Shown here piece by piece: positions 1 through 64,000 of a stretch of DNA of 64,000 nt. Source of the stretch: Spirochaetia bacterium (lineage in GTDB: Bacteria > Spirochaetota > Spirochaetia > SZUA-6 > Bin103); contig CBDBDQ010000005.1 in assembly GCA_965203905.1 (NCBI GenBank), forward strand, positions 4,096,001 through 4,160,000, written 5' to 3'. Position numbers and translations under genes: made by a program. The notes beneath the pieces are model-generated. The model was not told where the DNA came from. It made no database searches and was given only the letters and a program-made list of their open reading frames with translations. The first letter of the stretch is position 1, and every line of letters begins with the position of its first letter.

Positions 1-526
1 CCTGATCTTCCTGTGGCTGTTCTTCCTGTGGACCGGGAATGCGGCGGTCGGTCTCTTCTCCAGAGAGTATCTCACCGCCCCCTGGAGCATTGGGAAGTTC
101 CTGGACCTGCTGTCGCATCTGTGGATCCCGGCGCTCATCGTCGGCACCGCCGGAACCGCCAGCCTCATTCGTATCATGCGCGCCAACATGCTCGATGAGC
201 TGCAGAAGCCGTACGTCATGGTCGCTCGCGCCAAGGGTCTGACCGAGCGCCGGCTGCTGTACAAATACCCGTTTCGAGCCGCCGTGAATCCGGTGGTAAG
301 CACGATCGGCTACACCCTCCCAGAGCTGATCAACGGCGCTCTGCTGACCTCGATCGTATTGGGGCTTCCCACCATCGCGCCGGTCTTGCTCTCCGCGCTC
401 CTTAGCCAGGACATGTACATGGCCGGCAGCATCATCTTCGTCTTGAGTGGGCTCACCGTCGTCGGCACCTTGATTTCTGACATTCTTCTTGCCTGGCTCG
501 ACCCCCGCATTCGTGAGGCCGTTTGA
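1..526 (+). CDS. ABC transporter permease (DppB/OppB-like), 5'-truncated by window edge
   Basis: Frame open from nt 2; hydrophobic helices; EAA-loop-like 'YVMVARAKGL'; C-terminal 'ISDILLAWLDPRIR'. Confidence 0.9.
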   Translation, partial: LIFLWLFFLWTGNAAVGLFSREYLTAPWSIGKFLDLLSHLWIPALIVGTAGTASLIRIMRANMLDELQKPYVMVARAKGLTERRLLYKYPFRAAVNPVVSTIGYTLPELINGALLTSIVLGLPTIAPVLLSALLSQDMYMAGSIIFVLSGLTVVGTLISDILLAWLDPRIREAV

Positions 527-529
527 ACG

Positions 530-1660
530 ATGGCGCAATCGGTTCAGCCTACCGAAGCTGCGGCGCCCGCCGAGGAGCGGTTGTTTGTCGCCTCGCAATG
601 GCAGTTGATTCGGTGGAAATTTGCCCGCCACCGTGTGGCTGTGGCGGCCCTGATCGTGCTCAGCATCTTCTACCTGGCGGCATTTCTTGCGGAGTTTGTG
701 GCCCCGTATGACCCCCGCCTCCATGACGTCGACCGGGTCTTGCAGCCGCCGCAACGGCTGCGTTTTGTGGATTCCAATGGCCGTATTCACCTGGTGCCGT
801 TTGTCTACGGCCTGAAGCAGAAGATCAACCCGGTCACCTTCGGCAAAGAGTACTCGGCTGACGAGCAGCAGCGCTACCCTCTGGCGCTGTTCGTGCGGGG
901 CGATCGGTATCGCTTGTGGGGGCTTTTTGAAAGCGACCTCCATCTGTTTGGCTTTGTCGGCGGGCGCGGATATGTTTTCGGCGCCGATTCGCTTGGGAGA
1001 GATCTCATTTCGCGCATCATTCACGGCAGCCGGATTTCCCTCACCGTTGGGCTGGTTGGGATTGCGGTGAGCTTCGTGCTGGGCATTGTGCTGGGAGGCA
1101 TCTCCGGCTATTTCGGCGGTCCGGCCGATGTTCTGATTCAACGCGCCATCGAGTTTCTCCGCTCCATTCCGACGCTGCCGCTGTGGATGGGGTTAAGCGC
1201 TGCCCTCCCGCCCCATTGGAGCGTGGAAAAGCTCTACTTCGCGATCGTCGTGATCCTTTCGTTTGTCGGCTGGACATCGCTGGCTCGGGTGGTGCGGGGC
1301 AAGTTCCTTTCGGTGCGGGAAGAGGAGTTCGTGCTGGCGGCTCAGGTCCACGTTGCCGGGCGCGGCTACATCATTCTCAGACACCTGCTGCCGTCGTTGT
1401 ACAGCTACATCATTGCCTCCCTCACACTGTCGGTTCCCGGAATGATTCTCGGAGAGACCGCCCTCAGCTTCATCGGGCTCGGCATGCGAACGCCGGCCAT
1501 CAGCTGGGGCGTGCTGCTGAAAGACGCGCAGGCAATCCGGGTGATGGCCAGCGCCCCGTGGCTGCTGATCCCGGCGCTCTTTGTCATCGTTTCTATCTTG
1601 GCGTTCAACTTTCTTGGGGATGGGATTCGCGACGCGGCTGATCCCTACGCGACCGTCTGA
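530..1660 (+). CDS. ABC transporter permease (DppC/OppC-like)
   Basis: 'FGADSLGRDLISRIIHGSRISL', 'ETALSFIGLG', 'FNFLGDGIRDAADP'. Confidence 0.92.
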   Translation: MAQSVQPTEAAAPAEERLFVASQWQLIRWKFARHRVAVAALIVLSIFYLAAFLAEFVAPYDPRLHDVDRVLQPPQRLRFVDSNGRIHLVPFVYGLKQKINPVTFGKEYSADEQQRYPLALFVRGDRYRLWGLFESDLHLFGFVGGRGYVFGADSLGRDLISRIIHGSRISLTVGLVGIAVSFVLGIVLGGISGYFGGPADVLIQRAIEFLRSIPTLPLWMGLSAALPPHWSVEKLYFAIVVILSFVGWTSLARVVRGKFLSVREEEFVLAAQVHVAGRGYIILRHLLPSLYSYIIASLTLSVPGMILGETALSFIGLGMRTPAISWGVLLKDAQAIRVMASAPWLLIPALFVIVSILAFNFLGDGIRDAADPYATV

Positions 1661-1689
1661 TGCAAGGAGACTAGGCTCCGCCCGCGGAC

Positions 1690-2715
1690 ATGCTGCTCAG
1701 CGTCGAGAACCTCAAGACCCACTTCTTCTCTCGGGAGGGAACCGTCAGGGCGGTCGACGGCCTCAGTTTCACCCTCGATCACGGCGAGACCCTCGGCATC
1801 GCAGGGGAGAGCGGCTGCGGCAAGAGCGTCACGACCCAATCGATTCTGCGCATTGTTCCGAAGAACGGCGCGATCGTCGACGGTAGCATCGTCTTGGACT
1901 CGCCGAGCCAGGGACGCATCGACCTGGTGACGCTCGACCCCCAGGGGAGCGCCATACGTCAAATTCGCGGCGCCGAGATCGCCATGGTCTTTCAGGAACC
2001 GATGACCTCGTTCTCGGCGATGCACTCGATCGGCAACCAGATCATGGAAGCAATCATGCTGCACCAACGGATGACCAAACGTCAGGCCCGCGAGGAGGCC
2101 ACAGCGATGCTGGCACGGGTGGGTATGCCGCAGCCGGCCCAGCTCATCGACGCCTATTCGTTCAATCTGAGTGGAGGTATGCGCCAGCGCGCCATGATTG
2201 CCATGGCCCTCTCCTGTCGACCCAGGCTGCTGATCGCCGACGAGCCGACGACAGCCGTGGACGTAACGATTCAGGCGCAGGTGCTGGAGCTGATCAAGGA
2301 TCTCCAGCAGGAACTGGAGATGGCGCTCATCATCATCACGCACGACCTGGCGGTCATTGCGGAGCTGGCGAATAAGGTGCTGATCATGTATCTTGGACAA
2401 GAGGTGGAGTCGGCGCCCGTCGACGACATCTTCTACAACCCCAAACACCCCTACACAAGAGGGCTTCTTGCATCGGTGCCGAAATTGGGAGAAGGCGCCA
2501 CCCAGCAGATCTCGGCGATCCGGGGCTCGGTTCCAACGCACGTTGAGCGTGTGAACGGCTGCCTGTTCCATTCGCGCTGTCCGGAGTTCATGCCCGGTGT
2601 ATGCGACACCGCCGCCCCCCACCTGCAGGCGATCGGCGCGGAACATAGCGTCGGCTGTTATCTCTATGGTGGCGGGCGTGACCGACACACCGATAGTATG
2701 ACCGCCGATGGCTAG
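1690..2715 (+). CDS. ABC transporter ATP-binding protein (DppD/OppD-like)
   Basis: Walker [17 protein letters not shown], Walker [13 protein letters not shown] motif and C-terminal Cys cluster. Confidence 0.95.
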
Positions 2716-3754
2716 TCCGCCGACGGCTAACGACAGGCCGCTGCTCGAGGTGAGGAACCTCACGAAGCACTTCGAGCGGACGCGCGGACTGCTGCGCACG
2801 GTCACCGGCACCGTCAAGGCGGTCGACGACGTCAGCTTCTCGGTTCAGGTGGGGGAGACACTTGCGCTGGTAGGCGAGAGCGGCTGCGGCAAGACCACCA
2901 CCGGACGCTGCATCCAGCGGGCGGTGGAGCCGACCTCAGGCGAGGTTCTCTTCGCTGCAGACGGCGCTGATGGGCCCGTGGAGGTTACCTCGCTCGGCCG
3001 GCGCGAGCTCAAAGCGGTTATGACCCAGATGGGAATGATCTTTCAGGACCCCTACTCGTCGCTCAATCCGAGAATGACCATCTTCCAGACCATTGCCGAG
3101 CCGTTCGTTATCCATCGTACCATAACCAGGCGCCGCGAGATGGAGGATCGCGTCTCCGAGCTGCTGAGGATGGTTCGCCTGGACCCGGTGTACATGTCGC
3201 GCTACCCTCACGCATTCAGCGGCGGTCAGCGCCAGCGCATCGCCATCGCCCGCGCCCTTGCCCTCATGCCCAAGTTCATCGTGGCGGACGAGCCGGTATC
3301 CGCGTTGGACGTGTCGGTGCAGGCGCAGATCTTGGAGCTTTTGCAAGAATTGCGGGAGAGCTATGGATTCGCCTATCTGTTCATCGCCCACAACCTCGCG
3401 GTGGTGGAATACTTCAGCGAGACCATCGCGGTCATGTACGTGGGCAAGATCGTCGAGATGACCTCGACGCGAGAGCTGTTCACCCGGCCCAAGCATCCCT
3501 ATACCGAGGCCCTGTTCTCGGCCGTGCCGAAACCCGATCCGCGCTATCGCAAGAAGCGGATCCTGCTCACCGGCGACATCGCCGATCCCGCCGACCCACC
3601 CACGGGCTGCTACTTCCATCCGCGCTGCCGCTTCGCGCAACAGATCTGCAAAGAAGTCGAGCCGCCGCTGGTCGACGTGAGCCAGGATCCGAAGAATCCT
3701 CATTTCGCCTCGTGTCACTTCGCACGCGAGCTCGACTTGACCGGAGTGGCTTGA
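2708..3754 (+). CDS. ABC transporter ATP-binding protein (DppF/OppF-like)
   Basis: GESGCGKT, FSGGQRQR, IVADEPVSALD, HPYT, GCYFHPRC. Confidence 0.95.
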   Translation: MASPPTANDRPLLEVRNLTKHFERTRGLLRTVTGTVKAVDDVSFSVQVGETLALVGESGCGKTTTGRCIQRAVEPTSGEVLFAADGADGPVEVTSLGRRELKAVMTQMGMIFQDPYSSLNPRMTIFQTIAEPFVIHRTITRRREMEDRVSELLRMVRLDPVYMSRYPHAFSGGQRQRIAIARALALMPKFIVADEPVSALDVSVQAQILELLQELRESYGFAYLFIAHNLAVVEYFSETIAVMYVGKIVEMTSTRELFTRPKHPYTEALFSAVPKPDPRYRKKRILLTGDIADPADPPTGCYFHPRCRFAQQICKEVEPPLVDVSQDPKNPHFASCHFARELDLTGVA

Positions 3755-3844
3755 CACTTTGGACAGAACGCATTAGAAATACCGAACCGGGCCGGTAAGT
3801 CCTCGACCTGGAATCGAGAATATACCCAAGGAGAAACACCGATA

Positions 3845-5803
3845 ATGAAGACCGTTATTAGTGTTGTTGCCCTGACGCTGGTTGCTGCAATGAGCTTTGC
3901 TGCAGCCGCCACCGAAGAGGAAGGCACCGGGGCCGCCGCAGTACGCACGGGAAAATACGGCGAAGCGCCGATGCTGGCAGCGATGGTCGCCAGGGGCGAG
4001 CTGCCCCCGGTTGAGCAGCGCCTGCCCGAAGTGCCGCGGGTGCTTCAGGTCGAAGAGATCGGTACGTACGGCGGCACACTGCAGCAGGTGCGTGCGCTCG
4101 ACGAATCTGACTGGATGGCCTGGACCATGACCAAAGAGCCGCTCACGATCGTATCGCCGGATCTCCTGAGCACGCTGCCCAACGTGGCCCAGGAGTACAG
4201 CGTATCGGCGGACGGCACGACGTTCACCTTCAAGGTCCGCAAGGGCATGCGCTGGAGCGACGGCGAGCCGTTCACCGTCGACGACGTCATGTTCTGGTAC
4301 GAGGATCTGATCAGCAACAGGGAGCTGTATGCCGACCCGATCAGCTGGTTCAAACGCGACGGCGAGCTGTTGGTGGCGCGCAGGGTCGACGACCAGACCT
4401 TCACCTTTGCGTTCAGCAAGCCCAACAGTCCCTTCGTCGACGTAATCGGGACGTGGTGGATGTACTTCGTGCCCCAGTACGCACCCAAGCACTACATGAA
4501 GCAGTTCCATCCCACCTACACCTCGCAGGATAAACTCGATGCCACGTTGAAAGCCGAGGGGTTCGCTACATGGCAGGAGCTGTACCAGGGCAAGGACTGC
4601 GTCGGTCACCCCGCACGCGGAGTCAACGACTCCGCCTGTCCGACGCTTGCCCCGTGGCTGTTCCAGGACCCCAAGACCGCTCCGGTGCAGACGGCGGTGC
4701 GCAACCCGTACTACTGGAAGGTCGATCCGGAGGGCAACCAGTTGCCCTACATCGACCGCCTCGAGCGCCCCTTGATCGCAGACACCGAGGCGTGGCTGCT
4801 CAAGGTCGTCGCCGGTGAAGACGACGTAACGATGCAGGGTGGGTTCTTGAATATCGGGAAGAACTTCACGTTTGTGAAGGAGAACGAGTCTCGTGGTGAC
4901 TACACGGTGAAGCAGTTCACCTGGTGGCAAAGCCAACAGGCTCTCTACTTCAACTTCACCACCTCCGACCCGGTAAAGAGTAAGCTCTACAACGACAAGA
5001 ACTTTCGTATCGCGCTCTCCCATGCGATCGACCGCGACGAGATCAACGGTCTGCTGTATGGCGGTCGCTACCGGCCCACTCAGGTGGCGCCCAATTCGGG
5101 TCCGCCGTACCACGGCGAGCGCGCCATGTTCCAGCAGTTCATCGAGTACGACCCCGACAAGGCCAACCGGCTGCTCGACGAGGTCGGTCTGGCCGCCCGC
5201 GGCAGGGACGGTTTTCGGCTCGATCCCGACGGCAACCCGCTGCGGTTCATCCTGTATCACCCCCCGTGGCCGCCGGACAATTCGGAACTCGGCGAGCTGA
5301 TCAAGGGCCACCTTGCCAAGGTGGGCATCAACCTGGCGGTCAGGGCGCTGGACGACGGAGCGTACAAGGATTTGATGGCTGCGGACAGGGACGACTTGCG
5401 CTTGCGGATCCACTACTACGTCGGTCCGCCGATGGTGCCGATCATGAGCCCAGGCCTCTTCGCCGGCCAGTTCGACCAGGAGCGGCAGTGGTCGGACTGG
5501 CTCAACACAAACGGTGCCGACGGCATCGAGCCGCCGGATGACGTGAAGCGGTTACGCGAGATCCAGAACGAGATTTATGCCGAGCCGGACCCGGCGAAGC
5601 AGTTGGTGCTCTTCGACGAGGCCTTCAAGATCCACACCGACAACCTCTGGCTGATCGGCATCTTGGAGCCGGACACGAGCATCGTGAACAGCTACATCCA
5701 GAGCAACCGGATCGGCAACGTACCCGACCCGACACCGGGGGGGGAGACCATCCCCTCACAGCGGAGCGCGTGGTACATCAAGTACGAGGCCGGTAGTCGA
5801 TAG
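3845..5803 (+). CDS. ABC transporter substrate-binding protein, family 5
   Basis: Signal peptide; 'GELPPVEQRLP', 'RKGMRWSDGEPFTVDDV', 'RNPYYWKVDPEGNQLPYID'. Confidence 0.92.
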   Translation: MKTVISVVALTLVAAMSFAAAATEEEGTGAAAVRTGKYGEAPMLAAMVARGELPPVEQRLPEVPRVLQVEEIGTYGGTLQQVRALDESDWMAWTMTKEPLTIVSPDLLSTLPNVAQEYSVSADGTTFTFKVRKGMRWSDGEPFTVDDVMFWYEDLISNRELYADPISWFKRDGELLVARRVDDQTFTFAFSKPNSPFVDVIGTWWMYFVPQYAPKHYMKQFHPTYTSQDKLDATLKAEGFATWQELYQGKDCVGHPARGVNDSACPTLAPWLFQDPKTAPVQTAVRNPYYWKVDPEGNQLPYIDRLERPLIADTEAWLLKVVAGEDDVTMQGGFLNIGKNFTFVKENESRGDYTVKQFTWWQSQQALYFNFTTSDPVKSKLYNDKNFRIALSHAIDRDEINGLLYGGRYRPTQVAPNSGPPYHGERAMFQQFIEYDPDKANRLLDEVGLAARGRDGFRLDPDGNPLRFILYHPPWPPDNSELGELIKGHLAKVGINLAVRALDDGAYKDLMAADRDDLRLRIHYYVGPPMVPIMSPGLFAGQFDQERQWSDWLNTNGADGIEPPDDVKRLREIQNEIYAEPDPAKQLVLFDEAFKIHTDNLWLIGILEPDTSIVNSYIQSNRIGNVPDPTPGGETIPSQRSAWYIKYEAGSR

Positions 5804-5904
5804 ACAGAGAGGGGAGGTGGCCGCGGCAGCGGCGCTTCCCCTTCCTGTTGCCCGGAACGACGGTTCGAAGCGAGAGACCGGACCACGGTTGGTCCAGCTC
5901 TCGG

Positions 5905-7671
5905 TCAGGCGGGGGTGACGTAGCGACAATCCCAGTCGCCGAGCATCTGCAGAGGGATCACCGGAGCCTCCAGCGGCGGCTCGCCCGCGGCCCGCCAGGC
6001 CTCGATCTCCCGCAGGTGACCCAGGTCCCTGAGCGCACTCCAAACGGGCCCGTAGTTGACCATCGAGCCGACATCCGCCCACCAGAAGAACAGCGCATCC
6101 GCGCCATGCTCTGCCAGCCCCGCGGCGGTGCGCCGCAGCTCGGCTGGTTGCAAGTGCGAAGGATGGAGGCACGGCGCCAACTGACATGCAGTGCCGGCTG
6201 TGAGCGCTGCAAACTGATCCAGCGCACTCGGGTCGCGCCATGCCCGCGCACCATGGTTGAGCGCCGGCAGGTCGGTAAACGGAACCAACGTGTCCACCAG
6301 GCCGCCGGCGATCCACGCCTGCGGGTCCAAGCCGTTTGCCAGGTTCTCTCTCTCCGCACTCATCACGATGGCGGTGATCGGCAGATCGAGCGCCTGCCGC
6401 AGCTCGCGAGTGAACGTCGTCAGCACACCGGCACGGTATCGGAGCCACGTGGGATCATCCGGTTCCAGCTCCCTGGGATCCTTGCCGTGTTGCTCTCGAT
6501 AGCCTTCTACCAACGGAGGCTCGTACTCGAGCACCGGGTGACGGCGGTTGTAGAGCAGGCAAACGCCGTCGATATCGTATGCCGCCATCTCACGAAAGGT
6601 TTCGATCACGTGGCTGCGCACCTCCGGGTACGCGAAGGAGAGCCGCGGGGTCGGATTGCCGGAACGGTCACGGCTGCGCCACTCCGGTTTCTCGCGGTAC
6701 AGCGAATCCCCATGCTCCCAGTAGTCGTGTACCGGTGGCAAGTGAAACCCGCCCAGTCTGTGGCACACGTGGAACTCGAGTCCGATGGCGTGAGTCTGAT
6801 CGCTCGCCACGCGCATGGGGTCATGGCCGCTGGCGCGCCATCGGCGCCAACACGCAGCCTCGTTGCGGGCAACGGAATGCAGAAAATCGTCGCGGCCCGG
6901 AGCTTCTGGCGTGCGATTGCGAGTCTGAAAGTACGAGGAGAGGTCACCCATGGCCCCCTCCCAGTAGATGCGCGTGAAATCGCTTCCCTGGAAGGGCACG
7001 AGATGCCTCTGTAGCTCCTCAGGCGTGTTCGTGCGCGTAAGCCCTAGATCGTTGTGACCATGCAACGAGAGTGCCGGCGCGACGCGTTCCTCTGTGAATA
7101 AGCGAACTTCGCCGTCCGACAAGGGGACGAGCTTGACGTAGGCGACGTTAGCGATAGCACAGCGGGGGATCTCGGCGCCATCGCGGCCCGTCTCCAACCA
7201 GCTCGGCTGACCGAATTCGATCTCGCCGCCGCCAAGTTCAGTGATACGCCAGAAGCACTCAGAAAGCTCCTCACCCCCCGTCCACTGAGGCCAGTCGGCC
7301 ACAGGGTCCTGGGAAGGTGACCTCGTCGGGAGCTGAAGGATCGAGAACACCGGCTCCTCCGCCAGGCGCACGAGCAGTTGCGGCGGGCCGTCTTCACCCA
7401 GGTACCAGTTCTTCAACCGCCACACCCCGATCGAGATCGCATGCCAACCCCGGGCAGGAATTGCGAGCCGCACCGATGGGGCCTGCGTCTCCTGACCGGC
7501 GACAATGGCGGTACCCGATACCAGCTCACTGCGGTAGGGCAGCACGCGCCAGCGACCATGGGCCGCGTCTGCCGCCAGAGCAGACTTGGGCGTGCACCGG
7601 TCCATGCCACTCACGTAGGTGGGTCTACCGCGCAGCCATCGGTCGGCAAACAGGTCGATGGAGGTACTCAT
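5905..7671 (-). CDS. putative glycoside hydrolase-like TIM-barrel protein (GHL10-like)
   Basis: 'RLSFAYPEVRSHVIETFREMAAYDIDGVCL', 'GLDPQAWIAGGLVDTLVP' resemble GHL10-type proteins; start placed at ATG 7671 (MSTSIDL) rather than 7770. Confidence 0.6.
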   Translation of the reverse strand: MSTSIDLFADRWLRGRPTYVSGMDRCTPKSALAADAAHGRWRVLPYRSELVSGTAIVAGQETQAPSVRLAIPARGWHAISIGVWRLKNWYLGEDGPPQLLVRLAEEPVFSILQLPTRSPSQDPVADWPQWTGGEELSECFWRITELGGGEIEFGQPSWLETGRDGAEIPRCAIANVAYVKLVPLSDGEVRLFTEERVAPALSLHGHNDLGLTRTNTPEELQRHLVPFQGSDFTRIYWEGAMGDLSSYFQTRNRTPEAPGRDDFLHSVARNEAACWRRWRASGHDPMRVASDQTHAIGLEFHVCHRLGGFHLPPVHDYWEHGDSLYREKPEWRSRDRSGNPTPRLSFAYPEVRSHVIETFREMAAYDIDGVCLLYNRRHPVLEYEPPLVEGYREQHGKDPRELEPDDPTWLRYRAGVLTTFTRELRQALDLPITAIVMSAERENLANGLDPQAWIAGGLVDTLVPFTDLPALNHGARAWRDPSALDQFAALTAGTACQLAPCLHPSHLQPAELRRTAAGLAEHGADALFFWWADVGSMVNYGPVWSALRDLGHLREIEAWRAAGEPPLEAPVIPLQMLGDWDCRYVTPA

Positions 7672-7887
7672 CGTCAGACAGCATATTCCAGGCCCTGGCG
7701 AACCGCAAGGCTGCCAGCACGCGCCAGGACTCGACAACTCCGCAGCCTGGGAATCGCGAGCGAGATGCAACGCAGGTCGACAGAGGAGCAGTGAACTTGA
7801 CCATGCACCCGGAAAGACCTATATGATTCCTGTGGTTGCGAACTACCTGTCAACCTCTTGTTCACGTGGGGAAACGGAGGCAAGACA

Positions 7888-8586
7888 TTGAGTTGGATAG
7901 CGCAGGAACACGACCCTGAGTGGCCGTTTGACGACCACGCCACGGCGTTCGACCTCGATCCGGATTCGACGGCGCTGCTGGTCGTGGACGTGCAGGCGGG
8001 CGACCTGGTGAAGGATACCGACACCAAGTACGGACGAAAGTATCCGCACGTCGTCGAGTACTGGAATTCGCGCATCGCCGGCTCGGTCCTGCCCGGGATT
8101 CAGCGGCTTCTGGCGTATTTTCGGGAGCACGGGATGCGGGTGCTTTACACGCGAAACGGTGCGATCACGCCGCACGGCGACGAGATGACGACCCGGCTCA
8201 AAGACTGCAAGCCGCGCAGAACGGACCGCCCGCCCGAGCGCTACCGCGGCACTTCGGCCTACGAAATTGCCAGGGAAATTTTTCCGACCCGGGACGAACT
8301 GGTAGTCGACAAGCTCACCTCGAGCGCCTTTCACAACACCATTCTCGACCACGCCCTCCGTAACATGGGCATCACCGGCGTGGTCATCACCGGTGTCCTG
8401 ACCGACATGTGCATCCTCGGCACGGCGCGGGTGGCAGCGGAGCTGGGCTACAACGCGCTGATCGCCGAAGATTGCTGCGGCACCCTTACCCAGCGCGCCC
8501 ACGACGAGGCGCTGCTCATGCACGCGCGGGTGTTCGGGCGGGTTTCGACTTCCACTGACGTAATAACAGAACTCGAAACCCGTTAA
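7888..8586 (+). CDS. isochorismatase-family cysteine hydrolase
   Basis: 'TALLVVDVQ', 'VDKLTSSAF', 'ITGVLTDMCILGTAR'; TTG start after GGAGG. Confidence 0.88.
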   Translation: MSWIAQEHDPEWPFDDHATAFDLDPDSTALLVVDVQAGDLVKDTDTKYGRKYPHVVEYWNSRIAGSVLPGIQRLLAYFREHGMRVLYTRNGAITPHGDEMTTRLKDCKPRRTDRPPERYRGTSAYEIAREIFPTRDELVVDKLTSSAFHNTILDHALRNMGITGVVITGVLTDMCILGTARVAAELGYNALIAEDCCGTLTQRAHDEALLMHARVFGRVSTSTDVITELETR

Positions 8587-8890
8587 GGAGCCCATGCCTC
8601 ATACTCACACTTCGCCAGGACTGCTTCGATACGCCGATCCGGGCGCGCTGTATGGGCCCGGCGAAGCAGGGCGGGACCAAGACGCGCCGGACACGCTCCG
8701 TTGGCATCAAGCAGGATCAGAATACCGCCGTCGACGCCAACGCGCTGCGCGGCGAGACCGACGTATGCCGCCAGTACCCCTTCTTTCACAAATCTCGTTC
8801 GAGGCACGCGGATCGGCTTCAGGACTACCGGAGACCTGACCGGGGCGAGTTCCTGCACTATCCGCCGGAGCAAAACCGGCACTGTCCCTC
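8583..8890 (-). pseudogene. DUF4276-family internal fragment
   Basis: 'VPVLLRRIVQE...ILILLDANGACPARLGPALL...VLAKCEYEAW'; clearly similar in DNA to 20895-21190. Confidence 0.7.
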
Positions 8891-8949
8891 CATGGAACTG
8901 CCGATTCTTCCCGCTCCGTAGATGATATAGCGCATAATCTGTTCCTGAT

Positions 8950-9152
8950 GTTGATCTCCCAGATGAATGACCAACTCCGGTTGCAGGTCCGCTACCAACT
9001 GCAACGCCCGTTCTACCCGTGCCGACCACCGGCGCACGGAGTCGAACTCCACCGCGTACGGCTCTGGGTTCAGGATGAAATGGGTGTCGCTGACGATAAC
9101 GAACCCGAAAAGCGCAGGCGGCAGAAAGCGGCGATCGAACAGCGGCTTTCAT
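8950..9152 (-). pseudogene. N-terminal fragment of a calcineurin-like metallophosphoesterase
   Basis: Frame reading 'KPLFDRRFLPPALFGFVIVSDTH...PELVIHLGD' (DxH and GD motifs); ATG is one base out of frame and the gene breaks after motif II. Confidence 0.6.
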
Positions 9153-9196
9153 GATTACATCAAGCAATGAGGTAGTCAAGGCAGGAGTTCATTACC

Positions 9197-9403
9197 TTGG
9201 AAAACGCGGCAGGTGAGCTGATTAGTGGCCAGGTGATTCCGATGCAGTCCTGGGAGGTCTTCCTCTGTGGGGCTCATCCCGGCTACACTAGCTACGAGCA
9301 GTTTCTGCGCAAGCAGCTTCGGTTGCAGCAGAACTGTACCCGAGCCGAGGGAGAAGCCGGAGCGGTGCGTGCCGGTGCGGCGCAGCGCCCCGTCCAGAGA
9401 TAG
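9197..9403 (+). pseudogene. internal fragment of a large serine recombinase
   Basis: 'WEVFLCGAHPGYTSYEQFLRKQLRLQQN...GAVRAG' resembles the HxxYISxEEF end of the recombinase domain. Confidence 0.5.
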
Positions 9404-9423
9404 AGCCCTAAAGGAATCCGACC

Positions 9424-10233
9424 ATGAAAATCGGCGCCTCCACCATCCTCCACCGCGACCGCCCTCTTGACCGGGATCTGTTCCGTGAGTTTCAGGAAGC
9501 GGGCATCGAGTCATTGGAGCTCACAGACTATCACCCCGACTTTAACTACGACGATCTCGGGGCTTTTGCAGATCTGCGAAGTGCAATCATGGACTTGTCG
9601 TTGCATCTCAACTCGCTCCACATCCATCTCGAAATCTTCAATGACTATGACCTGGCGACGCTCGATGATGAACAGCGGGAAAAGACTCTGACCGCCTACC
9701 GTCAGGCGGTCGATGTGATGGACGCACTGGGTGGCGGAATCCTCGTGACACATCACATACAGATTCCGGAGCCGGACGACGCCCAGCACACCGAGAAACG
9801 GGCCGCTTACATTCGTAATCTGGGTGCGGTCGCACGGTATGCGGCGCCGAAGACGGTCAGTTTCGCAGTCGAAAATACCTCCCGAGGGTATACCCGGGAT
9901 CCCTCTCGGCTTGTCGAACTGATCGCGGATCTGAATGAATCGAACGTGGGCGTTGTGATCGACACTGGACACCGCAATATCCTCGGTGATCCGGTCGAAG
10001 CCCTGCGGCTAGCCGGACACCACCTCATGACCCTGCATCTGCACGACAACCATGGCGAAGAAGATGAACATCTGCTGCCGGGACGTGCTGACATCGACTG
10101 GGACGGCGTGGTCGGAGCGTTGGATGAAATCGGTTACTCCGGCGTCTTCATGTACGAGCTCAACAGACCCGAGGATCTGACGGAAATCCGTTCGAACGCT
10201 GAACAGCTCTTGGGATCCTTCACGGACTGTTGA
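9424..10233 (+). CDS. sugar phosphate isomerase/epimerase (xylose-isomerase-like TIM barrel)
   Basis: 'FAVEN', 'IDTGH', 'LHLHDNHGEEDEHLLPG', 'FMYE'. Confidence 0.88.
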   Translation: MKIGASTILHRDRPLDRDLFREFQEAGIESLELTDYHPDFNYDDLGAFADLRSAIMDLSLHLNSLHIHLEIFNDYDLATLDDEQREKTLTAYRQAVDVMDALGGGILVTHHIQIPEPDDAQHTEKRAAYIRNLGAVARYAAPKTVSFAVENTSRGYTRDPSRLVELIADLNESNVGVVIDTGHRNILGDPVEALRLAGHHLMTLHLHDNHGEEDEHLLPGRADIDWDGVVGALDEIGYSGVFMYELNRPEDLTEIRSNAEQLLGSFTDC

Positions 10234-10298
10234 GGCAGCTCGACGGAGCCCCTGGCATCCGAGGGATTGTCAGGCAGTTGAACAAAGGGGGATTGATC

Positions 10299-11246
10299 GT
10301 GGCCGAAGGAAGACTGAATGGGAAGGCGGCCATCGTCACGGGGGGCGCGACCGGCGTTGGCGGGGGCATTGCAGACAAGCTGGCTGCGGAAGGGGCCGCC
10401 GTTCTCATCGTGGACATCGACGAAGCTGAGGCCAATGCGCGATCAGCGACGATCCGTGATGGGGGAGGACTGGCATCCGCGATGGAAGGTGACGTCTCAA
10501 GGGAAGACGTAGCCAAGGCCATGGTGGATCGGGCGGTCGACGAATACGGCCGTCTGGATATCCTGGTGCAGAACGCCTACGGCGTGATGGGTCTCCAGGA
10601 TGGAAGTGCTCTCGAAACCACCGTCGAGCGCTGGCACAAGGGCATGAACCTGCTGGTGATGGCGCATTTCCTGGGTGCCAAGTACGGTGTTCCGGCGATG
10701 CAGGTGTCGGGACCGCCCGATGGCTACGACCCCGGTCCGTGGCAGGGTCGCGGAATCCGCCACGGCGACCCTCCACCGATGGAGATCGGACGGATCATCA
10801 ACATCTCATCCGTGCACGGACTCCTCCAGTCGGCCAATACAATGGTCTACGAGACCGGCAAAGCGGCCGTCAACGGCCTGACTCGCCAGATGGCCATCGA
10901 CCTCGGTCCGCTCGGCATCACGGTAAACGCCATCGCCCCCGGCCATATGGTGACCGAAAACCTCGAGAAGCTGTGGTCCGAAGTCGGGAACGAGGCCGGC
11001 TTCCATCTCGCGGAGTTGCAGTACCCCGTCCGACGCACAGGCACGCCTGAGGATGTTGGAAACGCCGTCGCCTTCCTTTGTTCTGAGGAAGCGGCGTTCA
11101 TCACGGGCGTCGTTTTGCCCGTCGATGGCGGTCTTAGCATTCAGCTGCAGGAGAACATCGTCTTCGAACTGAAGAACTACATCCAGGAGAATCCCGGGCT
11201 GAAGACGTTCTTTGATGGCGGGTTCGGGTCGGGGGATCGGCGGTGA
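10299..11246 (+). CDS. SDR family oxidoreductase
   Basis: TGGATGVG, 'LDILVQNA', 'IINISS', YETGK catalytic motif, 'VNAIAPG', 'LPVDGG'; GTG start after GGGGG. Confidence 0.92.
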   Translation: MAEGRLNGKAAIVTGGATGVGGGIADKLAAEGAAVLIVDIDEAEANARSATIRDGGGLASAMEGDVSREDVAKAMVDRAVDEYGRLDILVQNAYGVMGLQDGSALETTVERWHKGMNLLVMAHFLGAKYGVPAMQVSGPPDGYDPGPWQGRGIRHGDPPPMEIGRIINISSVHGLLQSANTMVYETGKAAVNGLTRQMAIDLGPLGITVNAIAPGHMVTENLEKLWSEVGNEAGFHLAELQYPVRRTGTPEDVGNAVAFLCSEEAAFITGVVLPVDGGLSIQLQENIVFELKNYIQENPGLKTFFDGGFGSGDRR

Positions 11247-11457
11247 CGATCCATCGCGGCCTGGCAATACATCAAAGAAAGCCGGGTGGTTAGGGTATCC
11301 AACGATTGTTAGAGAGCTATAAGTCGAAAGTATCCCCAAGGATTCTGCATACTCTTGTTAAAATCTGCGTCTTTGACAGCGGCGACCTTTTGTCCATCGT
11401 TCTGCCTCTTCCGTTCTTGATCTGCCGAGTAATATCCTTGGACCGGGCGGCCCTCAG

Positions 11458-12001
11458 GTGACTTACCGCGCGTACAAGGACCTGGTCAAGGTCGAGCGTG
11501 CCTTCCGCAGCATGAAGACGGTGGACTTGAAGGTGCGTCCGATCTATCACCGCAACGCAGATCGGGTACGGGCGCACGTGTTCCTGTGCATGCTGGCCTA
11601 CTACATGGAGTGGCACATGCGCCGGAAGCTGGCCCCGCTGCTGTTCGACGACCACGACCGCGCAGCTGCACAGCAGCAGCGCGCGTCGGTGGTGCAACCG
11701 GCGCAGCGGTCGCCGGCGGCGCGCGCCAAGGCGGCGCGCAAGCGCACCGCTGACGATCTGCCGGTACACAGTTTTCGCAGCCTGATGAGCGACTTGGGGA
11801 CGCTGGTGGTGAACGAGATGCAACTGGCCGAAGGCGGGGGTACATTCTCGTTGCCGACGCAGCCGACCCCGGTTCAGAGCCGCTGCTTCGAATTACTGGG
11901 TGCCGCCTCGGATGTAGTCACGGAAGGCACATCTCATCTTGTTCGTAACTGTTGTATCCGAAATGACTTACCAACGATCTACCTCTGGAACTTCGGGTTA
12001 G
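11458..12001 (+). mobile_element. IS1634-family remnant: transposase C-terminus plus probable right end
   Basis: 'YKDLVKVERAFRSMKTVDLKVRPIYHR...RVRAHVFLCMLAYY'; N-terminal majority missing; ends near GGAACTTCGGGTTAG. Confidence 0.75.
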
Positions 12002-12206
12002 CGGAAGGCAAGGGTGCCCGCCGTGAGGCGGGATCTGGAGGAAGCCGGAAGCAAAACGCTGGCCTGACGAACGGCGAGATAGCGCGAGCGGTGCGTCAAA
12101 CGTCACGGCGGAGAGGGAACAAGCCGACCCCAACGAGCAACGAATGATGGAGGAGGTAGTCGAGCGCGAGAACATGCGAGCCGCCTACCGGCAGGTGACG
12201 CGCAAC
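12002..12206 (+). mobile_element. group II intron remnant (5' end of RT/maturase ORF)
   Basis: ATG 12144 gives [21 protein letters not shown], matching the LtrA-type N-terminus, cut just before the KGxxGxDG motif. Confidence 0.6.
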
Positions 12207-12213
12207 ACTCACT

Positions 12214-12372
12214 TCACGAAGACGGCAGGAGGTGCGGCAGGTTCACGAATCTAATGGAACACCGCTTCGTCGTCTGCCACCACCGTCTTGGCGTGGAGGG
12301 CACCGTCGGGTCCGTCATTTGCGCCGGGCCGCAGGTCGTAGTACACCGTTGAACGCGGGTGTCCGGCCACGA
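12214..12372 (-). pseudogene. degenerate copy of the drmC 3' end
   Basis: 'VYYDLRPGANDGPDGALHAKTVVADDEAVF' then 'LLPSS*' versus drmC 'VFYDPRSVADDGPGGVLHAKAVVADDEAVF...LLPSS*'. Confidence 0.8.
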
Positions 12373-12377
12373 CACTC

Positions 12378-12590
12378 TCAGCGCTGGCGAAAGTCGGCTC
12401 GCCGCACCGTGAGCAGCGTGAACAGCGCCTCGCGTGCCGCGGAGGAGGCATCTCGAAGGCTCATCCGTGCAAGTCGGGCGCTGTCGCATGCTTGGACAAG
12501 GTCCCAGGTGGCGAACTCGACCCCGTGATCGTAATCGGCCGAATAACTAAGCCGTTCCGCATGCTGGAGCAATCCGTCGGGGTCAATCAT
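12378..12590 (-). pseudogene. HEPN-like gene with in-frame internal deletion (70 aa versus 182 aa)
   Basis: N-terminus MIDPDGLL and C-terminus ADYDH...TVRRADFRQ match 19098-19646; middle, including RRGISAAYY and RH, is absent. Confidence 0.85.
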
Positions 12591-12948
12591 CGCATGACGA
12601 TCTGGGCCGACCGGTTACGTTGACCACGAAGACGCCCCATTTGGCGACCTTGGTGCCGATCAGCCGCTTGCGCAGGTCAGTAGTGGCGTTGCGCGCCGCT
12701 TCGTAGGGGTAATCACTTACATCGAAGTCCTCGTCAAGATCGAGCACCACCGAAAACACGAAGATCAACCGATCCCTGCTGCCGTACCGGGTGGTCCATT
12801 CGGCGTCGTAGGCCGCAGAGCCGGGCGGTAGGCTCTCGACGAACTCCGTCCTTACCCGCTCGGCATCCTGCTTCGCCGCGTCCAGCGCCGCCTGGAACTC
12901 CGTGGCACTGAGTTCATCCTGCCACGCATACACGCTCGGCCAGCTCAT
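12583..12948 (-). CDS. uncharacterised 121-aa protein, copy C (putative HEPN antitoxin)
   Basis: Paralog of 19639-20007 and 20168-20551; stop overlaps HEPN start (ATGATTGA). Confidence 0.8.
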   Translation of the reverse strand: MSWPSVYAWQDELSATEFQAALDAAKQDAERVRTEFVESLPPGSAAYDAEWTTRYGSRDRLIFVFSVVLDLDEDFDVSDYPYEAARNATTDLRKRLIGTKVAKWGVFVVNVTGRPRSSCDD

Positions 12949-12955
12949 AACCCTC

Positions 12956-12984
12956 AGCCTACCGAGCTCCCTTGTCGCTCACAA
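12956..12984 (-). promoter_or_regulatory. sigma70-like promoter TTGTGA-17-TAGGCT, 7 nt before ATG of copy C
   Basis: Same -10 hexamer and spacing to ATG in all three copies. Confidence 0.5.
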
Positions 12985-13007
12985 GGTCAAATCAGATCCT
13001 CCGCGGA

Positions 13008-13787
13008 TCACGAAGAGGGCAGGAGCAGCAGCAGCCCCTGCTCGATCAGGGTCCGGAAGTGCAGCACCGTGGTCGCGGCCAATGTGCGGTCGCGCGCCAG
13101 GAGTCCCAGCTCGATGTTGCGGTCGAACGCCGCCTCGGTCAGGTTCGCGGAAGTGACGAACACGGCTTCGTCGTCCGCCACCACCGCCTTGGCGTGGAGC
13201 ACGCCGCCCGGTCCGTCGTCTGCGACCGAACGCGGGTCGTAGAACACCCGCGGACGGCTCTTGCCGGGCCACGCCTTGCCCCAGAAGCGATCCGCGAAGC
13301 GGCGCACCAGGGTATCCGCCGCGGTGGTGTCGCCGTGCCGACGTTCGATGTTGAGTAGCAGCGTGACCTTGAGCTGTGGATTCGCATCCAGCCGCCCGGC
13401 GAGTGTCGCGAACGCGCGCGGCCCATCGAAGAAGGCGTAGCTGCACACCCAGATCGAATGCCGTGCCGAGCCGATCAGCTCTTCGTACACCCGGCGCGTG
13501 TCGCGCGCGTGCAGCCCGACGACCTCCGGGCCGGTCCAGACGAAGTCGGGCGCAGGCGCCCGCTCCGCCGCACGCGCGAGACTGTTCAGCCAGATCACCC
13601 CCGCCTCCGGCGAAACGCCGATGCGCTGCCACTCGCGCAGCACCTGCAGGATCGCATCCTGATGCTCGCCGCCGACCGTCGAGCGCACCGCAACCGCCGA
13701 GTACGGCGGTACGACTTGACCTGAGTCCAGCGCGCTCACCAGTCTGCTGAGGACGTACGGCGGTAGCGCAAGCAGTGCGTCGATCAC
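13008..13787 (-). CDS. drmC: DISARM phospholipase D-like nuclease DrmC
   Basis: Single HKD motif 'LHAKAVVADD...TSANLT...NIELG'; 'VWTGP'; follows drmB. Confidence 0.9.
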   Translation of the reverse strand: MIDALLALPPYVLSRLVSALDSGQVVPPYSAVAVRSTVGGEHQDAILQVLREWQRIGVSPEAGVIWLNSLARAAERAPAPDFVWTGPEVVGLHARDTRRVYEELIGSARHSIWVCSYAFFDGPRAFATLAGRLDANPQLKVTLLLNIERRHGDTTAADTLVRRFADRFWGKAWPGKSRPRVFYDPRSVADDGPGGVLHAKAVVADDEAVFVTSANLTEAAFDRNIELGLLARDRTLAATTVLHFRTLIEQGLLLLLPSS

Positions 13788-13797
13788 AGGGCGGCGA

Positions 13798-15597
13798 TCA
13801 TGGGGCGCCGAAGAACGCGGCTTCCGGGGCGTACAGCGCCGGGGCCACCAGCGCGCGGTCCAGGTACTCGTTGCGCATCTCGCAGGAAGTCTCCGCGATC
13901 AGCGCGCAGCCGTGGCACGCCGCGCCGTGCAGCCAGCGTTCCTCCATGCTCTGCCCCGGCACGTGCTCGGCGCAGACCGGATCGTTGGAACACAGCGCCG
14001 CGGAATCCAGCGCGTAGCGCAGGTGGTCTTCTACCCGGCGCGCTTCCTGGACCAGCCCGCCCAGCGTGCCTTCGGCGTCGGGGCTCGCGGTGTACAGCAA
14101 CAAGGCGAAGCGCTTGCCTTCGTAGTCCGCGTAGATGCGTTCCCGTATCGACGCGGCGGGGTAGCCGCAGCGCATGGACAGGGACTGAATCAGAAGGTGG
14201 GACAGGGTGTGCAGCAGCACGTACGGCCCGCCTGGGAAGTGTCGCTCGCTGTTCCGCCGCCGCGCCCAGGCGACGTGGCCCTCGACAAGCTGGCCCAGTC
14301 GCGTCTGCACCGCCTCCCGGCCGAGCCAGTCCATTACGGCGTTCTCGCGAAGCTGCAGGACGATCCCCTCACCGCGGTTTTCCACTGCCGGGAACCACGT
14401 CGGTTCCAGCGCGATGGCGGCTCTCTCGACCTCGGCTTCGTACTCTCCGTCCACGTTCGGCATCTCGGATTCCAGCCGGGTGAACCCGGCAAGCGCCAGC
14501 ACTTCGCGGAGCCGGTGCACCTGGATGACTGACTCGATCCCGTCGCTGCTCGCCGAGCGGCGCCACACGGAGTCCGGCAGACGCCGAGCGTGGAAGTCCG
14601 GGTGTACGGGCACGTCGTCTCCGAAGCCCTCGGGGACCGCGAGCAGCGCATCGAGCTCTGCCGACTTGATCGGCCGCTCTGCCCCACCGCCGCCCGCACG
14701 CCTTGCAGCGATCGCCTTCAACACCTCGTCGTCGGAAAACGCCGCCAGGCGCCCCGCTACGCCGGGGAATCGCTTGACGACATCGAGACTCGGCGCATCG
14801 GTGACGATCTGCAGTTGTTGCCAGAGCTCTTCGACCGCCTCATCGACCTCGGTGCCGCGGTCCGGCAGCGAAAGAACGCTGAGCACCTGCGGGAACCATG
14901 CGTTGGATGCGGTGCGGATCAGCAGCCGGCTGGGCTGGTCGCAGGGCTCGTTCGCGTGGCGTCCCAGCCACGGTCTGGCGCCGCTGCAGGTGCCGAGCGG
15001 GAACTTGGCCAGGTCCATCGCCTCGTGCATGCGGCGGGACTTGCCACACTCGCAGCGCACGATCTGTTCCGCCAGGTCGCCGGTGGTGCCGCGTTCGTCC
15101 AGCCTGAGCTGCCGGCGGCACTGGTCGTCCGGCCCGTGGACGAACCGATGCCAGTCGATGTCGTCCACGTGGCCCCTGGAGCAGGCACGGACGAAGCGGG
15201 TGGCCACCACTGGTCTCTTGTCGAACTTCCCCCGATCGAGCGCGGTCCGCCGCACCATGCGTCGGGAACGCGTGCCGGTCTGTCCGGTCGAGCCGGGGTT
15301 GGACTCCTGCACCACGAACCACTCGGGGAACCGCCACGCCCCGATGCCGCGTTGGCGGTCCTGCCAGTGCTCGGGCTCCGGCGGTGGCGCGTACAGCCTG
15401 GGACCCTGCACGCCGGTCATGGAGGTCAGCTTGGACGCCAGGCGCGGCTCCTCGATCGGTTCCAGGTTGGTCTCGGCGCCCCAGGTGTCGAGGCCACCCA
15501 CGATGGCGGATTCGTCGGGCAGATCGATCAGCGCTCCCGGCCCGAACGTGGTGATGACCTGGCTGCGCCGCAACTGGCCATGTGCCTTGCCGTTCAT
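13798..15597 (-). CDS. drmB: DISARM DUF1998-domain protein DrmB
   Basis: 'RRSQVITTFGPGALIDLP', 'LLHTLSHLLI', 'CGYPAASIRERIY', 'CSNDPVC', 'GAACHGC...ETSCE'. Confidence 0.92.
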   Translation of the reverse strand: MNGKAHGQLRRSQVITTFGPGALIDLPDESAIVGGLDTWGAETNLEPIEEPRLASKLTSMTGVQGPRLYAPPPEPEHWQDRQRGIGAWRFPEWFVVQESNPGSTGQTGTRSRRMVRRTALDRGKFDKRPVVATRFVRACSRGHVDDIDWHRFVHGPDDQCRRQLRLDERGTTGDLAEQIVRCECGKSRRMHEAMDLAKFPLGTCSGARPWLGRHANEPCDQPSRLLIRTASNAWFPQVLSVLSLPDRGTEVDEAVEELWQQLQIVTDAPSLDVVKRFPGVAGRLAAFSDDEVLKAIAARRAGGGGAERPIKSAELDALLAVPEGFGDDVPVHPDFHARRLPDSVWRRSASSDGIESVIQVHRLREVLALAGFTRLESEMPNVDGEYEAEVERAAIALEPTWFPAVENRGEGIVLQLRENAVMDWLGREAVQTRLGQLVEGHVAWARRRNSERHFPGGPYVLLHTLSHLLIQSLSMRCGYPAASIRERIYADYEGKRFALLLYTASPDAEGTLGGLVQEARRVEDHLRYALDSAALCSNDPVCAEHVPGQSMEERWLHGAACHGCALIAETSCEMRNEYLDRALVAPALYAPEAAFFGAP

Positions 15598-18500
15598 GCG
15601 CCGCTCCTGCTGAGTCGGCTGGAGAGGTCCTGCAGGAACAGGTTCACCTGGGGCTCGACGTCGCGCAGTGACCGGTTGGCGCGGAACTTCTTGTGATGGG
15701 CCGAGTCGAAGTCGGTGTCGAGCATCTCGCGGAGGAGCGGCTTCCTGGTCCGGAGCTCATGCCGCTGGTATTGCATGGACACCCCGTCAGCGCGGTAGTC
15801 GTCGAGGATCGCCCGCCACGAGTCGAGCAGGTCACCGATCCGGTTCTGAATGCTGCGCAGCCGTTCTTCGCGTTCGGCCTCGTCCTGCATGGGCTGCTCG
15901 TTGATCCGGGCGCGAAAGACTTCGAGCAACAGCCGTTCGAGCTCCACCCGCTCTGCCTCGATCGCCTCCACCCCGGCCGGCGGCGTCATCGGTGATCGTG
16001 CGTGACGGGCTAGGGTTACCAGCGCCCCCGCGAAGCCGCGGTCCAGGGCGCGTGCGGCGAACGGGGTCACGCTGGCCACCTCCACCGAGCGGTAGAACGT
16101 CTCGTGGTAGTGCCGGAAGCGCTCGTAGTGCGACCGGTCCCGCGGCCGATGCACGTTGTAGAGCATCACCACCAGCCCGGGACGGTTGTCGTCGCGTCCG
16201 ACCCGGCTGGTGGCCTGGATGTACTCGGAGTTGGTCTTCGGCTGTCCGTACACCAGCATCAGCCCGAGGCGCTGGATGTCCAGGCCCACCGAGATCATGT
16301 TGGTCGCGATGGCGCAGTCCACCCGCTGCTTGCGGTCGCGGAAGGTCGTCTGCAGGCGCCGCCGGGCCTCGGCCACCCGATCGGTGCTCACCCGCGAGGT
16401 CAGCTCGACCACGTCGGAGAAGCTGGTGCGGTCGCGAAACAGTCCCCGCGCCTCGCCGAGCCGCTTGCGGTCGCCGTAGCGCTTCAGCGTGTTCTGGACC
16501 TCTTCTTCCAGGATCCTCCGGGCGCCGCCGAGCTCGCGCAGGCTGTTGAAGTAGCCAAGCACGGTCATGTAGGGATCGGCAGGATTGTCCCGGTTACGGG
16601 GACCTCCGGCGTCGCGCCAGGCCCGTTCCGCCGCGCCCATCAGCGCCAGCAATACCCGCCGCATCGCCTCCTTCGGGTTGCGTCCCTGGGACGCGATGCC
16701 GACGTACTGCCGAGCATTTCGCTCCGCTGCGGGCATGGTGCGCGCGAAGAACGAATCGTCACGAGACGGTCCCGGCGGCGGGAAGATGTGCGTCGCCGGG
16801 CGCCCGAAGAGGCCCTGAACCTGTTCCCGAGCGTGGCGCACCGTCGCCGTCGATGCGACGATCTTGGGCTTCACCCTCCTGCCGTCGATCTCCCTCGCGC
16901 ACAGCGCTTCGATGGCCGCCTCGTAGAGGCCGGCCATGGTGCCCAGGGGTCCGGAGATCAGGTGCAGCTCGTCCTGGATGATGAGATCCGGCGGCGGCAG
17001 CGGCTGGCTCAGGCGGTTGCCCCGGCGCGGCTCGGCGGCACCGTAGAACCCGCTCTCATCGTGGCGGTCGGCGCCCCCGAGGAGCGCCCCGGACTCGCCG
17101 ACCCAGGGCAACGAGGCGAACTTGTCGACGGTGGCGACCAGAAAGGCCGGCAGCCGCCGGTACAGCGGCTCGTCCACGGCGACTATGGGCAGTGGCGTGT
17201 CGCCCGAGAAGTCGCACTCCCAACTGGCGCAGGCGATGCGCAACTCGGTCGGGTGATCGGAATCCGGCAGCAGCGTGAAGGATTCCGGGGTGAAGTCTTC
17301 CCCACACCAGGGGCAACTCTCCAGGGGAATGGGGGCCGGCCTGCCCTGCGGGTTGTTCTTGTACTGGCTGACCTTGCTGCGCGCCGAGTCCGAACGGTTG
17401 TCGCCCCGTTCGCCGAGTCGGTTGGGCGTGCCCGCCTTGCCCACCCACAAGCCGATCTCGAACGGCCAGGTGCCATACCGGGCGGTGTCCTTGCGCCGCT
17501 CCAGCTCAAGCGCGCACACCAGCCCTGCCGCGCGGCCGAGCTGATCCAGCGTCAGCAGCCGCAACGTGTAGCGCATGACGACGCTCACGCCGGCACCGGC
17601 CCGGCCGCCGTCCTCCGGATGGCGCAGCCGCCGCAACACCATGGCAAACGCCGCAAGCCCGAGATACGCCTCGGTCTTGCCACCGCCGGTGGGGAAGAAG
17701 AGGAGGTCCACGAACTCGCGCTCGGGATTCGCCGGGTCCGCGAGGCCGGACAGGTTCAGCAACAGGAAGGCGATCTGGAAGGCACGCCATCGGGGCGGGT
17801 CGGTCACCCCTTCACGGGCCAGCCGCCGAGAGAGCGCGGCCGCGACGGCGCGGTTCGCGACGCAGAAGGCATCTAGCGCGTCCGAATCCTGCGCGAGGAC
17901 GCGGATGCCCCGCTCCATGCGGTTGGCGGCGGAACGGGCGTGGAACACCAGCTCCTCGGCCGTCTCGCGGCGTTCTCCTGTCAGGTCGGTGAGTCGGGCG
18001 TCCTGCTGGTCGATCCAGGCGCGGTAACCGGTGACCAGCGGTGTCAACGCACGTTCCGCGACACCGCCATCGGAGAGTTCGCCGAGCGCCGCCATGGCAA
18101 GCTCGACACCCGGCACCTCCACGGTCTCGGTCGTCTCCACCTCGGCCGTGGGATTCCAGGTGGTGCGCAGCAGCCGGCAGGCGCCCTCTACGAGGAGCCA
18201 GTCCGCGGCCACGCCGTGACCGGCCGCGTACTCAGGCGTGTCGGCGTAATGGAGATCTGCGATACGTTCGTCGGGATCATCACCCGACACCCCACGCGGA
18301 TCGGGACGCGGCACGAACGGAATCGCGCTCCGTACCTCCAGCTCCGCTTGGAAAGCGAACGCCGCGTCGCGAACGAGGTCCGCCACGGCGGACCGCCCGT
18401 TCACCAGAAACAGCGACACGGATCGCGTCCCCGGCGGAATCCGGTCCGCGAACGTCGCAACCCTCACGGGGCGGGCGACCGCATGGAGGATCAGCCCTTG

Positions 18501-19082
18501 AGAACCCGGCACCGGCTCCTGGTACGGATCATCCGCTCCGCCAAGCGTCACCCGGACCTCCTCTTCACGGGCCGTACGCTGCCACCGCGTCGACGCCTGT
18601 CCCTCGCTCCTGACAACGGCCCCGTCGGCCGCGCCTTTCGTTTCGTTGGATGACTCGTCGCTGGCGGGCGCATCATCGTTCCGTCCGTCGTCCCGGGATG
18701 CGTCCTCGACGTAGCGGTAGTCACCCCACCGGACGGTCACATCCACCGCATCCACGCCCTCTGCAACCAGGAAGCTCAAGCCCATCGACGACGGAAAGAA
18801 GCTCTTCTTGGCAGATCGCCGGTCTTCCGTGGAATCATCGCCGAGCCCGCTCTCACCGGCGACCTCCGGATCGAAGTCCTCGTCCGCGTCGGCGTCCGCG
18901 CGCTGTTCCGCAGGTGCCTCCCGCGGGACCAGAAACCCGGTGAGATACCAGTTGGACGGCCGCACCCACCCCGGCAAGCGCTCATCGGCGAGCGGATGCC
19001 CGGCACCGGGACCAATAAGGTCCAACTCCAGCGCCTCCCGAAGCCGGGAACGTACCTCAGCGGGTTGGATCACCTGCCCCAT
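15594..19082 (-). CDS. drmA: DISARM helicase DrmA
   Basis: 'FFPTGGGKTEAY', 'MRYTLRLLT', 'IIQDELHL', 'STAT', 'ATNMISVGLD', 'YIQATSRVGR', 'RDRSHYE'. Confidence 0.93.
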   Translation of the reverse strand: MGQVIQPAEVRSRLREALELDLIGPGAGHPLADERLPGWVRPSNWYLTGFLVPREAPAEQRADADADEDFDPEVAGESGLGDDSTEDRRSAKKSFFPSSMGLSFLVAEGVDAVDVTVRWGDYRYVEDASRDDGRNDDAPASDESSNETKGAADGAVVRSEGQASTRWQRTAREEEVRVTLGGADDPYQEPVPGSQGLILHAVARPVRVATFADRIPPGTRSVSLFLVNGRSAVADLVRDAAFAFQAELEVRSAIPFVPRPDPRGVSGDDPDERIADLHYADTPEYAAGHGVAADWLLVEGACRLLRTTWNPTAEVETTETVEVPGVELAMAALGELSDGGVAERALTPLVTGYRAWIDQQDARLTDLTGERRETAEELVFHARSAANRMERGIRVLAQDSDALDAFCVANRAVAAALSRRLAREGVTDPPRWRAFQIAFLLLNLSGLADPANPEREFVDLLFFPTGGGKTEAYLGLAAFAMVLRRLRHPEDGGRAGAGVSVVMRYTLRLLTLDQLGRAAGLVCALELERRKDTARYGTWPFEIGLWVGKAGTPNRLGERGDNRSDSARSKVSQYKNNPQGRPAPIPLESCPWCGEDFTPESFTLLPDSDHPTELRIACASWECDFSGDTPLPIVAVDEPLYRRLPAFLVATVDKFASLPWVGESGALLGGADRHDESGFYGAAEPRRGNRLSQPLPPPDLIIQDELHLISGPLGTMAGLYEAAIEALCAREIDGRRVKPKIVASTATVRHAREQVQGLFGRPATHIFPPPGPSRDDSFFARTMPAAERNARQYVGIASQGRNPKEAMRRVLLALMGAAERAWRDAGGPRNRDNPADPYMTVLGYFNSLRELGGARRILEEEVQNTLKRYGDRKRLGEARGLFRDRTSFSDVVELTSRVSTDRVAEARRRLQTTFRDRKQRVDCAIATNMISVGLDIQRLGLMLVYGQPKTNSEYIQATSRVGRDDNRPGLVVMLYNVHRPRDRSHYERFRHYHETFYRSVEVASVTPFAARALDRGFAGALVTLARHARSPMTPPAGVEAIEAERVELERLLLEVFRARINEQPMQDEAEREERLRSIQNRIGDLLDSWRAILDDYRADGVSMQYQRHELRTRKPLLREMLDTDFDSAHHKKFRANRSLRDVEPQVNLFLQDLSSRLSRSGA

Positions 19083-19097
19083 GTCGGCTCTGGCCTA

Positions 19098-19646
19098 TCA
19101 GTGCTGGCGAAAGTCGGCCCGCCGCACCGTAAGAAGCGTGAACAGCGCCTCCCGAGCGGCGCTCGAAGCATCACGCAGCCGCCTGCGCGCGTTCCGGCCG
19201 TTCCTGCACGCCTGGACCAGATGCCAATGGGCGAACCTCTCATCGTGGTCGTAGTCGGCCGCATGCCGCCGCTCCTGCATGTCGTTGAACAACCGCAGGC
19301 TGTCAACCAGAGCAGCATCCTTCGCCGTCACGTCGAGCAGCGGACCAAGTCTCTCGAGCTGCCCAGGCAGCGCAGCATCCGGAGAGTGTTTCAGGACTTT
19401 GGCCCGGTCGACGACGTACTCAGCGAGCTGAGAGATCTCGCCATGCGACCAAGAGCGACGGATATCGTTCTGAATCTCGAGAGGACATGAACCGACCAGA
19501 TGACTCGCCGCGTGCTTGGTCAGGTCATGAAAGACCGCATAGTAGGCAGCGCTGATGCCCCGCCTGAGATCCGTATCCGTTGGGTGGCCTCTTCCGGTGT
19601 CCGCGAGCTGCTCCGCGTGCCTGAGGAGACCGTCGGGATCAATCAT
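19098..19646 (-). CDS. HEPN-domain protein (UPF0332-like), putative RNase toxin
   Basis: 'LRRGISAAYYAVFH' and 'QERRHAADY'; start at ATG 19646 coupled to upstream stop. Confidence 0.75.
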   Translation of the reverse strand: MIDPDGLLRHAEQLADTGRGHPTDTDLRRGISAAYYAVFHDLTKHAASHLVGSCPLEIQNDIRRSWSHGEISQLAEYVVDRAKVLKHSPDAALPGQLERLGPLLDVTAKDAALVDSLRLFNDMQERRHAADYDHDERFAHWHLVQACRNGRNARRRLRDASSAAREALFTLLTVRRADFRQH

Positions 19647-20007
19647 CGGCGGGCGGTCTGGGACGACCAGCCACCGTGACCACGAAGACCCCCCACTCGT
19701 CGACCTTGGTGCCAACCAGCCGTCTGCGAAGGTCAGCGGTAGCGTTGTCCGCCGCTTCGCCGGGGTAGTCGCGGATGTCGAAGTTATCAGCGTCAAGATC
19801 AAGCACCACCGAGAACACGAAGATCTTTCGATTCTTGCTGCCGTACCGGGTGGTCCACTCCGCGTCGTAGGCGGGAGAGTCGGGGCGCAGGCTCGCGACG
19901 AACTCCTTCCTGATCCGCTCGGCATCCTGCTTCGCCGCGTCTAGCGCCGCCTGGAACTCGGTGGCACTGAGCTCATCCTGCCACGCATACACGCTGGGCC
20001 AACTCAT
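19639..20007 (-). CDS. uncharacterised 122-aa protein, copy B (putative HEPN antitoxin)
   Basis: 8-nt overlap with HEPN gene; acidic; paralogous to copies A and C. Confidence 0.8.
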   Translation of the reverse strand: MSWPSVYAWQDELSATEFQAALDAAKQDAERIRKEFVASLRPDSPAYDAEWTTRYGSKNRKIFVFSVVLDLDADNFDIRDYPGEAADNATADLRRRLVGTKVDEWGVFVVTVAGRPRPPADD

Positions 20008-20014
20008 GTTCCTC

Positions 20015-20043
20015 AGCCTACCGAGCTACGCCGTCCCTCTCAA
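20015..20043 (-). promoter_or_regulatory. sigma70-like promoter TTGAGA-17-TAGGCT, 7 nt before ATG of copy B
   Basis: Hexamers and spacing; overlapped by inverted repeat CCGAGCT(20021)..AGCTCGG(20049). Confidence 0.5.
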
Positions 20044-20044
20044 G

Positions 20045-20160
20045 CTCGGATGGGCACATGTGTTCTTCTTGGCTGGTCGTCCGATCCTCGGTGGATTCGT
20101 CCTCAAGCCCGCCGTACCAGTGACACGCTCGGAGTCGTCGCCCGCTCGACGCTCCCCGAG
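20045..20160 (-). pseudogene. degenerate fragment of the drmA 5' region
   Basis: 'GGLEDESTEDR' followed by shifted GCCAAGAAG versus drmA 'SGLGDDSTEDRRSAKK' (about 18790-18890). Confidence 0.55.
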
Positions 20161-20167
20161 GGTCCCC

Positions 20168-20551
20168 TCAGGGCGAGACGCTCAGTGGTTCGGATGACCG
20201 TCTGGGGCAACCGCTCACGGTGACCACGAAGACACCCCATTCAGCGACCTTGGTGCCGAGAAGCCGTTTGCGCAGGTCAGCCTTGGCGTAGTTCACCGCT
20301 TCGTAGGGGTAGTCGCGGATATCGAAGTCGTCGCCGTCAAGATCGAGCACCACCGAGAACTCGAAGATCAATCGGTCCTTGCTGCCGTACCGGGTGGTCC
20401 ACTTCGCGTCGTAGGCGGGAGAGTCGGGCGGCAGGCTCGCGACGAACTCCTTCCTAACCCGCTCGGCATCCTGTTTCGCCGCGTCCAGCGCCGCCTGGAA
20501 CTCGGTGACACTGAGCTCATCCTGCCACGCATACACACCCGGCCAGCTCAT
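20168..20551 (-). CDS. uncharacterised 127-aa protein, copy A (orphan, no HEPN partner)
   Basis: Paralog of copies B and C; homology ends near 20195 and the C-terminus differs. Confidence 0.8.
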   Translation of the reverse strand: MSWPGVYAWQDELSVTEFQAALDAAKQDAERVRKEFVASLPPDSPAYDAKWTTRYGSKDRLIFEFSVVLDLDGDDFDIRDYPYEAVNYAKADLRKRLLGTKVAEWGVFVVTVSGCPRRSSEPLSVSP

Positions 20552-20558
20552 GTTCCTC

Positions 20559-20588
20559 AGCCTATCGGAGCATCCTGCCCCGGCTCAA
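20559..20588 (-). promoter_or_regulatory. sigma70-like promoter TTGAGC-18-TAGGCT, 7 nt before ATG of copy A
   Basis: Same -10 and distance to ATG as copies B and C. Confidence 0.45.
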
Positions 20589-21237
20589 GGGCACCGGGTC
20601 ACCGTGGACTCGTGACGGCGTGCACAATGCCGACTGCCGCCGCCGACCGCTTGCGACAGCATTCGCGAGTCGACCGCCCGCCAAATCTTGTCGAACGACG
20701 GCGAACGGCGGCACGCCAACGCCATGTCGAAGCGCGCAGTCGGCGCCGTCTGGTCTGCCGTCGGTCGGTACGGTGTGTTTCGCCGCTGGCTGAGCCACTC
20801 CTTGGCGGCCTCGGATCGACTCCGGGTCGGGCGGTGCAACGAGGTCCGCGCGAAAAAGGTACGTCCGCCCGCAATGGACTCGACCGAAGCAAGGAACTAC
20901 GCTTCATACTCGCACTTCGCTACGACTGCTTCGATACGCCGATCCGCGCGCCGACCGGGCGCCCGCGAGCAGAGCCGGGCCAAGTCGTGTCGGACAATCT
21001 CCGTTGGCGTCGAGTAGAATCAGTATGCCGCCGCCAGCGCCAACGCGCGAGGGGCGACGCCGACCACCGTTCCCAGCATACTGTCTTTCACGAATCCGTT
21101 CGCTGGACGCGGATTGGTTTCAGGATCACGGGAGCACTCGCCGGCGTGAGTTCCTGCACGATCCGTCGGAGCAAGACCGGTACCGCCTGAACTTCACCGC
21201 TACCTTCGACGATGGCGATGATCGAGACCACAATCAA
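20562..21237 (-). pseudogene. DUF4276-family gene, frameshifted
   Basis: 'IAIVEGSGEVQAVPVLLRRIVQE', 'LILLDANGDCP', 'CEYEA*FL', 'YRPTADQ...RSPSFDKIWR' in different frames. Confidence 0.75.
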
Positions 21238-21289
21238 GCCTTGCTGAACAGGTCGACAGGTTGCGGCCGTGCGAAATTGGGATCCGGGT

Positions 21290-22428
21290 GTAGCTAATCG
21301 ATACGGAGAAGCTCGCCAGCGGTGAACGCGCCGTCCTGCAGTACCGAGCTACATCGTCCATCGGCCCTGTCCTCTAGGCACGGTCGAGGGAGACTACCGG
21401 TAAGAGCGAATCGACGGGAATCGACTCCCGATCCAGGAGATCGGCGCTGTGCGTGGTGACGACAACCTGCGTCCGTTCGCTCGCCTCAAGGAGCGCATCC
21501 ACCAGGACCCCGGCAGCTTCAGGATGAAGTGCGGTCTCGGGTTCCTCGACGCCGAGCAGGCGAGCGGCGCTAGCGGCGCCGGGACTCTGGAACAGCACCA
21601 GGAGGACGCCCAGAACGTGCAGCACGCCATCCGACATGCTATGCGCAAAGAACTCCGCGCGCGTCATCGCGTCCCCGTTGATGGAATTCGAGAGCATGTC
21701 GGTTGCCGAAGACCCGAGAATCCACACCAATTATCTCCGGCGCGAAAGCACTGAGTTAGTCCGTAATGCGGTCGACGCTCGCGGAACCCCGCGACTTCAG
21801 TTTTGCCAGCACGCCGGCGGCGTTGCTGCCGTCCCGTGCCAAGACAGGATCACCTGTCGGCGTATGAAAGCCGCCAAGCGCACGCGCGCCGATGTGGTAG
21901 CATGCCATGCTCTCCAGCGCACGATAGACAGGGCGAAACTCTGACACGTTGGAGACGCGTATCAGATAAAGCGATCCGTCGTCGGGCAGCGGCGGATGTG
22001 CAAGCGAGGTGGCCACACAGCGCCCATGCTCGATACGGAAGAACCGTTCCGCATCGTCACCGGTGGCACGGACCCGGCACTCCTCCCGACGCAGGACGTA
22101 GCCGCCGCCTCGTTTTGCCACGTCAAATGCATACCAGCCAATAACTTCCGTGAGCCGGAAGCCGAGACGGACACCGAAGTGACTCTGTGGCGTCGCTGTC
22201 CGATGGCAGACCTCCACGAAGCCGCCGCGCTCGCTCATTGCGTCGCCGAGATTTAAACCGCAGCGCCTGTGAGGCGAAGCGCACGGCATCGAGGAAGTTG
22301 CTCTTGCCGGAACCATTCGGGCCAACCAGAGTCGTCAATGGAGGCAACTCTACGTTGCACGCCGCGATACTCTTGTAGTTGTGCAACGCGACCCGGGTGA
22401 TCAGTCGACGATCAGCGAATGTGTTCAT
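21290..22428 (-). pseudogene. AAA_21/ABC-type ATPase, frameshifted and internally damaged
   Basis: Walker A GPNGSGKSN, 'DGSN', signature MSDG, Walker B 'GVEEPETALHP', 'TTHS' split over three ORFs. Confidence 0.8.
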
Positions 22429-22439
22429 GTCCGTTACCG

Positions 22440-22895
22440 TCAAACTGTCTCCAGCGGTGTGCCAATCGTGCCAGATTCGCCGTTCAGCATACGGAATAGA
22501 CGGCTTCCCGGGATAATGTGGGCGTAGAACTGTGGCGGATGGAAGGACTGTACTACCCGCCGAATGCCACCTATCGGAACAGGTGCAGGTAGTTTCTTTA
22601 CACACGTTAGAACCAAGGCCGACACGCAACCACGACCGCCTACGTAATCCTCGAAGCATGACCGATCGATACGCATCTGTTCACGAAAACGCTTCCATAT
22701 CTCTGGCGGGCTGCCGTGAATCACAGAACTCACATCCGCTTGAGCGACTATTTTCCCGACCGGAAGCGTGAAGTAGAGCCAGATCGTCGTCCCTGAATCG
22801 ATCCTGACGATCCGGTTTCTCAGTTCTACGGTCTTATCACCGGATAGAACCAGTTCTCCGTATGCCGGTCTGAGCGATATTATTGCTTGTCCCAT
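22440..22895 (-). CDS. ASCH-domain protein
   Basis: 'IISLRPAYGELVLSGDKTVELR', 'LYFTLPVGKIV', 'PPQFY'. Confidence 0.88.
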   Translation of the reverse strand: MGQAIISLRPAYGELVLSGDKTVELRNRIVRIDSGTTIWLYFTLPVGKIVAQADVSSVIHGSPPEIWKRFREQMRIDRSCFEDYVGGRGCVSALVLTCVKKLPAPVPIGGIRRVVQSFHPPQFYAHIIPGSRLFRMLNGESGTIGTPLETV

Positions 22896-25063
22896 CAGAT
22901 ATCGCTTCGGTATCCCTGTTCAACAATCAGACCAAGTGAATGGTGTGATATCCTCTCGGCGGTCACGAGATTGGCGTCGCTGACACATCCCATTTTCTTG
23001 AGTATTTTGAAGTCGATGTATTGCGGAAACGGTAGCATACTATCGAACGTGAAGGCAGTGATCTCGTCACCATCGTTCGTGAGTCGCTGAATCTCATTCT
23101 TCGTCAGCACGCCCTGTCTGCTCAAATTCATCACCGCCTGGGTCGTGGTCAGGGTATCCGAAAACGTCACCCTCGTCAGCGCAACCGCCTGGCTGCGTGG
23201 ACCGCTTACGTAGAAGACTACGAGCGTCCCTCTTGGCAAGAGCGTATGCCTGCGAGCCCTGAGGAAGTAGGTTCGTTCAAGCCGGAAGGCCGCGTCGTGG
23301 TGTGACAGTAGCAATCCCTGGCTCCGAGTCTCGGGAAGAAGCTCGTCCGCGTACACGCCCTTGATCGGAACAATAACCGCTCCTCGATGCGGAGCAAGGA
23401 GTACTCCAGGAGCGATGAAAGTCTCGAAGTCGAACAACGACATAGTCCATGATTCGTTCTCTTTGTCGCGACCCAATACTATGCCGGTATTAATCAGTTC
23501 TTGATGACTTGGCAGATCGGCGGGAAGATGAAGACCTGTCACATCGAGGAAGTCGCGCGCGATACTTTGCCAGTTTTCCGGAGTGACGACTCCCGTAATC
23601 GAAACACGGCTCAGCTCAATGTGGAGGTTGTGATCGTTGTTTCGATCGGGATAAAATCCGCGTCGGAGTGCAGTCTCCCTTGTCCTAATCTGGTTCCGTG
23701 GGATCTTCAAATGGAACCGAAAGAGCCGACACTCATCTCGTCCGGTTGCGGGTGCCGCGAGAATGTGGTCAATCGTACGGTCAGCATCAACATGGTCCTC
23801 ATCAACGATCAAGTGGAGGATCGTGTGTGTGCGATCCCGGAGTGCCCATGACCATAGCCCTGTGCCGGTGATCTGGTCCGACGACCGAACCACGACGCTT
23901 CGACGGTAGGAATACCCGGGTGTTGGGCCAAGCCATGAGGCGAGCTCCGATTCGTCAAGGTGGCCGTGTGAGCGCAGAAACCTACCGATACTATCGCGAT
24001 TATGATCGCAAATTTCCGAAACCTGTATCTCGCGTGTCTCTGCTGTGATGGACACAGGGACATCAATTGGGCTGTCGTCCTTCTGAAAAGAGTCGACAAC
24101 GTCCGTCGGAGATACCACATGAAGCCCGTACACTTCGTGAAGCTCTCGAGAATTCCGTAGGATTCCGGAGTCCCTTGTAATAAACCCGTAAGCCCGATGA
24201 TGAATCGATGATGCTAAGTGAATATGATCCGACTTGTCATTCGTCGTCCACCCCTGTGGGCCAGGAGGGTTTGAGGTCAACAGACTCTGCACCCTCGTAA
24301 CGACCTGTCGAAGGAGATCGTTGTCTACGGTCGGAAGACGCGGAAGGCTCCTGGCAAATGTTAGCACCGGGTCGTTGCGTTGGTCCTGAGACGTCCGTTC
24401 CAACTCTGCGACGAATTCAGGAGTCACCACGAGACGAATCTCGTGGTTCAAGGCGAACGACAGTATTTGAGCGGCCTGGCCTGAGTCACGGTACCTAACA
24501 GCATCGAAAAACACGTTCAGATCGATCACATAGGTAGGCGTCGTCAATAGTGGTCTTGCCGGATCAATCTGAATCGAGTTCTGTGCACCACCAGACGTGC
24601 CGAATAGCGACGGCACCTCCAGGTCGAGTGAATACAGATTGAGCATCGTCCCGGATCTCAAGTCGGGGACCTGTCTGATGACTCTAAACCCTGAGTGCTG
24701 CCAGAATATGTTGGCATTCAGTTTCGGCAGTACGCGAGCGGTTATGTTCAGGTACGATAGCTTTGTCGCGTACAATATCAGTTCTTCGATAATCGTTCGA
24801 GCGACACCAGATGTACGATGATCGGGGTGCACACAGATGTGAAATATCCTCAAATGTGGATGCCTTCCGCCGAACAGCAGATATCCTCGGAACTCTCGTG
24901 AGAACATGTCGATCGCTACCCAGAGATTGCCCTTCATGGCTGCTTCCTGGTATGCGCTTCTCGGAAGAAATCCGAGCTGAGGTCGATGGGCATCCGCGAG
25001 ATTGCGAACCTGGTCGATGTATGACATGACTCGCTCGACGTCTTTGAGAACAGATTCAGCCAC
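22895..25063 (-). CDS. GNAT acetyltransferase-PIN fusion with C-terminal EVE/PUA-like domain
   Basis: GNAT 'ICVHPDHRTSGVA...ANIFWQHSGF'; PIN 'YVIDLNV...DHIHLA...FITRD'; C-terminal 'GTLVVFYVS'; GTG 25063 overlaps drmMI stop (alternative ATG 25027). Confidence 0.75.
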   Translation of the reverse strand: MAESVLKDVERVMSYIDQVRNLADAHRPQLGFLPRSAYQEAAMKGNLWVAIDMFSREFRGYLLFGGRHPHLRIFHICVHPDHRTSGVARTIIEELILYATKLSYLNITARVLPKLNANIFWQHSGFRVIRQVPDLRSGTMLNLYSLDLEVPSLFGTSGGAQNSIQIDPARPLLTTPTYVIDLNVFFDAVRYRDSGQAAQILSFALNHEIRLVVTPEFVAELERTSQDQRNDPVLTFARSLPRLPTVDNDLLRQVVTRVQSLLTSNPPGPQGWTTNDKSDHIHLASSIHHRAYGFITRDSGILRNSRELHEVYGLHVVSPTDVVDSFQKDDSPIDVPVSITAETREIQVSEICDHNRDSIGRFLRSHGHLDESELASWLGPTPGYSYRRSVVVRSSDQITGTGLWSWALRDRTHTILHLIVDEDHVDADRTIDHILAAPATGRDECRLFRFHLKIPRNQIRTRETALRRGFYPDRNNDHNLHIELSRVSITGVVTPENWQSIARDFLDVTGLHLPADLPSHQELINTGIVLGRDKENESWTMSLFDFETFIAPGVLLAPHRGAVIVPIKGVYADELLPETRSQGLLLSHHDAAFRLERTYFLRARRHTLLPRGTLVVFYVSGPRSQAVALTRVTFSDTLTTTQAVMNLSRQGVLTKNEIQRLTNDGDEITAFTFDSMLPFPQYIDFKILKKMGCVSDANLVTAERISHHSLGLIVEQGYRSDI

Positions 25064-28000
25064 TTTGTGCACCAGAGATGGGTGGCGATGTCCCGGCCAT
25101 CGTGGGGGACCTACGTGTCGATCTCCGGTTCGGTAGAGGTTTGGAGGATCGCATGACGGCTCGATGCGACACGGCGGCGTGAGCTTCTGCCGTGGCGCGC
25201 TCGGCGTTGAGGGCGAGCAGGCGGGCGAGGACTTCGTCACGGACAGTATCAGGCCAGCGGTAGCGGTAGGGCTTCTTCTTGCGGCCCCAGGTGGCCTCGT
25301 CGATTTCGTAGTCGAGGAAGAAGTCGCAGTCGGTGGCTATGTCGGTCCAGCCGTATGCGTCGAGGACGGCTCGGTCCATGGCCGCATGGAGTTCCCGCAG
25401 TTTGGCAATCCTCGTGCCTGTATCGTAGAGGTCGTGGAAGCGGTTGTAGGTCTTGGTCATGCCCTCGTCGTGATCGACCATGAGTGCGGCGCGGTAGTCG
25501 TAGTAAGTCTGCCCCGCGGCTTCAAGGTATGCGTCGGTATCCCGTGCTTCCGGGAACGGGAACGTCTCGAAGCAGTCGGATGGTGTGTAGCGGAGGTCAT
25601 CCTTCATCGAGGATCCGAAGAAGCGTGCCCAAATCTCGTGTACGCGGGACTGTAGAGAACAGAATGAGGAGTATGAATCTATTCGAAAAACGTTATGTGG
25701 CATCGCATATACTATACCCACTGGTAGGAAAGTGAACTGCAGGTGACTCCCTACATTTCCATGAAACAACACCCGTTTGAGTCCCTTGATGGCTGAATAT
25801 AACTCGGGCCTAGGACCGAAGAACTGCCACCACTTTGTTCTCGCTATAATATGATTTTTTGTTTCTCGATCCGGTCTTACACGATCTTCGATCATCGCTA
25901 TTAACGTGGGCCATCGACTACGGCATTCAGCCTCGGTTCGCTCGCCGAAGTTGATTACGTAGCGATGGTGCGCGTGAGTCGGGCTTGTGTTCACCTCCTC
26001 GCCACCGATGTAGGGGAAAATGACTTCTCGGTTGCGTGGATCGGATTCGATGAGCCGCTGCATTTCGGCGATTGAGCACGCAACGCCTCTTCGGTCGGTG
26101 TCATCGAAGGTGAAGCCCATACCGAGGACGTAACTTCCGACGAAGCTCTTGCCGGCGTTGGCTGCCAGCCGTGCCGGGTCCGCGTGGCCGCCCTGGTGGA
26201 ACAGAAACGCGGTGATATTGTCTACGCTCGCACCGTCTAGCACCTTGCGCAGGCGAAACGCCCCCTTGCCGATGTGGAGGACACTTACGATGACAGCGGC
26301 TTCGCCGGGCCACTGGACCCGCTTGGTAGCGCGGTAGATCTCGCCTTCATGCTCGCAGATCCAGCGTAGACCGCTGGAGCGGGTGTCGCCCTGGGCGATG
26401 GTGTTGGTGGCGATCAGGCCGAGTGTACCGCCCTCTCGTAGCAGAGTGAATGCGCGCCGGTAGAAGTGCGCCACGAGGTCGGCATTGCCGTGGCTCTCTT
26501 CATGCAGATCTTTGAGCCAGCTCGGATAGCCTCCAACGTTGCCGGCCGCGATGCTGTTCTTACCTGCGAATGGCGGGTTGCCGACGAAGCCGTGGAAGCC
26601 GGGGTTGTCGCGCTCGAAAACCTCGGGGAACTCAATTTCCCAGTGGAAAGGAGCGAACGGCAGTTCCGCGTGGCGGCGCCCCTCCATCTCGACAGCGTGA
26701 CGCCACGACTCCCCGGTGAGGATGGCCTCCTGGTACGCAGAGCGCCGTGACTCGCGCTCCTTTGGCTTGGCGCCCTCAAAGAATGCCGCGAGCACGAGAT
26801 CGCCAAAAAGGCGTACCTCGGAGACCGCATCCTGAGCTTCGCGCCAGAGGTTCTGCAAGCGGCGTTCGTCGACGGTGTCGTCGGCTTCGCGAATCTGGTG
26901 CCGCAGCTCCGATGCCGCTTGCACGGCCTCGCGGACGCCGAAGCCAGCCAGGATCGGCTGCCCTCCCTTCCAGTTCAGCGCCTCGATCTGGCGCCGGGTC
27001 AGGCCGACGAGCGAGTCGCCGTGACGGAACGCATGGTCGACGAAGGTGAGCGGATGGTCGCGCGCCAGCGTGCTCAGCCAGAGAGAGACCTTGGCAAGGT
27101 CGACGGCCATGGGGTTGCGGTCGATGCCGTAGAGGCACTTTTGCGCGATCAAGCGCCGAGCGTAGATCACCTCGTCTTCGTCAGCCGGGATCATGGGCAT
27201 CGCGCCATGCGCGCCCCACGCGTCGATCAGAGCGTCGGCAAGCTGGCGACATGTCTCGACCAGGAATGCCCCAGAGCCCATGGCCGGGTCGCAGATCTTG
27301 AGGTCCAGGATCTGCTCAGGGGTCGGCGTCCGGCCGTCGTCGCCTCGCAGCCGATCGAGGAGGGGTGCGAGGGTATGGCGAACGATCGGCTCGGTGAGTT
27401 CGCGCGGCGTGTAGTGGGAGCCCGAGCGCCGCCGCTCCGCGTTGGGCTGCAGCACCAGTGCGCCGGGCGGGGCGATGTCCGGCGTCGCGTCCCGGTCCAG
27501 CAGCCGGTCCAGCGCCACGTGCAGGTCGTCCACCCTGTCCGCGGCGCGGAGCCCTTTCGCGACCTTGTCCGTTATTGTGCGGTCCGCGCGCTGTTGTAGC
27601 CACCTCGCGCGGCGGGCGTTCGGCTGAGCCAGCAGCGCGTCGAGATCGATCGTGTTCGGCGCTCCCAGCTTCTTGGCCGGCTTGATGGCGACCGAGCGGC
27701 CGGTGGCGGTCTCCAGGCGAAAGCCCATGATGGTCTCGTACACGGAGCCGATCTGCTCTACGTCGAGCGTGCGGTAGGAGATGCGCTCACCGTCGAGAAC
27801 GAGCAGCTTCTCCAGCACGCGGTAGATGACGCCGTCGGAGATGCGTGGCGCCACGACGCGCTCAATCGTCTGCCGGACACCGCCGCCGCGGCGGCCCTCG
27901 AGAAATCGGAAACGGTCCGGGTCGAACAGTGTGCCACGGCGTTCCGGCAGGTTGATGGCGCCCCCGGTGCGATGGGCGCGAGCCCCATCGTGAATGAGGC

Positions 28001-29069
28001 GAAACAGCACGAGAAGCTGCGCCCAGGCGCCGAAGCGCTGGTCCATGGTGTCGGGGTTGAGGGCGGCATCCTCGCGCAAGCGCTGGTAGAGCCCGGTGAG
28101 CGAGTAGTAACGCGCGAAGCTCTCATGTTCCGGCAGCATCCCGCGTTCCTCCGCGTAGAGCAGGAAGACCAGGCGCAGGATGACAGAGAGCAGGCCGCGA
28201 TAGATGTCGTTGCGGTCGCCGTCCTCGGAGAGCGGCTCGCGCAGGAGTTGGCCGCCGGAGGAGTCGTGAGCGCTTTGGAAGCCGCGGAGGAGTTCGTACA
28301 GGGCGTGCAACACCTGCTCGGAGAGGCGCTCGGAAACCTCGTTCTGGTATTTGCGGCTGCTATCGAGCAGGGCGGCGAGCCGTTGTTCGCGCGGTAGCGC
28401 CAGCAGGCGCTGTTCGGACAGCAGCAGGCGCAACGCGGAGCAGAGCGGGCGCCCGGCGGTAGTGATCAGATCCGAGAAGCGGAAGTCCATCCAGCCGGAG
28501 CTCTCCCCGCGGGGAGCGGAGATCAGGCGGAGCGCGACTCCGTTGAACAGCACGCCGGCGGGAACGCCGGTGCCGCGGAGCAGGCGCTCTGCCCGGCCCT
28601 GGGGAGATGTCTCCAGTCCGCCGGCACCGGTGCTCACCTTGTCGAAGCCTTGCCCGGCGTCGAGCACCTGCACCAGCAGTTGCCACGGTGACGTGCCGTT
28701 CTGCGGATCGCGTTCGCGCACCGCAAAGTCCGGGCGGAGCGTCTCACCGTATTCCGGGAGAACGACCGCCAGATCAGCCGGAACGGGGTTTTCTGCCGTG
28801 CCTGCGTAGCCCTTCGACGAAAAGCCCCAGCCTAGGACGGCGTTCGCCAACTCTTGGAAGTCTCGCGCGCACGGCTCGGGATCGTGTCCTGGGAAAACCA
28901 CCCGTTGTTCGACACACCCAGCGAGCAGCGCCTGCCCCTCCGCATCCTGTCGGTTCAGGATCGCTCCCGCCTTGACCAGCGCCGGAGCGGAGACGACCAA
29001 TCCGTTCGGCTGGATGAAACCCAGCCACTCCAGGTGGGAGCGTGTGTTCGATTCTTGTTGCGCGGCCAC
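25056..29069 (-). CDS. drmMI: DISARM class I N6-adenine DNA methyltransferase DrmMI
   Basis: 'GSHYTP', motif I 'DPAMGSGAFL', motif IV 'GNPPF', C-terminal 'LRYTPSDCFETFPFP', 'DRAVLDAYGW'; position between drmD and drmA. Confidence 0.88.
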   Translation of the reverse strand: MAAQQESNTRSHLEWLGFIQPNGLVVSAPALVKAGAILNRQDAEGQALLAGCVEQRVVFPGHDPEPCARDFQELANAVLGWGFSSKGYAGTAENPVPADLAVVLPEYGETLRPDFAVRERDPQNGTSPWQLLVQVLDAGQGFDKVSTGAGGLETSPQGRAERLLRGTGVPAGVLFNGVALRLISAPRGESSGWMDFRFSDLITTAGRPLCSALRLLLSEQRLLALPREQRLAALLDSSRKYQNEVSERLSEQVLHALYELLRGFQSAHDSSGGQLLREPLSEDGDRNDIYRGLLSVILRLVFLLYAEERGMLPEHESFARYYSLTGLYQRLREDAALNPDTMDQRFGAWAQLLVLFRLIHDGARAHRTGGAINLPERRGTLFDPDRFRFLEGRRGGGVRQTIERVVAPRISDGVIYRVLEKLLVLDGERISYRTLDVEQIGSVYETIMGFRLETATGRSVAIKPAKKLGAPNTIDLDALLAQPNARRARWLQQRADRTITDKVAKGLRAADRVDDLHVALDRLLDRDATPDIAPPGALVLQPNAERRRSGSHYTPRELTEPIVRHTLAPLLDRLRGDDGRTPTPEQILDLKICDPAMGSGAFLVETCRQLADALIDAWGAHGAMPMIPADEDEVIYARRLIAQKCLYGIDRNPMAVDLAKVSLWLSTLARDHPLTFVDHAFRHGDSLVGLTRRQIEALNWKGGQPILAGFGVREAVQAASELRHQIREADDTVDERRLQNLWREAQDAVSEVRLFGDLVLAAFFEGAKPKERESRRSAYQEAILTGESWRHAVEMEGRRHAELPFAPFHWEIEFPEVFERDNPGFHGFVGNPPFAGKNSIAAGNVGGYPSWLKDLHEESHGNADLVAHFYRRAFTLLREGGTLGLIATNTIAQGDTRSSGLRWICEHEGEIYRATKRVQWPGEAAVIVSVLHIGKGAFRLRKVLDGASVDNITAFLFHQGGHADPARLAANAGKSFVGSYVLGMGFTFDDTDRRGVACSIAEMQRLIESDPRNREVIFPYIGGEEVNTSPTHAHHRYVINFGERTEAECRSRWPTLIAMIEDRVRPDRETKNHIIARTKWWQFFGPRPELYSAIKGLKRVLFHGNVGSHLQFTFLPVGIVYAMPHNVFRIDSYSSFCSLQSRVHEIWARFFGSSMKDDLRYTPSDCFETFPFPEARDTDAYLEAAGQTYYDYRAALMVDHDEGMTKTYNRFHDLYDTGTRIAKLRELHAAMDRAVLDAYGWTDIATDCDFFLDYEIDEATWGRKKKPYRYRWPDTVRDEVLARLLALNAERATAEAHAAVSHRAVMRSSKPLPNRRSTRRSPTMAGTSPPISGAQSG

Positions 29070-29072
29070 CGT

Positions 29073-29552
29073 CTAGCAACCTGTTAAGCTGCCACAGAGA
29101 TTGTCACTACTTAGCAGCCTCTGGTGCGAGGAAGTAAACCGCCGTTGAAGATCACCTCGTGTCGTATACACTTTTCCGGCCGGCCCTGAAATGATGTCCG
29201 TATTCACAAAGTCGTTCGTCAGTTTTCCGTCATCGGTAAAGAGAAAACGAGCCCCGCTTGCCAATGCAAGGGCGAGTATGTGCCGGTCGTTTGACCTGAT
29301 CCGTCCGCCGAGTTGCTCCTCGACTTCCTTAATCATAGACAGCCTTATTATCCGAACTCTCCTACCGAGTCTGCGAGCCTCCAGGAACCATCTTTCGAAG
29401 TTCTTGTTGTGAGTCAGCTCTCTGATGTTCTTTCCGCCAACGACGAGTTCGCCCCGTCCGTCTTCCAACCATTGCCGAAATCTCCTGCCTGGCTCAGTCT
29501 GTTTCGGCCCCACTAACTGGTACACTACGTCGGCGTCGACGATGGCGCACAT
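29073..29552 (-). CDS. PIN-domain protein
   Basis: 'AIVDADV', 'SNDRHILALA', 'LFTDD' acidic tetrad pattern; TGATG overlap with upstream ATPase. Confidence 0.75.
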   Translation of the reverse strand: MCAIVDADVVYQLVGPKQTEPGRRFRQWLEDGRGELVVGGKNIRELTHNKNFERWFLEARRLGRRVRIIRLSMIKEVEEQLGGRIRSNDRHILALALASGARFLFTDDGKLTNDFVNTDIISGPAGKVYTTRGDLQRRFTSSHQRLLSSDNLCGSLTGC

Positions 29553-30898
29553 CAGTAATCGATCACCCGATTCAGTTCGTCTCTGAAGAAACCCCGGTAT
29601 CCTTCTGGTGCATCAAGAACGTTGCCTTCGTCGTCAATGCGAATCGAGTGAATCGTGACGGACAGGTCATCACGCTCGAAATACAGGATCGATACGTCGT
29701 CGGGCTTGAGATTCGTGGTCTTGTCCCGAATGTCGAGTAGAATACGGTCGACAATGTAGTCACTGTGGGTCTCGACGATGAGTTGACGGCCAGACGCTGC
29801 AGTGGCACAGAATAGGCTCCCGAGAGCCGCCTGAGCACTTGGATGGAGATGGACTTCTGGCTGTTGGAAAAGAAACATCTGCGCTCCCCTAGCACGAAAT
29901 ATCTCCGTAAGGACAGGTAGAACTTGGCTTACACCGTATCCAACATCAATTAGATTGCGTTTCGGTCCCTTCCTCCTGATTCCAAACTTCCGAACCTGTA
30001 ACTGAAAGGGACCTCCCTCCATGTTACCGAGTTGTTTCACATCTATTTCATCAAACAAGCCGGAATCACGGCCGAATCGTTCCAGCTCTTCTTTCAAGGC
30101 ATTCCACTGTTTCTCATCTCGGAAGTTGACGTTAGCTAGAAGAGTAGGGACATACGCTCCTTCGGGATCTGGTGTAGGTCTCAGGGGGTCATATGTGCGG
30201 CGTGGACTCGATCGAATTGGAGCACTTGCAAACGCCGGAGAGCCCGCCCTATGGGACATAGGGTCACGGAGTAGCTGAATCACCTTAGAACCTATGTCCT
30301 GACTCAATACGGATCGAGGTCCTGCTAGTCTCTTGAGTGTCTGTGGTTTCTCCATGGCTTCCTCTAACTCCCTTCGTATTCGAAAAAAGTACGGTGCGCT
30401 GAAAATTGGGGTATACGAACTACGGGGATAATCATATCTTGTCGTATAACGCCACGAACTGTCCTCGTGTCCAAAGTCGATGGTTAACTTGCGATCATCA
30501 GACCCAAAGAAATTCACCCATATGCTTCCTCGATATAGAGAAACTGTAGCAGGAACCGGTACAGCAGAGTGTGAAGTAAATGTCACGTCAACATTGATTC
30601 TCCTGCGTCTTAAAGTTCCGCTGAATCCGATTTCAAAACATCCGGGAGAACCGCGACGGGGTCCTTGACTATGCACAATCTCAGAAAACGCACCAAGGTC
30701 ATATGGCCTCGATCTGAAGTCCGGATCGATCTGTTGAAATACCGTGTCCCATATCGCACGTACTGCCGCGAGAAACGACGTCTTTCCGGTACTGTTTTCT
30801 CCTACTAGCAAGGTTAGCGGCGCCAAACGAGCGATCTGTTGATCACCAAAGCAACGGAAGTCTCGAATCCTAATTTCGTCGACATATTGCTGAGCCAT
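29552..30898 (-). CDS. AAA_21/ABC-type ATPase (DUF3696-like C-terminus)
   Basis: Walker A GENSTGKT, 'DVGYGVSQVLP', 'FQQPEVHLHP', 'VETHS'. Confidence 0.85.
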   Translation of the reverse strand: MAQQYVDEIRIRDFRCFGDQQIARLAPLTLLVGENSTGKTSFLAAVRAIWDTVFQQIDPDFRSRPYDLGAFSEIVHSQGPRRGSPGCFEIGFSGTLRRRRINVDVTFTSHSAVPVPATVSLYRGSIWVNFFGSDDRKLTIDFGHEDSSWRYTTRYDYPRSSYTPIFSAPYFFRIRRELEEAMEKPQTLKRLAGPRSVLSQDIGSKVIQLLRDPMSHRAGSPAFASAPIRSSPRRTYDPLRPTPDPEGAYVPTLLANVNFRDEKQWNALKEELERFGRDSGLFDEIDVKQLGNMEGGPFQLQVRKFGIRRKGPKRNLIDVGYGVSQVLPVLTEIFRARGAQMFLFQQPEVHLHPSAQAALGSLFCATAASGRQLIVETHSDYIVDRILLDIRDKTTNLKPDDVSILYFERDDLSVTIHSIRIDDEGNVLDAPEGYRGFFRDELNRVIDY

Positions 30899-30910
30899 GC
30901 AGCTTCTCCT

Positions 30911-33900
30911 CTAATTCGTATCCGGCCAAAGATACACCAGACCAACCGGCTCCACGCGTGGAGCGCGAACTTCGTAAAACTGGCGAATTCGGGACGGCTC
31001 GGTTTCGAGGTCGCGGTTGAACTGGGTGAGGCGCCTGCGCCATGCGGCGACGTCGGCCTGCCGCTGGCGTTCCTCTGCTTCGTTTAGCCCAAGCGTGAGT
31101 TGGTCCTTGGCAGCCTCGTGTTTGGCGAGCTCCGCTTCGACTCGCTGGCGCTGGCGTTCCAGGGTCACGTGGAGCTGACGGGCCTCACTCTCGCCGCGAT
31201 CGCGCAGGGCGTCGGCCGCGATGCGGGCGACCTGTTTGGCTCGCTCTTTCAGTTGCGGCAGCAGGTCTGTGATGTCCTGGGCGGCGGTCTCCAGCAGACG
31301 GCGATGAATGGTCTCGCTTGGGCCGTGGGCGTCCACCAGCGCGGACTCCAGGCGTTGGAGGGTTCGCGCCTCGGCTTCCCCGGCGTACGCCCTGAGCGGT
31401 CCCGCGCGTCTTGACGGCTCGATCCAGCGGGCGGCGACCGGCGTCAGGATCTCGTGCAGGCGTTCGGCCCGGCGGCCGTACAGGCACAGCCGGCCCAACA
31501 GGATCACCCGCGGGATCGAGTCGGCCGCCTGTACCAGGCAGGCGCGGGACAGGTCGTGGTGGACGAAACCCTGGGCGCGGAAGCGGGCCAGCAGGCGCTG
31601 CGCCATCCGCTGCTCCAGGTGCAGGTGCACCGTGTCGTCGGTGAGCACGCCGGCGTCCTCGAACACGACCGGGCGGATCGGCGCTTCGCGCCGCCACTCG
31701 GCCAGTTTCTGGTTGCGCCTGCGCGGCACGCGCAGGGTGTCCAGGGTACTGGTCCAACTCGCATCCGCCAGCGTCTGGCCGTTGAGGGCCGGGAACGTCC
31801 AGACCCGGGAGCCATCAGCGGCACGCTCTTCCTGCAACGGTTGGGCGCCCAGCAACTCCAGCGAGCAGGACATCGCGTCACGGAACGGCTGCGGCTCGAA
31901 GTCCACCCAGCGGCGGGACCGATCCAGCAGCCCCCGGCAGCGCTCGATCTGCTCCTTCAGGTCTTCCTGGCGTTCGCGCGCCGCTTCGAGCTCCTCGGCC
32001 GCGACGCGCTTCTTCTCCTGGTCCGGATCGGCGGCTTCGATCTCGCTTGCCAGGCGCTTCGCGTCCCGGTGACGAATGCCCTGCCGCAGTCGGCGTTCGA
32101 TGTCGTCGTCGATCACCTTGGAGAGGCTGCCCAGCTCGCGCTTGATGGTCTGCGTCTTTCTGACCAGCACCTCCAGTACCCGGTCTTCGGCACGCTGCGG
32201 GAGTGCGAAGTAGTGGCAGCGGACTTCCGGCGCCGGTTGCAGCTTGCGGTCGATGCGGCCGTTGCGCTGCTCGATCCGGCCGGGATTCCAGGGCAGGTCG
32301 AAGTGGAACAGGTCGGTGCAATGCGCCTGGAAGTTCAGTCCTTCGCGGGCGGCATCGGTGGCGATCAGGATGCGCAGCGGATCGTCCGCCGGGGCCGCGT
32401 TGAAGCGGCGCTGGATCTCCTTGCGGTTCGCGCCCGCGGTCTGACCGTCGATGGTCTCGATCCGCTCGTCGGCCAAATCGGTGCCGGCGATCGCCTGCTC
32501 CAGCATCTCGCGCAGGTAGCGCTTGGTGCCGATCACGTTCTCGGTGAAGATCAGCACCCGGCGGTTGTTCCAGCGTGGCCGGTCGGGACAGAGGTGGTCG
32601 TCGATCCAGCGGATCAGCTTGCGGGTCTTCGCGTCGGGCCGGCCGCGGGCCGCCGACGCCACCGTTTCCATACGGTCGAGGAGATCCTGTTCGGCGCGCC
32701 ACAGCGCCTCGGCATCCGGACTCCGGCCCGCTGCGCTCTCGGTCGCGGCATTGATGGCCGCGATCTGGGCTGACTCCTCCGACGCGTTCTCCTCGTCCGT
32801 GTGCTCCGCGCGATCGTCGTCGGCGTCGGGGGACGTGGCGAACCGGGATGCGGCCTTGGACGTGAACGCATCGCTGCCGGCGGCTCCGTCCGGGACATCG
32901 CCGGACGCGAAGCGCTCCCACTGCTCGCGGGCGGTCTTGCGATGGCGCGACAGGGAGATGGCGAACGCCTCGATCGACGACAGCAGCTTCTGTTGCAGCC
33001 CCACCACGAGCAATGCGGCCGCGGCGCGGGTGCGCGCGGGTACGTCCTCGAATCGCGTCTCCCGGACGCTGCGGTACTCGTCGAGCAGCCGCGACAGCAC
33101 CAGCTCCGGCGCGTCGTCGGGCAGGCCGTCGATCACCACCCGGCGCACCTCGCGCTTGGGGAACTCGCCCTGAATCTCCCGTATGTCCTCCTTGATACGG
33201 CGCACCATGACGTCTTCCAGATCAGCCTTGCCGCGTACCGGCACGCCGCGCGTGAAGCGGTATGGGTCGAGCAGCTCCAGCAGGGTGGCGAAGCTGTTGG
33301 AGTGGCCGTTGTGGGGTGTGGCGGACAGGAACAGCCGGTGCTCGAAGCGCCCGCCCAGGTCACGGATGGCGCGGGTGAACTTGGTCTCGATGCCGTAGCG
33401 GCCGCCGCTCGACGGCGCCGCGTGGTGGGCCTCGTCCAGGATCAGCAGGCTGCCGGGTGACAGGTCGCCGAGCCATTCGCGCATGGGATCGGCATAGGCC
33501 GGGTCGATGAGCAGGTTGTGCGAGACCAGAAACCGGCTGTGCGTGCGCCACGGGTTGACGCCAAAGCCCCTTTCCCGGCGCACCTGCGCCAGGTAGGCGC
33601 GGTCGAGGATCACGAACAGCAGGCCGAACCGCTCCTCCATCTCCGCTTTCCATTGCTCCAGGACCGACGCCGGGGCGGCGACGACTACGGTGCGTGCCTT
33701 CTTGCGCAGCAGTAGCTCACGGGCGATGAGGCCGGCCTCGATGGTCTTGCCGAGGCCGGTGTCGTCGGCGATGAACAGGTTCACGCGGGCGAGGCGCAAC
33801 GCCTTGCGCAACGGCTCCATCTGGTAGGCGTCGATCTTGATGCCGGCGCGAAACGGCGACTGGAACAGGTTCGGGTCCGTGGCCGTGACGCAGTTCCAGC

Positions 33901-34192
33901 GCAGGGTGTGCAGGTACGCGCTGAAGTGGCGCGGCGGGTCGAAGCGCTTCTTCCCGAGGTCGCTCCACGCCTCCTGCTCCAGGATGCGACGGTCGATCTC
34001 GAAGTCCCAGTAGACGTCCAGGGTCTGACCCTGCGCATCGTCGTCGGCGCACGCCAGACTCACCCGTGCCGTCTGGCCCGTGGGCGCGTCCACGGCTTCC
34101 ACCAGCCAGCGCCGCGAACGCACCTCTACCAGTTCGCCGATGTGAGGCGCGCGGTTGGGGAGGTAGGTTGCCGGGCCGGCCACGAGGATCAT
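30911..34192 (-). CDS. drmD: DISARM SNF2-like helicase DrmD
   Basis: 'IADDTGLGKT', 'DEAHH', 'SATPHNG', 'ATDAAREGLN', 'WNPGRIEQRNGRIDR', C-terminal 'EPVGLVYLWP'; start ATG 34192 or GTG 34183. Confidence 0.93.
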   Translation of the reverse strand: MILVAGPATYLPNRAPHIGELVEVRSRRWLVEAVDAPTGQTARVSLACADDDAQGQTLDVYWDFEIDRRILEQEAWSDLGKKRFDPPRHFSAYLHTLRWNCVTATDPNLFQSPFRAGIKIDAYQMEPLRKALRLARVNLFIADDTGLGKTIEAGLIARELLLRKKARTVVVAAPASVLEQWKAEMEERFGLLFVILDRAYLAQVRRERGFGVNPWRTHSRFLVSHNLLIDPAYADPMREWLGDLSPGSLLILDEAHHAAPSSGGRYGIETKFTRAIRDLGGRFEHRLFLSATPHNGHSNSFATLLELLDPYRFTRGVPVRGKADLEDVMVRRIKEDIREIQGEFPKREVRRVVIDGLPDDAPELVLSRLLDEYRSVRETRFEDVPARTRAAAALLVVGLQQKLLSSIEAFAISLSRHRKTAREQWERFASGDVPDGAAGSDAFTSKAASRFATSPDADDDRAEHTDEENASEESAQIAAINAATESAAGRSPDAEALWRAEQDLLDRMETVASAARGRPDAKTRKLIRWIDDHLCPDRPRWNNRRVLIFTENVIGTKRYLREMLEQAIAGTDLADERIETIDGQTAGANRKEIQRRFNAAPADDPLRILIATDAAREGLNFQAHCTDLFHFDLPWNPGRIEQRNGRIDRKLQPAPEVRCHYFALPQRAEDRVLEVLVRKTQTIKRELGSLSKVIDDDIERRLRQGIRHRDAKRLASEIEAADPDQEKKRVAAEELEAARERQEDLKEQIERCRGLLDRSRRWVDFEPQPFRDAMSCSLELLGAQPLQEERAADGSRVWTFPALNGQTLADASWTSTLDTLRVPRRRNQKLAEWRREAPIRPVVFEDAGVLTDDTVHLHLEQRMAQRLLARFRAQGFVHHDLSRACLVQAADSIPRVILLGRLCLYGRRAERLHEILTPVAARWIEPSRRAGPLRAYAGEAEARTLQRLESALVDAHGPSETIHRRLLETAAQDITDLLPQLKERAKQVARIAADALRDRGESEARQLHVTLERQRQRVEAELAKHEAAKDQLTLGLNEAEERQRQADVAAWRRRLTQFNRDLETEPSRIRQFYEVRAPRVEPVGLVYLWPDTN

Positions 34193-34338
34193 TGTATGCG
34201 GAAGCGGGGTGCGTGGGCAGAGACCGCAGAGGACGGCAGAGGTTGCCGGTAAACCGGACGCGCCACTATACTTTCGGGGCGCGGCGAACTCCTTCCGGAG
34301 CGACGCCGGCGCCGCCACCTGAGCATCCGATTCCCAGC

Positions 34339-35265
34339 ATGAATATCGAGGTCTTCATACTTGGCACCGGCGGCATGATGCCGCTGCCCGGCCGCGGGCT
34401 CACGTCGGTGCTGGTGCGCCGCGAGGGCGACCTGTTCCTGTTCGATTGCGGCGAGGCCACCCAGATCGCCTTCCGCCGTCTCAACCTGCGGTGGAAGAAG
34501 ATCTCCCACATCTTCATCTCGCACACCCACGCCGACCATGTCACCGGGCTGCCGGGGATGCTCTCGCTCTCCTCCCAGGTGGAACGTTCCGAGCCGCTGC
34601 ACGTGTACGGCCCGCCACGGGTGCGCGCCTACATCGAGCAGAGCCTGCGGGTGCTGGACATCTACATCAACTACGAGATCGTGATCCACGAGACGCTGGA
34701 CAGCGGACCGCTGGTCAGCGGCGACGGTTTCCAGGTGCATGCCTACCGTCTGCGTCACTCCAAGCCGTGTCTCGGCTACACGCTGGTGGAGGATGAGCGG
34801 CCCGGCGTGTTCTTCCCCGAGCGGGCCGAGGCCCTTGGCGTGCCGCGCGGGCCGCTGTGGGGGCGGCTGCAGGGCGGCTCCTCGGTAACCCTGGAGGACG
34901 GCCGCATCATCGAGTCGCCGCAGGTGATGGGGGAGCACCGGCGCGGGCGCAAGTTCGCGTTCGTGACCGACACCGCAATGGTCCCCGGCCTGGACAATTT
35001 CGTGGCGGACGCCGACCTGATGATCTGCGAGGGGATGTTCTCCCAGGATCTACGGGAGAGCGCGCGCGACAAGAAACATCTCACCGCACGTCAGGCCGGC
35101 GCCCTGGCGCGCCGCGCCGGGGTTGGCCGCATGGGGCTGATCCACTACAGCCCGCGCTACACCGAGCGCGATTTGAAGAAGCTGTTGCGCGAGGCGCGGG
35201 CGGAGTTCTCCGGCGCGTTCCTCACCCGCGACCTGCAGGAGATTGCGATCCCGTTCCGCGATTAG
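34339..35265 (+). CDS. rnz: ribonuclease Z
   Basis: 'ILGTGG', 'FDCGE', HTHADH metal motif, 'VTDT', 'IHYSPRY'. Confidence 0.93.
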   Translation: MNIEVFILGTGGMMPLPGRGLTSVLVRREGDLFLFDCGEATQIAFRRLNLRWKKISHIFISHTHADHVTGLPGMLSLSSQVERSEPLHVYGPPRVRAYIEQSLRVLDIYINYEIVIHETLDSGPLVSGDGFQVHAYRLRHSKPCLGYTLVEDERPGVFFPERAEALGVPRGPLWGRLQGGSSVTLEDGRIIESPQVMGEHRRGRKFAFVTDTAMVPGLDNFVADADLMICEGMFSQDLRESARDKKHLTARQAGALARRAGVGRMGLIHYSPRYTERDLKKLLREARAEFSGAFLTRDLQEIAIPFRD

Positions 35266-35699
35266 CGCGATCACGCGTTCGCTACGTTCACAGGGTTCAC
35301 ACCCTGAGCCTCGCCGTCAATGCTGAATCTCTTGTATAGACTTGAGATGACAACTCCATCGGGTCCACTCGCGAAATGGCGAATTCTTTGTGGGGTTTCA
35401 CGACTGTTGCGCCAGTTCGTGAATTCGGCAGATTGACTTCCATTGCATTGCCCTGCGACCCTGACTGATCTCATCAATTTGTTTTGTAAAAACGATTTAC
35501 ACGCGCTGATTCTATTTTCCTTTAGGAGTACGATCCACCGCGAAATGGCGAACTTCAGAGTAGGTTCGCGAACTTTCTGCGGATTCGCGACCTCTTCCGC
35601 CGATTCGCGACTTCGCGAGAGTGTCGGTGCTCATGCGAGGGATTTGGGTCACAGGGGTGCATTTGACATGCCATCGCGGTTGGCGGGTACCCTTGACCC

Positions 35700-36515
35700 A
35701 TGAAGAGTTCTCACGGTTTCCGAATCTCCATCTGCGCCGTTCTCCTGCTGGCGCCGCTGGCGCCGCTCTCCGCCCAGGTGGCGGACGGCCTGTATGCTAC
35801 CATCGGCTACGGAGTTGCGCTGCCCGCGGACACGTCATTCACCATCAACGACGTGCCCGCCGCGGAGGATGCCGACCCGACGGAGTTGCGCACGGGCACC
35901 CTCAAGACCGACCTCGGCTGGGTGGGCTTCCGCGCCGGAGCCGGCTACTCGATCAGCGGATTCCGCCCGGAGATTTCGTTCTCCTACCGCCAGCTCCCCG
36001 TGTCCGAGGTTTCCTACAGCAAGTTCTGTAATCCAGTTGAACTTGCTTTTCTACCTGATGGCTGCCTGCCCGAGGATATCCTGGAGGAGTTGAAGGTCAC
36101 CGTCGATACGGAGCAGAGCTCGGTTACCGACCTGGGCCTGCTGGCGAACGTCTCCTACGACATCGATACCGGCACCCCGATCGTCCCTTACCTCGGCATC
36201 GGCCTCGGGGCATCATCCATCACCGCGAAGGTGGAAGTGGAGGTGGAGGTGGAGCTCGACGTGCCACAGCTGGGCAAGCAACTGATCAAGCGTTCGCTGG
36301 AGCGGGAGGCGTCGCAGTGGGCGCTCGCGTACCAGGCCACCGCCGGTGTCGGCTACGCCCTGACCGAGGCGCTGACGATCGGACTGGGCTACCGCCTGGC
36401 AGGCGGCACCGAAGCCGAGTTCGACTGGAACACGGTCGATGATGACGTGATCGAGAAGCTGAAGGCCGCAGCCCTTACCCACAACATCGAGCTGGGGGTC
36501 ATCTTCAGGTTCTAA
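35700..36515 (+). CDS. outer membrane beta-barrel protein (opacity/Msp2-like)
   Basis: Signal peptide; 'LANVSYDI...PYLGIGLG', 'AYQATAGVGY', terminal 'GVIFRF'. Confidence 0.75.
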   Translation: MKSSHGFRISICAVLLLAPLAPLSAQVADGLYATIGYGVALPADTSFTINDVPAAEDADPTELRTGTLKTDLGWVGFRAGAGYSISGFRPEISFSYRQLPVSEVSYSKFCNPVELAFLPDGCLPEDILEELKVTVDTEQSSVTDLGLLANVSYDIDTGTPIVPYLGIGLGASSITAKVEVEVEVELDVPQLGKQLIKRSLEREASQWALAYQATAGVGYALTEALTIGLGYRLAGGTEAEFDWNTVDDDVIEKLKAAALTHNIELGVIFRF

Positions 36516-37824
36516 GGGATCTCGCCAAAATAAAGTGGTCGAAAGGAGTAGCCGATAATCTACTCAGACGTAGTGGACCCAATTCTCACCCAAGCGGTCA
36601 AGACCAAGTTCGCAGCCCTGAATCCATTGTTTGACGAGCGCCTCCGGCGCCGCTGGGCTGCGGTGGAGGCGCGCCTGCTGGGCCGTGGCGGCATCGCCTG
36701 TGTGGCAGCCGCCACCGGGATCTCGCGGACCACCATTCACGCCGGGCTGAAGGAACTGGATGCCGGCGCAGCAGCAGGGGCACAAGCCAACAGCGGACGC
36801 CAGCGACGACCCGGCGCAGGCCGTAAGCCGTTGACCGCCCGCGACCCGAAGTTGACACAGGCGCTGGAGCGGTTGGTCGACCCGGTCACCCGCGGCGACC
36901 CGATGGGGCCGTTGCTGTGGACCTGCAGTAGCGCGGCGCGGCTGGCCGAGGAACTGCAGGCGGCCGGTCACCCGGTGAGCGAGCGGACCGTGAACCGGCT
37001 GTTGCATGAGTTGGGCTACAGCCTGCAGGCCAACCGCAAGACGCTGGAAGGCACGCAGCATGTCGACCGCGATGCGCAGTTCAAGCACATCAACCGGAGG
37101 GTGCGCGCGTTTCAGGCTCTGCGGCAGCCGGTAGTTTCTGTTGACACCAAGAAAAAGGAGTTGGTGGGCGAGTACCGCAACGGGGGTCGAGAGTGGCGCC
37201 CGAAGGGCCAACCGGAGCGCGTCAAGGTGCACGATTTCGTGGATAAGACGCTCGGCAAGGCGATTCCGTACGGGATCTACGACGTGACCGGTGACACCGG
37301 CTGGGTGAGCGTGGGGGAGGATCACGACACCGCGGTATTCGCCGTGGAGACACTGCGGAGGTGGTGGCAGAGGATGGGCCATATGGCGTATCCACAGGCG
37401 CGGCGGTTGCTGATCACGGCCGACGGGGGCGGTTCCAACAGCAGTCGCAGTCGGCTGTGGAAGGTGGAGTTGCAGCAGTTCGCCGATGCCACGGGGCTGC
37501 GCATCTCGGTGTGTCACTTTCCGCCGGGGACCAGCAAGTGGAACAAGATCGAGCATCGGATGTTCTGTCACATCACCGAGAACTGGCGCGGGCGACCGCT
37601 GGTGAGCCGGCAGGTGGTGGTGAACCTGATCGGCCACACGAGAACCAGGAGCGGCTTGACGATCCGCTCGGAGTTGGACCACAACAGCTACCCGACGGGG
37701 CAGACGGTGAGCGACGAACAGATGCAGGCACTGAATCTGAAGCGCGATCGGTTTCACGGCGAATGGAACTACATGCTGACTCCCCGACAGTGACTAAAAG
37801 ACCAGCTTATTTTGGCGAGACTCC
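36516..37824 (+). mobile_element. ISAzo13-family insertion sequence, apparently intact
   Basis: Imperfect 25-bp terminal IRs (GGGATCTCGCCAAAATAAAGTGGTC / GACCAGCTTATTTTGGCGAGACTCC), TAA duplicated at 36513-36515 and 37825-37827. Confidence 0.9.
36573..37793 (+). CDS. ISAzo13-family transposase
   Basis: 'SVDTKKKE', 'ITADGGGSN', 'PPGTSKWNKIEHR', 'HGEWNY'. Confidence 0.93.
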   Translation: MDPILTQAVKTKFAALNPLFDERLRRRWAAVEARLLGRGGIACVAAATGISRTTIHAGLKELDAGAAAGAQANSGRQRRPGAGRKPLTARDPKLTQALERLVDPVTRGDPMGPLLWTCSSAARLAEELQAAGHPVSERTVNRLLHELGYSLQANRKTLEGTQHVDRDAQFKHINRRVRAFQALRQPVVSVDTKKKELVGEYRNGGREWRPKGQPERVKVHDFVDKTLGKAIPYGIYDVTGDTGWVSVGEDHDTAVFAVETLRRWWQRMGHMAYPQARRLLITADGGGSNSSRSRLWKVELQQFADATGLRISVCHFPPGTSKWNKIEHRMFCHITENWRGRPLVSRQVVVNLIGHTRTRSGLTIRSELDHNSYPTGQTVSDEQMQALNLKRDRFHGEWNYMLTPRQ

Positions 37825-37836
37825 TAAGGCTTCGGT

Positions 37837-38964
37837 CTAAGACTGGGCGGCGGCTTCCAGGACCCGGTAGCGGTCCGGATCGACGCGAAACGCCACCAGT
37901 TTCTGGCCGCCGTTGGCCATGGCCCGGCCCAGCGCCTGTTCGGCTTCGAGCAGCAGCCGGTCACCTTCGAGGTGCCGGCCGCTGCGGTCGCCGATGCCGA
38001 TGGCGATGCTCAGCCCGGCAGCGGCCGCCTCTCTGCGCCACGACTCCAACTGCGAGATGGCGGCGTCGAGATCGGTCTCCGGCAGGATGAGCGCGAACCC
38101 CGCCTGGCCATAGGCGAAGGCCAGCTCGGGCAGCGGTGCCAACTCCCGCACCAGGTCCGCCATGCGCGCCGAGCTGTCGTCGGTGGTGGCTTCGGCCGCA
38201 AGCAGGACGCCCAGCACGATGCTGAGGTCGGTCTGGTACGCGGCGGACCGTTCCAGTTCACCCCCCAGCCGCTCCATGAATTGGTCCGCCGGTTCCAGGC
38301 CGTAACCTGCGCCACGCTCGACGTGCTCCACGGCGCCGTTCTGGCCGGCACTCTCCTCGTCGATACCGTCCGGCCAGGGCTCCTGCGCTTCCGACGGTGG
38401 CCGTGGCGTGAGCGTCACGATCAGCAGCAAGGCGATGGCGCAGGCCAGCAGGAATGCCAGCACCAGGAACAGCGCGTCGCGCACGATGTGAAACGCGCGT
38501 TCACGCGACACCAGCCGGTAGGAAGCGGTCAGCGTCATGGCGGGGTCGCCGGCGAAGGGCGCGGCGTACATGGTGTGCAGGCTCGGCAGGTGCAGCCTCT
38601 CCGGTGGTCCCTCGGCGGGTTCGAACAGGCTCCGCGCCGGAGCATGGGCATAGAGCACGCCCTCCGGCCCGCGCAATATCATCGCCGCCAGCCCGGCCTC
38701 GCCCATCAGTTTCTGCGCCGCCTCGCCAAACACCGCGACATTGGCGCCGCCCAGCACGAAATCGGTGACCGTGAGACGCTGCCGCAGGAAGACGTCCGTC
38801 AGCTCGCTGTTGGCCAACTCGAAGTGGCTGGCCGCATTGCGATCACCTGCCTCACGCGCTACGTAGAGCCGGACCGCGAGGAGACCGACCAGGACTACCA
38901 GAAAGGCCGTAGCGGCGATTCCGAACAGGCGCCGCAGAAGTGCATGTTGGGAGAGGTCCCGCAT
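37837..38964 (-). CDS. membrane protein with degenerate GGDEF-like domain
   Basis: Two TM segments; 'ERLGGELERSA', 'FALILPETD', 'EAEQAL'; no intact GGDEF motif. Confidence 0.6.
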   Translation of the reverse strand: MRDLSQHALLRRLFGIAATAFLVVLVGLLAVRLYVAREAGDRNAASHFELANSELTDVFLRQRLTVTDFVLGGANVAVFGEAAQKLMGEAGLAAMILRGPEGVLYAHAPARSLFEPAEGPPERLHLPSLHTMYAAPFAGDPAMTLTASYRLVSRERAFHIVRDALFLVLAFLLACAIALLLIVTLTPRPPSEAQEPWPDGIDEESAGQNGAVEHVERGAGYGLEPADQFMERLGGELERSAAYQTDLSIVLGVLLAAEATTDDSSARMADLVRELAPLPELAFAYGQAGFALILPETDLDAAISQLESWRREAAAAGLSIAIGIGDRSGRHLEGDRLLLEAEQALGRAMANGGQKLVAFRVDPDRYRVLEAAAQS

Positions 38965-39045
38965 ATCGCCTTCCTCTATTGTCGACCGCTGCAGTACCCC
39001 GCTGGAGCGGTTCGAAGTCGGCAACCCGAAGGCAATCCGGGGGTG

Positions 39046-39987
39046 CTAGTCATCGAGGTCGAATTCCCTGAACAGCTTCTTGTAGGTAGAGAAGTGCCGT
39101 GACTGGGCGAATTCTCTGACCTTTTCCGGTGGCAGCGCATCGAGCAGCTGGTCGAGGTAGGCGAGCACGGAGCGCACGTCCTCTCGTACCGGGCCTCCGA
39201 CTTGCGCGCCGCCCGCCGTTTCCGGCGCCTCGGGAACCGGATCCGCCGCCGGCGGCGTTGCCGCGGGGTCAGCCGCGGGCGGCCCCGGTTCCGGCTCCGG
39301 CTCGGCCACGAGCTGAATGTCGCCTACCTCTTCATCCTCCGCGGGAATCTCCTGGCCGCCGGGTGGCGGCACGCTCGCCTGCGGCTCGTGCGTGACTTCA
39401 GCGGCGCCGCCGGCAGCCACCGGTGGAGGCGCAACGGCGGCCTCCCAAGGCGCGCCGGTATCGTGCTCCAACTCCTCCAGGGTGATAACGGGAGGATCGT
39501 CACCTGACTCGGCGTCGAACGTCGGCGCCGCCGGGGGAGCCGGGTCGGCAGGTGCGGCAGCGGGGCCCGGGCCTGCGCCAGCCCAGCCGCGAAGCTCCGC
39601 GAGCTGCTGTCCGACCGCCTTCAGATCGGCGTTCAGGGAGGAGAGCTGGCGTTCCAGCTTTGCCAGGGCAGCGGTGGTTGCTTGCGGGTCGCCGGCCACC
39701 GGCCCGGCCGTGGCAGCCGCCGGGGCGGCGGCAACGCGTTCGCGCTCGGCGAGCTGGTCGAGCAGCTGTTCTTCGGCTTCGGTCAGATCCTGGACGGCCC
39801 TGCTGTCCGGCTCCTGGTGGGCGCCGCCGTTGTCCGCTGCGTCAGTCATGGGCGACGACTCGGCGAACGGCAATGGTTCGGGGGCTACGGTCACCCAGTC
39901 ACCGTAGGCTTCCAGATTGGCCTGGTCTGGGTCGCCGTGCGATGGCCGGTTCGGGGCGGCATCGGTGGCATTGGTATTGTGCTCCAT
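39046..39987 (-). CDS. acidic Pro/Ala-rich hypothetical protein with spirochaete-type C-terminal motif
   Basis: C-terminus 'VRSVLAYLDQLLDALPPEKVREFAQSRHFSTYKKLF'. Confidence 0.65.
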   Translation of the reverse strand: MEHNTNATDAAPNRPSHGDPDQANLEAYGDWVTVAPEPLPFAESSPMTDAADNGGAHQEPDSRAVQDLTEAEEQLLDQLAERERVAAAPAAATAGPVAGDPQATTAALAKLERQLSSLNADLKAVGQQLAELRGWAGAGPGPAAAPADPAPPAAPTFDAESGDDPPVITLEELEHDTGAPWEAAVAPPPVAAGGAAEVTHEPQASVPPPGGQEIPAEDEEVGDIQLVAEPEPEPGPPAADPAATPPAADPVPEAPETAGGAQVGGPVREDVRSVLAYLDQLLDALPPEKVREFAQSRHFSTYKKLFREFDLDD

Positions 39988-40085
39988 AAGTTCAACCCGG
40001 TGCCTATAATATCGGCCGTGCGCCGGCGCAATATGATCCTGGACCGATTCAAGGCGTGCCACGGGACTGCCGTGTCTATCAATGA

Positions 40086-40922
40086 GTGAGTGTTCCGCGT
40101 CTGTTTTACTGTACCGTCGCCGGTCTCGTGGTAGCGACCCTGCTGTCCTTCCTGTTCGGCGCGTCAGGGCTGCTCAATTATCACCGATTGCAGGCGTACG
40201 AACGGCGCGTGGCAACCGGTATCGCAGTCCTTGAAGAGCGCCACGCCGACCTGGAGCGCCTTGCGAACCTGCTGCGAACCGAGCCTGAGCTGCTGCGCCT
40301 GCTGGCGCGTGACAGCGGCTACTATCGCGCGGACGAAATGGTGATCAGGGTCGGGCCGCAACCGCGCGCTGCCGCCGCCTCACCCTACGCTCCCGACTTC
40401 TCGGACGTTGGCCCGCTCATGCAGCCCAAGCTTCCGGTACCCCGCGACCCGTTCAACGTGCTTGCCTTGGGCCTGTTCCTCGGCCTGGGGCTGTTCGCGG
40501 GGCTCACCGTCAAGCGGATGCTGCTGCGCCGCGCGGAACAGGCGGACGGCGCGCACAGCGCGGGCGGCACGCAGAGCGCGGGCGGCGCCACGGACCCGGA
40601 TGCGGTAGCCGGCAGCGTCGAGGATGCGTTCCCGGCTGCCGCCTGGTCCGACGCCGAGCTGGCACGTGGCGATGTCACCGCGGAGGCAACCCCTGACGGC
40701 GTGGCGGCGCCGCCGCCGGCTCCCGGCTCCAACGGTCCGCTGCTGCGGGCCGACGCGGCTGAGATTGTGGCTGAGGATGTCGCCGCAGGCGGCGACGCCG
40801 GGACCCAGAGCGCGGCGGGCTCAGCGCAGGCCGCGGGCGACGGCGGAGTGGAGCAGGGGCCACGCCGCAAGCGCCGCCGCGGGCGCCAGCGCCGCGGCGA
40901 AATCACGGTATACCGGTTGTAG
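40086..40922 (+). CDS. septum formation initiator (FtsB/DivIC-like) with C-terminal extension
   Basis: TM helix, 'FGASGL', coiled coil, 'ARDSGY...EMVI'. Confidence 0.65.
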   Translation: MSVPRLFYCTVAGLVVATLLSFLFGASGLLNYHRLQAYERRVATGIAVLEERHADLERLANLLRTEPELLRLLARDSGYYRADEMVIRVGPQPRAAAASPYAPDFSDVGPLMQPKLPVPRDPFNVLALGLFLGLGLFAGLTVKRMLLRRAEQADGAHSAGGTQSAGGATDPDAVAGSVEDAFPAAAWSDAELARGDVTAEATPDGVAAPPPAPGSNGPLLRADAAEIVAEDVAAGGDAGTQSAAGSAQAAGDGGVEQGPRRKRRRGRQRRGEITVYRL

Positions 40923-40935
40923 CGATGGTGGCGAC

Positions 40936-41529
40936 GTGAACCTGCATCCGCGACACGAGGAAATCTGCGCCGTGCTGCGGCGCGGCGGCATCGTGATAAT
41001 GCGGAGCGACACGGTCTACGGCGTGCATGGGGTGGCGCCCGCTACCGGCCCCCGTCTCACTGCCCTCAAGGGACGCCCGGACGGCAAGCCGCTGTTGCTG
41101 TTGCTGGCCGACGGGCGCAGCGCCGCGGCGGTCACCGGTACCCAACCGCCACCGGCCCTGGCGGCGCTGTGGCCCGGCCCGCTGACCATCGTGCTGCCGG
41201 TGACAGATCCTGCGCCGAGTCCGGTTGCGGCGGGCGCGAGGAGCCTGGCGGTACGGGTACCCGCCGACCCGGCCCTGCGGGCCATGGTTGCCGCGGTCGG
41301 CGCGCCGCTCTACTCGACCAGCGCCAACCGGGCAGGGGAGCCCCCGCTCGGAGATCCCGCGGCGCTGCGTGCCGCCTTCGGCAGCAGCGTGGAGCTGATC
41401 GTCGACGAGGGACCGGTCACCGCGGCGGTGCCATCCACGATCGTGGACGCCACGGTGTCGCCGGCGCGCGTCCTGCGCGCGGGAGCCGTGACAGTCACGG
41501 CAGCCCAACTATCCGCCGCCGGGCGCTAG
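40936..41529 (+). CDS. tsaC: L-threonylcarbamoyladenylate synthase (TsaC/Sua5/YrdC)
   Basis: 'DTVYG', 'LKGRP', 'WPGPLT', 'STSAN', 'PSTIVD'. Confidence 0.88.
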   Translation: MNLHPRHEEICAVLRRGGIVIMRSDTVYGVHGVAPATGPRLTALKGRPDGKPLLLLLADGRSAAAVTGTQPPPALAALWPGPLTIVLPVTDPAPSPVAAGARSLAVRVPADPALRAMVAAVGAPLYSTSANRAGEPPLGDPAALRAAFGSSVELIVDEGPVTAAVPSTIVDATVSPARVLRAGAVTVTAAQLSAAGR

Positions 41530-41533
41530 CCAG

Positions 41534-42370
41534 TCACGCGTAGCGGCGCAGTTCGAACCACCACGCCCACTCCGCGAGAAACTCCAGCAACCGCTGCTGC
41601 AGGCTGCCGAAGAACTCCCGTTCCAGGCGCGTGCCGACCCGGCCCAGGTAGCGGAAGTGCCATGGTTCGTAGTCGTAGCCGGTAAGCTCCTCCTGCCCCT
41701 CCGGGTAGGAGAGGGAGAAGCCGAAGCGCCACGCGTGCGCCGCCACCCAGCGGCCGTTTGGGGTGTCGCCGTAGCCGGAGGCGATGGAGCCGAAGTCGAT
41801 GGTGGTGCCCAACTGGTGCTGCGAGTGGCCGGGACGCGCCGATACCCGGTCGGCGGCCTCCTGGCCGAGCTGCTCCACGTGGCGCCGGTACAGGCCCGCC
41901 TGATACTCGTATGAACGGTACGCGGAGGAGACCATGAGCTCGATGCCGTCGCTGCGTGCCGCCTCGATCATTGCCAGCAGGTCGGGCATGATGCTGCGTG
42001 ACAGGCGATGACCCGCGCGGTTGGTTGTGATCGCGTAGTTGTCCACGGCAACCAGCTCCGGCGGCACGTAGTCACTCTCCAGGGCGTGCTCCTTGTCCAC
42101 CAGCCGGTGCCACGCCTGCGGGGCGCTCAGCATCTCCGTCATCAGCTCCAGGAACACCTGCGGCCGCGCGCGAATCCGTTCCGCGCTGTCCGCCTCCACG
42201 GCGGCCAGTACCTCCTCCAGATCCGGCAGGGTAATCGAGAACCCCGGGTGCACCGCGGGTGGCGGTTCCGAGACCGCGCAGCCCACGACGGACAGCAGGT
42301 ACGCGGCGCCCACGATCTTGCCCAGTTCCGTTCTGAAACGTCGTGCCGGGCCGCCCGATGGCTCCTTCAA
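41534..42370 (-). CDS. M15 family D-Ala-D-Ala carboxypeptidase (VanY-like)
   Basis: 'SAYRSY', 'SARPGHSQHQLG', 'YEPWHFRY'; TTG start overlapping lon stop is inferred. Confidence 0.85.
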   Translation of the reverse strand: MKEPSGGPARRFRTELGKIVGAAYLLSVVGCAVSEPPPAVHPGFSITLPDLEEVLAAVEADSAERIRARPQVFLELMTEMLSAPQAWHRLVDKEHALESDYVPPELVAVDNYAITTNRAGHRLSRSIMPDLLAMIEAARSDGIELMVSSAYRSYEYQAGLYRRHVEQLGQEAADRVSARPGHSQHQLGTTIDFGSIASGYGDTPNGRWVAAHAWRFGFSLSYPEGQEELTGYDYEPWHFRYLGRVGTRLEREFFGSLQQRLLEFLAEWAWWFELRRYA

Positions 42371-44748
42371 AACAGCCTTGAGACGACGCCGTCCATTGCG
42401 TCGACCGGTGTAAACAGGATGCCTTTCTTGACGTTCTCGGGAATCTCGTCGAGGTCCTTGGCGTTTGCCTGAGGCATGACGATTTCCTTCACCCGGTTGC
42501 GCTTGGCGGCGATCACCTTCTCCTTCAGGCCGCCGACCGGAAGCACCTTGCCGACCAGGGACAACTCCCCCGTCATCGCCAGAGACTGCCGAACCTTCTT
42601 TCCGCACACCAGCGAGAGCAGCGCACATGCCATCGTGATACCCGCCGAAGGACCATCCTTCGGAGTCGCTCCCGAGGGGATGTGGAGGTGAATCGAGTGC
42701 TCGTCGAAGTACTCCGGACTGATCCCGTATTGGGCCGCCACCAGGCGCACGTAGGTGAACGCAATGGTGGCCGATTCCTGCATCACCTCGCCCAGCTTGC
42801 CGGTCAGCTTGATCCCTCCACGGCCCGGATTGGCAACCGCCTCGACCATCAGTACCGCACCACCGAGAGCGGTCCACGCCAGCCCCTTCACCATCCCCGG
42901 TGCCGTGATCCGATTCCGCTCTTCCTCTACGAACAACGGCTTTCCGAGGTATTCCGCGAGCGTCTCGCGGGTGATCTTGAGAGGTAGAACGAGAGACTCC
43001 ATCATCACCTTTCTGGCGATCTTTCGATGAATACGGTCCAGCGCCTTTTCGTAGTTGCGAACCCCTGCTTCGCGCGCCCAGTTGCTGGAGATGGCGCGCA
43101 ACGATCCCGCGTCGTACTTGACCTTGGTCTTGTCCAGACCGGCACGCTGCAAGGACTTCGGAATCAGGTAGCGGCGCGCGATGTGGACTTTCTCCTGTTC
43201 CACGTAACCGGACAGCCTGATTACTTCCATGCGGTCCAGCAGGGCGGCCGGAATGGTGTCCAGGGTGTTGGCGGTGGCGATGAACATGACCGCGGAAATG
43301 TCAAACGGGAGATCCAGGTAGTGGTCGCGGAAAGCGGCATTCTGTTCCGGGTCCAGCACTTCCAGCAGGGCGGAAGACGGATCGCCCTGAAACGATACCC
43401 CCAGCTTGTCGATTTCGTCGATCATGAACACGGGGTCGCGGGATTTGACGATGCGCAGCCCCTGGATCACCTTGCCCGGCATCGCTCCCACGTAGGTTCG
43501 GCGGTGCCCCTTGATTTCCGCCTCGTCGCGCATTCCACCCACGGAGAAGCGAAAGAAGGCGCGTCCCAACGCCTCGGCAATCGACTTGCCGACGGAAGTC
43601 TTGCCCACCCCGGGCGGTCCCACCAGACAGATGATGGAGCCGCGCCAGCTTCCGTTGCCGGTCCCGTTGGCAGTCAGCTTGCCCACCGCAAGGTACTCGA
43701 GGATTCTCTCCTTGACGTCTTCCAGGCCGTAGTGGTCGCGGTTCAGTTTGCGCTCCGCACGAGCCAGGTCAATCGGTTTCGGCCGGGGATCGTTCCACGG
43801 CAGCGCCGCTATCGTCTCCAGGTAGTTGCGGGTAACCACGAACTCCGCCGAGCTGGGATCCATCAGTGCGAATTTTTCCATCTCGTCGTCGACGCGTTCC
43901 TTGGCCTCGCCGTGGAGCTGCAAGCGGGCAAACGCCTCCTGCAGGCGCTGATGCTCGTTGGACTTGGCGTCGACCGGCATTCCCAGTTCGGTCTTGATCG
44001 CCTTGAGCTGCTCCTTGAGAAAGTATTCGCGCTGGCTCTTCTCGATCTTGTCGTTGAGCTGGCTCTGGATCTTCTTCTGAATGCGCAGGAGCTCCTGTTC
44101 CTTCTTGATGAATACCAGCACCTTCTCGAGGCGCTCGCGAACGTCGATAGTCTCCAGCACTCCCTGCTTCTCGGCCGCGGCCACGTTGAGTATGGAGGCA
44201 ACGAAATCGGCAATCTTCCCGGGGTGGTCGATGTTCACCATGTTGAGCCGCATCTCCTCGGAAAACAATGGGTTGTTCTCCGAGACCTGCTTCACCTCTG
44301 CGATCAAGGCCCGGGTCAGGGCGTGGACCTCGACGGACTCCAGGTTGCGGTTGTCTAGGTACTCCACGGCCGCCACCAAGGGGGGAGTGGCGTGCAGGAA
44401 CTTGGCGATTCGAAAGCGCCTCAGCGTGGATACGAAAATGTTGATGCCGCCGTCCGGCAAGTTGATCTTGCGCACGATCTTGGCGGCGGTGCCTACTTGA
44501 TGAAGTTCTGTGCCGGTCGCCGTCTCCGGCGGTTCCGGAGTCGACTCGGGATCGGCCTCGTGGCGGACCAGCACCAGGCCGATGCAACCGTCGCCGTCGA
44601 GGGCCTGGCGCACCACCTCGACACCGTGTCCCTCGGGTATCATCATCGGGGTGAAGACACCGGGAAACACGGGGGTATTCGGCAGCGGCAGAATCGTGAG
44701 TTTGGGCGGGAGAACCGTATCGGCGGGGATGATCTGCCGGTGCTCCAT
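42367..44748 (-). CDS. lon: ATP-dependent endopeptidase La
   Basis: 'GPPGVGKTS', 'GHRRTYVGAMPG', 'PKDGPSAG', 'VGGLKEK'. Confidence 0.96.
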   Translation of the reverse strand: MEHRQIIPADTVLPPKLTILPLPNTPVFPGVFTPMMIPEGHGVEVVRQALDGDGCIGLVLVRHEADPESTPEPPETATGTELHQVGTAAKIVRKINLPDGGINIFVSTLRRFRIAKFLHATPPLVAAVEYLDNRNLESVEVHALTRALIAEVKQVSENNPLFSEEMRLNMVNIDHPGKIADFVASILNVAAAEKQGVLETIDVRERLEKVLVFIKKEQELLRIQKKIQSQLNDKIEKSQREYFLKEQLKAIKTELGMPVDAKSNEHQRLQEAFARLQLHGEAKERVDDEMEKFALMDPSSAEFVVTRNYLETIAALPWNDPRPKPIDLARAERKLNRDHYGLEDVKERILEYLAVGKLTANGTGNGSWRGSIICLVGPPGVGKTSVGKSIAEALGRAFFRFSVGGMRDEAEIKGHRRTYVGAMPGKVIQGLRIVKSRDPVFMIDEIDKLGVSFQGDPSSALLEVLDPEQNAAFRDHYLDLPFDISAVMFIATANTLDTIPAALLDRMEVIRLSGYVEQEKVHIARRYLIPKSLQRAGLDKTKVKYDAGSLRAISSNWAREAGVRNYEKALDRIHRKIARKVMMESLVLPLKITRETLAEYLGKPLFVEEERNRITAPGMVKGLAWTALGGAVLMVEAVANPGRGGIKLTGKLGEVMQESATIAFTYVRLVAAQYGISPEYFDEHSIHLHIPSGATPKDGPSAGITMACALLSLVCGKKVRQSLAMTGELSLVGKVLPVGGLKEKVIAAKRNRVKEIVMPQANAKDLDEIPENVKKGILFTPVDAMDGVVSRLF

Positions 44749-44756
44749 GCGATTTG

Positions 44757-44785
44757 AAAGTATTGGCGGGGCAGGGCCAAGTCAA
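44757..44785 (-). promoter_or_regulatory. lon promoter TTGACT-17-TACTTT, 8 nt before ATG
   Basis: Near-consensus hexamers, 17-nt spacer, no SD before ATG. Confidence 0.55.
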
Positions 44786-44925
44786 GCTTGCGCGGCGTGT
44801 GTGCCTGCGGCTCGCCGGCGCAGCAAGCCGTCCTCCACGTGGTGGGCGTCGCTGCCGCCGGGCGCGCCCGTGGGTGGTGCCCGGCGCCCGTTGATCCCGA
44901 CACGCGGCAACGGTTAAGCTGCGCC

Positions 44926-45705
44926 ATGCCGTCGAATCGGCGCCGCAACTCGATCGAGTCGGCAGTGGTGCTGAAGTCGGCGCGCATGGGCGAGATCCAC
45001 CGCAGCGTTACCCTGCTCACCCCCGAACGGGGTGTGGTATGGGCCACCGCTCACGGCGCTGGCAAAGCGGCGAGCAAGCTGAAGGCCGCGGCCATCCCCT
45101 TCGCCTGCGTCACCGCCTACCTCTACCATGACCCGGTGCGTGACTCCTTCAAGGTGACCGACGTGGAACCGCTCGACCTGCACGGCGCAATCCGCGCCGA
45201 CCTCACCAAGTTCTTCACCGCCTCGCTGTGGGTGGAGATCGTGCTGCGCAGCCACGGCGGCGGCGGCGAGGCCACCGCGTTGCACGCACTCCTGGTCACC
45301 GGACTGCGCACGCTGGATGCCGCCCCTGCAAAGCAGGCAGGGGCGGTGTCGGTGCAGGTGCTGTGGCGTTGCCTGCAGCTCCTGGGGTTGGCTCCGGACC
45401 TGGAGTACTGCGCCGGCTGCGGGCGCGGCGTGACTCCCGCGGAGGAGTTGCATCTGGCGCTGAATGGAGAAGGACGGTGCCGGCATTGTGCCAACGGCTA
45501 CGGCCCCGGCTCGGTCCCGGCGGGGCTGCGTCTTGACCCTGCGGCTCGCCGGTTTCTGGTGACTACCTCGGGTTTGCCGCTGGCTCGGGCCCTGCGGCAA
45601 CCCTTCGCAGGCGGTGAGCGCTTGCGTCGTGTATTGCAACAACTGATCCAGAACGGCCTGGAAGCACCGCTCAACTCGTTGCGTTGCGCCGCCGGCATCC
45701 TGTGA
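44926..45705 (+). CDS. recO: DNA repair protein RecO
   Basis: 'AVVLKS...GEIHRSVTLLT...ATAHGA', CxxC...CxxC zinc finger. Confidence 0.88.
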   Translation: MPSNRRRNSIESAVVLKSARMGEIHRSVTLLTPERGVVWATAHGAGKAASKLKAAAIPFACVTAYLYHDPVRDSFKVTDVEPLDLHGAIRADLTKFFTASLWVEIVLRSHGGGGEATALHALLVTGLRTLDAAPAKQAGAVSVQVLWRCLQLLGLAPDLEYCAGCGRGVTPAEELHLALNGEGRCRHCANGYGPGSVPAGLRLDPAARRFLVTTSGLPLARALRQPFAGGERLRRVLQQLIQNGLEAPLNSLRCAAGIL

Positions 45706-46268
45706 GTCCGAGCGCCCGGCGCGTGTTCCTCGCGCTGCCGTTGCCGCCGCCGGCGCGGCAGGAGGTGGCGGCACAATGCGCTCCGCTTGCGGCGGAAGGC
45801 GCTGCGCTGCGTCCGGTGGCGCCGGCCGGGTACCATGTAACCGTGCACTTCTTCGGCAGTCTGGTTGGCGGCGACCTGGATCGTGCCCGCGAGCTGTGTC
45901 TTGACGACTCGCTGGCAGCGGTGGCTCCGCTGCGCTGCCGGTTCAGCGCGCTCGGCCAACTGCCGCCGCGGGGACCGGCGCGAGTCGTGCACGCCGTGAT
46001 CGGCGAGGGCGCGGCGGCGCTGAAGGACTTCCTGTTGCGGATGCGCGCGCTGGTGGCCGCCGCCGGGTTTGCCGTGGAGCGCCGGCCGCCACTGCCGCAC
46101 GTCACGGTGGCCCGGGTGCGCCGCGGCAGGAAGTGGACGGCACGGTCGCCGGTTTCCTGGTCGGGTGTGGCGTTTCTTCTCGATCGACTGGTGCTGTTCG
46201 AGTCCCACCTCGGCCCCGCCGGTGCCCGTTACGAGCCGCTGGTGACCCGGCGCCTCGGCGGGTCCTGA
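45702..46268 (+). CDS. thpR: RNA 2',3'-cyclic phosphodiesterase
   Basis: Two HxT motifs (HVTVHF, HVTVAR); 'RVFLAL', 'LFESHL'. Confidence 0.85.
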   Translation: MSPSARRVFLALPLPPPARQEVAAQCAPLAAEGAALRPVAPAGYHVTVHFFGSLVGGDLDRARELCLDDSLAAVAPLRCRFSALGQLPPRGPARVVHAVIGEGAAALKDFLLRMRALVAAAGFAVERRPPLPHVTVARVRRGRKWTARSPVSWSGVAFLLDRLVLFESHLGPAGARYEPLVTRRLGGS

Positions 46269-46281
46269 CGGTTCGCTGCCG

Positions 46282-48390
46282 ATGGATTGGTCGAAGCCCG
46301 CAGTCGACGCCCGCGAGGTGAAGCGCATTGCCGCCCGCTACCGCCTGGATCCGCTGGTAAGCTCGATTCTCCTGCGCCGCGGTCTCACCGACCCGCGCTC
46401 GGTGCAGTACCTGATCGAGGAGGATGCGCACTACCTGCACAACCCCTTCACCCTGCCAAGCATCACCGCCGCGGTGCCGCGCATCATCGACGCGGTGACT
46501 GGCGGGGAGTCGGTGCTGGTGTTCGGCGATCGCGACGTGGACGGGGTCACCTCCACCACCCTGATGGTGGAGACCCTGCGCGGAATGGGCGCCACGGTGA
46601 GTTGGCGGCTGCCGGAGGGAGATGCTCCGTACGGTCTGACGCCGGCGGTAATCGAGGAGCTGGCCGCATCCGACGTGCGGCTGCTGATTACCGTCGACTG
46701 TGGGGTCACCGCCACCGCCGAGGTGGCGGCAGCCCAGCAGCACGGGATGGACGTAATCGTGGTAGACCATCACGAGCCGTTGGGCGAGGTCCCCGACGGC
46801 ATGGTGGTGGACCCCAAGCTGCCCGATTCCTCCTATCCGTTCCTGGAGCTGTCGGCCTGCGGCGTGGTGTGGAAGCTGGCCTGGGCGCTGCGCTTCGCCC
46901 GTACCGACCTGTACGGCGAGACGGTGTGCCTGCTCAACGTACGGCCGCTCAACGACAGTGTCGTCATCGAAGCGGTCAAGCTGACCAACCTGGTGCCCGG
47001 GGCCAGGCTGTTCGAGACGGTCAACCCCGGAGCCGGAGGGCCGGCCGTGCAGCGGCTGGCGGAGTTCGCGGCCGGCTGCGAGATCGTGGTGTACGACGAA
47101 GCGGCCGTGAGCCTGATGCTGACCCGTGCCTGCGGTGCCGTGGACCTGTTCGTGCACGACCTGGCCCCCGAGCTGGCGGCGGTGCACCCGCCCGCCGCCG
47201 GCAAGTCGCTGCTGCAGCTTCGTGAGGGCAGCAAGTTGGCGCGGTACAGCGAAGGAACCTGCAGCGAGCTCGACTTGCTGGTGGAGATGTTCACCGTCGT
47301 CGCGTTGCGCCGCCACCCGGAGTTGATGACCGACTGCGAGCGGGCGCTGGACCTGGTGGCGCTCTCCACCATTGCCGACCTGATGCCGCTCCGGGATGAG
47401 AACCGGATACTGGTAAAACGCGGGCTGCGGGCCCTGACCGCGACCTCGCGGGTTGGTCTGCGCGAGTTGCTGGCGCGGGCCAATCTGTACGGCAAGGATC
47501 TCACCACCATAGACGTCTCGTTTCACCTTTCACCACTGCTCAACGCCGCCGGCCGCATGGGCCAGGCTCCACTCGCGGTGCGCCTGTTGCTGACCGAGGA
47601 TGAGGCGGAGGCGCGCACCTTGGCGGAACAGCTCGTGGACCTCAATCAACGCCGGCGCACGGTGGCTGACGAGGCTTGGACGCGCGCCCAGCCCGGTGCC
47701 CGCGAGAGCTACGACCGTTCCGGCGGCAAGCTGGTGTGGGTCATCGACCGGCAACTGCCGCGCGGCGTCACCGGGATGCTGGCGGCGCGCCTGGTGGACG
47801 CGTTTCGCGCCCCGTCGGTCGTCGTGGCGGACCATGGCGAGGAGGCGAGCGGCTCGGTCCGGACCCTGCCGGGAGTACCGGTCCCGGAGATCCTGGGGCG
47901 GCTCGATGACCTGCTGCCGCGGTGGGGCGGCCACGCCATGGCGGGGGGATTCAATCTGACCTCGGAGCGGCTTCCGCTGCTGGCGCAACGGCTGGAGGAG
48001 GTGGCGGAGGCAATCGACGCGGTAGAGCCGCCGACCTCGGCCGACCGTTCCGTGGATGCCGAGATTCCGCCCGCCTACCTCGCCCCCGAGGTGTGGCGGA
48101 CCGCGGACCTGTTCGCGCCGTACGGGGCCGGGCATCGCCCGCTGGCGTTTCTGATGCGGGGCGTGCCGATCGTGCAGGTGGAACTGGTAGGCAAGGGGCA
48201 GCCCGCCCACGCCAAGCTGCTGCTGGACGCCGGCGGCTACCGCTGGCCCGGGCTGTACTGGAACGCCGCCGACAAGGTCGGTGCGGAGTTCAACGCGGGA
48301 GACCGCGTCAACATCGTATTTCGGCTCACCCGATCGCGCTACAACCAGATGGAAACCCTGCAGTTGACGATTCTGGACCTGGAGCGCTGA
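46282..48390 (+). CDS. recJ: single-stranded-DNA exonuclease RecJ
   Basis: 'GDRDVDG', 'ITVDCG', 'VDHH', 'TIADLMPL..ENR', 'GGHAMAGG'. Confidence 0.93.
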   Translation: MDWSKPAVDAREVKRIAARYRLDPLVSSILLRRGLTDPRSVQYLIEEDAHYLHNPFTLPSITAAVPRIIDAVTGGESVLVFGDRDVDGVTSTTLMVETLRGMGATVSWRLPEGDAPYGLTPAVIEELAASDVRLLITVDCGVTATAEVAAAQQHGMDVIVVDHHEPLGEVPDGMVVDPKLPDSSYPFLELSACGVVWKLAWALRFARTDLYGETVCLLNVRPLNDSVVIEAVKLTNLVPGARLFETVNPGAGGPAVQRLAEFAAGCEIVVYDEAAVSLMLTRACGAVDLFVHDLAPELAAVHPPAAGKSLLQLREGSKLARYSEGTCSELDLLVEMFTVVALRRHPELMTDCERALDLVALSTIADLMPLRDENRILVKRGLRALTATSRVGLRELLARANLYGKDLTTIDVSFHLSPLLNAAGRMGQAPLAVRLLLTEDEAEARTLAEQLVDLNQRRRTVADEAWTRAQPGARESYDRSGGKLVWVIDRQLPRGVTGMLAARLVDAFRAPSVVVADHGEEASGSVRTLPGVPVPEILGRLDDLLPRWGGHAMAGGFNLTSERLPLLAQRLEEVAEAIDAVEPPTSADRSVDAEIPPAYLAPEVWRTADLFAPYGAGHRPLAFLMRGVPIVQVELVGKGQPAHAKLLLDAGGYRWPGLYWNAADKVGAEFNAGDRVNIVFRLTRSRYNQMETLQLTILDLER

Positions 48391-49547
48391 TGGCGGGGCG
48401 CCGCTGGCGCACGGTGCTGGCAGCCGCTGCCGTAGGCGTTGCGGTGGTGCCGGGATTGATGGGTCAGCCGCTCTCCGCCTCGGCCCGCTCCTTCCTGGAG
48501 TCGGCGTTCCTGCTGCCGGTGCTGGATCCAGTGGGCCGGCCACTGCTGGACAACGGGCTGGCGGTGTGGTGCTCGCCGGGGTCACGCTACCACTTCGCGG
48601 CGCAGCGGCTGGTAGCCGAACGGGGCCTGTTCCTGCACTACCGCGGTACGGAGCCGCCGCCCTGGCCCCGTTTTACGCTGCCGCGCGCCGTAATGCCGGG
48701 TGGCCCGCTGCGCGTCGCCGTGGCCAGTGCCGTGCCCCTTGCCGGCCTCTCGGTCAGCGTCGAACTGCCCGACGGGGAACGGGTTGCGGGACGTGGTTTC
48801 GGCGTCGCAACGGACCCGTCCGGGGACTGGGCTGCGCTGCTCGGGATCCCGACTACCGCCGCAACGGGAGCCGCACGGCTTGAGATAGCCGGACACGCGG
48901 CCGCCGGCGCCGAGGCGGCCGCCTTCCGTCTGCTGCTGGTGCAGCCACTGACCGTCGCCGCGCGCACCTTCGCCGAGGAGGAGATCCCTCTGCGTGCGGA
49001 GCTTGCCACCCTGCGCCGGGCTCCGGACCCTCGCCGCCAGGAACAGTCGCGCGAGCTGTGGCGGCTGCTGACCTCGTGGCGCGCGGATGCCCACCGCCAT
49101 CTCGGCCCGCTGCGGTTGCCGCTGGACGAGATACGGCGCACGGCCGGTTTCGGAGACCGCCGCACCTATCGCTACGAGGACGGCAAGGTGGACGTCGCGA
49201 TCCACAACGGCATCGACTTCGGGGCGCCGGAAGGCACCGCGGTAGTGGCCTCCGGCAGCGGCACGGTGATGATGGCCCGCGCTCGGATCGTCACCGGACT
49301 CTCGGTCGTGATCGAACACCTGCCGGGCGTCTACTCGCTGTACTACCACCTGGCCCGGATCCTGGTGCGGGAGGGCCAGCGCGTGGCTGCGGGGGAGGTG
49401 CTGGGTACCGTCGGCAGCACCGGTCTGGCCACGGGACCTCATCTGCACTGGGAACTGCGCGCCGGCGGCGTTGCCATCGACCCGGATACGGTTGTCGCCG
49501 TGCCGCTGGTTGACACGGCGGGGGATCGCGTTATTATTGTCCGGTAG
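48390..49547 (+). CDS. M23 family metallopeptidase
   Basis: 'HNGIDF', 'SLYYHL', 'GSTGLATGPHLHWE'. Confidence 0.88.
   Translation: MAGRRWRTVLAAAAVGVAVVPGLMGQPLSASARSFLESAFLLPVLDPVGRPLLDNGLAVWCSPGSRYHFAAQRLVAERGLFLHYRGTEPPPWPRFTLPRAVMPGGPLRVAVASAVPLAGLSVSVELPDGERVAGRGFGVATDPSGDWAALLGIPTTAATGAARLEIAGHAAAGAEAAAFRLLLVQPLTVAARTFAEEEIPLRAELATLRRAPDPRRQEQSRELWRLLTSWRADAHRHLGPLRLPLDEIRRTAGFGDRRTYRYEDGKVDVAIHNGIDFGAPEGTAVVASGSGTVMMARARIVTGLSVVIEHLPGVYSLYYHLARILVREGQRVAAGEVLGTVGSTGLATGPHLHWELRAGGVAIDPDTVVAVPLVDTAGDRVIIVR
49510..49537 (+). promoter_or_regulatory. probable rpsU promoter TTGACA-16-TATTAT inside the M23 gene 3' end
   Basis: Perfect -35 and near-perfect -10 in a GC-rich background. Confidence 0.55.
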
Positions 49548-49601
49548 TGAGTCCGGGGCCGGCGTTGCCGGTTCCGAGTCGACTCACGGGAGGATTATTT
49601 C

Positions 49602-49811
49602 ATCGCACACGTAGTCGTTGGAGAAGACGAACTGCTTGAGAAGGCACTCAAGCGCTTCAAGCGCATGGTGGAGAAGGAAGGAATCGTACGCGAGTGGAAG
49701 CGACGTGAGTACTTCGAGAAGCCCTCGACCATCCGCAACAAGAAACGCAAGGCTCTGGAGCGGAAGCGCCTCAAGAAGCAGCGCAAGCTCACCGCCATCA
49801 AGAAGTACTAG
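49602..49811 (+). CDS. rpsU: 30S ribosomal protein bS21 (apparent ATC start codon)
   Basis: Manual translation: (I)[50 protein letters not shown]...KKY*; GGAGG at 49589-49593; absent from ORF track. Confidence 0.92.
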
Positions 49812-49903
49812 TCACCATCAGCCCTGAAATCCCGGAAGGTTTGCTGCCGCCGCCGCTGCCTCTTGACCGAAGGAGGCGCTCGGTGGTACCTTTGTTCTTA
49901 CGA

Positions 49904-49976
49904 CGCAGGGTAGAGCAGTTGGCAGCTCGTCGGGCTCATAACCCGGAGGTCGCAGGTTCGAATCCTGCCCCTGCTA
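49904..49976 (+). tRNA. initiator tRNA-fMet (CAT)
   Basis: Cloverleaf; unpaired C1; GGG/CCC pairs in the anticodon stem; TTCGAAT T-loop; CCA not encoded. Confidence 0.93.
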
Positions 49977-49998
49977 TCCGATCAACTGGTCCCGCAAG

Positions 49999-50029
49999 AA
50001 GAGCCGCTCCCAGGGGGGGCGGCTTTTTT
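49999..50029 (+). terminator. intrinsic terminator
   Basis: AAGAGCCGCTCC / GGGGCGGCTT hairpin followed by T-run. Confidence 0.8.
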
Positions 50030-50253
50030 GCGCCCGATTACCAGGACGGCGCCAACCGCAGCTCACCGAAACGGCGTGCCGTGTCAGCGGCTTGCTGTGT
50101 CGTGCGGAGCTTGTGAGCCACCTGAGCCGCGTGGGCCCACGCGGCGTGAGTCAGGTGAGGTGGAACGACCGAATAGTACGCAGGGCCACACCGTGGCGCG
50201 GAGACCATGAAAACCGATGCAGCTGGTTCGTCTACCGGACATGGTCTTCGTAC

Positions 50254-50327
50254 TAGCGGTGAAGGGATTCGAACCCCTGACACAGCGGATATGAGCCGCT
50301 TGCTCTAACCAACTGAGCTACACCGCC
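50254..50327 (-). tRNA. tRNA with CAT anticodon, most likely elongator tRNA-Met
   Basis: GGCGGTG acceptor stem, GCTC D-stem, CTCATAT loop, TTCGAAT; Ile2 not fully excluded. Confidence 0.88.
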
Positions 50328-50551
50328 CCGAACGCGCCATCGTGGGAACGCGCGCTGGCCCGCCAAGTATACGAATTGAGTCGGCCTCCGTCGACGCCTG
50401 CGGGACAGGTTGGGCAGGTTGCAGCACGCACCACCCATCCCCGCTGATGCCGGCCGCCGCCAGCCGCGCCACGGTCGGCGCCAGCGGCTCCCCGGCACCC
50501 TCCCACCGCGCCGGCGGGCATCGTCGTGGCTGGTTGGGATAGTATGGCGGG

Positions 50552-51049
50552 GTGTTGATTGAAGCCTTCACCGATGGTGGCTGCAGCGGCAATCCCGGGC
50601 CCGGCGGCTGGGCCTTCCATGTCACCGTGCAGGCGGACGCCGCGGATGGCGGCGACGGCGTGGCGCGGGATCCGGTGGAAGATTCCGGATTCGCCGCCCG
50701 CACCACCAACAATCGGATGGAGTTGGCGGCCGTGATCCAGGCGCTGCGGGCGATCCGCGGCATGCCCGAGCACGCCGGGGCCCGGATCGTGGTGGTTACC
50801 GACTCGACCTACGTGCAACAGGGAATCGTCTCCTGGATTCACCGCTGGCGCGCCAACGGTTGGCGCACCGCGACCAAACAGCCGGTCAAGAACGTCGAGC
50901 TGTGGCGTCGCCTGGACGAGCTGGCACGCGCTACCGGCGCCCAGTTCCGCTGGGTGCGCGGGCACGCCGGCGATCCGCGCAACGAGCGCTGCCACAACCT
51001 GGTGCAGGCCGCCATCGCCGGTGCCCGTCGTCACCGGGCGCCGCAGTAG
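50552..51049 (+). CDS. rnhA: ribonuclease HI
   Basis: 'FTDGGCSGNPGPGG', 'TTNNRMEL', 'TDSTY', 'WVRGHAG...NERC'. Confidence 0.94.
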   Translation: MLIEAFTDGGCSGNPGPGGWAFHVTVQADAADGGDGVARDPVEDSGFAARTTNNRMELAAVIQALRAIRGMPEHAGARIVVVTDSTYVQQGIVSWIHRWRANGWRTATKQPVKNVELWRRLDELARATGAQFRWVRGHAGDPRNERCHNLVQAAIAGARRHRAPQ

Positions 51050-51157
51050 CGCGAACATCGTCACCGACCCGCTCCCGGCCGCCGCCGGAGGGTCGCGCGT
51101 CTGACTCCCGAAAGCGGCGCAGAGCGCGGGCCGTTGTAGGTGGTCGGAGGCAACAGA

Positions 51158-52723
51158 GTGAGATCTCAGGTATTTGGCCATGCTCCCTTCGGGGTGGATG
51201 GCGACTTGGTGGCGGTGGAGGTGGACCTGCGCCGCGGTATCCCCGGCGTCGACATCGTGGGCTTGCCGGACGACGCGGTGCGCGAATCCCGGGAACGGGT
51301 GCGCGTCGCCATCCGCAACAGCGGCTTTCAGTTCCCGCGCGACCGGGTGCTGATCAACCTGTCACCGGCGGGCGTACGCAAGGTGGGCGCGGCGTACGAT
51401 CTGCCGCTCGCGCTCGCGGTACTGGTGGCGTCGGGCCAGGTGCCGCCGCCGGATGCCCCGGTGCTGGCCTGCGGCGAGCTCAACCTGGCCGGTGCGGTCC
51501 ATCCGGTGAGCGGGATCCTGACGGCGGTGTCGGCCGGCGTCAAGGCCGGCCACGGGTGGTTTCTGGTACCCGCCGACAATCGACGCGAGGCGGAGGCCCT
51601 GGGCGTGGGCACCGTGATGAGCGTGGCGAGCCTCACCGAAGCGGTGGCGGCTCTGGCCCAGGTGCGCGCGGTATCTCCGAACGGGAGCCACGGCCGCGCC
51701 GCCAACCCGGTCACCAGGGCCGCTTGCGGGCCATCGCCCTGGCGCAGGGAACTGGGCGAAGTCACCGACATACGCGGGCAGAGCGTGCTCAAGCGAGCGC
51801 TTGCCGTAGCTGCCGCCGGGGGCCATCACTCGCTGCTGTTCGGGCCTCCCGGCAGTGGCAAGACGATGGCGGGGCGGCGCCTGGTCGGCCTGCTGCCGCC
51901 GCTGCCCCGGCACCAGGCGCTGGCGGTCACGCGGATCCACTCGGTGTCCGGCTCGCTGCCGCACGCGGAAGGGCTGTTGCGCTGGCCTCCGTTTCGGGCG
52001 CCGCACCACAGCGCTTCCGCGGAAGGGGTGGTCGGCGGAGGCAGCATCCTGCGTCCCGGCGAGGTGTCTCTGGCCCACGCCGGAGTGCTGCTGTTGGACG
52101 AAGCACCGGAGTTTGCCCGGCCGGTACTGCAGAGCCTGCGCGAGCCGCTGGAGACCGGCCGCGTGGACGTCGCCAGAGCCGGGCGCAGCGCAAGCTTCCC
52201 GGCCAGCTTTCAACTGGTCATGACCGCCAATCCCTGCCCGTGCGGCAACCTGGGCCGGCGTCACGCCGCCTGCATCTGCTCTACCGCCGAGGTCAAGCAC
52301 TACTGGAAGCGGCTGGGCGGCGCACTTCTGGATCGCATCGACATCCGGGTCCCGGTGAATGACACCGCGCCTGCCGAGCTGCTCGAGCCCGGCGTGGAGC
52401 GTCCGGAGGATTACCTCGGCGCCGTGCATGAGGCGCGTTCGCGGCAACAGCAGCGCTATCGCGACTGCAGGTGGAGCGTGAACGCGCGGCTGCCGCCACG
52501 CGAGGTGGAGCGGTTCTGCCGCCTCGACCAGGCGCAGATCGACCAGCTCGGCCGCGGCATGCGTCACACCCAGCTCTCGTCGCGCGCCCTGCACTCGGTG
52601 ATCAAGCTGGCGCGCACGGTGGCGGACCTGGACGGCTGCGAGCGGATCGCCACGGCTCACGTGCACGAGGCCCTCCAGTACCGGAGGTACGGCGACGTGG
52701 ACATCTACTGGCACTACGATTAG
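51158..52723 (+). CDS. comM: YifB/ComM family Mg-chelatase-like AAA ATPase
   Basis: 'IVGLPD..VRESRERVR', 'GPPGSGKT', 'PFRAPHH', 'PGEVSLAH', 'NPCPCG'. Confidence 0.88.
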   Translation: MRSQVFGHAPFGVDGDLVAVEVDLRRGIPGVDIVGLPDDAVRESRERVRVAIRNSGFQFPRDRVLINLSPAGVRKVGAAYDLPLALAVLVASGQVPPPDAPVLACGELNLAGAVHPVSGILTAVSAGVKAGHGWFLVPADNRREAEALGVGTVMSVASLTEAVAALAQVRAVSPNGSHGRAANPVTRAACGPSPWRRELGEVTDIRGQSVLKRALAVAAAGGHHSLLFGPPGSGKTMAGRRLVGLLPPLPRHQALAVTRIHSVSGSLPHAEGLLRWPPFRAPHHSASAEGVVGGGSILRPGEVSLAHAGVLLLDEAPEFARPVLQSLREPLETGRVDVARAGRSASFPASFQLVMTANPCPCGNLGRRHAACICSTAEVKHYWKRLGGALLDRIDIRVPVNDTAPAELLEPGVERPEDYLGAVHEARSRQQQRYRDCRWSVNARLPPREVERFCRLDQAQIDQLGRGMRHTQLSSRALHSVIKLARTVADLDGCERIATAHVHEALQYRRYGDVDIYWHYD

Positions 52724-52817
52724 CGCCCCGTCCTCGGTAAAAGTGGTACACTGGCCGTGGATGAGTCGGCACGGTCACTGCGTGACGCAGCACGGTCATT
52801 GCGCGACACGGAAGACC

Positions 52818-54119
52818 ATGAAAACGGCCCATGCGTCCGTGCACGGTGGCCACCATGTTCGCACCACGCCGGCGGCCATGGGAACCGCAGCCCAGGCGCC
52901 GCCGGCTGCTCGCCAGGTGCGGCCGCGGCGGTACCGTGGACGCCAGCTGGTCGCCAGCGCCGTGATCGCGGCCCTGGCCGGTGCAAGCGTCGGACTGGCC
53001 GTCGGGATCCGTTGGTCCGGTGACCGCACGGCGGTGCCGGTAGGCCCGACGCCGGCGTACGGCGCCCCGGCACTGCCGGTGCAGTTTCGCGTTGGCCGGG
53101 TGGGCGTCTCCGCCGACGAAGCCAACAACATCGACATCTATCAGCGCTACAACGAGGCGGTCGTGAATGTCACCGCGATTGCCATGGACTACCATTGGTT
53201 CCTGGACGTCGTCCCGCGCTCCGGGGCCGGCTCGGGGACGATTATCGATCGCGAGGGCCACGTGGTTACCAACTACCACGTCGTCAAGGACGCCCGGATG
53301 GTCGGCGTCACCCTGGCCAGCGGCGAGGAGCTGGAGGGGCGCGTGGTGGGAGCCGATCCGGAGACCGACCTCGCGGTGGTGAAGTTCGATCCGCGTGGTC
53401 TCGATCTCACCACCATCCCGTTCGGTCGCTCCGCCGACCTGATGGTAGGTCAGAAGGTGCTCGCGATCGGCAACCCGTTCGCCCTGAGCCGCACCCTCAC
53501 GACGGGCGTGGTATCGGGCCTGGGGCGGCCGGTGAGCGCCGTGAACGGCGTCATCATTCGCGAGATGATCCAGACCGACGCCTCCATCAACCCCGGCAAC
53601 TCGGGCGGTCCGCTGCTCAATTCGCGCGGCGAGATGATCGGCATCAACACCACCATCATCTCGCCGACGGGAGGCTCGGTGGGGATCGGATTCGCCGTGC
53701 CCATCGACACCGCGCGGCGGGTGTTGCCGGAGCTGCTGCGCCACGGCGAGGTGCGCCGCGGGTGGATCGACGTGCGGCCGGTGCAGCTCTTCCCCCGCCT
53801 GGCGCGGCAACTGCGTCTGCCGGTGGAACGCGGTATCCTGGTATCCGAAGTGATCCAGGGAGGGAACGCGGCGGCAGCGGGGCTGCGTGGCGGCAGCCGC
53901 TCCGTGCGCTGGGGCCGGTCGGTGTTCCGGGTGGGCGGCGACATCATCCTCGAGGTGGACGGTACCGCGACCGCAACCATCGCCGATCTGTTCAACGCGC
54001 TGGAGGACAACAAGCCGGGAGAGCGGATAGAAGTGGTGTACCAACGCGGCGCGCGGCGCCATACCGCCACGGTGATCCTGAGCCGCCGCTCGCGGCAGAT
54101 TCAGGAGTATTTTTCTTAG
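52818..54119 (+). CDS. HtrA/DegP-like serine protease with PDZ domain
   Basis: 'VTNYHV', 'DLAV', 'QTDASINPGNSGGPL'; start uncertain. Confidence 0.9.
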   Translation: MKTAHASVHGGHHVRTTPAAMGTAAQAPPAARQVRPRRYRGRQLVASAVIAALAGASVGLAVGIRWSGDRTAVPVGPTPAYGAPALPVQFRVGRVGVSADEANNIDIYQRYNEAVVNVTAIAMDYHWFLDVVPRSGAGSGTIIDREGHVVTNYHVVKDARMVGVTLASGEELEGRVVGADPETDLAVVKFDPRGLDLTTIPFGRSADLMVGQKVLAIGNPFALSRTLTTGVVSGLGRPVSAVNGVIIREMIQTDASINPGNSGGPLLNSRGEMIGINTTIISPTGGSVGIGFAVPIDTARRVLPELLRHGEVRRGWIDVRPVQLFPRLARQLRLPVERGILVSEVIQGGNAAAAGLRGGSRSVRWGRSVFRVGGDIILEVDGTATATIADLFNALEDNKPGERIEVVYQRGARRHTATVILSRRSRQIQEYFS

Positions 54120-54125
54120 CAGCGT

Positions 54126-56174
54126 ATGCCGGAGTTCAAGGTTGTTGCAGACTTCGTGCCCGCCGGCGATCAGGGACCGGCCATAGCGGCGCTCTGCCGC
54201 GGGCTCGAGCGGGGCCACCGCTATCAGACGCTCAAGGGCGTCACCGGTTCGGGCAAGACCTTCTCCATGGCCAAGATCATCGAAGGCGCCCAGGTACCGA
54301 CCCTGGTAATCTCCCACAACAAGACGCTGGCGGCTCAGCTCTACCGCGAGTTCAAGGACTTCCTGCCGCACAACGCGGTGGAGTACTTCGTCTCCTACTA
54401 CGACTACTATCAGCCGGAGGCGTACGTTGCCAGCCGCGATCTCTACATCGAGAAGGACGCCTCCATCAACGACGAGATCGAACGGCTGCGGCTGGGTGCG
54501 ACCACCGCGCTGATGGAGCGGCGCGACGTGGTGGTGGTGGCCACCGTGTCCTGCATCTACGGTCTGGGGAGCCCCGACGACTACCGCGACATGCGGGTCG
54601 AGCTGGAGCTGGGAAGCGAGGTCGAGCCGCGCCGCCTGATGCGGCGCCTGGTCGCCCTGCAGTACACCCGCAACGACGCGCTGCTGATGCGCGCCGGCTT
54701 CCGCAGTCGCGGCGAAGTGATCGAGGTGCTGCCGCCGCACGCCAAGGAGGGGCTTCGCATCGAGTTCTTCGGCGACGAGATCGAACGCCTGCGGCGCATC
54801 GACCCGCTCACCGGCAATGCGCTGGCCGAGCTCGAGTTCGCAGCGGTCTACCCGGCCAAGCACTTCGTAACCCCCGAGGAGCGGCTGGAGCGGGCGGTGG
54901 CGGCGATCCGCGAGGAGCTGGAGGTGCGCCACGAGCAGTTACTGCAGCAGGGCAAGCTGGTGGAGGCGCAACGGCTGCTGACGCGCTCCGAGTACGACCT
55001 CGAGATGCTCGCCGAGATCGGTTACTGCAGCGGCATCGAGAACTACTCCCGGCACCTGAGCGGCCGCAAGGAGGGGGAGCGCCCGGCGGTGCTGCTCGAT
55101 TTCTTCCCGCAGGAATTCCTGGTGTTCATCGACGAGTCGCACGTCACCGTGCCCCAGGTCGGCGCAATGTACGAGGGCGACCGCTCGCGCAAGGAGGCGC
55201 TGGTGGACCACGGCTTCCGTTTGCCGTCGGCACTGGACAACCGGCCCCTCACCTACGGCGAGTTCGAGGGAATGCTGGAGCGGGTGGTGTACGTGTCCGC
55301 CACCCCGGCGGCGGAGGAGCTGAGCACCTCGGCACAGGTCGTGGAGCAGGTGATCCGGCCCACCGGGCTGCTGGATCCGGAGATCGAGGTGCGCCACTCC
55401 GCGGGCCAGATCGAGGACCTCTATCGGCAGATCAGGCAGCGTACGGCACGCGGCGAACGTACGCTGGTGACCACCCTCACCAAGCGCATGGCGGAAGACC
55501 TCACCGACTACCTGGCGGACATCGGGGTGCGCTGTCGCTTTCTCCACTCGGAGGTGGATACCTTCGAGCGGGTCGAGATCCTGCGCGACCTGCGGGCCGG
55601 GGAGTTCGACGTGCTGGTGGGTGTCAATCTGCTGCGCGAGGGCCTGGATCTGCCGGAGGTGTCGCTCATCGCCATCCTCGATGCCGACAAGATCGGCTTC
55701 CTGCGCTCCACCACGTCGCTGATCCAGATCATCGGCCGCGCGGCGCGCAACGTGAACGGACGGGTGATCATGTACGCCGACCGCGAGTCGGACTCCATGC
55801 GCGAGGCGATCTCGGAAACCAGCCGCCGCCGCGCCCTGCAACTCGCGTACAATTCCGAGCACGGCATCACGCCGACCTCCATCACCAAGGCGGTGCAGGA
55901 TCTGCTGGTGCGCAAGGCGGACGAGAAGCGGTCGGCGGAGAAGCTGGATCTGGAGGTGGTCAAGCAGCGGTTCAACGTGCTGGTGCCGAAGGAGCGCCGC
56001 GCGCTGATTCGGACGTTGGAAAAGGAGATGCTGGAGTTGGCCAAGGACCTGGAGTATGAGCGTGCCGCCGTGCTCCGTGACGAGATCAACAACCTGCGGG
56101 AGCTCGATGGTCCGGGAGCCAAGTCCCCCGCGGCCCCGGCCCCGGCTCGGGCCCGCGTCCGCCGTGCCGACTGA
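54126..56174 (+). CDS. uvrB: excinuclease ABC subunit B
   Basis: 'GVTGSGKT', 'YYDYYQPEAY', 'DESH', 'GFRLPSALDNRPL', C-terminal UVR domain. Confidence 0.97.
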   Translation: MPEFKVVADFVPAGDQGPAIAALCRGLERGHRYQTLKGVTGSGKTFSMAKIIEGAQVPTLVISHNKTLAAQLYREFKDFLPHNAVEYFVSYYDYYQPEAYVASRDLYIEKDASINDEIERLRLGATTALMERRDVVVVATVSCIYGLGSPDDYRDMRVELELGSEVEPRRLMRRLVALQYTRNDALLMRAGFRSRGEVIEVLPPHAKEGLRIEFFGDEIERLRRIDPLTGNALAELEFAAVYPAKHFVTPEERLERAVAAIREELEVRHEQLLQQGKLVEAQRLLTRSEYDLEMLAEIGYCSGIENYSRHLSGRKEGERPAVLLDFFPQEFLVFIDESHVTVPQVGAMYEGDRSRKEALVDHGFRLPSALDNRPLTYGEFEGMLERVVYVSATPAAEELSTSAQVVEQVIRPTGLLDPEIEVRHSAGQIEDLYRQIRQRTARGERTLVTTLTKRMAEDLTDYLADIGVRCRFLHSEVDTFERVEILRDLRAGEFDVLVGVNLLREGLDLPEVSLIAILDADKIGFLRSTTSLIQIIGRAARNVNGRVIMYADRESDSMREAISETSRRRALQLAYNSEHGITPTSITKAVQDLLVRKADEKRSAEKLDLEVVKQRFNVLVPKERRALIRTLEKEMLELAKDLEYERAAVLRDEINNLRELDGPGAKSPAAPAPARARVRRAD

Positions 56175-56289
56175 GCGGCGCCCGAGTGCCGCCGCGGGAT
56201 CGCTGGCGCCGCCGCGACGGCCCGCGGCCGGCGCCGGTGCGAAACCGCGCCGCCGCGGCGGCAGCGCCGCGCTGGGCGCCGCGCTGGTG

Positions 56290-56652
56290 ATGGGCGCCGC
56301 CGCGCTGGGTTGCCAGCAGGACGAGTCCGAGGAACGACTCCTGCTGCCGGCTACCTCGGTGGTCGCCACCAACGAGGTGCGCGGCATCGTCACCGCCGAC
56401 TCACTGCGCGTCCGCGCCCAGCCCTCGGTGCGTGCCGAGGTGCTCTCCTACCTGCGCCGCGGCGAGGTGGTGGAGGTGTTGCGCCGCGGTGAGGAGGAGC
56501 AACGCATTGGCGGCTACCAGGGGTATTGGTTCGAGGTGACCTTCGAGGGCGTGCGCGGCTGGGCATTCGGCACCCATCTGGACCTGCTCACGCCTGGTGC
56601 GACCGACGCCGCAGTGAACGCGCGGGTAGAGGCTGCCCGCAGCATCGATTGA
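56290..56652 (+). CDS. SH3b-domain (lipo)protein
   Basis: 'LGC' lipobox-like, 'LRVRAQPS', 'WFEV...RGWAFG'; start uncertain. Confidence 0.65.
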   Translation: MGAAALGCQQDESEERLLLPATSVVATNEVRGIVTADSLRVRAQPSVRAEVLSYLRRGEVVEVLRRGEEEQRIGGYQGYWFEVTFEGVRGWAFGTHLDLLTPGATDAAVNARVEAARSID

Positions 56653-56740
56653 CGCCGGCGAAGCCAGCGATGAAACGGTTCCCGGCCGGGAGTGCCCGCC
56701 CGCTGCCACCACCGCGCCGCCGGCACATCCGACTGCCGCG

Positions 56741-58393
56741 GTGCTGACGATTCTGCTGGTCTGGGTAGTTCCCATCGTGTGGGGCGCCCTGATCGGCTAC
56801 TTCACCAACGCCCTGGCCATCAGAATGCTGTTCCGGCCGCTCACCCGGAAGTACCTGCTGGGAATCCCCGTGCCGTTGACGCCGGGCATCATCCCGCGGC
56901 GGCGCGGCGAGTTGGCGCGCAGTATTGCGCGCATGGTGGCGCGCGACCTGCTGTCGGCGGAAGCGGTTCGTGCCCGCCTGCAGACCGAGACCTTTCGCGT
57001 CGCACTGGAGACCCAGTTCCGGCACTTGCGCCAGACCTTGCTGCAGCGCCCACTGGCGGAGCTTGCGGCACATGCCGGGAGCGCGTTGCGTGGCATGCCG
57101 CAGGACGAAGCGCAGGCGGGTGACGACCGCGGGGAACTCTCCTGGCCCGACCTCGTGCGCCACCTGTTGCAACGGTTGCTGGTACGGCTGGTGGGCTCAC
57201 GGGGGTTCATCTACGGCGTGCGCAGCCTGGTGCAGCGGCTGGTGGATGACTTCGGGGCGCGGCGCCTGCACGAGCTGATCGGGGTCGATCAGCTCACCGC
57301 GCTGGTCACCGGCAGCCTGCTGCCGGCGCTCGGCCGCGACGAGATCCGGGCCCAGGTCTCCGCGCTGGTCAAGGACTGGCTGCACCGCCAGCGCGCGGCC
57401 AACGTACCCCTGGACCGGTTCCTGACGCCCGAGACCACGGAACTGCTGATCGGCCTGTTCCGGCGCAATCTGCCGGCGCTGCTCGACGTGCTGTTCACCT
57501 GGCTACGCGGTCCCCGGGTGCGCCGCGAGCTGGAGGTATACGGCCGCGCCATCCTGCGCGACATCCTCGACAAGCTGAACCTGATGCAGAAGGTGTTCAT
57601 CACCGCCGGCCAGTACGACCGCAGCCTGAACGAGCGGATGCCGGAGATCGTGACCGACGTGATCGATCAGGCGGAAGCGGCCACCGCCAGCACCGCGGTG
57701 CGGGAGCAGATCTGCGGCGGCGCGCGGCGCGCCCTGGCACAGTGGAGGACCCGCGGCCTTGGCGACCTGGCTGCCGACTCGGCGACCCAGATCGATGAGC
57801 TGGTGGACCACCTGGTGGCGCGTGTGTTCGATGCGTTCTCCGGCCACGGTGCAACCGGTGTCGCCCCCGTTCCGGCCGACGAAGCGGTGCGGCGCTGGTA
57901 TTCGCAGCATGGCGACGCTACTCTGGCGGAGCTCGCCGCGCGCTATCTTGGCGTGCAGCCTGCGGCGGTGGCCGACTTTCTTGCCAACCAGCTCCTCGGG
58001 CACCTGGCGCGCCCGGAAACCGGGCAACAGATCGCCGAGTTGATTCCCGCGCTGGCAGGAGAGGCGCTGGGCCGGGCCGACACCGCGGCCGGAACCACGA
58101 CCCTGGGCGAGGTGTTCGCATTGCCGGCGGCGACCGCAAACCGGCTCGACGGCGTCCTGACCCGGTGGGCGATCGGGTTCCTGGGCGAGCGGCTGCCATC
58201 GGTGATGGATACGATCGACATTCAGTCGCTGGTGATCGCCAAGATCGACGCCCTCGACGCACGGCAGGTAGAGCAGCTCCTGCTCACCGTGATCGCCCGC
58301 CACCTGAAGTGGATCAAGCTGTTTGGTGCCGTCATCGGCGCCGCCATCGGCTTGCTGCTGATCGCCCTGCGGGCGGTCAGCCCGGGTCTCTGA
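56741..58393 (+). CDS. DUF445 family membrane protein
   Basis: 'GALIGYFTNALAIRMLFRP', 'PGIIPRRR', C-terminal 'LKWIKLFGAVIG'. Confidence 0.85.
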   Translation: MLTILLVWVVPIVWGALIGYFTNALAIRMLFRPLTRKYLLGIPVPLTPGIIPRRRGELARSIARMVARDLLSAEAVRARLQTETFRVALETQFRHLRQTLLQRPLAELAAHAGSALRGMPQDEAQAGDDRGELSWPDLVRHLLQRLLVRLVGSRGFIYGVRSLVQRLVDDFGARRLHELIGVDQLTALVTGSLLPALGRDEIRAQVSALVKDWLHRQRAANVPLDRFLTPETTELLIGLFRRNLPALLDVLFTWLRGPRVRRELEVYGRAILRDILDKLNLMQKVFITAGQYDRSLNERMPEIVTDVIDQAEAATASTAVREQICGGARRALAQWRTRGLGDLAADSATQIDELVDHLVARVFDAFSGHGATGVAPVPADEAVRRWYSQHGDATLAELAARYLGVQPAAVADFLANQLLGHLARPETGQQIAELIPALAGEALGRADTAAGTTTLGEVFALPAATANRLDGVLTRWAIGFLGERLPSVMDTIDIQSLVIAKIDALDARQVEQLLLTVIARHLKWIKLFGAVIGAAIGLLLIALRAVSPGL

Positions 58394-58419
58394 CCTCCAG
58401 GACGCTCAGGCGCGGCATG

Positions 58420-59292
58420 CTAGTAGTCGTCTGCCAGGCGTTGCCGCAACCAGCCCTCCAGGGCGTCGAGACGATTGCCGAGCGAGGTCTGTGCGCGCTC
58501 ACGGGCGAAGTCGAGGTCGGCGGCATGAATCGCCGCGCTGGCGTAGAACAGCAGGCCACGGTCGGTAGGAGTGATCGTCACCACGCTGCGAAAGTCGCCC
58601 TCCGCCACCAGCGGCAGGATGCCCCACCACATGGTGGTCAGGTTCTCGACCTGCATCACGATGCTCACCCCGTCGAACCGGAAGTCCGCCTGGTACACGT
58701 TGCTGCCGAAGGTGGAGTCCTCCTGCTCCAGAAACAGCGACGAGTGGCGTGGTACGCTACTCGCCACCGGATCCGGCTGTGGAGTACGATCCGCGGGACC
58801 GACAATGGCATGAGAGCGCTGGTACAGCGTACGATAGTGACCGCGACTGTCGGAGAAGTATTCGATGCCTTGCAGAGTGCTGACCGCACGCAGATGGTTG
58901 TACAGCGCGGTCCAATCGCAGGAAGCGCCGCCGGGAAGCAGGCGCAGGACCTCGGCACCGTATGTCACGCCGATGGCGGCGACGGAAGTCGCGATGGCGC
59001 TCCGGTCCGGCAGCTCCGGCACCAGCTCCGGTGTCGCGCCGGCCAGCAGCGGGACCTGGACTCCCCGCTGCTGGAGGCGCGCGCGAACCACGCCATCGGG
59101 AACCAGCTGCGTCAGCTCGGCCGGGCACGCGCCGGCGTTGCTCGCCGCGACCGCGATCACCAGCAGCACTCCCCGGCCGCGGAGCGGCCTGTGGCAGCCC
59201 ACCGCGGCACGCCGGATGAAACCCATCACCGGCGTGGTCCGCAGATGCCGGCCGGCAGGTGATGCCTGTGTCTCGGTTTCATCGTCTACCAT
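58420..59292 (-). CDS. spirochaete-type exported hypothetical protein (DUF6675-like)
   Basis: 'LYNHLRAVSTLQGIEYFS', 'QEDSTFGSNVY', 'SLGNRLDAL..W'; start uncertain. Confidence 0.55.
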   Translation of the reverse strand: MVDDETETQASPAGRHLRTTPVMGFIRRAAVGCHRPLRGRGVLLVIAVAASNAGACPAELTQLVPDGVVRARLQQRGVQVPLLAGATPELVPELPDRSAIATSVAAIGVTYGAEVLRLLPGGASCDWTALYNHLRAVSTLQGIEYFSDSRGHYRTLYQRSHAIVGPADRTPQPDPVASSVPRHSSLFLEQEDSTFGSNVYQADFRFDGVSIVMQVENLTTMWWGILPLVAEGDFRSVVTITPTDRGLLFYASAAIHAADLDFARERAQTSLGNRLDALEGWLRQRLADDY

Positions 59293-59432
59293 GTCACGGA
59301 GCGAGCGTGCCAACTCACCATAGAAACTCCGCGAGGCACCGGCAAGCGCCGCGCGGGCGTCATGCGGCGCGGTGTTGAGGACGGTGGCGCCGGTGCGGCG
59401 GGGTAACGGTGATACCACGGTACGGAGCTGAC

Positions 59433-60560
59433 GTGCCACTGGCGGTCTTTACCGGCGGCGGCACCGCCGGGCACATCATTCCCGGACTGGCGATAATCCG
59501 CGAGTTGCAAACCGGCGGCTGGCGGGCCGCGTGGATCGGATCACGCCGGCCCGCGGAACGCACACTGGTACGCGCCGCACGGGTGCCCTTCTACGCCATC
59601 CCGGCAGGGAAGCTGCGCCGCTACTACTCGCTGCGCAACTTCGCGGACGGCGCCGCGGTGCTGGCCGGCTGCCTGCACGCGCTGCTGCTGCTGGCCCGCC
59701 TGCGTCCACGCGTCCTGTTCGCCAAGGGCAGCTACGTGAGCGTGCCGCCGGTGGTGGCGGCGCGGCTGCTGGGCATCCCGGTAATCACCCACGAGTCCGA
59801 CACTACCCCGGCGCTGGCCACCCGAATCAATGCCAGCATGGCGCACACCGTCCTGGTGGCGTTCGCCGCCACCCGCGGCAAGCTGCCGTCGCGCCTGCAC
59901 CGGCGGGTACGGGTTACCGGCAACCCGCTGCGCTCCGGCCTGGAGCAGGGCGACGCGGAACGCGGGCGCAGCCGGGTGGGCGCTCCGCCGGGATTGCCGC
60001 TGCTGTTCGTCACCGGGGGCAGCAGCGGTGCCCGGGCGCTCAACGAGCTGGTCTACCACGCGCTGCCGGAACTGGTCCGGCATTGGTTCGTGGTGCATCA
60101 GACCGGAGCGGCGTGGCGTGCTCCGGCTACCGCACCGGCGCCGCCGGTGGCCGGCCGCTACCGTGCCCTGCCGTTCGTGACCGAGGGGTTCCCCGATCTG
60201 CTGGCCGCCGCAGACGTGGTGGTGAGCCGCGCCGGAGCGAATACCCTCGGCGAACTGGCGGCGACCGCCACCCCGGCGGTGCTGATTCCGCTGCCGCGTA
60301 CTCAGAGCCGCGGTGAGCAGTTGGCCAACGCGGAGCTGTTCGCCGCGCAGGGCGCCGCGCTGGTGCTGGCCGAGGAGCAGACCGATTCCGCCACCCTTAC
60401 CGCGGCACTGCACGAGCTGCGCTGCGATGCCGTCCGCCGCCGGCACATGGCCAGCAACATGGCGCGGCTCGCTACCCGCGACGCCGCGCGCCGCATCGCA
60501 AGTATCGTGGCCGCCAGCGCCGGCAGTCGTGGCACCGGCGGAAGAGGGGAGGGTAGCTGA
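59433..60560 (+). CDS. murG: MurG N-acetylglucosaminyltransferase
   Basis: 'TGGGTAGHI', 'GKLRRY', 'HESD', 'TGNPLR', 'SRAGA', 'QLANA'. Confidence 0.93.
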   Translation: MPLAVFTGGGTAGHIIPGLAIIRELQTGGWRAAWIGSRRPAERTLVRAARVPFYAIPAGKLRRYYSLRNFADGAAVLAGCLHALLLLARLRPRVLFAKGSYVSVPPVVAARLLGIPVITHESDTTPALATRINASMAHTVLVAFAATRGKLPSRLHRRVRVTGNPLRSGLEQGDAERGRSRVGAPPGLPLLFVTGGSSGARALNELVYHALPELVRHWFVVHQTGAAWRAPATAPAPPVAGRYRALPFVTEGFPDLLAAADVVVSRAGANTLGELAATATPAVLIPLPRTQSRGEQLANAELFAAQGAALVLAEEQTDSATLTAALHELRCDAVRRRHMASNMARLATRDAARRIASIVAASAGSRGTGGRGEGS

Positions 60561-61057
60561 TGGTGATAGCGGTCGCCGACGTGGTGTGCGCGGCGATCCT
60601 GCTGCTGGCAGGGCTGCGCGGCGGGATTCGCGGCTTCGTGGCGGAGACTTTCTCGCTGGGGGCGATCGCGGCGGGCGTCGCCGTGGCCGTCGTCGGCCAC
60701 CCGCTCGTGATGCAGCAGCTTGAGACCTTGTGGGAAGCGGCATGGTGGCAGCGACCGGTTGCCGTCGTGGCGCTGTTCGTGGCCACCTACCTGGTGGTCA
60801 AGCTGCTGCAGGCGGTCTCGCAGCGGGCCTGCGCCGCACTGCGCCTGAAGGGACTCGACCACATCCTCGGAATCGGGGTTGGTGTTGCCGAGGGACTGAT
60901 CGTCGTGTATGGATTCCTGGTCCTGGCACGGGTGCAGACGCTGATCGACACCGGGCCGTGGTTCGCCGATTCGCTGGTGCAGGAACTGCTGCTGCCCTGG
61001 ATGCTCGCCAACCTGCCGTTTCCCGAGCTTCCGGCCCCGGAATCGGCCACGATATAG
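60560..61057 (+). CDS. cvpA: CvpA family protein
   Basis: Four TM helices; 'RGFVAE', 'LDHILG...GVAEG'. Confidence 0.82.
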   Translation: MVIAVADVVCAAILLLAGLRGGIRGFVAETFSLGAIAAGVAVAVVGHPLVMQQLETLWEAAWWQRPVAVVALFVATYLVVKLLQAVSQRACAALRLKGLDHILGIGVGVAEGLIVVYGFLVLARVQTLIDTGPWFADSLVQELLLPWMLANLPFPELPAPESATI

Positions 61058-61062
61058 CCGCC

Positions 61063-62289
61063 GTGTTCGAGAACATCATCGGCCACGATGCCACCATCTC
61101 GGTATTGCGCGACGAGGTGCTAGCGGACCGCCTGCCGCGCGCCATTCTGCTCAGCGGTCCCGCCTACAGCGGCAAGCTGTCCATCGCGCTGGAGCTGGCC
61201 CGAGTGCTGGCTTGCACGCGGTCCGGCGACTGGGGCTGCGAATGCGAGGTTTGTCTGCGCCATCGCGACCTCAGCTTCCCCTACCTGTTGTTGCTGGGCT
61301 GGCGCTACTGGGAGGCGGAGATCCGGGCCGCCGCGGACCTGTTGCAGCGCTCGCAGTCGGCCGCCTGCTACCACTTCTTCGTGCGGGCGGTGCGCAAGCT
61401 CACGCGCCGTTACGACGGCCTGCTGTGGGAAGGAGACGAGACCAGGGTGCGCCCGGCCGCCGGCGCGGTGGGCGCGCTGAACGAGCTGCTCGAGGGGCTG
61501 ACGCCGGAGCTGACGGGGGCGGCGCTGGAGAAGCGCTGCGCCAAGATCGAGACCCAGGTCGGCAAGCTGGTGGCGACCGTCAAGACGGACAATGTCCCGA
61601 TCAGCCAGATCCGCAACGTCGAGCGATGGCTGCACCTGTCCGCGCCCGAGAGCCGCAAGGTGGTGATCGTGGAACACGCGGAGGGGATCCAGGAGTCGTC
61701 CCGCAACGCCCTGTTGCGCCTGCTGGAGGAGCCCCCGGCCGGGGTCCACCTCATGCTGCTCACACGGCGCCCGGACGCCCTGATCCCCACCCTGCGTTCG
61801 CGGCTGCGGGAGTATGCTCTGCGGGAACGCAGCAGCCGGCAGCAGGGCGAGGTGTTGCGGCGAATATTCCGCAGGGAGCCGGAGCCGGCCGTCTCGCTGC
61901 GCGACTACTTTCTCACCTGGCAGGAGTTCGGCGCCGAGCGCCTGAGCGCCCAGGCAACGCGGTTCCTCGCGGCAGTGACCGACCCGCCGCCGGACGGACA
62001 GTCCTGGATCGCCGGTCCCCCCGGAGGCTACGCCCACGCCGCCGGGTTGCCGGAGCGCCTGGAGCGCGAGCGGCTGCTGGCCTTCCTGGAACAACTGTCG
62101 GAGGAGCTGCGGACCCAGTTGCGGCAAGGCCGGCCGGCCGCGCTGCTGCAGGCCTGGGCCTGGCAGGTGGACCAGTGCGTGGCACGGGTGACCACCCTGC
62201 GCATTCAGCCGCGCCACGCGTTGCAGGGGCTCGGCAGCGCCCTGCGCGCCGCGGCCGGCGCGGCACCTGCGGCGGGAGGATCAAGATGA
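61063..62289 (+). CDS. DNA polymerase III delta'-like clamp loader subunit
   Basis: 'FENIIGH', 'SGPAYSGK', CxCxxC, 'NALLRLLEEPP', 'PTLRSR'. Confidence 0.78.
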   Translation: MFENIIGHDATISVLRDEVLADRLPRAILLSGPAYSGKLSIALELARVLACTRSGDWGCECEVCLRHRDLSFPYLLLLGWRYWEAEIRAAADLLQRSQSAACYHFFVRAVRKLTRRYDGLLWEGDETRVRPAAGAVGALNELLEGLTPELTGAALEKRCAKIETQVGKLVATVKTDNVPISQIRNVERWLHLSAPESRKVVIVEHAEGIQESSRNALLRLLEEPPAGVHLMLLTRRPDALIPTLRSRLREYALRERSSRQQGEVLRRIFRREPEPAVSLRDYFLTWQEFGAERLSAQATRFLAAVTDPPPDGQSWIAGPPGGYAHAAGLPERLERERLLAFLEQLSEELRTQLRQGRPAALLQAWAWQVDQCVARVTTLRIQPRHALQGLGSALRAAAGAAPAAGGSR

Positions 62290-63491
62290 GGGTAATGCGA
62301 CGTTTCTATCAGCGGGCCGTGGACCGGCTGGACAAGATCGACTCGGCGCAGTTGCGCGAGTTGCTGCGCCGGCTGGCCGCGGACAACGACCTGCTCGGCA
62401 TGGTGCTCGACTCCATGGCACGCGGCATCATCGTCACCGATACCGACGGCCGCGTCCTGCTGGTCAACCGCGCCGCCGAGCGCCTGGTACCGTTCCAGGC
62501 TTCCGAGTATGCCCAGCTCTGCGTATGGGACGTGATCTCCGACGCCGAGATCGCCGGCTTCCTGCGCGATACCCTGCAGCGCCAGGAGAACGCCCGTGAT
62601 CGCGACTTCACCATCGGCTCCGGCGCGCTGCGGACCCTGAGCTTCGGCGTCCTCCCCCTGGTGCAGGAGGGGCACGTCTCCGGCAACCTGATCTACGCCG
62701 AGGACGTCACCGAGAAGCGCGCCGCCGAGGCGCGCCTGCGCCGGGCGGAGAGCCTGGCCTCCCTCGCCACCCTCACCGCCGGCGTGGCCCACGAGATAAA
62801 GAACCCGCTGGGCGCCATCAGCATCCACCTGCAGCTGATCCAGCGCCGCCTCGGAGCGGAGCGGGAGGGACCGGGGGCCGACGCCTGGAGCGCGGTACGC
62901 GAGGCCGTCGGCGTGATCGAGGAGGAGGTGGAGCGCCTGAACCAGATCGTGGTGGACTACCTGTTCGCGGTGCGCCCGATGAACATCGACCTGACCAGTG
63001 GAGAGGTGAACGAGTTGCTGGCGGAGCTGCTGCGCCTGCTGCGCCCGGAGCTGGAGGAGGCCGGCATCGAGCTGCGCGAGCAGTTGGGCAAGAACCTGCC
63101 ACGGGTGCTGCTCGATCAGCGCGCCATGCGCGAGGCGCTGCTCAACCTCATCAAGAATGCCATCGCGGCGATGGTGGAAGACACCTCCCCCGGCCGCCCG
63201 CGCGTACTCACGGTGGCCTCTTCCACGGACGGCGAGTCGGTGACCGTACGCATCGGCGACACCGGGCCCGGCATTCCGCAGGAGATCCAGGACCGGATAT
63301 TCGAGCCCTACTTCACCACCCGCGACTTCGGTTCCGGGCTGGGCCTGACGCTGGTGTACAAGATCGTCAAGGAGCATCTCGGGGAGATAGGGCTGGACAG
63401 CAAGCCCCGATCCGGCAGCACCTTTTCCATCAGCATTCCGGTCCCGCAGACCGAGAAGCGCCTGCTCGGATTCGAGGCCGCTAAGACATGA
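62286..63491 (+). CDS. PAS-domain sensor histidine kinase (Hk2/NtrB-like)
   Basis: PAS, H-box 'AHEIKNPL', N-box, 'DTGPGI', 'FEPYFTT', 'GSGLGL'. Confidence 0.92.
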   Translation: MRVMRRFYQRAVDRLDKIDSAQLRELLRRLAADNDLLGMVLDSMARGIIVTDTDGRVLLVNRAAERLVPFQASEYAQLCVWDVISDAEIAGFLRDTLQRQENARDRDFTIGSGALRTLSFGVLPLVQEGHVSGNLIYAEDVTEKRAAEARLRRAESLASLATLTAGVAHEIKNPLGAISIHLQLIQRRLGAEREGPGADAWSAVREAVGVIEEEVERLNQIVVDYLFAVRPMNIDLTSGEVNELLAELLRLLRPELEEAGIELREQLGKNLPRVLLDQRAMREALLNLIKNAIAAMVEDTSPGRPRVLTVASSTDGESVTVRIGDTGPGIPQEIQDRIFEPYFTTRDFGSGLGLTLVYKIVKEHLGEIGLDSKPRSGSTFSISIPVPQTEKRLLGFEAAKT

Positions 63492-64000
63492 GTGCCGAGC
63501 GCATGAGCATTCTCATCGCCGACGATGAGAAGAACATCCGCGAAGGGCTGAGCAAGGCGCTGCAGTTGGCTGGCTACCAGACGCAGATGGCGGCCTCCGG
63601 CAGCGAAGCGCTGCGGGTGCTGGAGAGCCGCGCCGTGGACCTGGTGATCTCCGACCTGCGGATGCCGGGCCTGTCGGGGGAGCAGCTCCTCAAGCGCGTG
63701 GTAGCCTCCTATCCCGCGATCCCGGTGATCATCCTCACCGGTCACGGCACCATCGAGAGCGCGGTGACGGCGATGCGCGACGGCGCCTACGACTTCCTCA
63801 CCAAGCCGGTCAACCTGGATCACCTGGAGTTGCTGGTCAAGCGCGCCCTGTCGCGACGTCAACTGGTGCTGGAAAACCTGGCGCTGCAGCGTGAGCTGGA
63901 GCGGCGCAGCGAGAGCCACAAGCTGGTAACCGCCAGTCCGCCCATGAAGAAGGCGTTCGAGATGGTGGAGCAGGTGGCGCCCAGCCGCGCCTCGGTGCTG
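63488..64000 (+). CDS. NtrC/Rrp2-like sigma54-dependent response regulator, 3'-truncated by window edge
   Basis: Receiver 'ILIADDE...DLRMPG...LTGHG...DFLTKP' then start of AAA domain 'QVAPSRASVL'. Confidence 0.88.
   Translation, partial: MSAERMSILIADDEKNIREGLSKALQLAGYQTQMAASGSEALRVLESRAVDLVISDLRMPGLSGEQLLKRVVASYPAIPVIILTGHGTIESAVTAMRDGAYDFLTKPVNLDHLELLVKRALSRRQLVLENLALQRELERRSESHKLVTASPPMKKAFEMVEQVAPSRASVL

Follow-up and report, generated by a model that had tools for sequence, protein, structure and literature searches.

A HEPN-fold gene and its small overlapping partner: a candidate toxin-antitoxin module of a new kind within a DISARM phage-defence locus

Why does a 64,000-nt stretch of Spirochaetia DNA (hereafter the window) hold three intact copies of a small gene around a DISARM locus, when the HEPN-fold partner of this gene survives in full only once? 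The three copies, A, B and C (Table 1), all begin with MSWP[SG]VYAWQDELS, form the direct repeat family D1 and match each other in tblastn at E-values of 1e-59 or below, a similarity that exceeds chance by far. The computed identities (A/B 80%, A/C 79%, B/C 80%, with residues 1-31 the same in B and C) bear out the manual count of a first-pass annotation, and start, stop and frame are kept in every copy. B overlaps an intact 182-aa ORF by 8 nt (..GATGATTGA); this ORF contains RRGISAAYYAVFH and RHAADYDH and stops 15 nt before the start of drmA (19082). C overlaps a 70-aa ORF in the same manner. In BLASTP, residues 1-15 of the 70-aa ORF align with the first 15 residues of the intact protein, and residues 1-69 of the ORF with residues 113-181; thus 112 internal residues are missing while the frame is kept. 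A has no HEPN remnant behind it; 160 nt separate it from B. In all these points the layout agrees with what the first-pass annotation had described. Two further fragments lie just beyond the window (G000:C5:4093938-4094499).

Table 1. Features of the small-gene/HEPN region and of the surrounding DISARM locus (positions in the window).
Feature	Position	Strand	Remarks
Promoter-like element of A	20552..20588	(-)	TTGAGC-N18-TAGGCT-N7; ends at ATG of A
Small gene copy A	20168..20551	(-)	127 aa; C-terminal tail ..SVSP; orphan
Promoter-like element of B	20008..20043	(-)	TTGAGA-N17-TAGGCT-N7; ends at ATG of B
Small gene copy B	19639..20007	(-)	122 aa; pI 4.7; heads intact pair
HEPN-fold gene, intact	19098..19646	(-)	182 aa
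drmA (DISARM helicase)	15594..19082	(-)	NF038325, 1149.8 bits (cut-off 950); PADLOC DrmA
drmB	13798..15597	(-)	NF038324, 560 bits; PADLOC DrmB
drmC (PLD nuclease)	13008..13787	(-)	NF038319, 179.8 bits; PADLOC DrmC
Promoter-like element of C	12949..12984	(-)	TTGTGA-N17-TAGGCT-N7; ends at ATG of C
Small gene copy C	12583..12948	(-)	121 aa; intact; heads decayed second unit
HEPN remnant	12378..12590	(-)	70 aa; 112 internal residues lost in frame
Second drmC remnant	12257..12364	(-)	HKD region, residues 175-210; directly after HEPN remnant
DrmMI	25056..29069		class 1 DISARM
DrmD	30911..34318		class 1 DISARM

The 182-aa protein scores below the cut-off of PF05168 and matched no Pfam, NCBIfam or PADLOC model. 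When its predicted structure (pLDDT 92.2) was compared by VIA-align, four of the five best matches were titled or described as HEPN, led by 2hsb (Z 11.1, rmsd 2.9, 113 aligned); 1ufb (Z 9.1), 1wol (Z 8.8) and sacsin 3o10 (Z 8.6) also ranked high, and the HEPN toxins LsoA, HepT and RnlA stood lower among the matches listed. 2hsb was the top Foldseek match, too, and gave a weak profile match (E 0.33). Judging from the model, the protein has a HEPN fold, with AF0298-type structures (HEPN-T/PF05168-like) as its closest solved relatives. R28, R29, H40, R63, R64, H68 and R127 are invariant in the family; ADYDH is near-invariant, including Tyr132 close to R127. In distant paralogues of the same genome the H of R-x6-H is replaced by T or P, and therefore catalysis is not assured. 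Changes to the canonical Rx4-6H are common in the HEPN-T clade (PMC3710099), and Yao et al. found no active RX4H motif in class II PF05168 partners (PMC7641770).

What kind of protein is the small partner? AlphaFold2 modelled B with a pLDDT of 84.4 and a pTM of 0.76 in an alpha-beta-beta-alpha-beta topology, and its best fold matches (Z ≤6.8) are generic domains of that topology, for example the C-terminal domains of MamB/CzrB and the ring motifs of FliF. The acidic small protein (pI 4.6-4.7) is a confidently modelled domain that matches no family or fold: Pfam, NCBIfam and PADLOC gave no match, just as the first-pass annotation had not recognised its family, and we recognised in it neither a DNA-binding domain nor any known antitoxin fold.

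The first-pass annotation had suggested a divergent MNT-like or else a novel antitoxin, and AMPylation of the Tyr of RHAADY. A highly diverged minimal nucleotidyltransferase acting as in type VII HepT/MntA is suggested by the linear GS-x12-DLD of the window copies (G56 S57 ... D70 L71 D72, as annotated), by the structural affiliation of the HEPN partner with the nucleotidyltransferase-associated HEPN-T clade (PMC3710099), by the near-invariant Tyr132 beside R127, by the upstream, overlapping gene order of MNT-HEPN pairs and by tied fold matches to a CCA-adding enzyme head domain (Z 5.4) and Pol beta (Z 5.2). However, PF01909 was matched by 0 of 25 small-family members even at E ≤1, and hhalign of the family against 11 genuine MNTs encoded in this genome gave a probability of 1% with the first helix alone aligned. 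Those MNTs share an invariant GS-x9-11-SDxD, whereas S57, D70 and D72 vary in distant small-family members (e.g. GG..EIA), including the HEPN-paired one of Propionibacteriales. In the model, G56-S57 and D70/D72 would sit at opposite ends of a 10-residue strand (61-70), as judged from the secondary-structure string, and a nucleotidyltransferase site needs these residues side by side. The best fold matches are unrelated domains (Z 6-6.8), with no MNT among those listed. We have ruled out the MNT identity on the missing PF01909 match, the hhalign result and the loss of GS..DLD, and consider this reading very improbable; since the small protein is not an MNT, the proposed Tyr AMPylation has no enzyme here.

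Do the two genes belong together? Among 24 loci mapped by tblastn, which were selected for holding the small gene and come from closely related genomes, a small-family ORF lies directly upstream of 14/14 full-length HEPN genes (8 linked to DISARM, 5 standing alone within the same bacterial family and 1 from a MAG of Propionibacteriales); one of them, L047, is shorter at the N-terminus. The ORFs overlap wherever start and stop were read (the window, L062 and L059). Pairing and translational overlap of the two genes are conserved and extend to loci without DISARM and to other phyla; the linkage of homologues to HEPN raised by the first-pass annotation was borne out. Stand-alone pairs sit in a mobile or defence context, next to an integrase and a TrwC relaxase, PIN_12 and a Pycsar-type TIR protein, ParD or an IS3 transposase. 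Immediately 5' of the start codon, 24 of 26 small-gene copies carry TTGnnn-N16-19-TAnnnT-N6-8, and all 26 its -10 part, against a background of 40/20417 ATG/GTG positions (0.2%) for the full pattern and 0.9% for the -10 part alone. The element at A points to a leaderless start. The pair apparently has a promoter of its own, which probably yields a leaderless mRNA; where it precedes drmA, it would head the drmABC transcription unit.

Is the pair then a part of DISARM? The window holds a complete class 1 locus, and the pair adjoins drmABC in 12/16 genomes with orthologous drmA; in the other 4/16 it is missing and other genes fill the slot before drmA. No Drm model matched the pair. It is thus frequent cargo in a slot of variable content and neither a core nor an obligate DISARM part, so that the DISARM link of the first-pass annotation holds as a physical and frequent association and not as a necessary one; the pair may serve in abortive infection, as was suggested there. 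The extra small-gene copies are remains of decayed tandem [pair-drmABC] units, because the HEPN remnant is followed by a second drmC remnant (repeat D3, 82% identical to 13158-13248, tblastn E 2.5e-8) and a small-gene::drmC fusion occurs outside the window. Copy C is 91% identical to a copy in G006 which is the first gene of an intact pair immediately before drmA.

The two genes decayed unequally. In DISARM-linked loci the small gene is full length in 22/29 detections and the HEPN gene in 8/23; of the other HEPN detections, 2 are shortened in frame, 2 are frameshifted and 11 are fragments, and their end points differ (Fisher p = 0.0046, with related genomes that are not independent); 14 of the 22 intact small genes have no full-length HEPN. 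This is the asymmetry expected of an antitoxin and a toxin. The small gene measures 366 nt and the HEPN gene 549 nt. Part of the asymmetry, not all of it, is due to the smaller target size.

One may argue that the extra copies are neutral leftovers of a recent duplication, kept for their promoter or their shortness; the region indeed bears clear duplication and deletion scars, and the small gene has two thirds of the length of the HEPN gene. We find this quite improbable. The window copies differ from their ten nearest copies by a dS of 0.19-0.64, therefore they are not recent, and by a dN/dS of 0.13-0.41 (Nei-Gojobori), not near 1. Orphan and paired copies did not differ in this respect, with dN/dS at about 0.2-0.4: the median was 0.27 in both the orphan-orphan (66 pairs) and the orphan-paired comparisons (160) and 0.28 in the paired-paired ones (88), each value blending the time before and after orphaning. 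The A type, moreover, recurs as an orphan in both G000 and G005: its nearest copy, L033_11623 in the latter genome of the same genus, has the same tail, clusters with A in the tree (support 93/87) and differs from it by dN 0.078 and dS 0.251 (omega 0.31), and a MAG that carries a different phylum label has a similar 127-aa copy (L057). Judged by these ratios, the small genes are under purifying selection and were kept intact where the HEPN partner decayed. Of the orphan immunity array proposed earlier, the intact small genes beside decayed HEPN genes stand, yet the array is not purpose-built; the asymmetric decay and the selection fit the proposed antitoxin, of which the MNT-like version fails.

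A further possibility is that the pair is a non-toxic accessory or regulatory element of the defence locus, for example a catalytically inactive HEPN-T nucleic-acid or nucleotide binder and a small adaptor for sensing or tuning DISARM or other island genes, and that its frequent decay reflects dispensability. The pair, 15 nt away from drmA, may be on the same transcript, many HEPN copies are broken with no visible consequence, a classical active site is often absent in HEPN-T members (PMC3710099, PMC7641770), and PF05168-type HEPN genes are noted as clustering with R-M operons (PMC3710099). Dispensability, however, predicts equal decay of both genes and not the bias and strict pairing seen here; the pair also stands alone on mobile elements, far from any DISARM gene, and a quarter of orthologous drmABC loci do without it. 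The many invariant Arg and His of the HEPN protein, too, would argue for an active site. We regard this alternative as unlikely, though not negligible. Could the roles be reversed, with a harmful small protein restrained by the HEPN-fold protein? The function of the small protein is unassigned, and in toxin-antitoxin systems the order of the genes does not settle which is the toxin. But 14 intact small genes stand without full-length HEPN, among them A with no HEPN at all, and a toxic small protein would then kill or burden its host, which makes such a reversal extremely unlikely. In characterised HEPN pairs, furthermore, the toxin is the HEPN domain (PMC7641770).

We therefore favour, with a probability of roughly 0.55, that the 122-aa and 182-aa genes form an autonomous two-gene toxin-antitoxin-like module with a harmful HEPN protein and a small antidote. 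The divergent HEPN-T-clade domain would be the harmful part, probably an RNase or RNA-binding toxin, and the acidic small protein would neutralise it, most likely by binding it stoichiometrically, in the manner of type II systems, rather than by nucleotidylation. In this view, tandem duplication or recombination of whole [pair-drmABC] units was followed by erosion, in which deletions removing HEPN were tolerated and those taking the small gene first were not, so that intact small genes such as A and C accumulated as orphans. These orphans may confer a benefit.

How does this candidate module compare with known systems? It lies inside a complete class 1 DISARM locus (drmD, drmMI, drmA, drmB, drmC) and mostly abuts drmABC; unlike the genes of that system, it fits no Drm model, is absent from some loci and exists without DISARM. 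Type II toxin-antitoxin systems with orphan antitoxins are the subject of the anti-addiction concept, and most type II antitoxins carry a DNA-binding domain. Here as there, the toxin gene is never seen without the antidote gene, the antidote is often alone and the modules are patchy and mobile in distribution; in contrast to type II, neither a DNA-binding domain nor a known antitoxin fold is recognisable in the small protein. The HEPN/MNT modules are close as well, especially class II, defined by Yao et al. 2020 (PMC7641770) as PF05168 HEPN-T plus PF01909 MNT. Shared with it are a small upstream gene overlapping a HEPN-fold gene, AF0298, TT1696 and ST0689 as the nearest solved structures of the HEPN protein, conserved Arg and Tyr residues in the order R127-x4-Y132, and defence and mobile contexts. 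The present pair differs in its non-MNT upstream partner, in a HEPN insert of ~55 residues (52-105) with invariant R63, R64, W66, H68 and R81, in a HEPN score below the PF05168 cut-off and in an R-x4-Y-x-H instead of an R-x4-H-x-Y motif. From the partner and the motif, neutralisation would be expected to proceed by binding rather than by AMPylation.

The small genes A, B and C and the HEPN gene that accompanies B sit inside a complete class 1 DISARM locus. Every detail that the first-pass annotation had given of the small genes was borne out by reading of the ORFs and by their identities: the three intact paralogues share 80% (A-B), 79% (A-C) and 80% (B-C) of residues, with no difference between B and C up to residue 31. 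Its account of their partners likewise held, with B coupled to the intact HEPN gene, C to a shortened copy and A to none. BLASTP of the shortened ORF against the intact protein gave two matches (residues 1-15 to 1-15 and residues 1-69 to 113-181), and therefore 112 residues are missing while the frame is kept. PDC-M11A, PDC-M11B and the AAA_15/NsnB-like ATPase are further defence cargo within the locus. The HEC-01A-like ATPase is probably a broken gene; its two ORFs (189 and 118 aa) match profile positions 58-221 and 253-346, and the same two pieces recur in several related loci. Within the pair of small gene and HEPN gene, Rfam found no RNA families.

Features of the DISARM locus in transcription order, with positions in the window
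Feature	Position	Strand	Remark
DrmD	30911-34318	-	first gene of the locus in transcription order
AAA_15/NsnB-like ATPase	29552-30898	-	between drmD and drmMI
DrmMI	25056-29069	-	upstream of PDC-M11A
PDC-M11A (GNAT + PIN, 781 aa)	22895-25240	-	between drmMI and drmA
PDC-M11B (ASCH-like)	22440-22895	-	between drmMI and drmA
HEC-01A-like ATPase, split in two ORFs	21374-22325	-	ahead of A in gene order
Small gene A	20168-20551	-	127 aa, no partner
Small gene B	19639-20007	-	122 aa
HEPN gene, intact	19098-19646	-	182 aa; 8-nt overlap with B
DrmA	15594-19082	-	after B-HEPN; PADLOC/NCBIfam basis
DrmB	13798-15597	-	after DrmA; PADLOC/NCBIfam basis
DrmC	13008-13787	-	after DrmB, ahead of C; PADLOC/NCBIfam basis
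Small gene C	12583-12948	-	121 aa
HEPN gene, deleted form	12378-12590	-	70 aa; overlaps C as B overlaps intact HEPN
Second drmC remnant	12257-12364	-	directly after deleted HEPN gene
IS1634-type transposase fragment	11458-12147		after drmC remnant

The 182-aa protein has no match in Pfam, NCBIfam or PADLOC. When its model, built with an alignment of 25 homologues (pLDDT 92.2, pTM 0.87), was compared with known structures by VIA-align, four of the best five rows were titled or described as HEPN domains, with 2hsb (AF0298; Z 11.1, rmsd 2.9, 113 aligned) as the best row, 1ufb (Z 9.1), 1wol (Z 8.8) and sacsin HEPN 3o10 (Z 8.6) as the next HEPN rows, and LsoA, HepT, RnlA, Csm6, AbiV and HepS lower down. 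The first Foldseek row was also 2hsb (prob 0.98, E 0.1), which was a weak profile match for the HEPN family as well. The gathering cut-off of PF05168 was not reached: the window protein gave no match, one of 25 members came at E 0.33, a paralogue elsewhere in the genome (locus L010) scored 18.3 bits against a cut-off of 22, and a relative (L065) came at E 0.13. We read the protein as a divergent, PF05168-like relative of the HEPN-T clade that lies outside Pfam membership.

Invariant in this HEPN family are R28, R29, S32, Y35, Y36, H40, T43, R63, R64, W66, H68, R81, D105 and R127, and A130, D131, Y132, D133 and H134 are nearly so (H134 at least 90% conserved). The motif reads R-x4-Y-x-H, i.e. 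also R-x6-H, with H128 directly after R127; in paralogues of the window's genome, the His of R-x6-H is replaced by T or P. Anantharaman et al. (PMC3710099) give the motif as Rx4-6H with a polar residue after R, and for the AF0298-type family they describe a motif His that is often missing and a second conserved His, N-terminal to the motif, that is used instead. The invariant H40 could be this alternative His. According to PMC3710099 and PMC7641770, the HEPN-T clade has members without the classical active site. In two genomes (L031, 7550-7936; L038, 9248-9634), the HEPN protein encoded ahead of drmA is shortened in frame to 128 aa and lacks residues 52-105, the insert bearing R63, R64, W66, H68 and R81; these nearly identical copies could represent a minimal HEPN that still works or one recent deletion that both share. 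More distant HEPN paralogues with RR.[IV]S..YYA.F and R..ADY occur on the same contig (loci L009, 1076-1983; L010, 1148-1986; L011, 1125-1938; all G000:C5), and upstream of each, adjoining or overlapping it, is an ORF of 97-137 aa. By hhalign, a relationship of the upstream ORFs of L009, L010, L011 and L065 to the small family was not shown (probability 0.2-0.5%), and the three paralogues may point to a broader HEPN-T clade whose small partners differ.

Few predicted toxins of prokaryotes are as common as HEPN proteins, and in the small HEPN pairs that have been characterised it is an MNT enzyme that neutralises the toxin. For the small protein, the first-pass annotation had proposed a divergent MNT-like or a novel antitoxin. 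None of the three copies matches Pfam, NCBIfam or PADLOC. The model (pLDDT 84.4, pTM 0.76) is a single alpha-beta-beta-alpha-beta domain (helix 15-39, strands 46-55 and 61-70, helix 83-97, strand 108-115), and the proteins are acidic (pI 4.6-4.7). Foldseek with this model returned 0 matches at E <= 0.001 both against the PDB and against viral predicted structures, searching the PDB with a small-family profile gave nothing below E 0.14, and the ESM Atlas gave no usable match for query B. In a wide VIA-align search no row exceeded Z 6.8 and no MNT structure was among the rows listed; the best rows (Z 6.0-6.8) were generic alpha-beta-beta-alpha-beta domains, and the CCA-adding enzyme (Z 5.4) and Pol beta (Z 5.2) were tied with many unrelated rows, below top rows that are unrelated too. 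A straightforward match to a characterised family was not obtained for the small protein by any of these fold and profile searches. DUF6894 was considered and rejected, as a single distant member reached 18.1 bits against a cut-off of 24.1, which is sub-threshold and isolated. Antitoxin-type DNA-binding families (HTH, RHH, AbrB) were likewise not found in the small protein by Pfam and NCBIfam.

The MNT proposal itself did not survive. PF01909 matched 18 times elsewhere in the window's genome and in 0/25 members of the small family at E <= 1, and hhalign of the family against 11 genuine MNTs of the same genome gave a probability of 1.0% (E 0.052) over 29 columns of helix 1 only. Yao et al. 2020 (PMC7641770) give the MNT catalytic motif as GSX10DXD. 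The window copies carry a resembling GS-x12-DLD (S57, D70, D72); G, S, D and D are all invariant in the alignment of the 11 genuine MNTs, and S57, D70 and D72 all vary in distant members of the small family, including a Propionibacteriales small protein (L062) that still overlaps a 59%-identical HEPN gene. Moreover, the model puts GS and DLD at opposite ends of a ten-residue strand. Taken together, the PF01909 null, the hhalign result, the unconserved motif and the model geometry speak strongly against MNT identity. A small protein acting as an MNT-type enzyme that AMPylates its HEPN partner, for which the GS and DLD residues of the window copies would speak, is highly improbable.

Is the pair a component of DISARM? 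The small family is rare: clustered at 90%, it comprises 184 proteins, and clustered at 50%, it has 45 representatives in a set of 1.84 billion proteins; a protein search gave 167 matches for the HEPN family. By genomes sampled, the small family occurs in 14/23 of the window's own family, in 0/37 from other families of the order and in 0/400 across the phylum sample. The HEPN family also appears in MAGs filed as Chloroflexota, Binatia and Propionibacteriales, where a small-family ORF lies directly upstream, and at 33% identity in one filed as Solirubrobacterales, where the upstream ORF is an unrelated one of 111 aa. The Binatia MAG (L059) carries the pair, with a C-terminally altered HEPN gene. 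We note that the taxonomic labels disagree, with close relatives of this high-GC, 4-8 Mb lineage filed as 'Spirochaetia bacterium' and L057 as 'Chloroflexota bacterium'; in L057, a drmA fragment shares 86% of 577 residues with the drmA of the window, and the small genes share 80-90%. In the mapped loci, each of the 14 full-length HEPN genes follows directly on a small-family ORF, stand-alone loci and the Propionibacteriales MAG included, which upholds the linkage of the small family to HEPN. The two small, co-oriented, overlapping genes are a pair conserved across lineages.

The tie to DISARM is looser. Orthologous drmA (at least 74% identity) was found in 16/24 genomes of the window's family, and in 12 of these 16 the pair or a remnant adjoins drmABC, with a small gene before drmA in 10 of the 12 and a pair after drmC in 6. 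In the other 4/16, drmA is preceded in this slot by other genes (a STAND-like NTPase, a ParA-like gene and HEC-01A), and genome G010 likewise has other genes there. Stand-alone pairs, at a distance of over 9 kb from every DISARM gene mapped, occur in five loci of the same family (L041, L044-L047), with a broken copy in L043, and the PADLOC Drm models did not match the pair. The surroundings scanned include an IS3 transposase at L044, an integrase and a TrwC relaxase at L065 (the 33% relative), PIN_12 and a Pycsar-type TIR protein at L062, and ParD at L059. With the slot variable and copies standing alone, the pair is mobile cargo and not a DISARM component; of the DISARM link first proposed, the adjacency to drmABC stands, as a frequent but not an obligate one.

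The extra copies in the window can be traced to tandem units. The drmC remnant behind the deleted HEPN gene is 82% identical in DNA to 13158-13248 (tblastn E 2.5e-8), and just outside the window (G000:C5:4093938-4094499) lie two more small-gene pieces, the first lacking its 5' part and the second consisting of residues 1-60 joined to the C-terminal portion of another, third drmC. Therefore, C heads an eroded second small-HEPN-drmABC unit. This agrees with the 91% identity of C to a copy in genome G006 that heads an intact pair directly before drmA, and short drmA-like fragments after a second pair in L031 and L032 (E 5e-12 and 1e-6) are weaker evidence of tandem units. At 12017-12109 (+), Rfam matched the intron family group-II-D1D4-3 with 46.3 bits (gathering score 32). 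This match overlaps the IS1634-like ORF at its 3' end and may represent a piece of a group II intron where the eroded unit ends. Other rearranged copies were seen. On the short MAG contig L057 (205-1113), an A-type gene and the next small gene form one 302-aa ORF after loss of the first stop codon. At L006 (1474-2076, -; near 4446990-4447232 of G000:C5), the C-terminal half of a 200-aa ORF matches small-protein residues 10-91 (54% identity) and the match breaks off past residue 91, with no HEPN gene downstream; this copy is the product of either a fusion or a truncation. In L030 (15123-15221) and L040 (9095-9196), the pair that follows drmC has a HEPN gene broken off at one common point (after ..LRRGISA, about residue 34), where unrelated sequence takes over; the point may mark a shared recombination or island boundary.

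Decay fell unequally on the two genes. In the DISARM-linked loci, which were picked for holding a small gene, 22/29 small-gene detections and 8/23 HEPN detections are full length (Fisher p = 0.0046, on related genomes and hence non-independent loci), the other HEPN detections being two in-frame short forms without residues 52-105, two frameshifted copies and 11 fragments that break at varied points. An intact small gene lacked a full-length HEPN gene in 14/22 cases, and a full-length HEPN gene lacked a small gene in 0/14. When A, B and C are compared with the ten copies closest to them, dN/dS is 0.13-0.41, not near 1, the value for A and C that would have gone against the first-pass annotation, and medians (0.27, 0.27, 0.28) do not differ between orphan and paired copies. 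The A type (..SVSP tail) is an orphan in both G000, the window's genome, and G005 (omega 0.31), and these copies group at 93/87 in a tree that is otherwise poorly resolved. The likeness to orphan immunity arrays suggested at first is thus borne out as far as small genes stayed intact while HEPN genes decayed; it fails for C, the head of an eroded unit and no free-standing immunity gene.

We favour, with a probability of roughly 0.55, a toxin-antitoxin-like module in which the HEPN-T-type protein would be the harmful partner and the new acidic alpha-beta-beta-alpha-beta protein its putative antidote, acting by binding; tandem pair-drmABC units would have eroded, with the antidote gene outliving the toxin gene. 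Two points count against this reading: the HEPN-T clade includes members lacking a classical active site, and the small protein is without a DNA-binding domain. Co-folding of the HEPN and small families gave a median of 0.75, and 0.71 in the control with chain 1 swapped for an unrelated protein, which speaks neither for nor against binding. The main rival, a non-toxic accessory pair, explains neither why the small gene was kept while the HEPN gene was lost nor the stand-alone mobile copies, and we consider it unlikely. The toxin-antitoxin reading, if true, would give the small family a function.

A promoter-like element, TTGnnn-N16-19-TAnnnT-N6-8, lies directly before the start codon in 24/26 small-gene copies, against a background of 0.2% across all ATG/GTG positions of the same loci. 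This suggests that every small-gene copy, orphans included, has a conserved promoter with a leaderless transcript. A consensus promoter scan found no site before the small genes, because TAGGCT agrees with TATAAT at only 3/6 positions. With the HEPN stop a mere 15 nt ahead of drmA, the promoter of the pair may also drive drmABC. We speculate further, as a quite unlikely extension, on a new HEPN toxin-antitoxin type with the novel alpha-beta-beta-alpha-beta family in MNT's place beside HEPN-T: heading the drmABC operon from its leaderless promoter, the pair would addict the cell to the DISARM core or serve as an abortive back-up, and the orphans would confer anti-addiction immunity, permitting the DISARM cassette turnover seen in these genomes.

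In summary, the locus clearly documents how DISARM core cassettes and toxin-antitoxin-like cargo duplicate, recombine and erode in nature, and a record in which the putative antidote outlives the putative toxin bears on defence-island turnover and on the persistence of orphan antitoxins. No named family was found for either protein of the pair, and no description of the pair was seen among the papers listed on DISARM, drmA/drmC, HEPN toxins and orphan antitoxins, which does not prove that it is unpublished; the additional files of PMC3710099, with their HEPN family lists, could hold it. We would class it as a HEPN toxin-antitoxin pair whose partner is not an MNT. The overlapping, co-oriented small genes, with the putative antidote found alone and the putative toxin never, resemble type II toxin-antitoxin systems; in contrast to these, the small protein has no DNA-binding domain for autoregulation. 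Unlike in MNT-HEPN pairs, the HEPN-T relative here has a non-MNT partner, and its consistent pairing with a family-less protein would add a second, non-enzymatic restraint of a HEPN-T protein.
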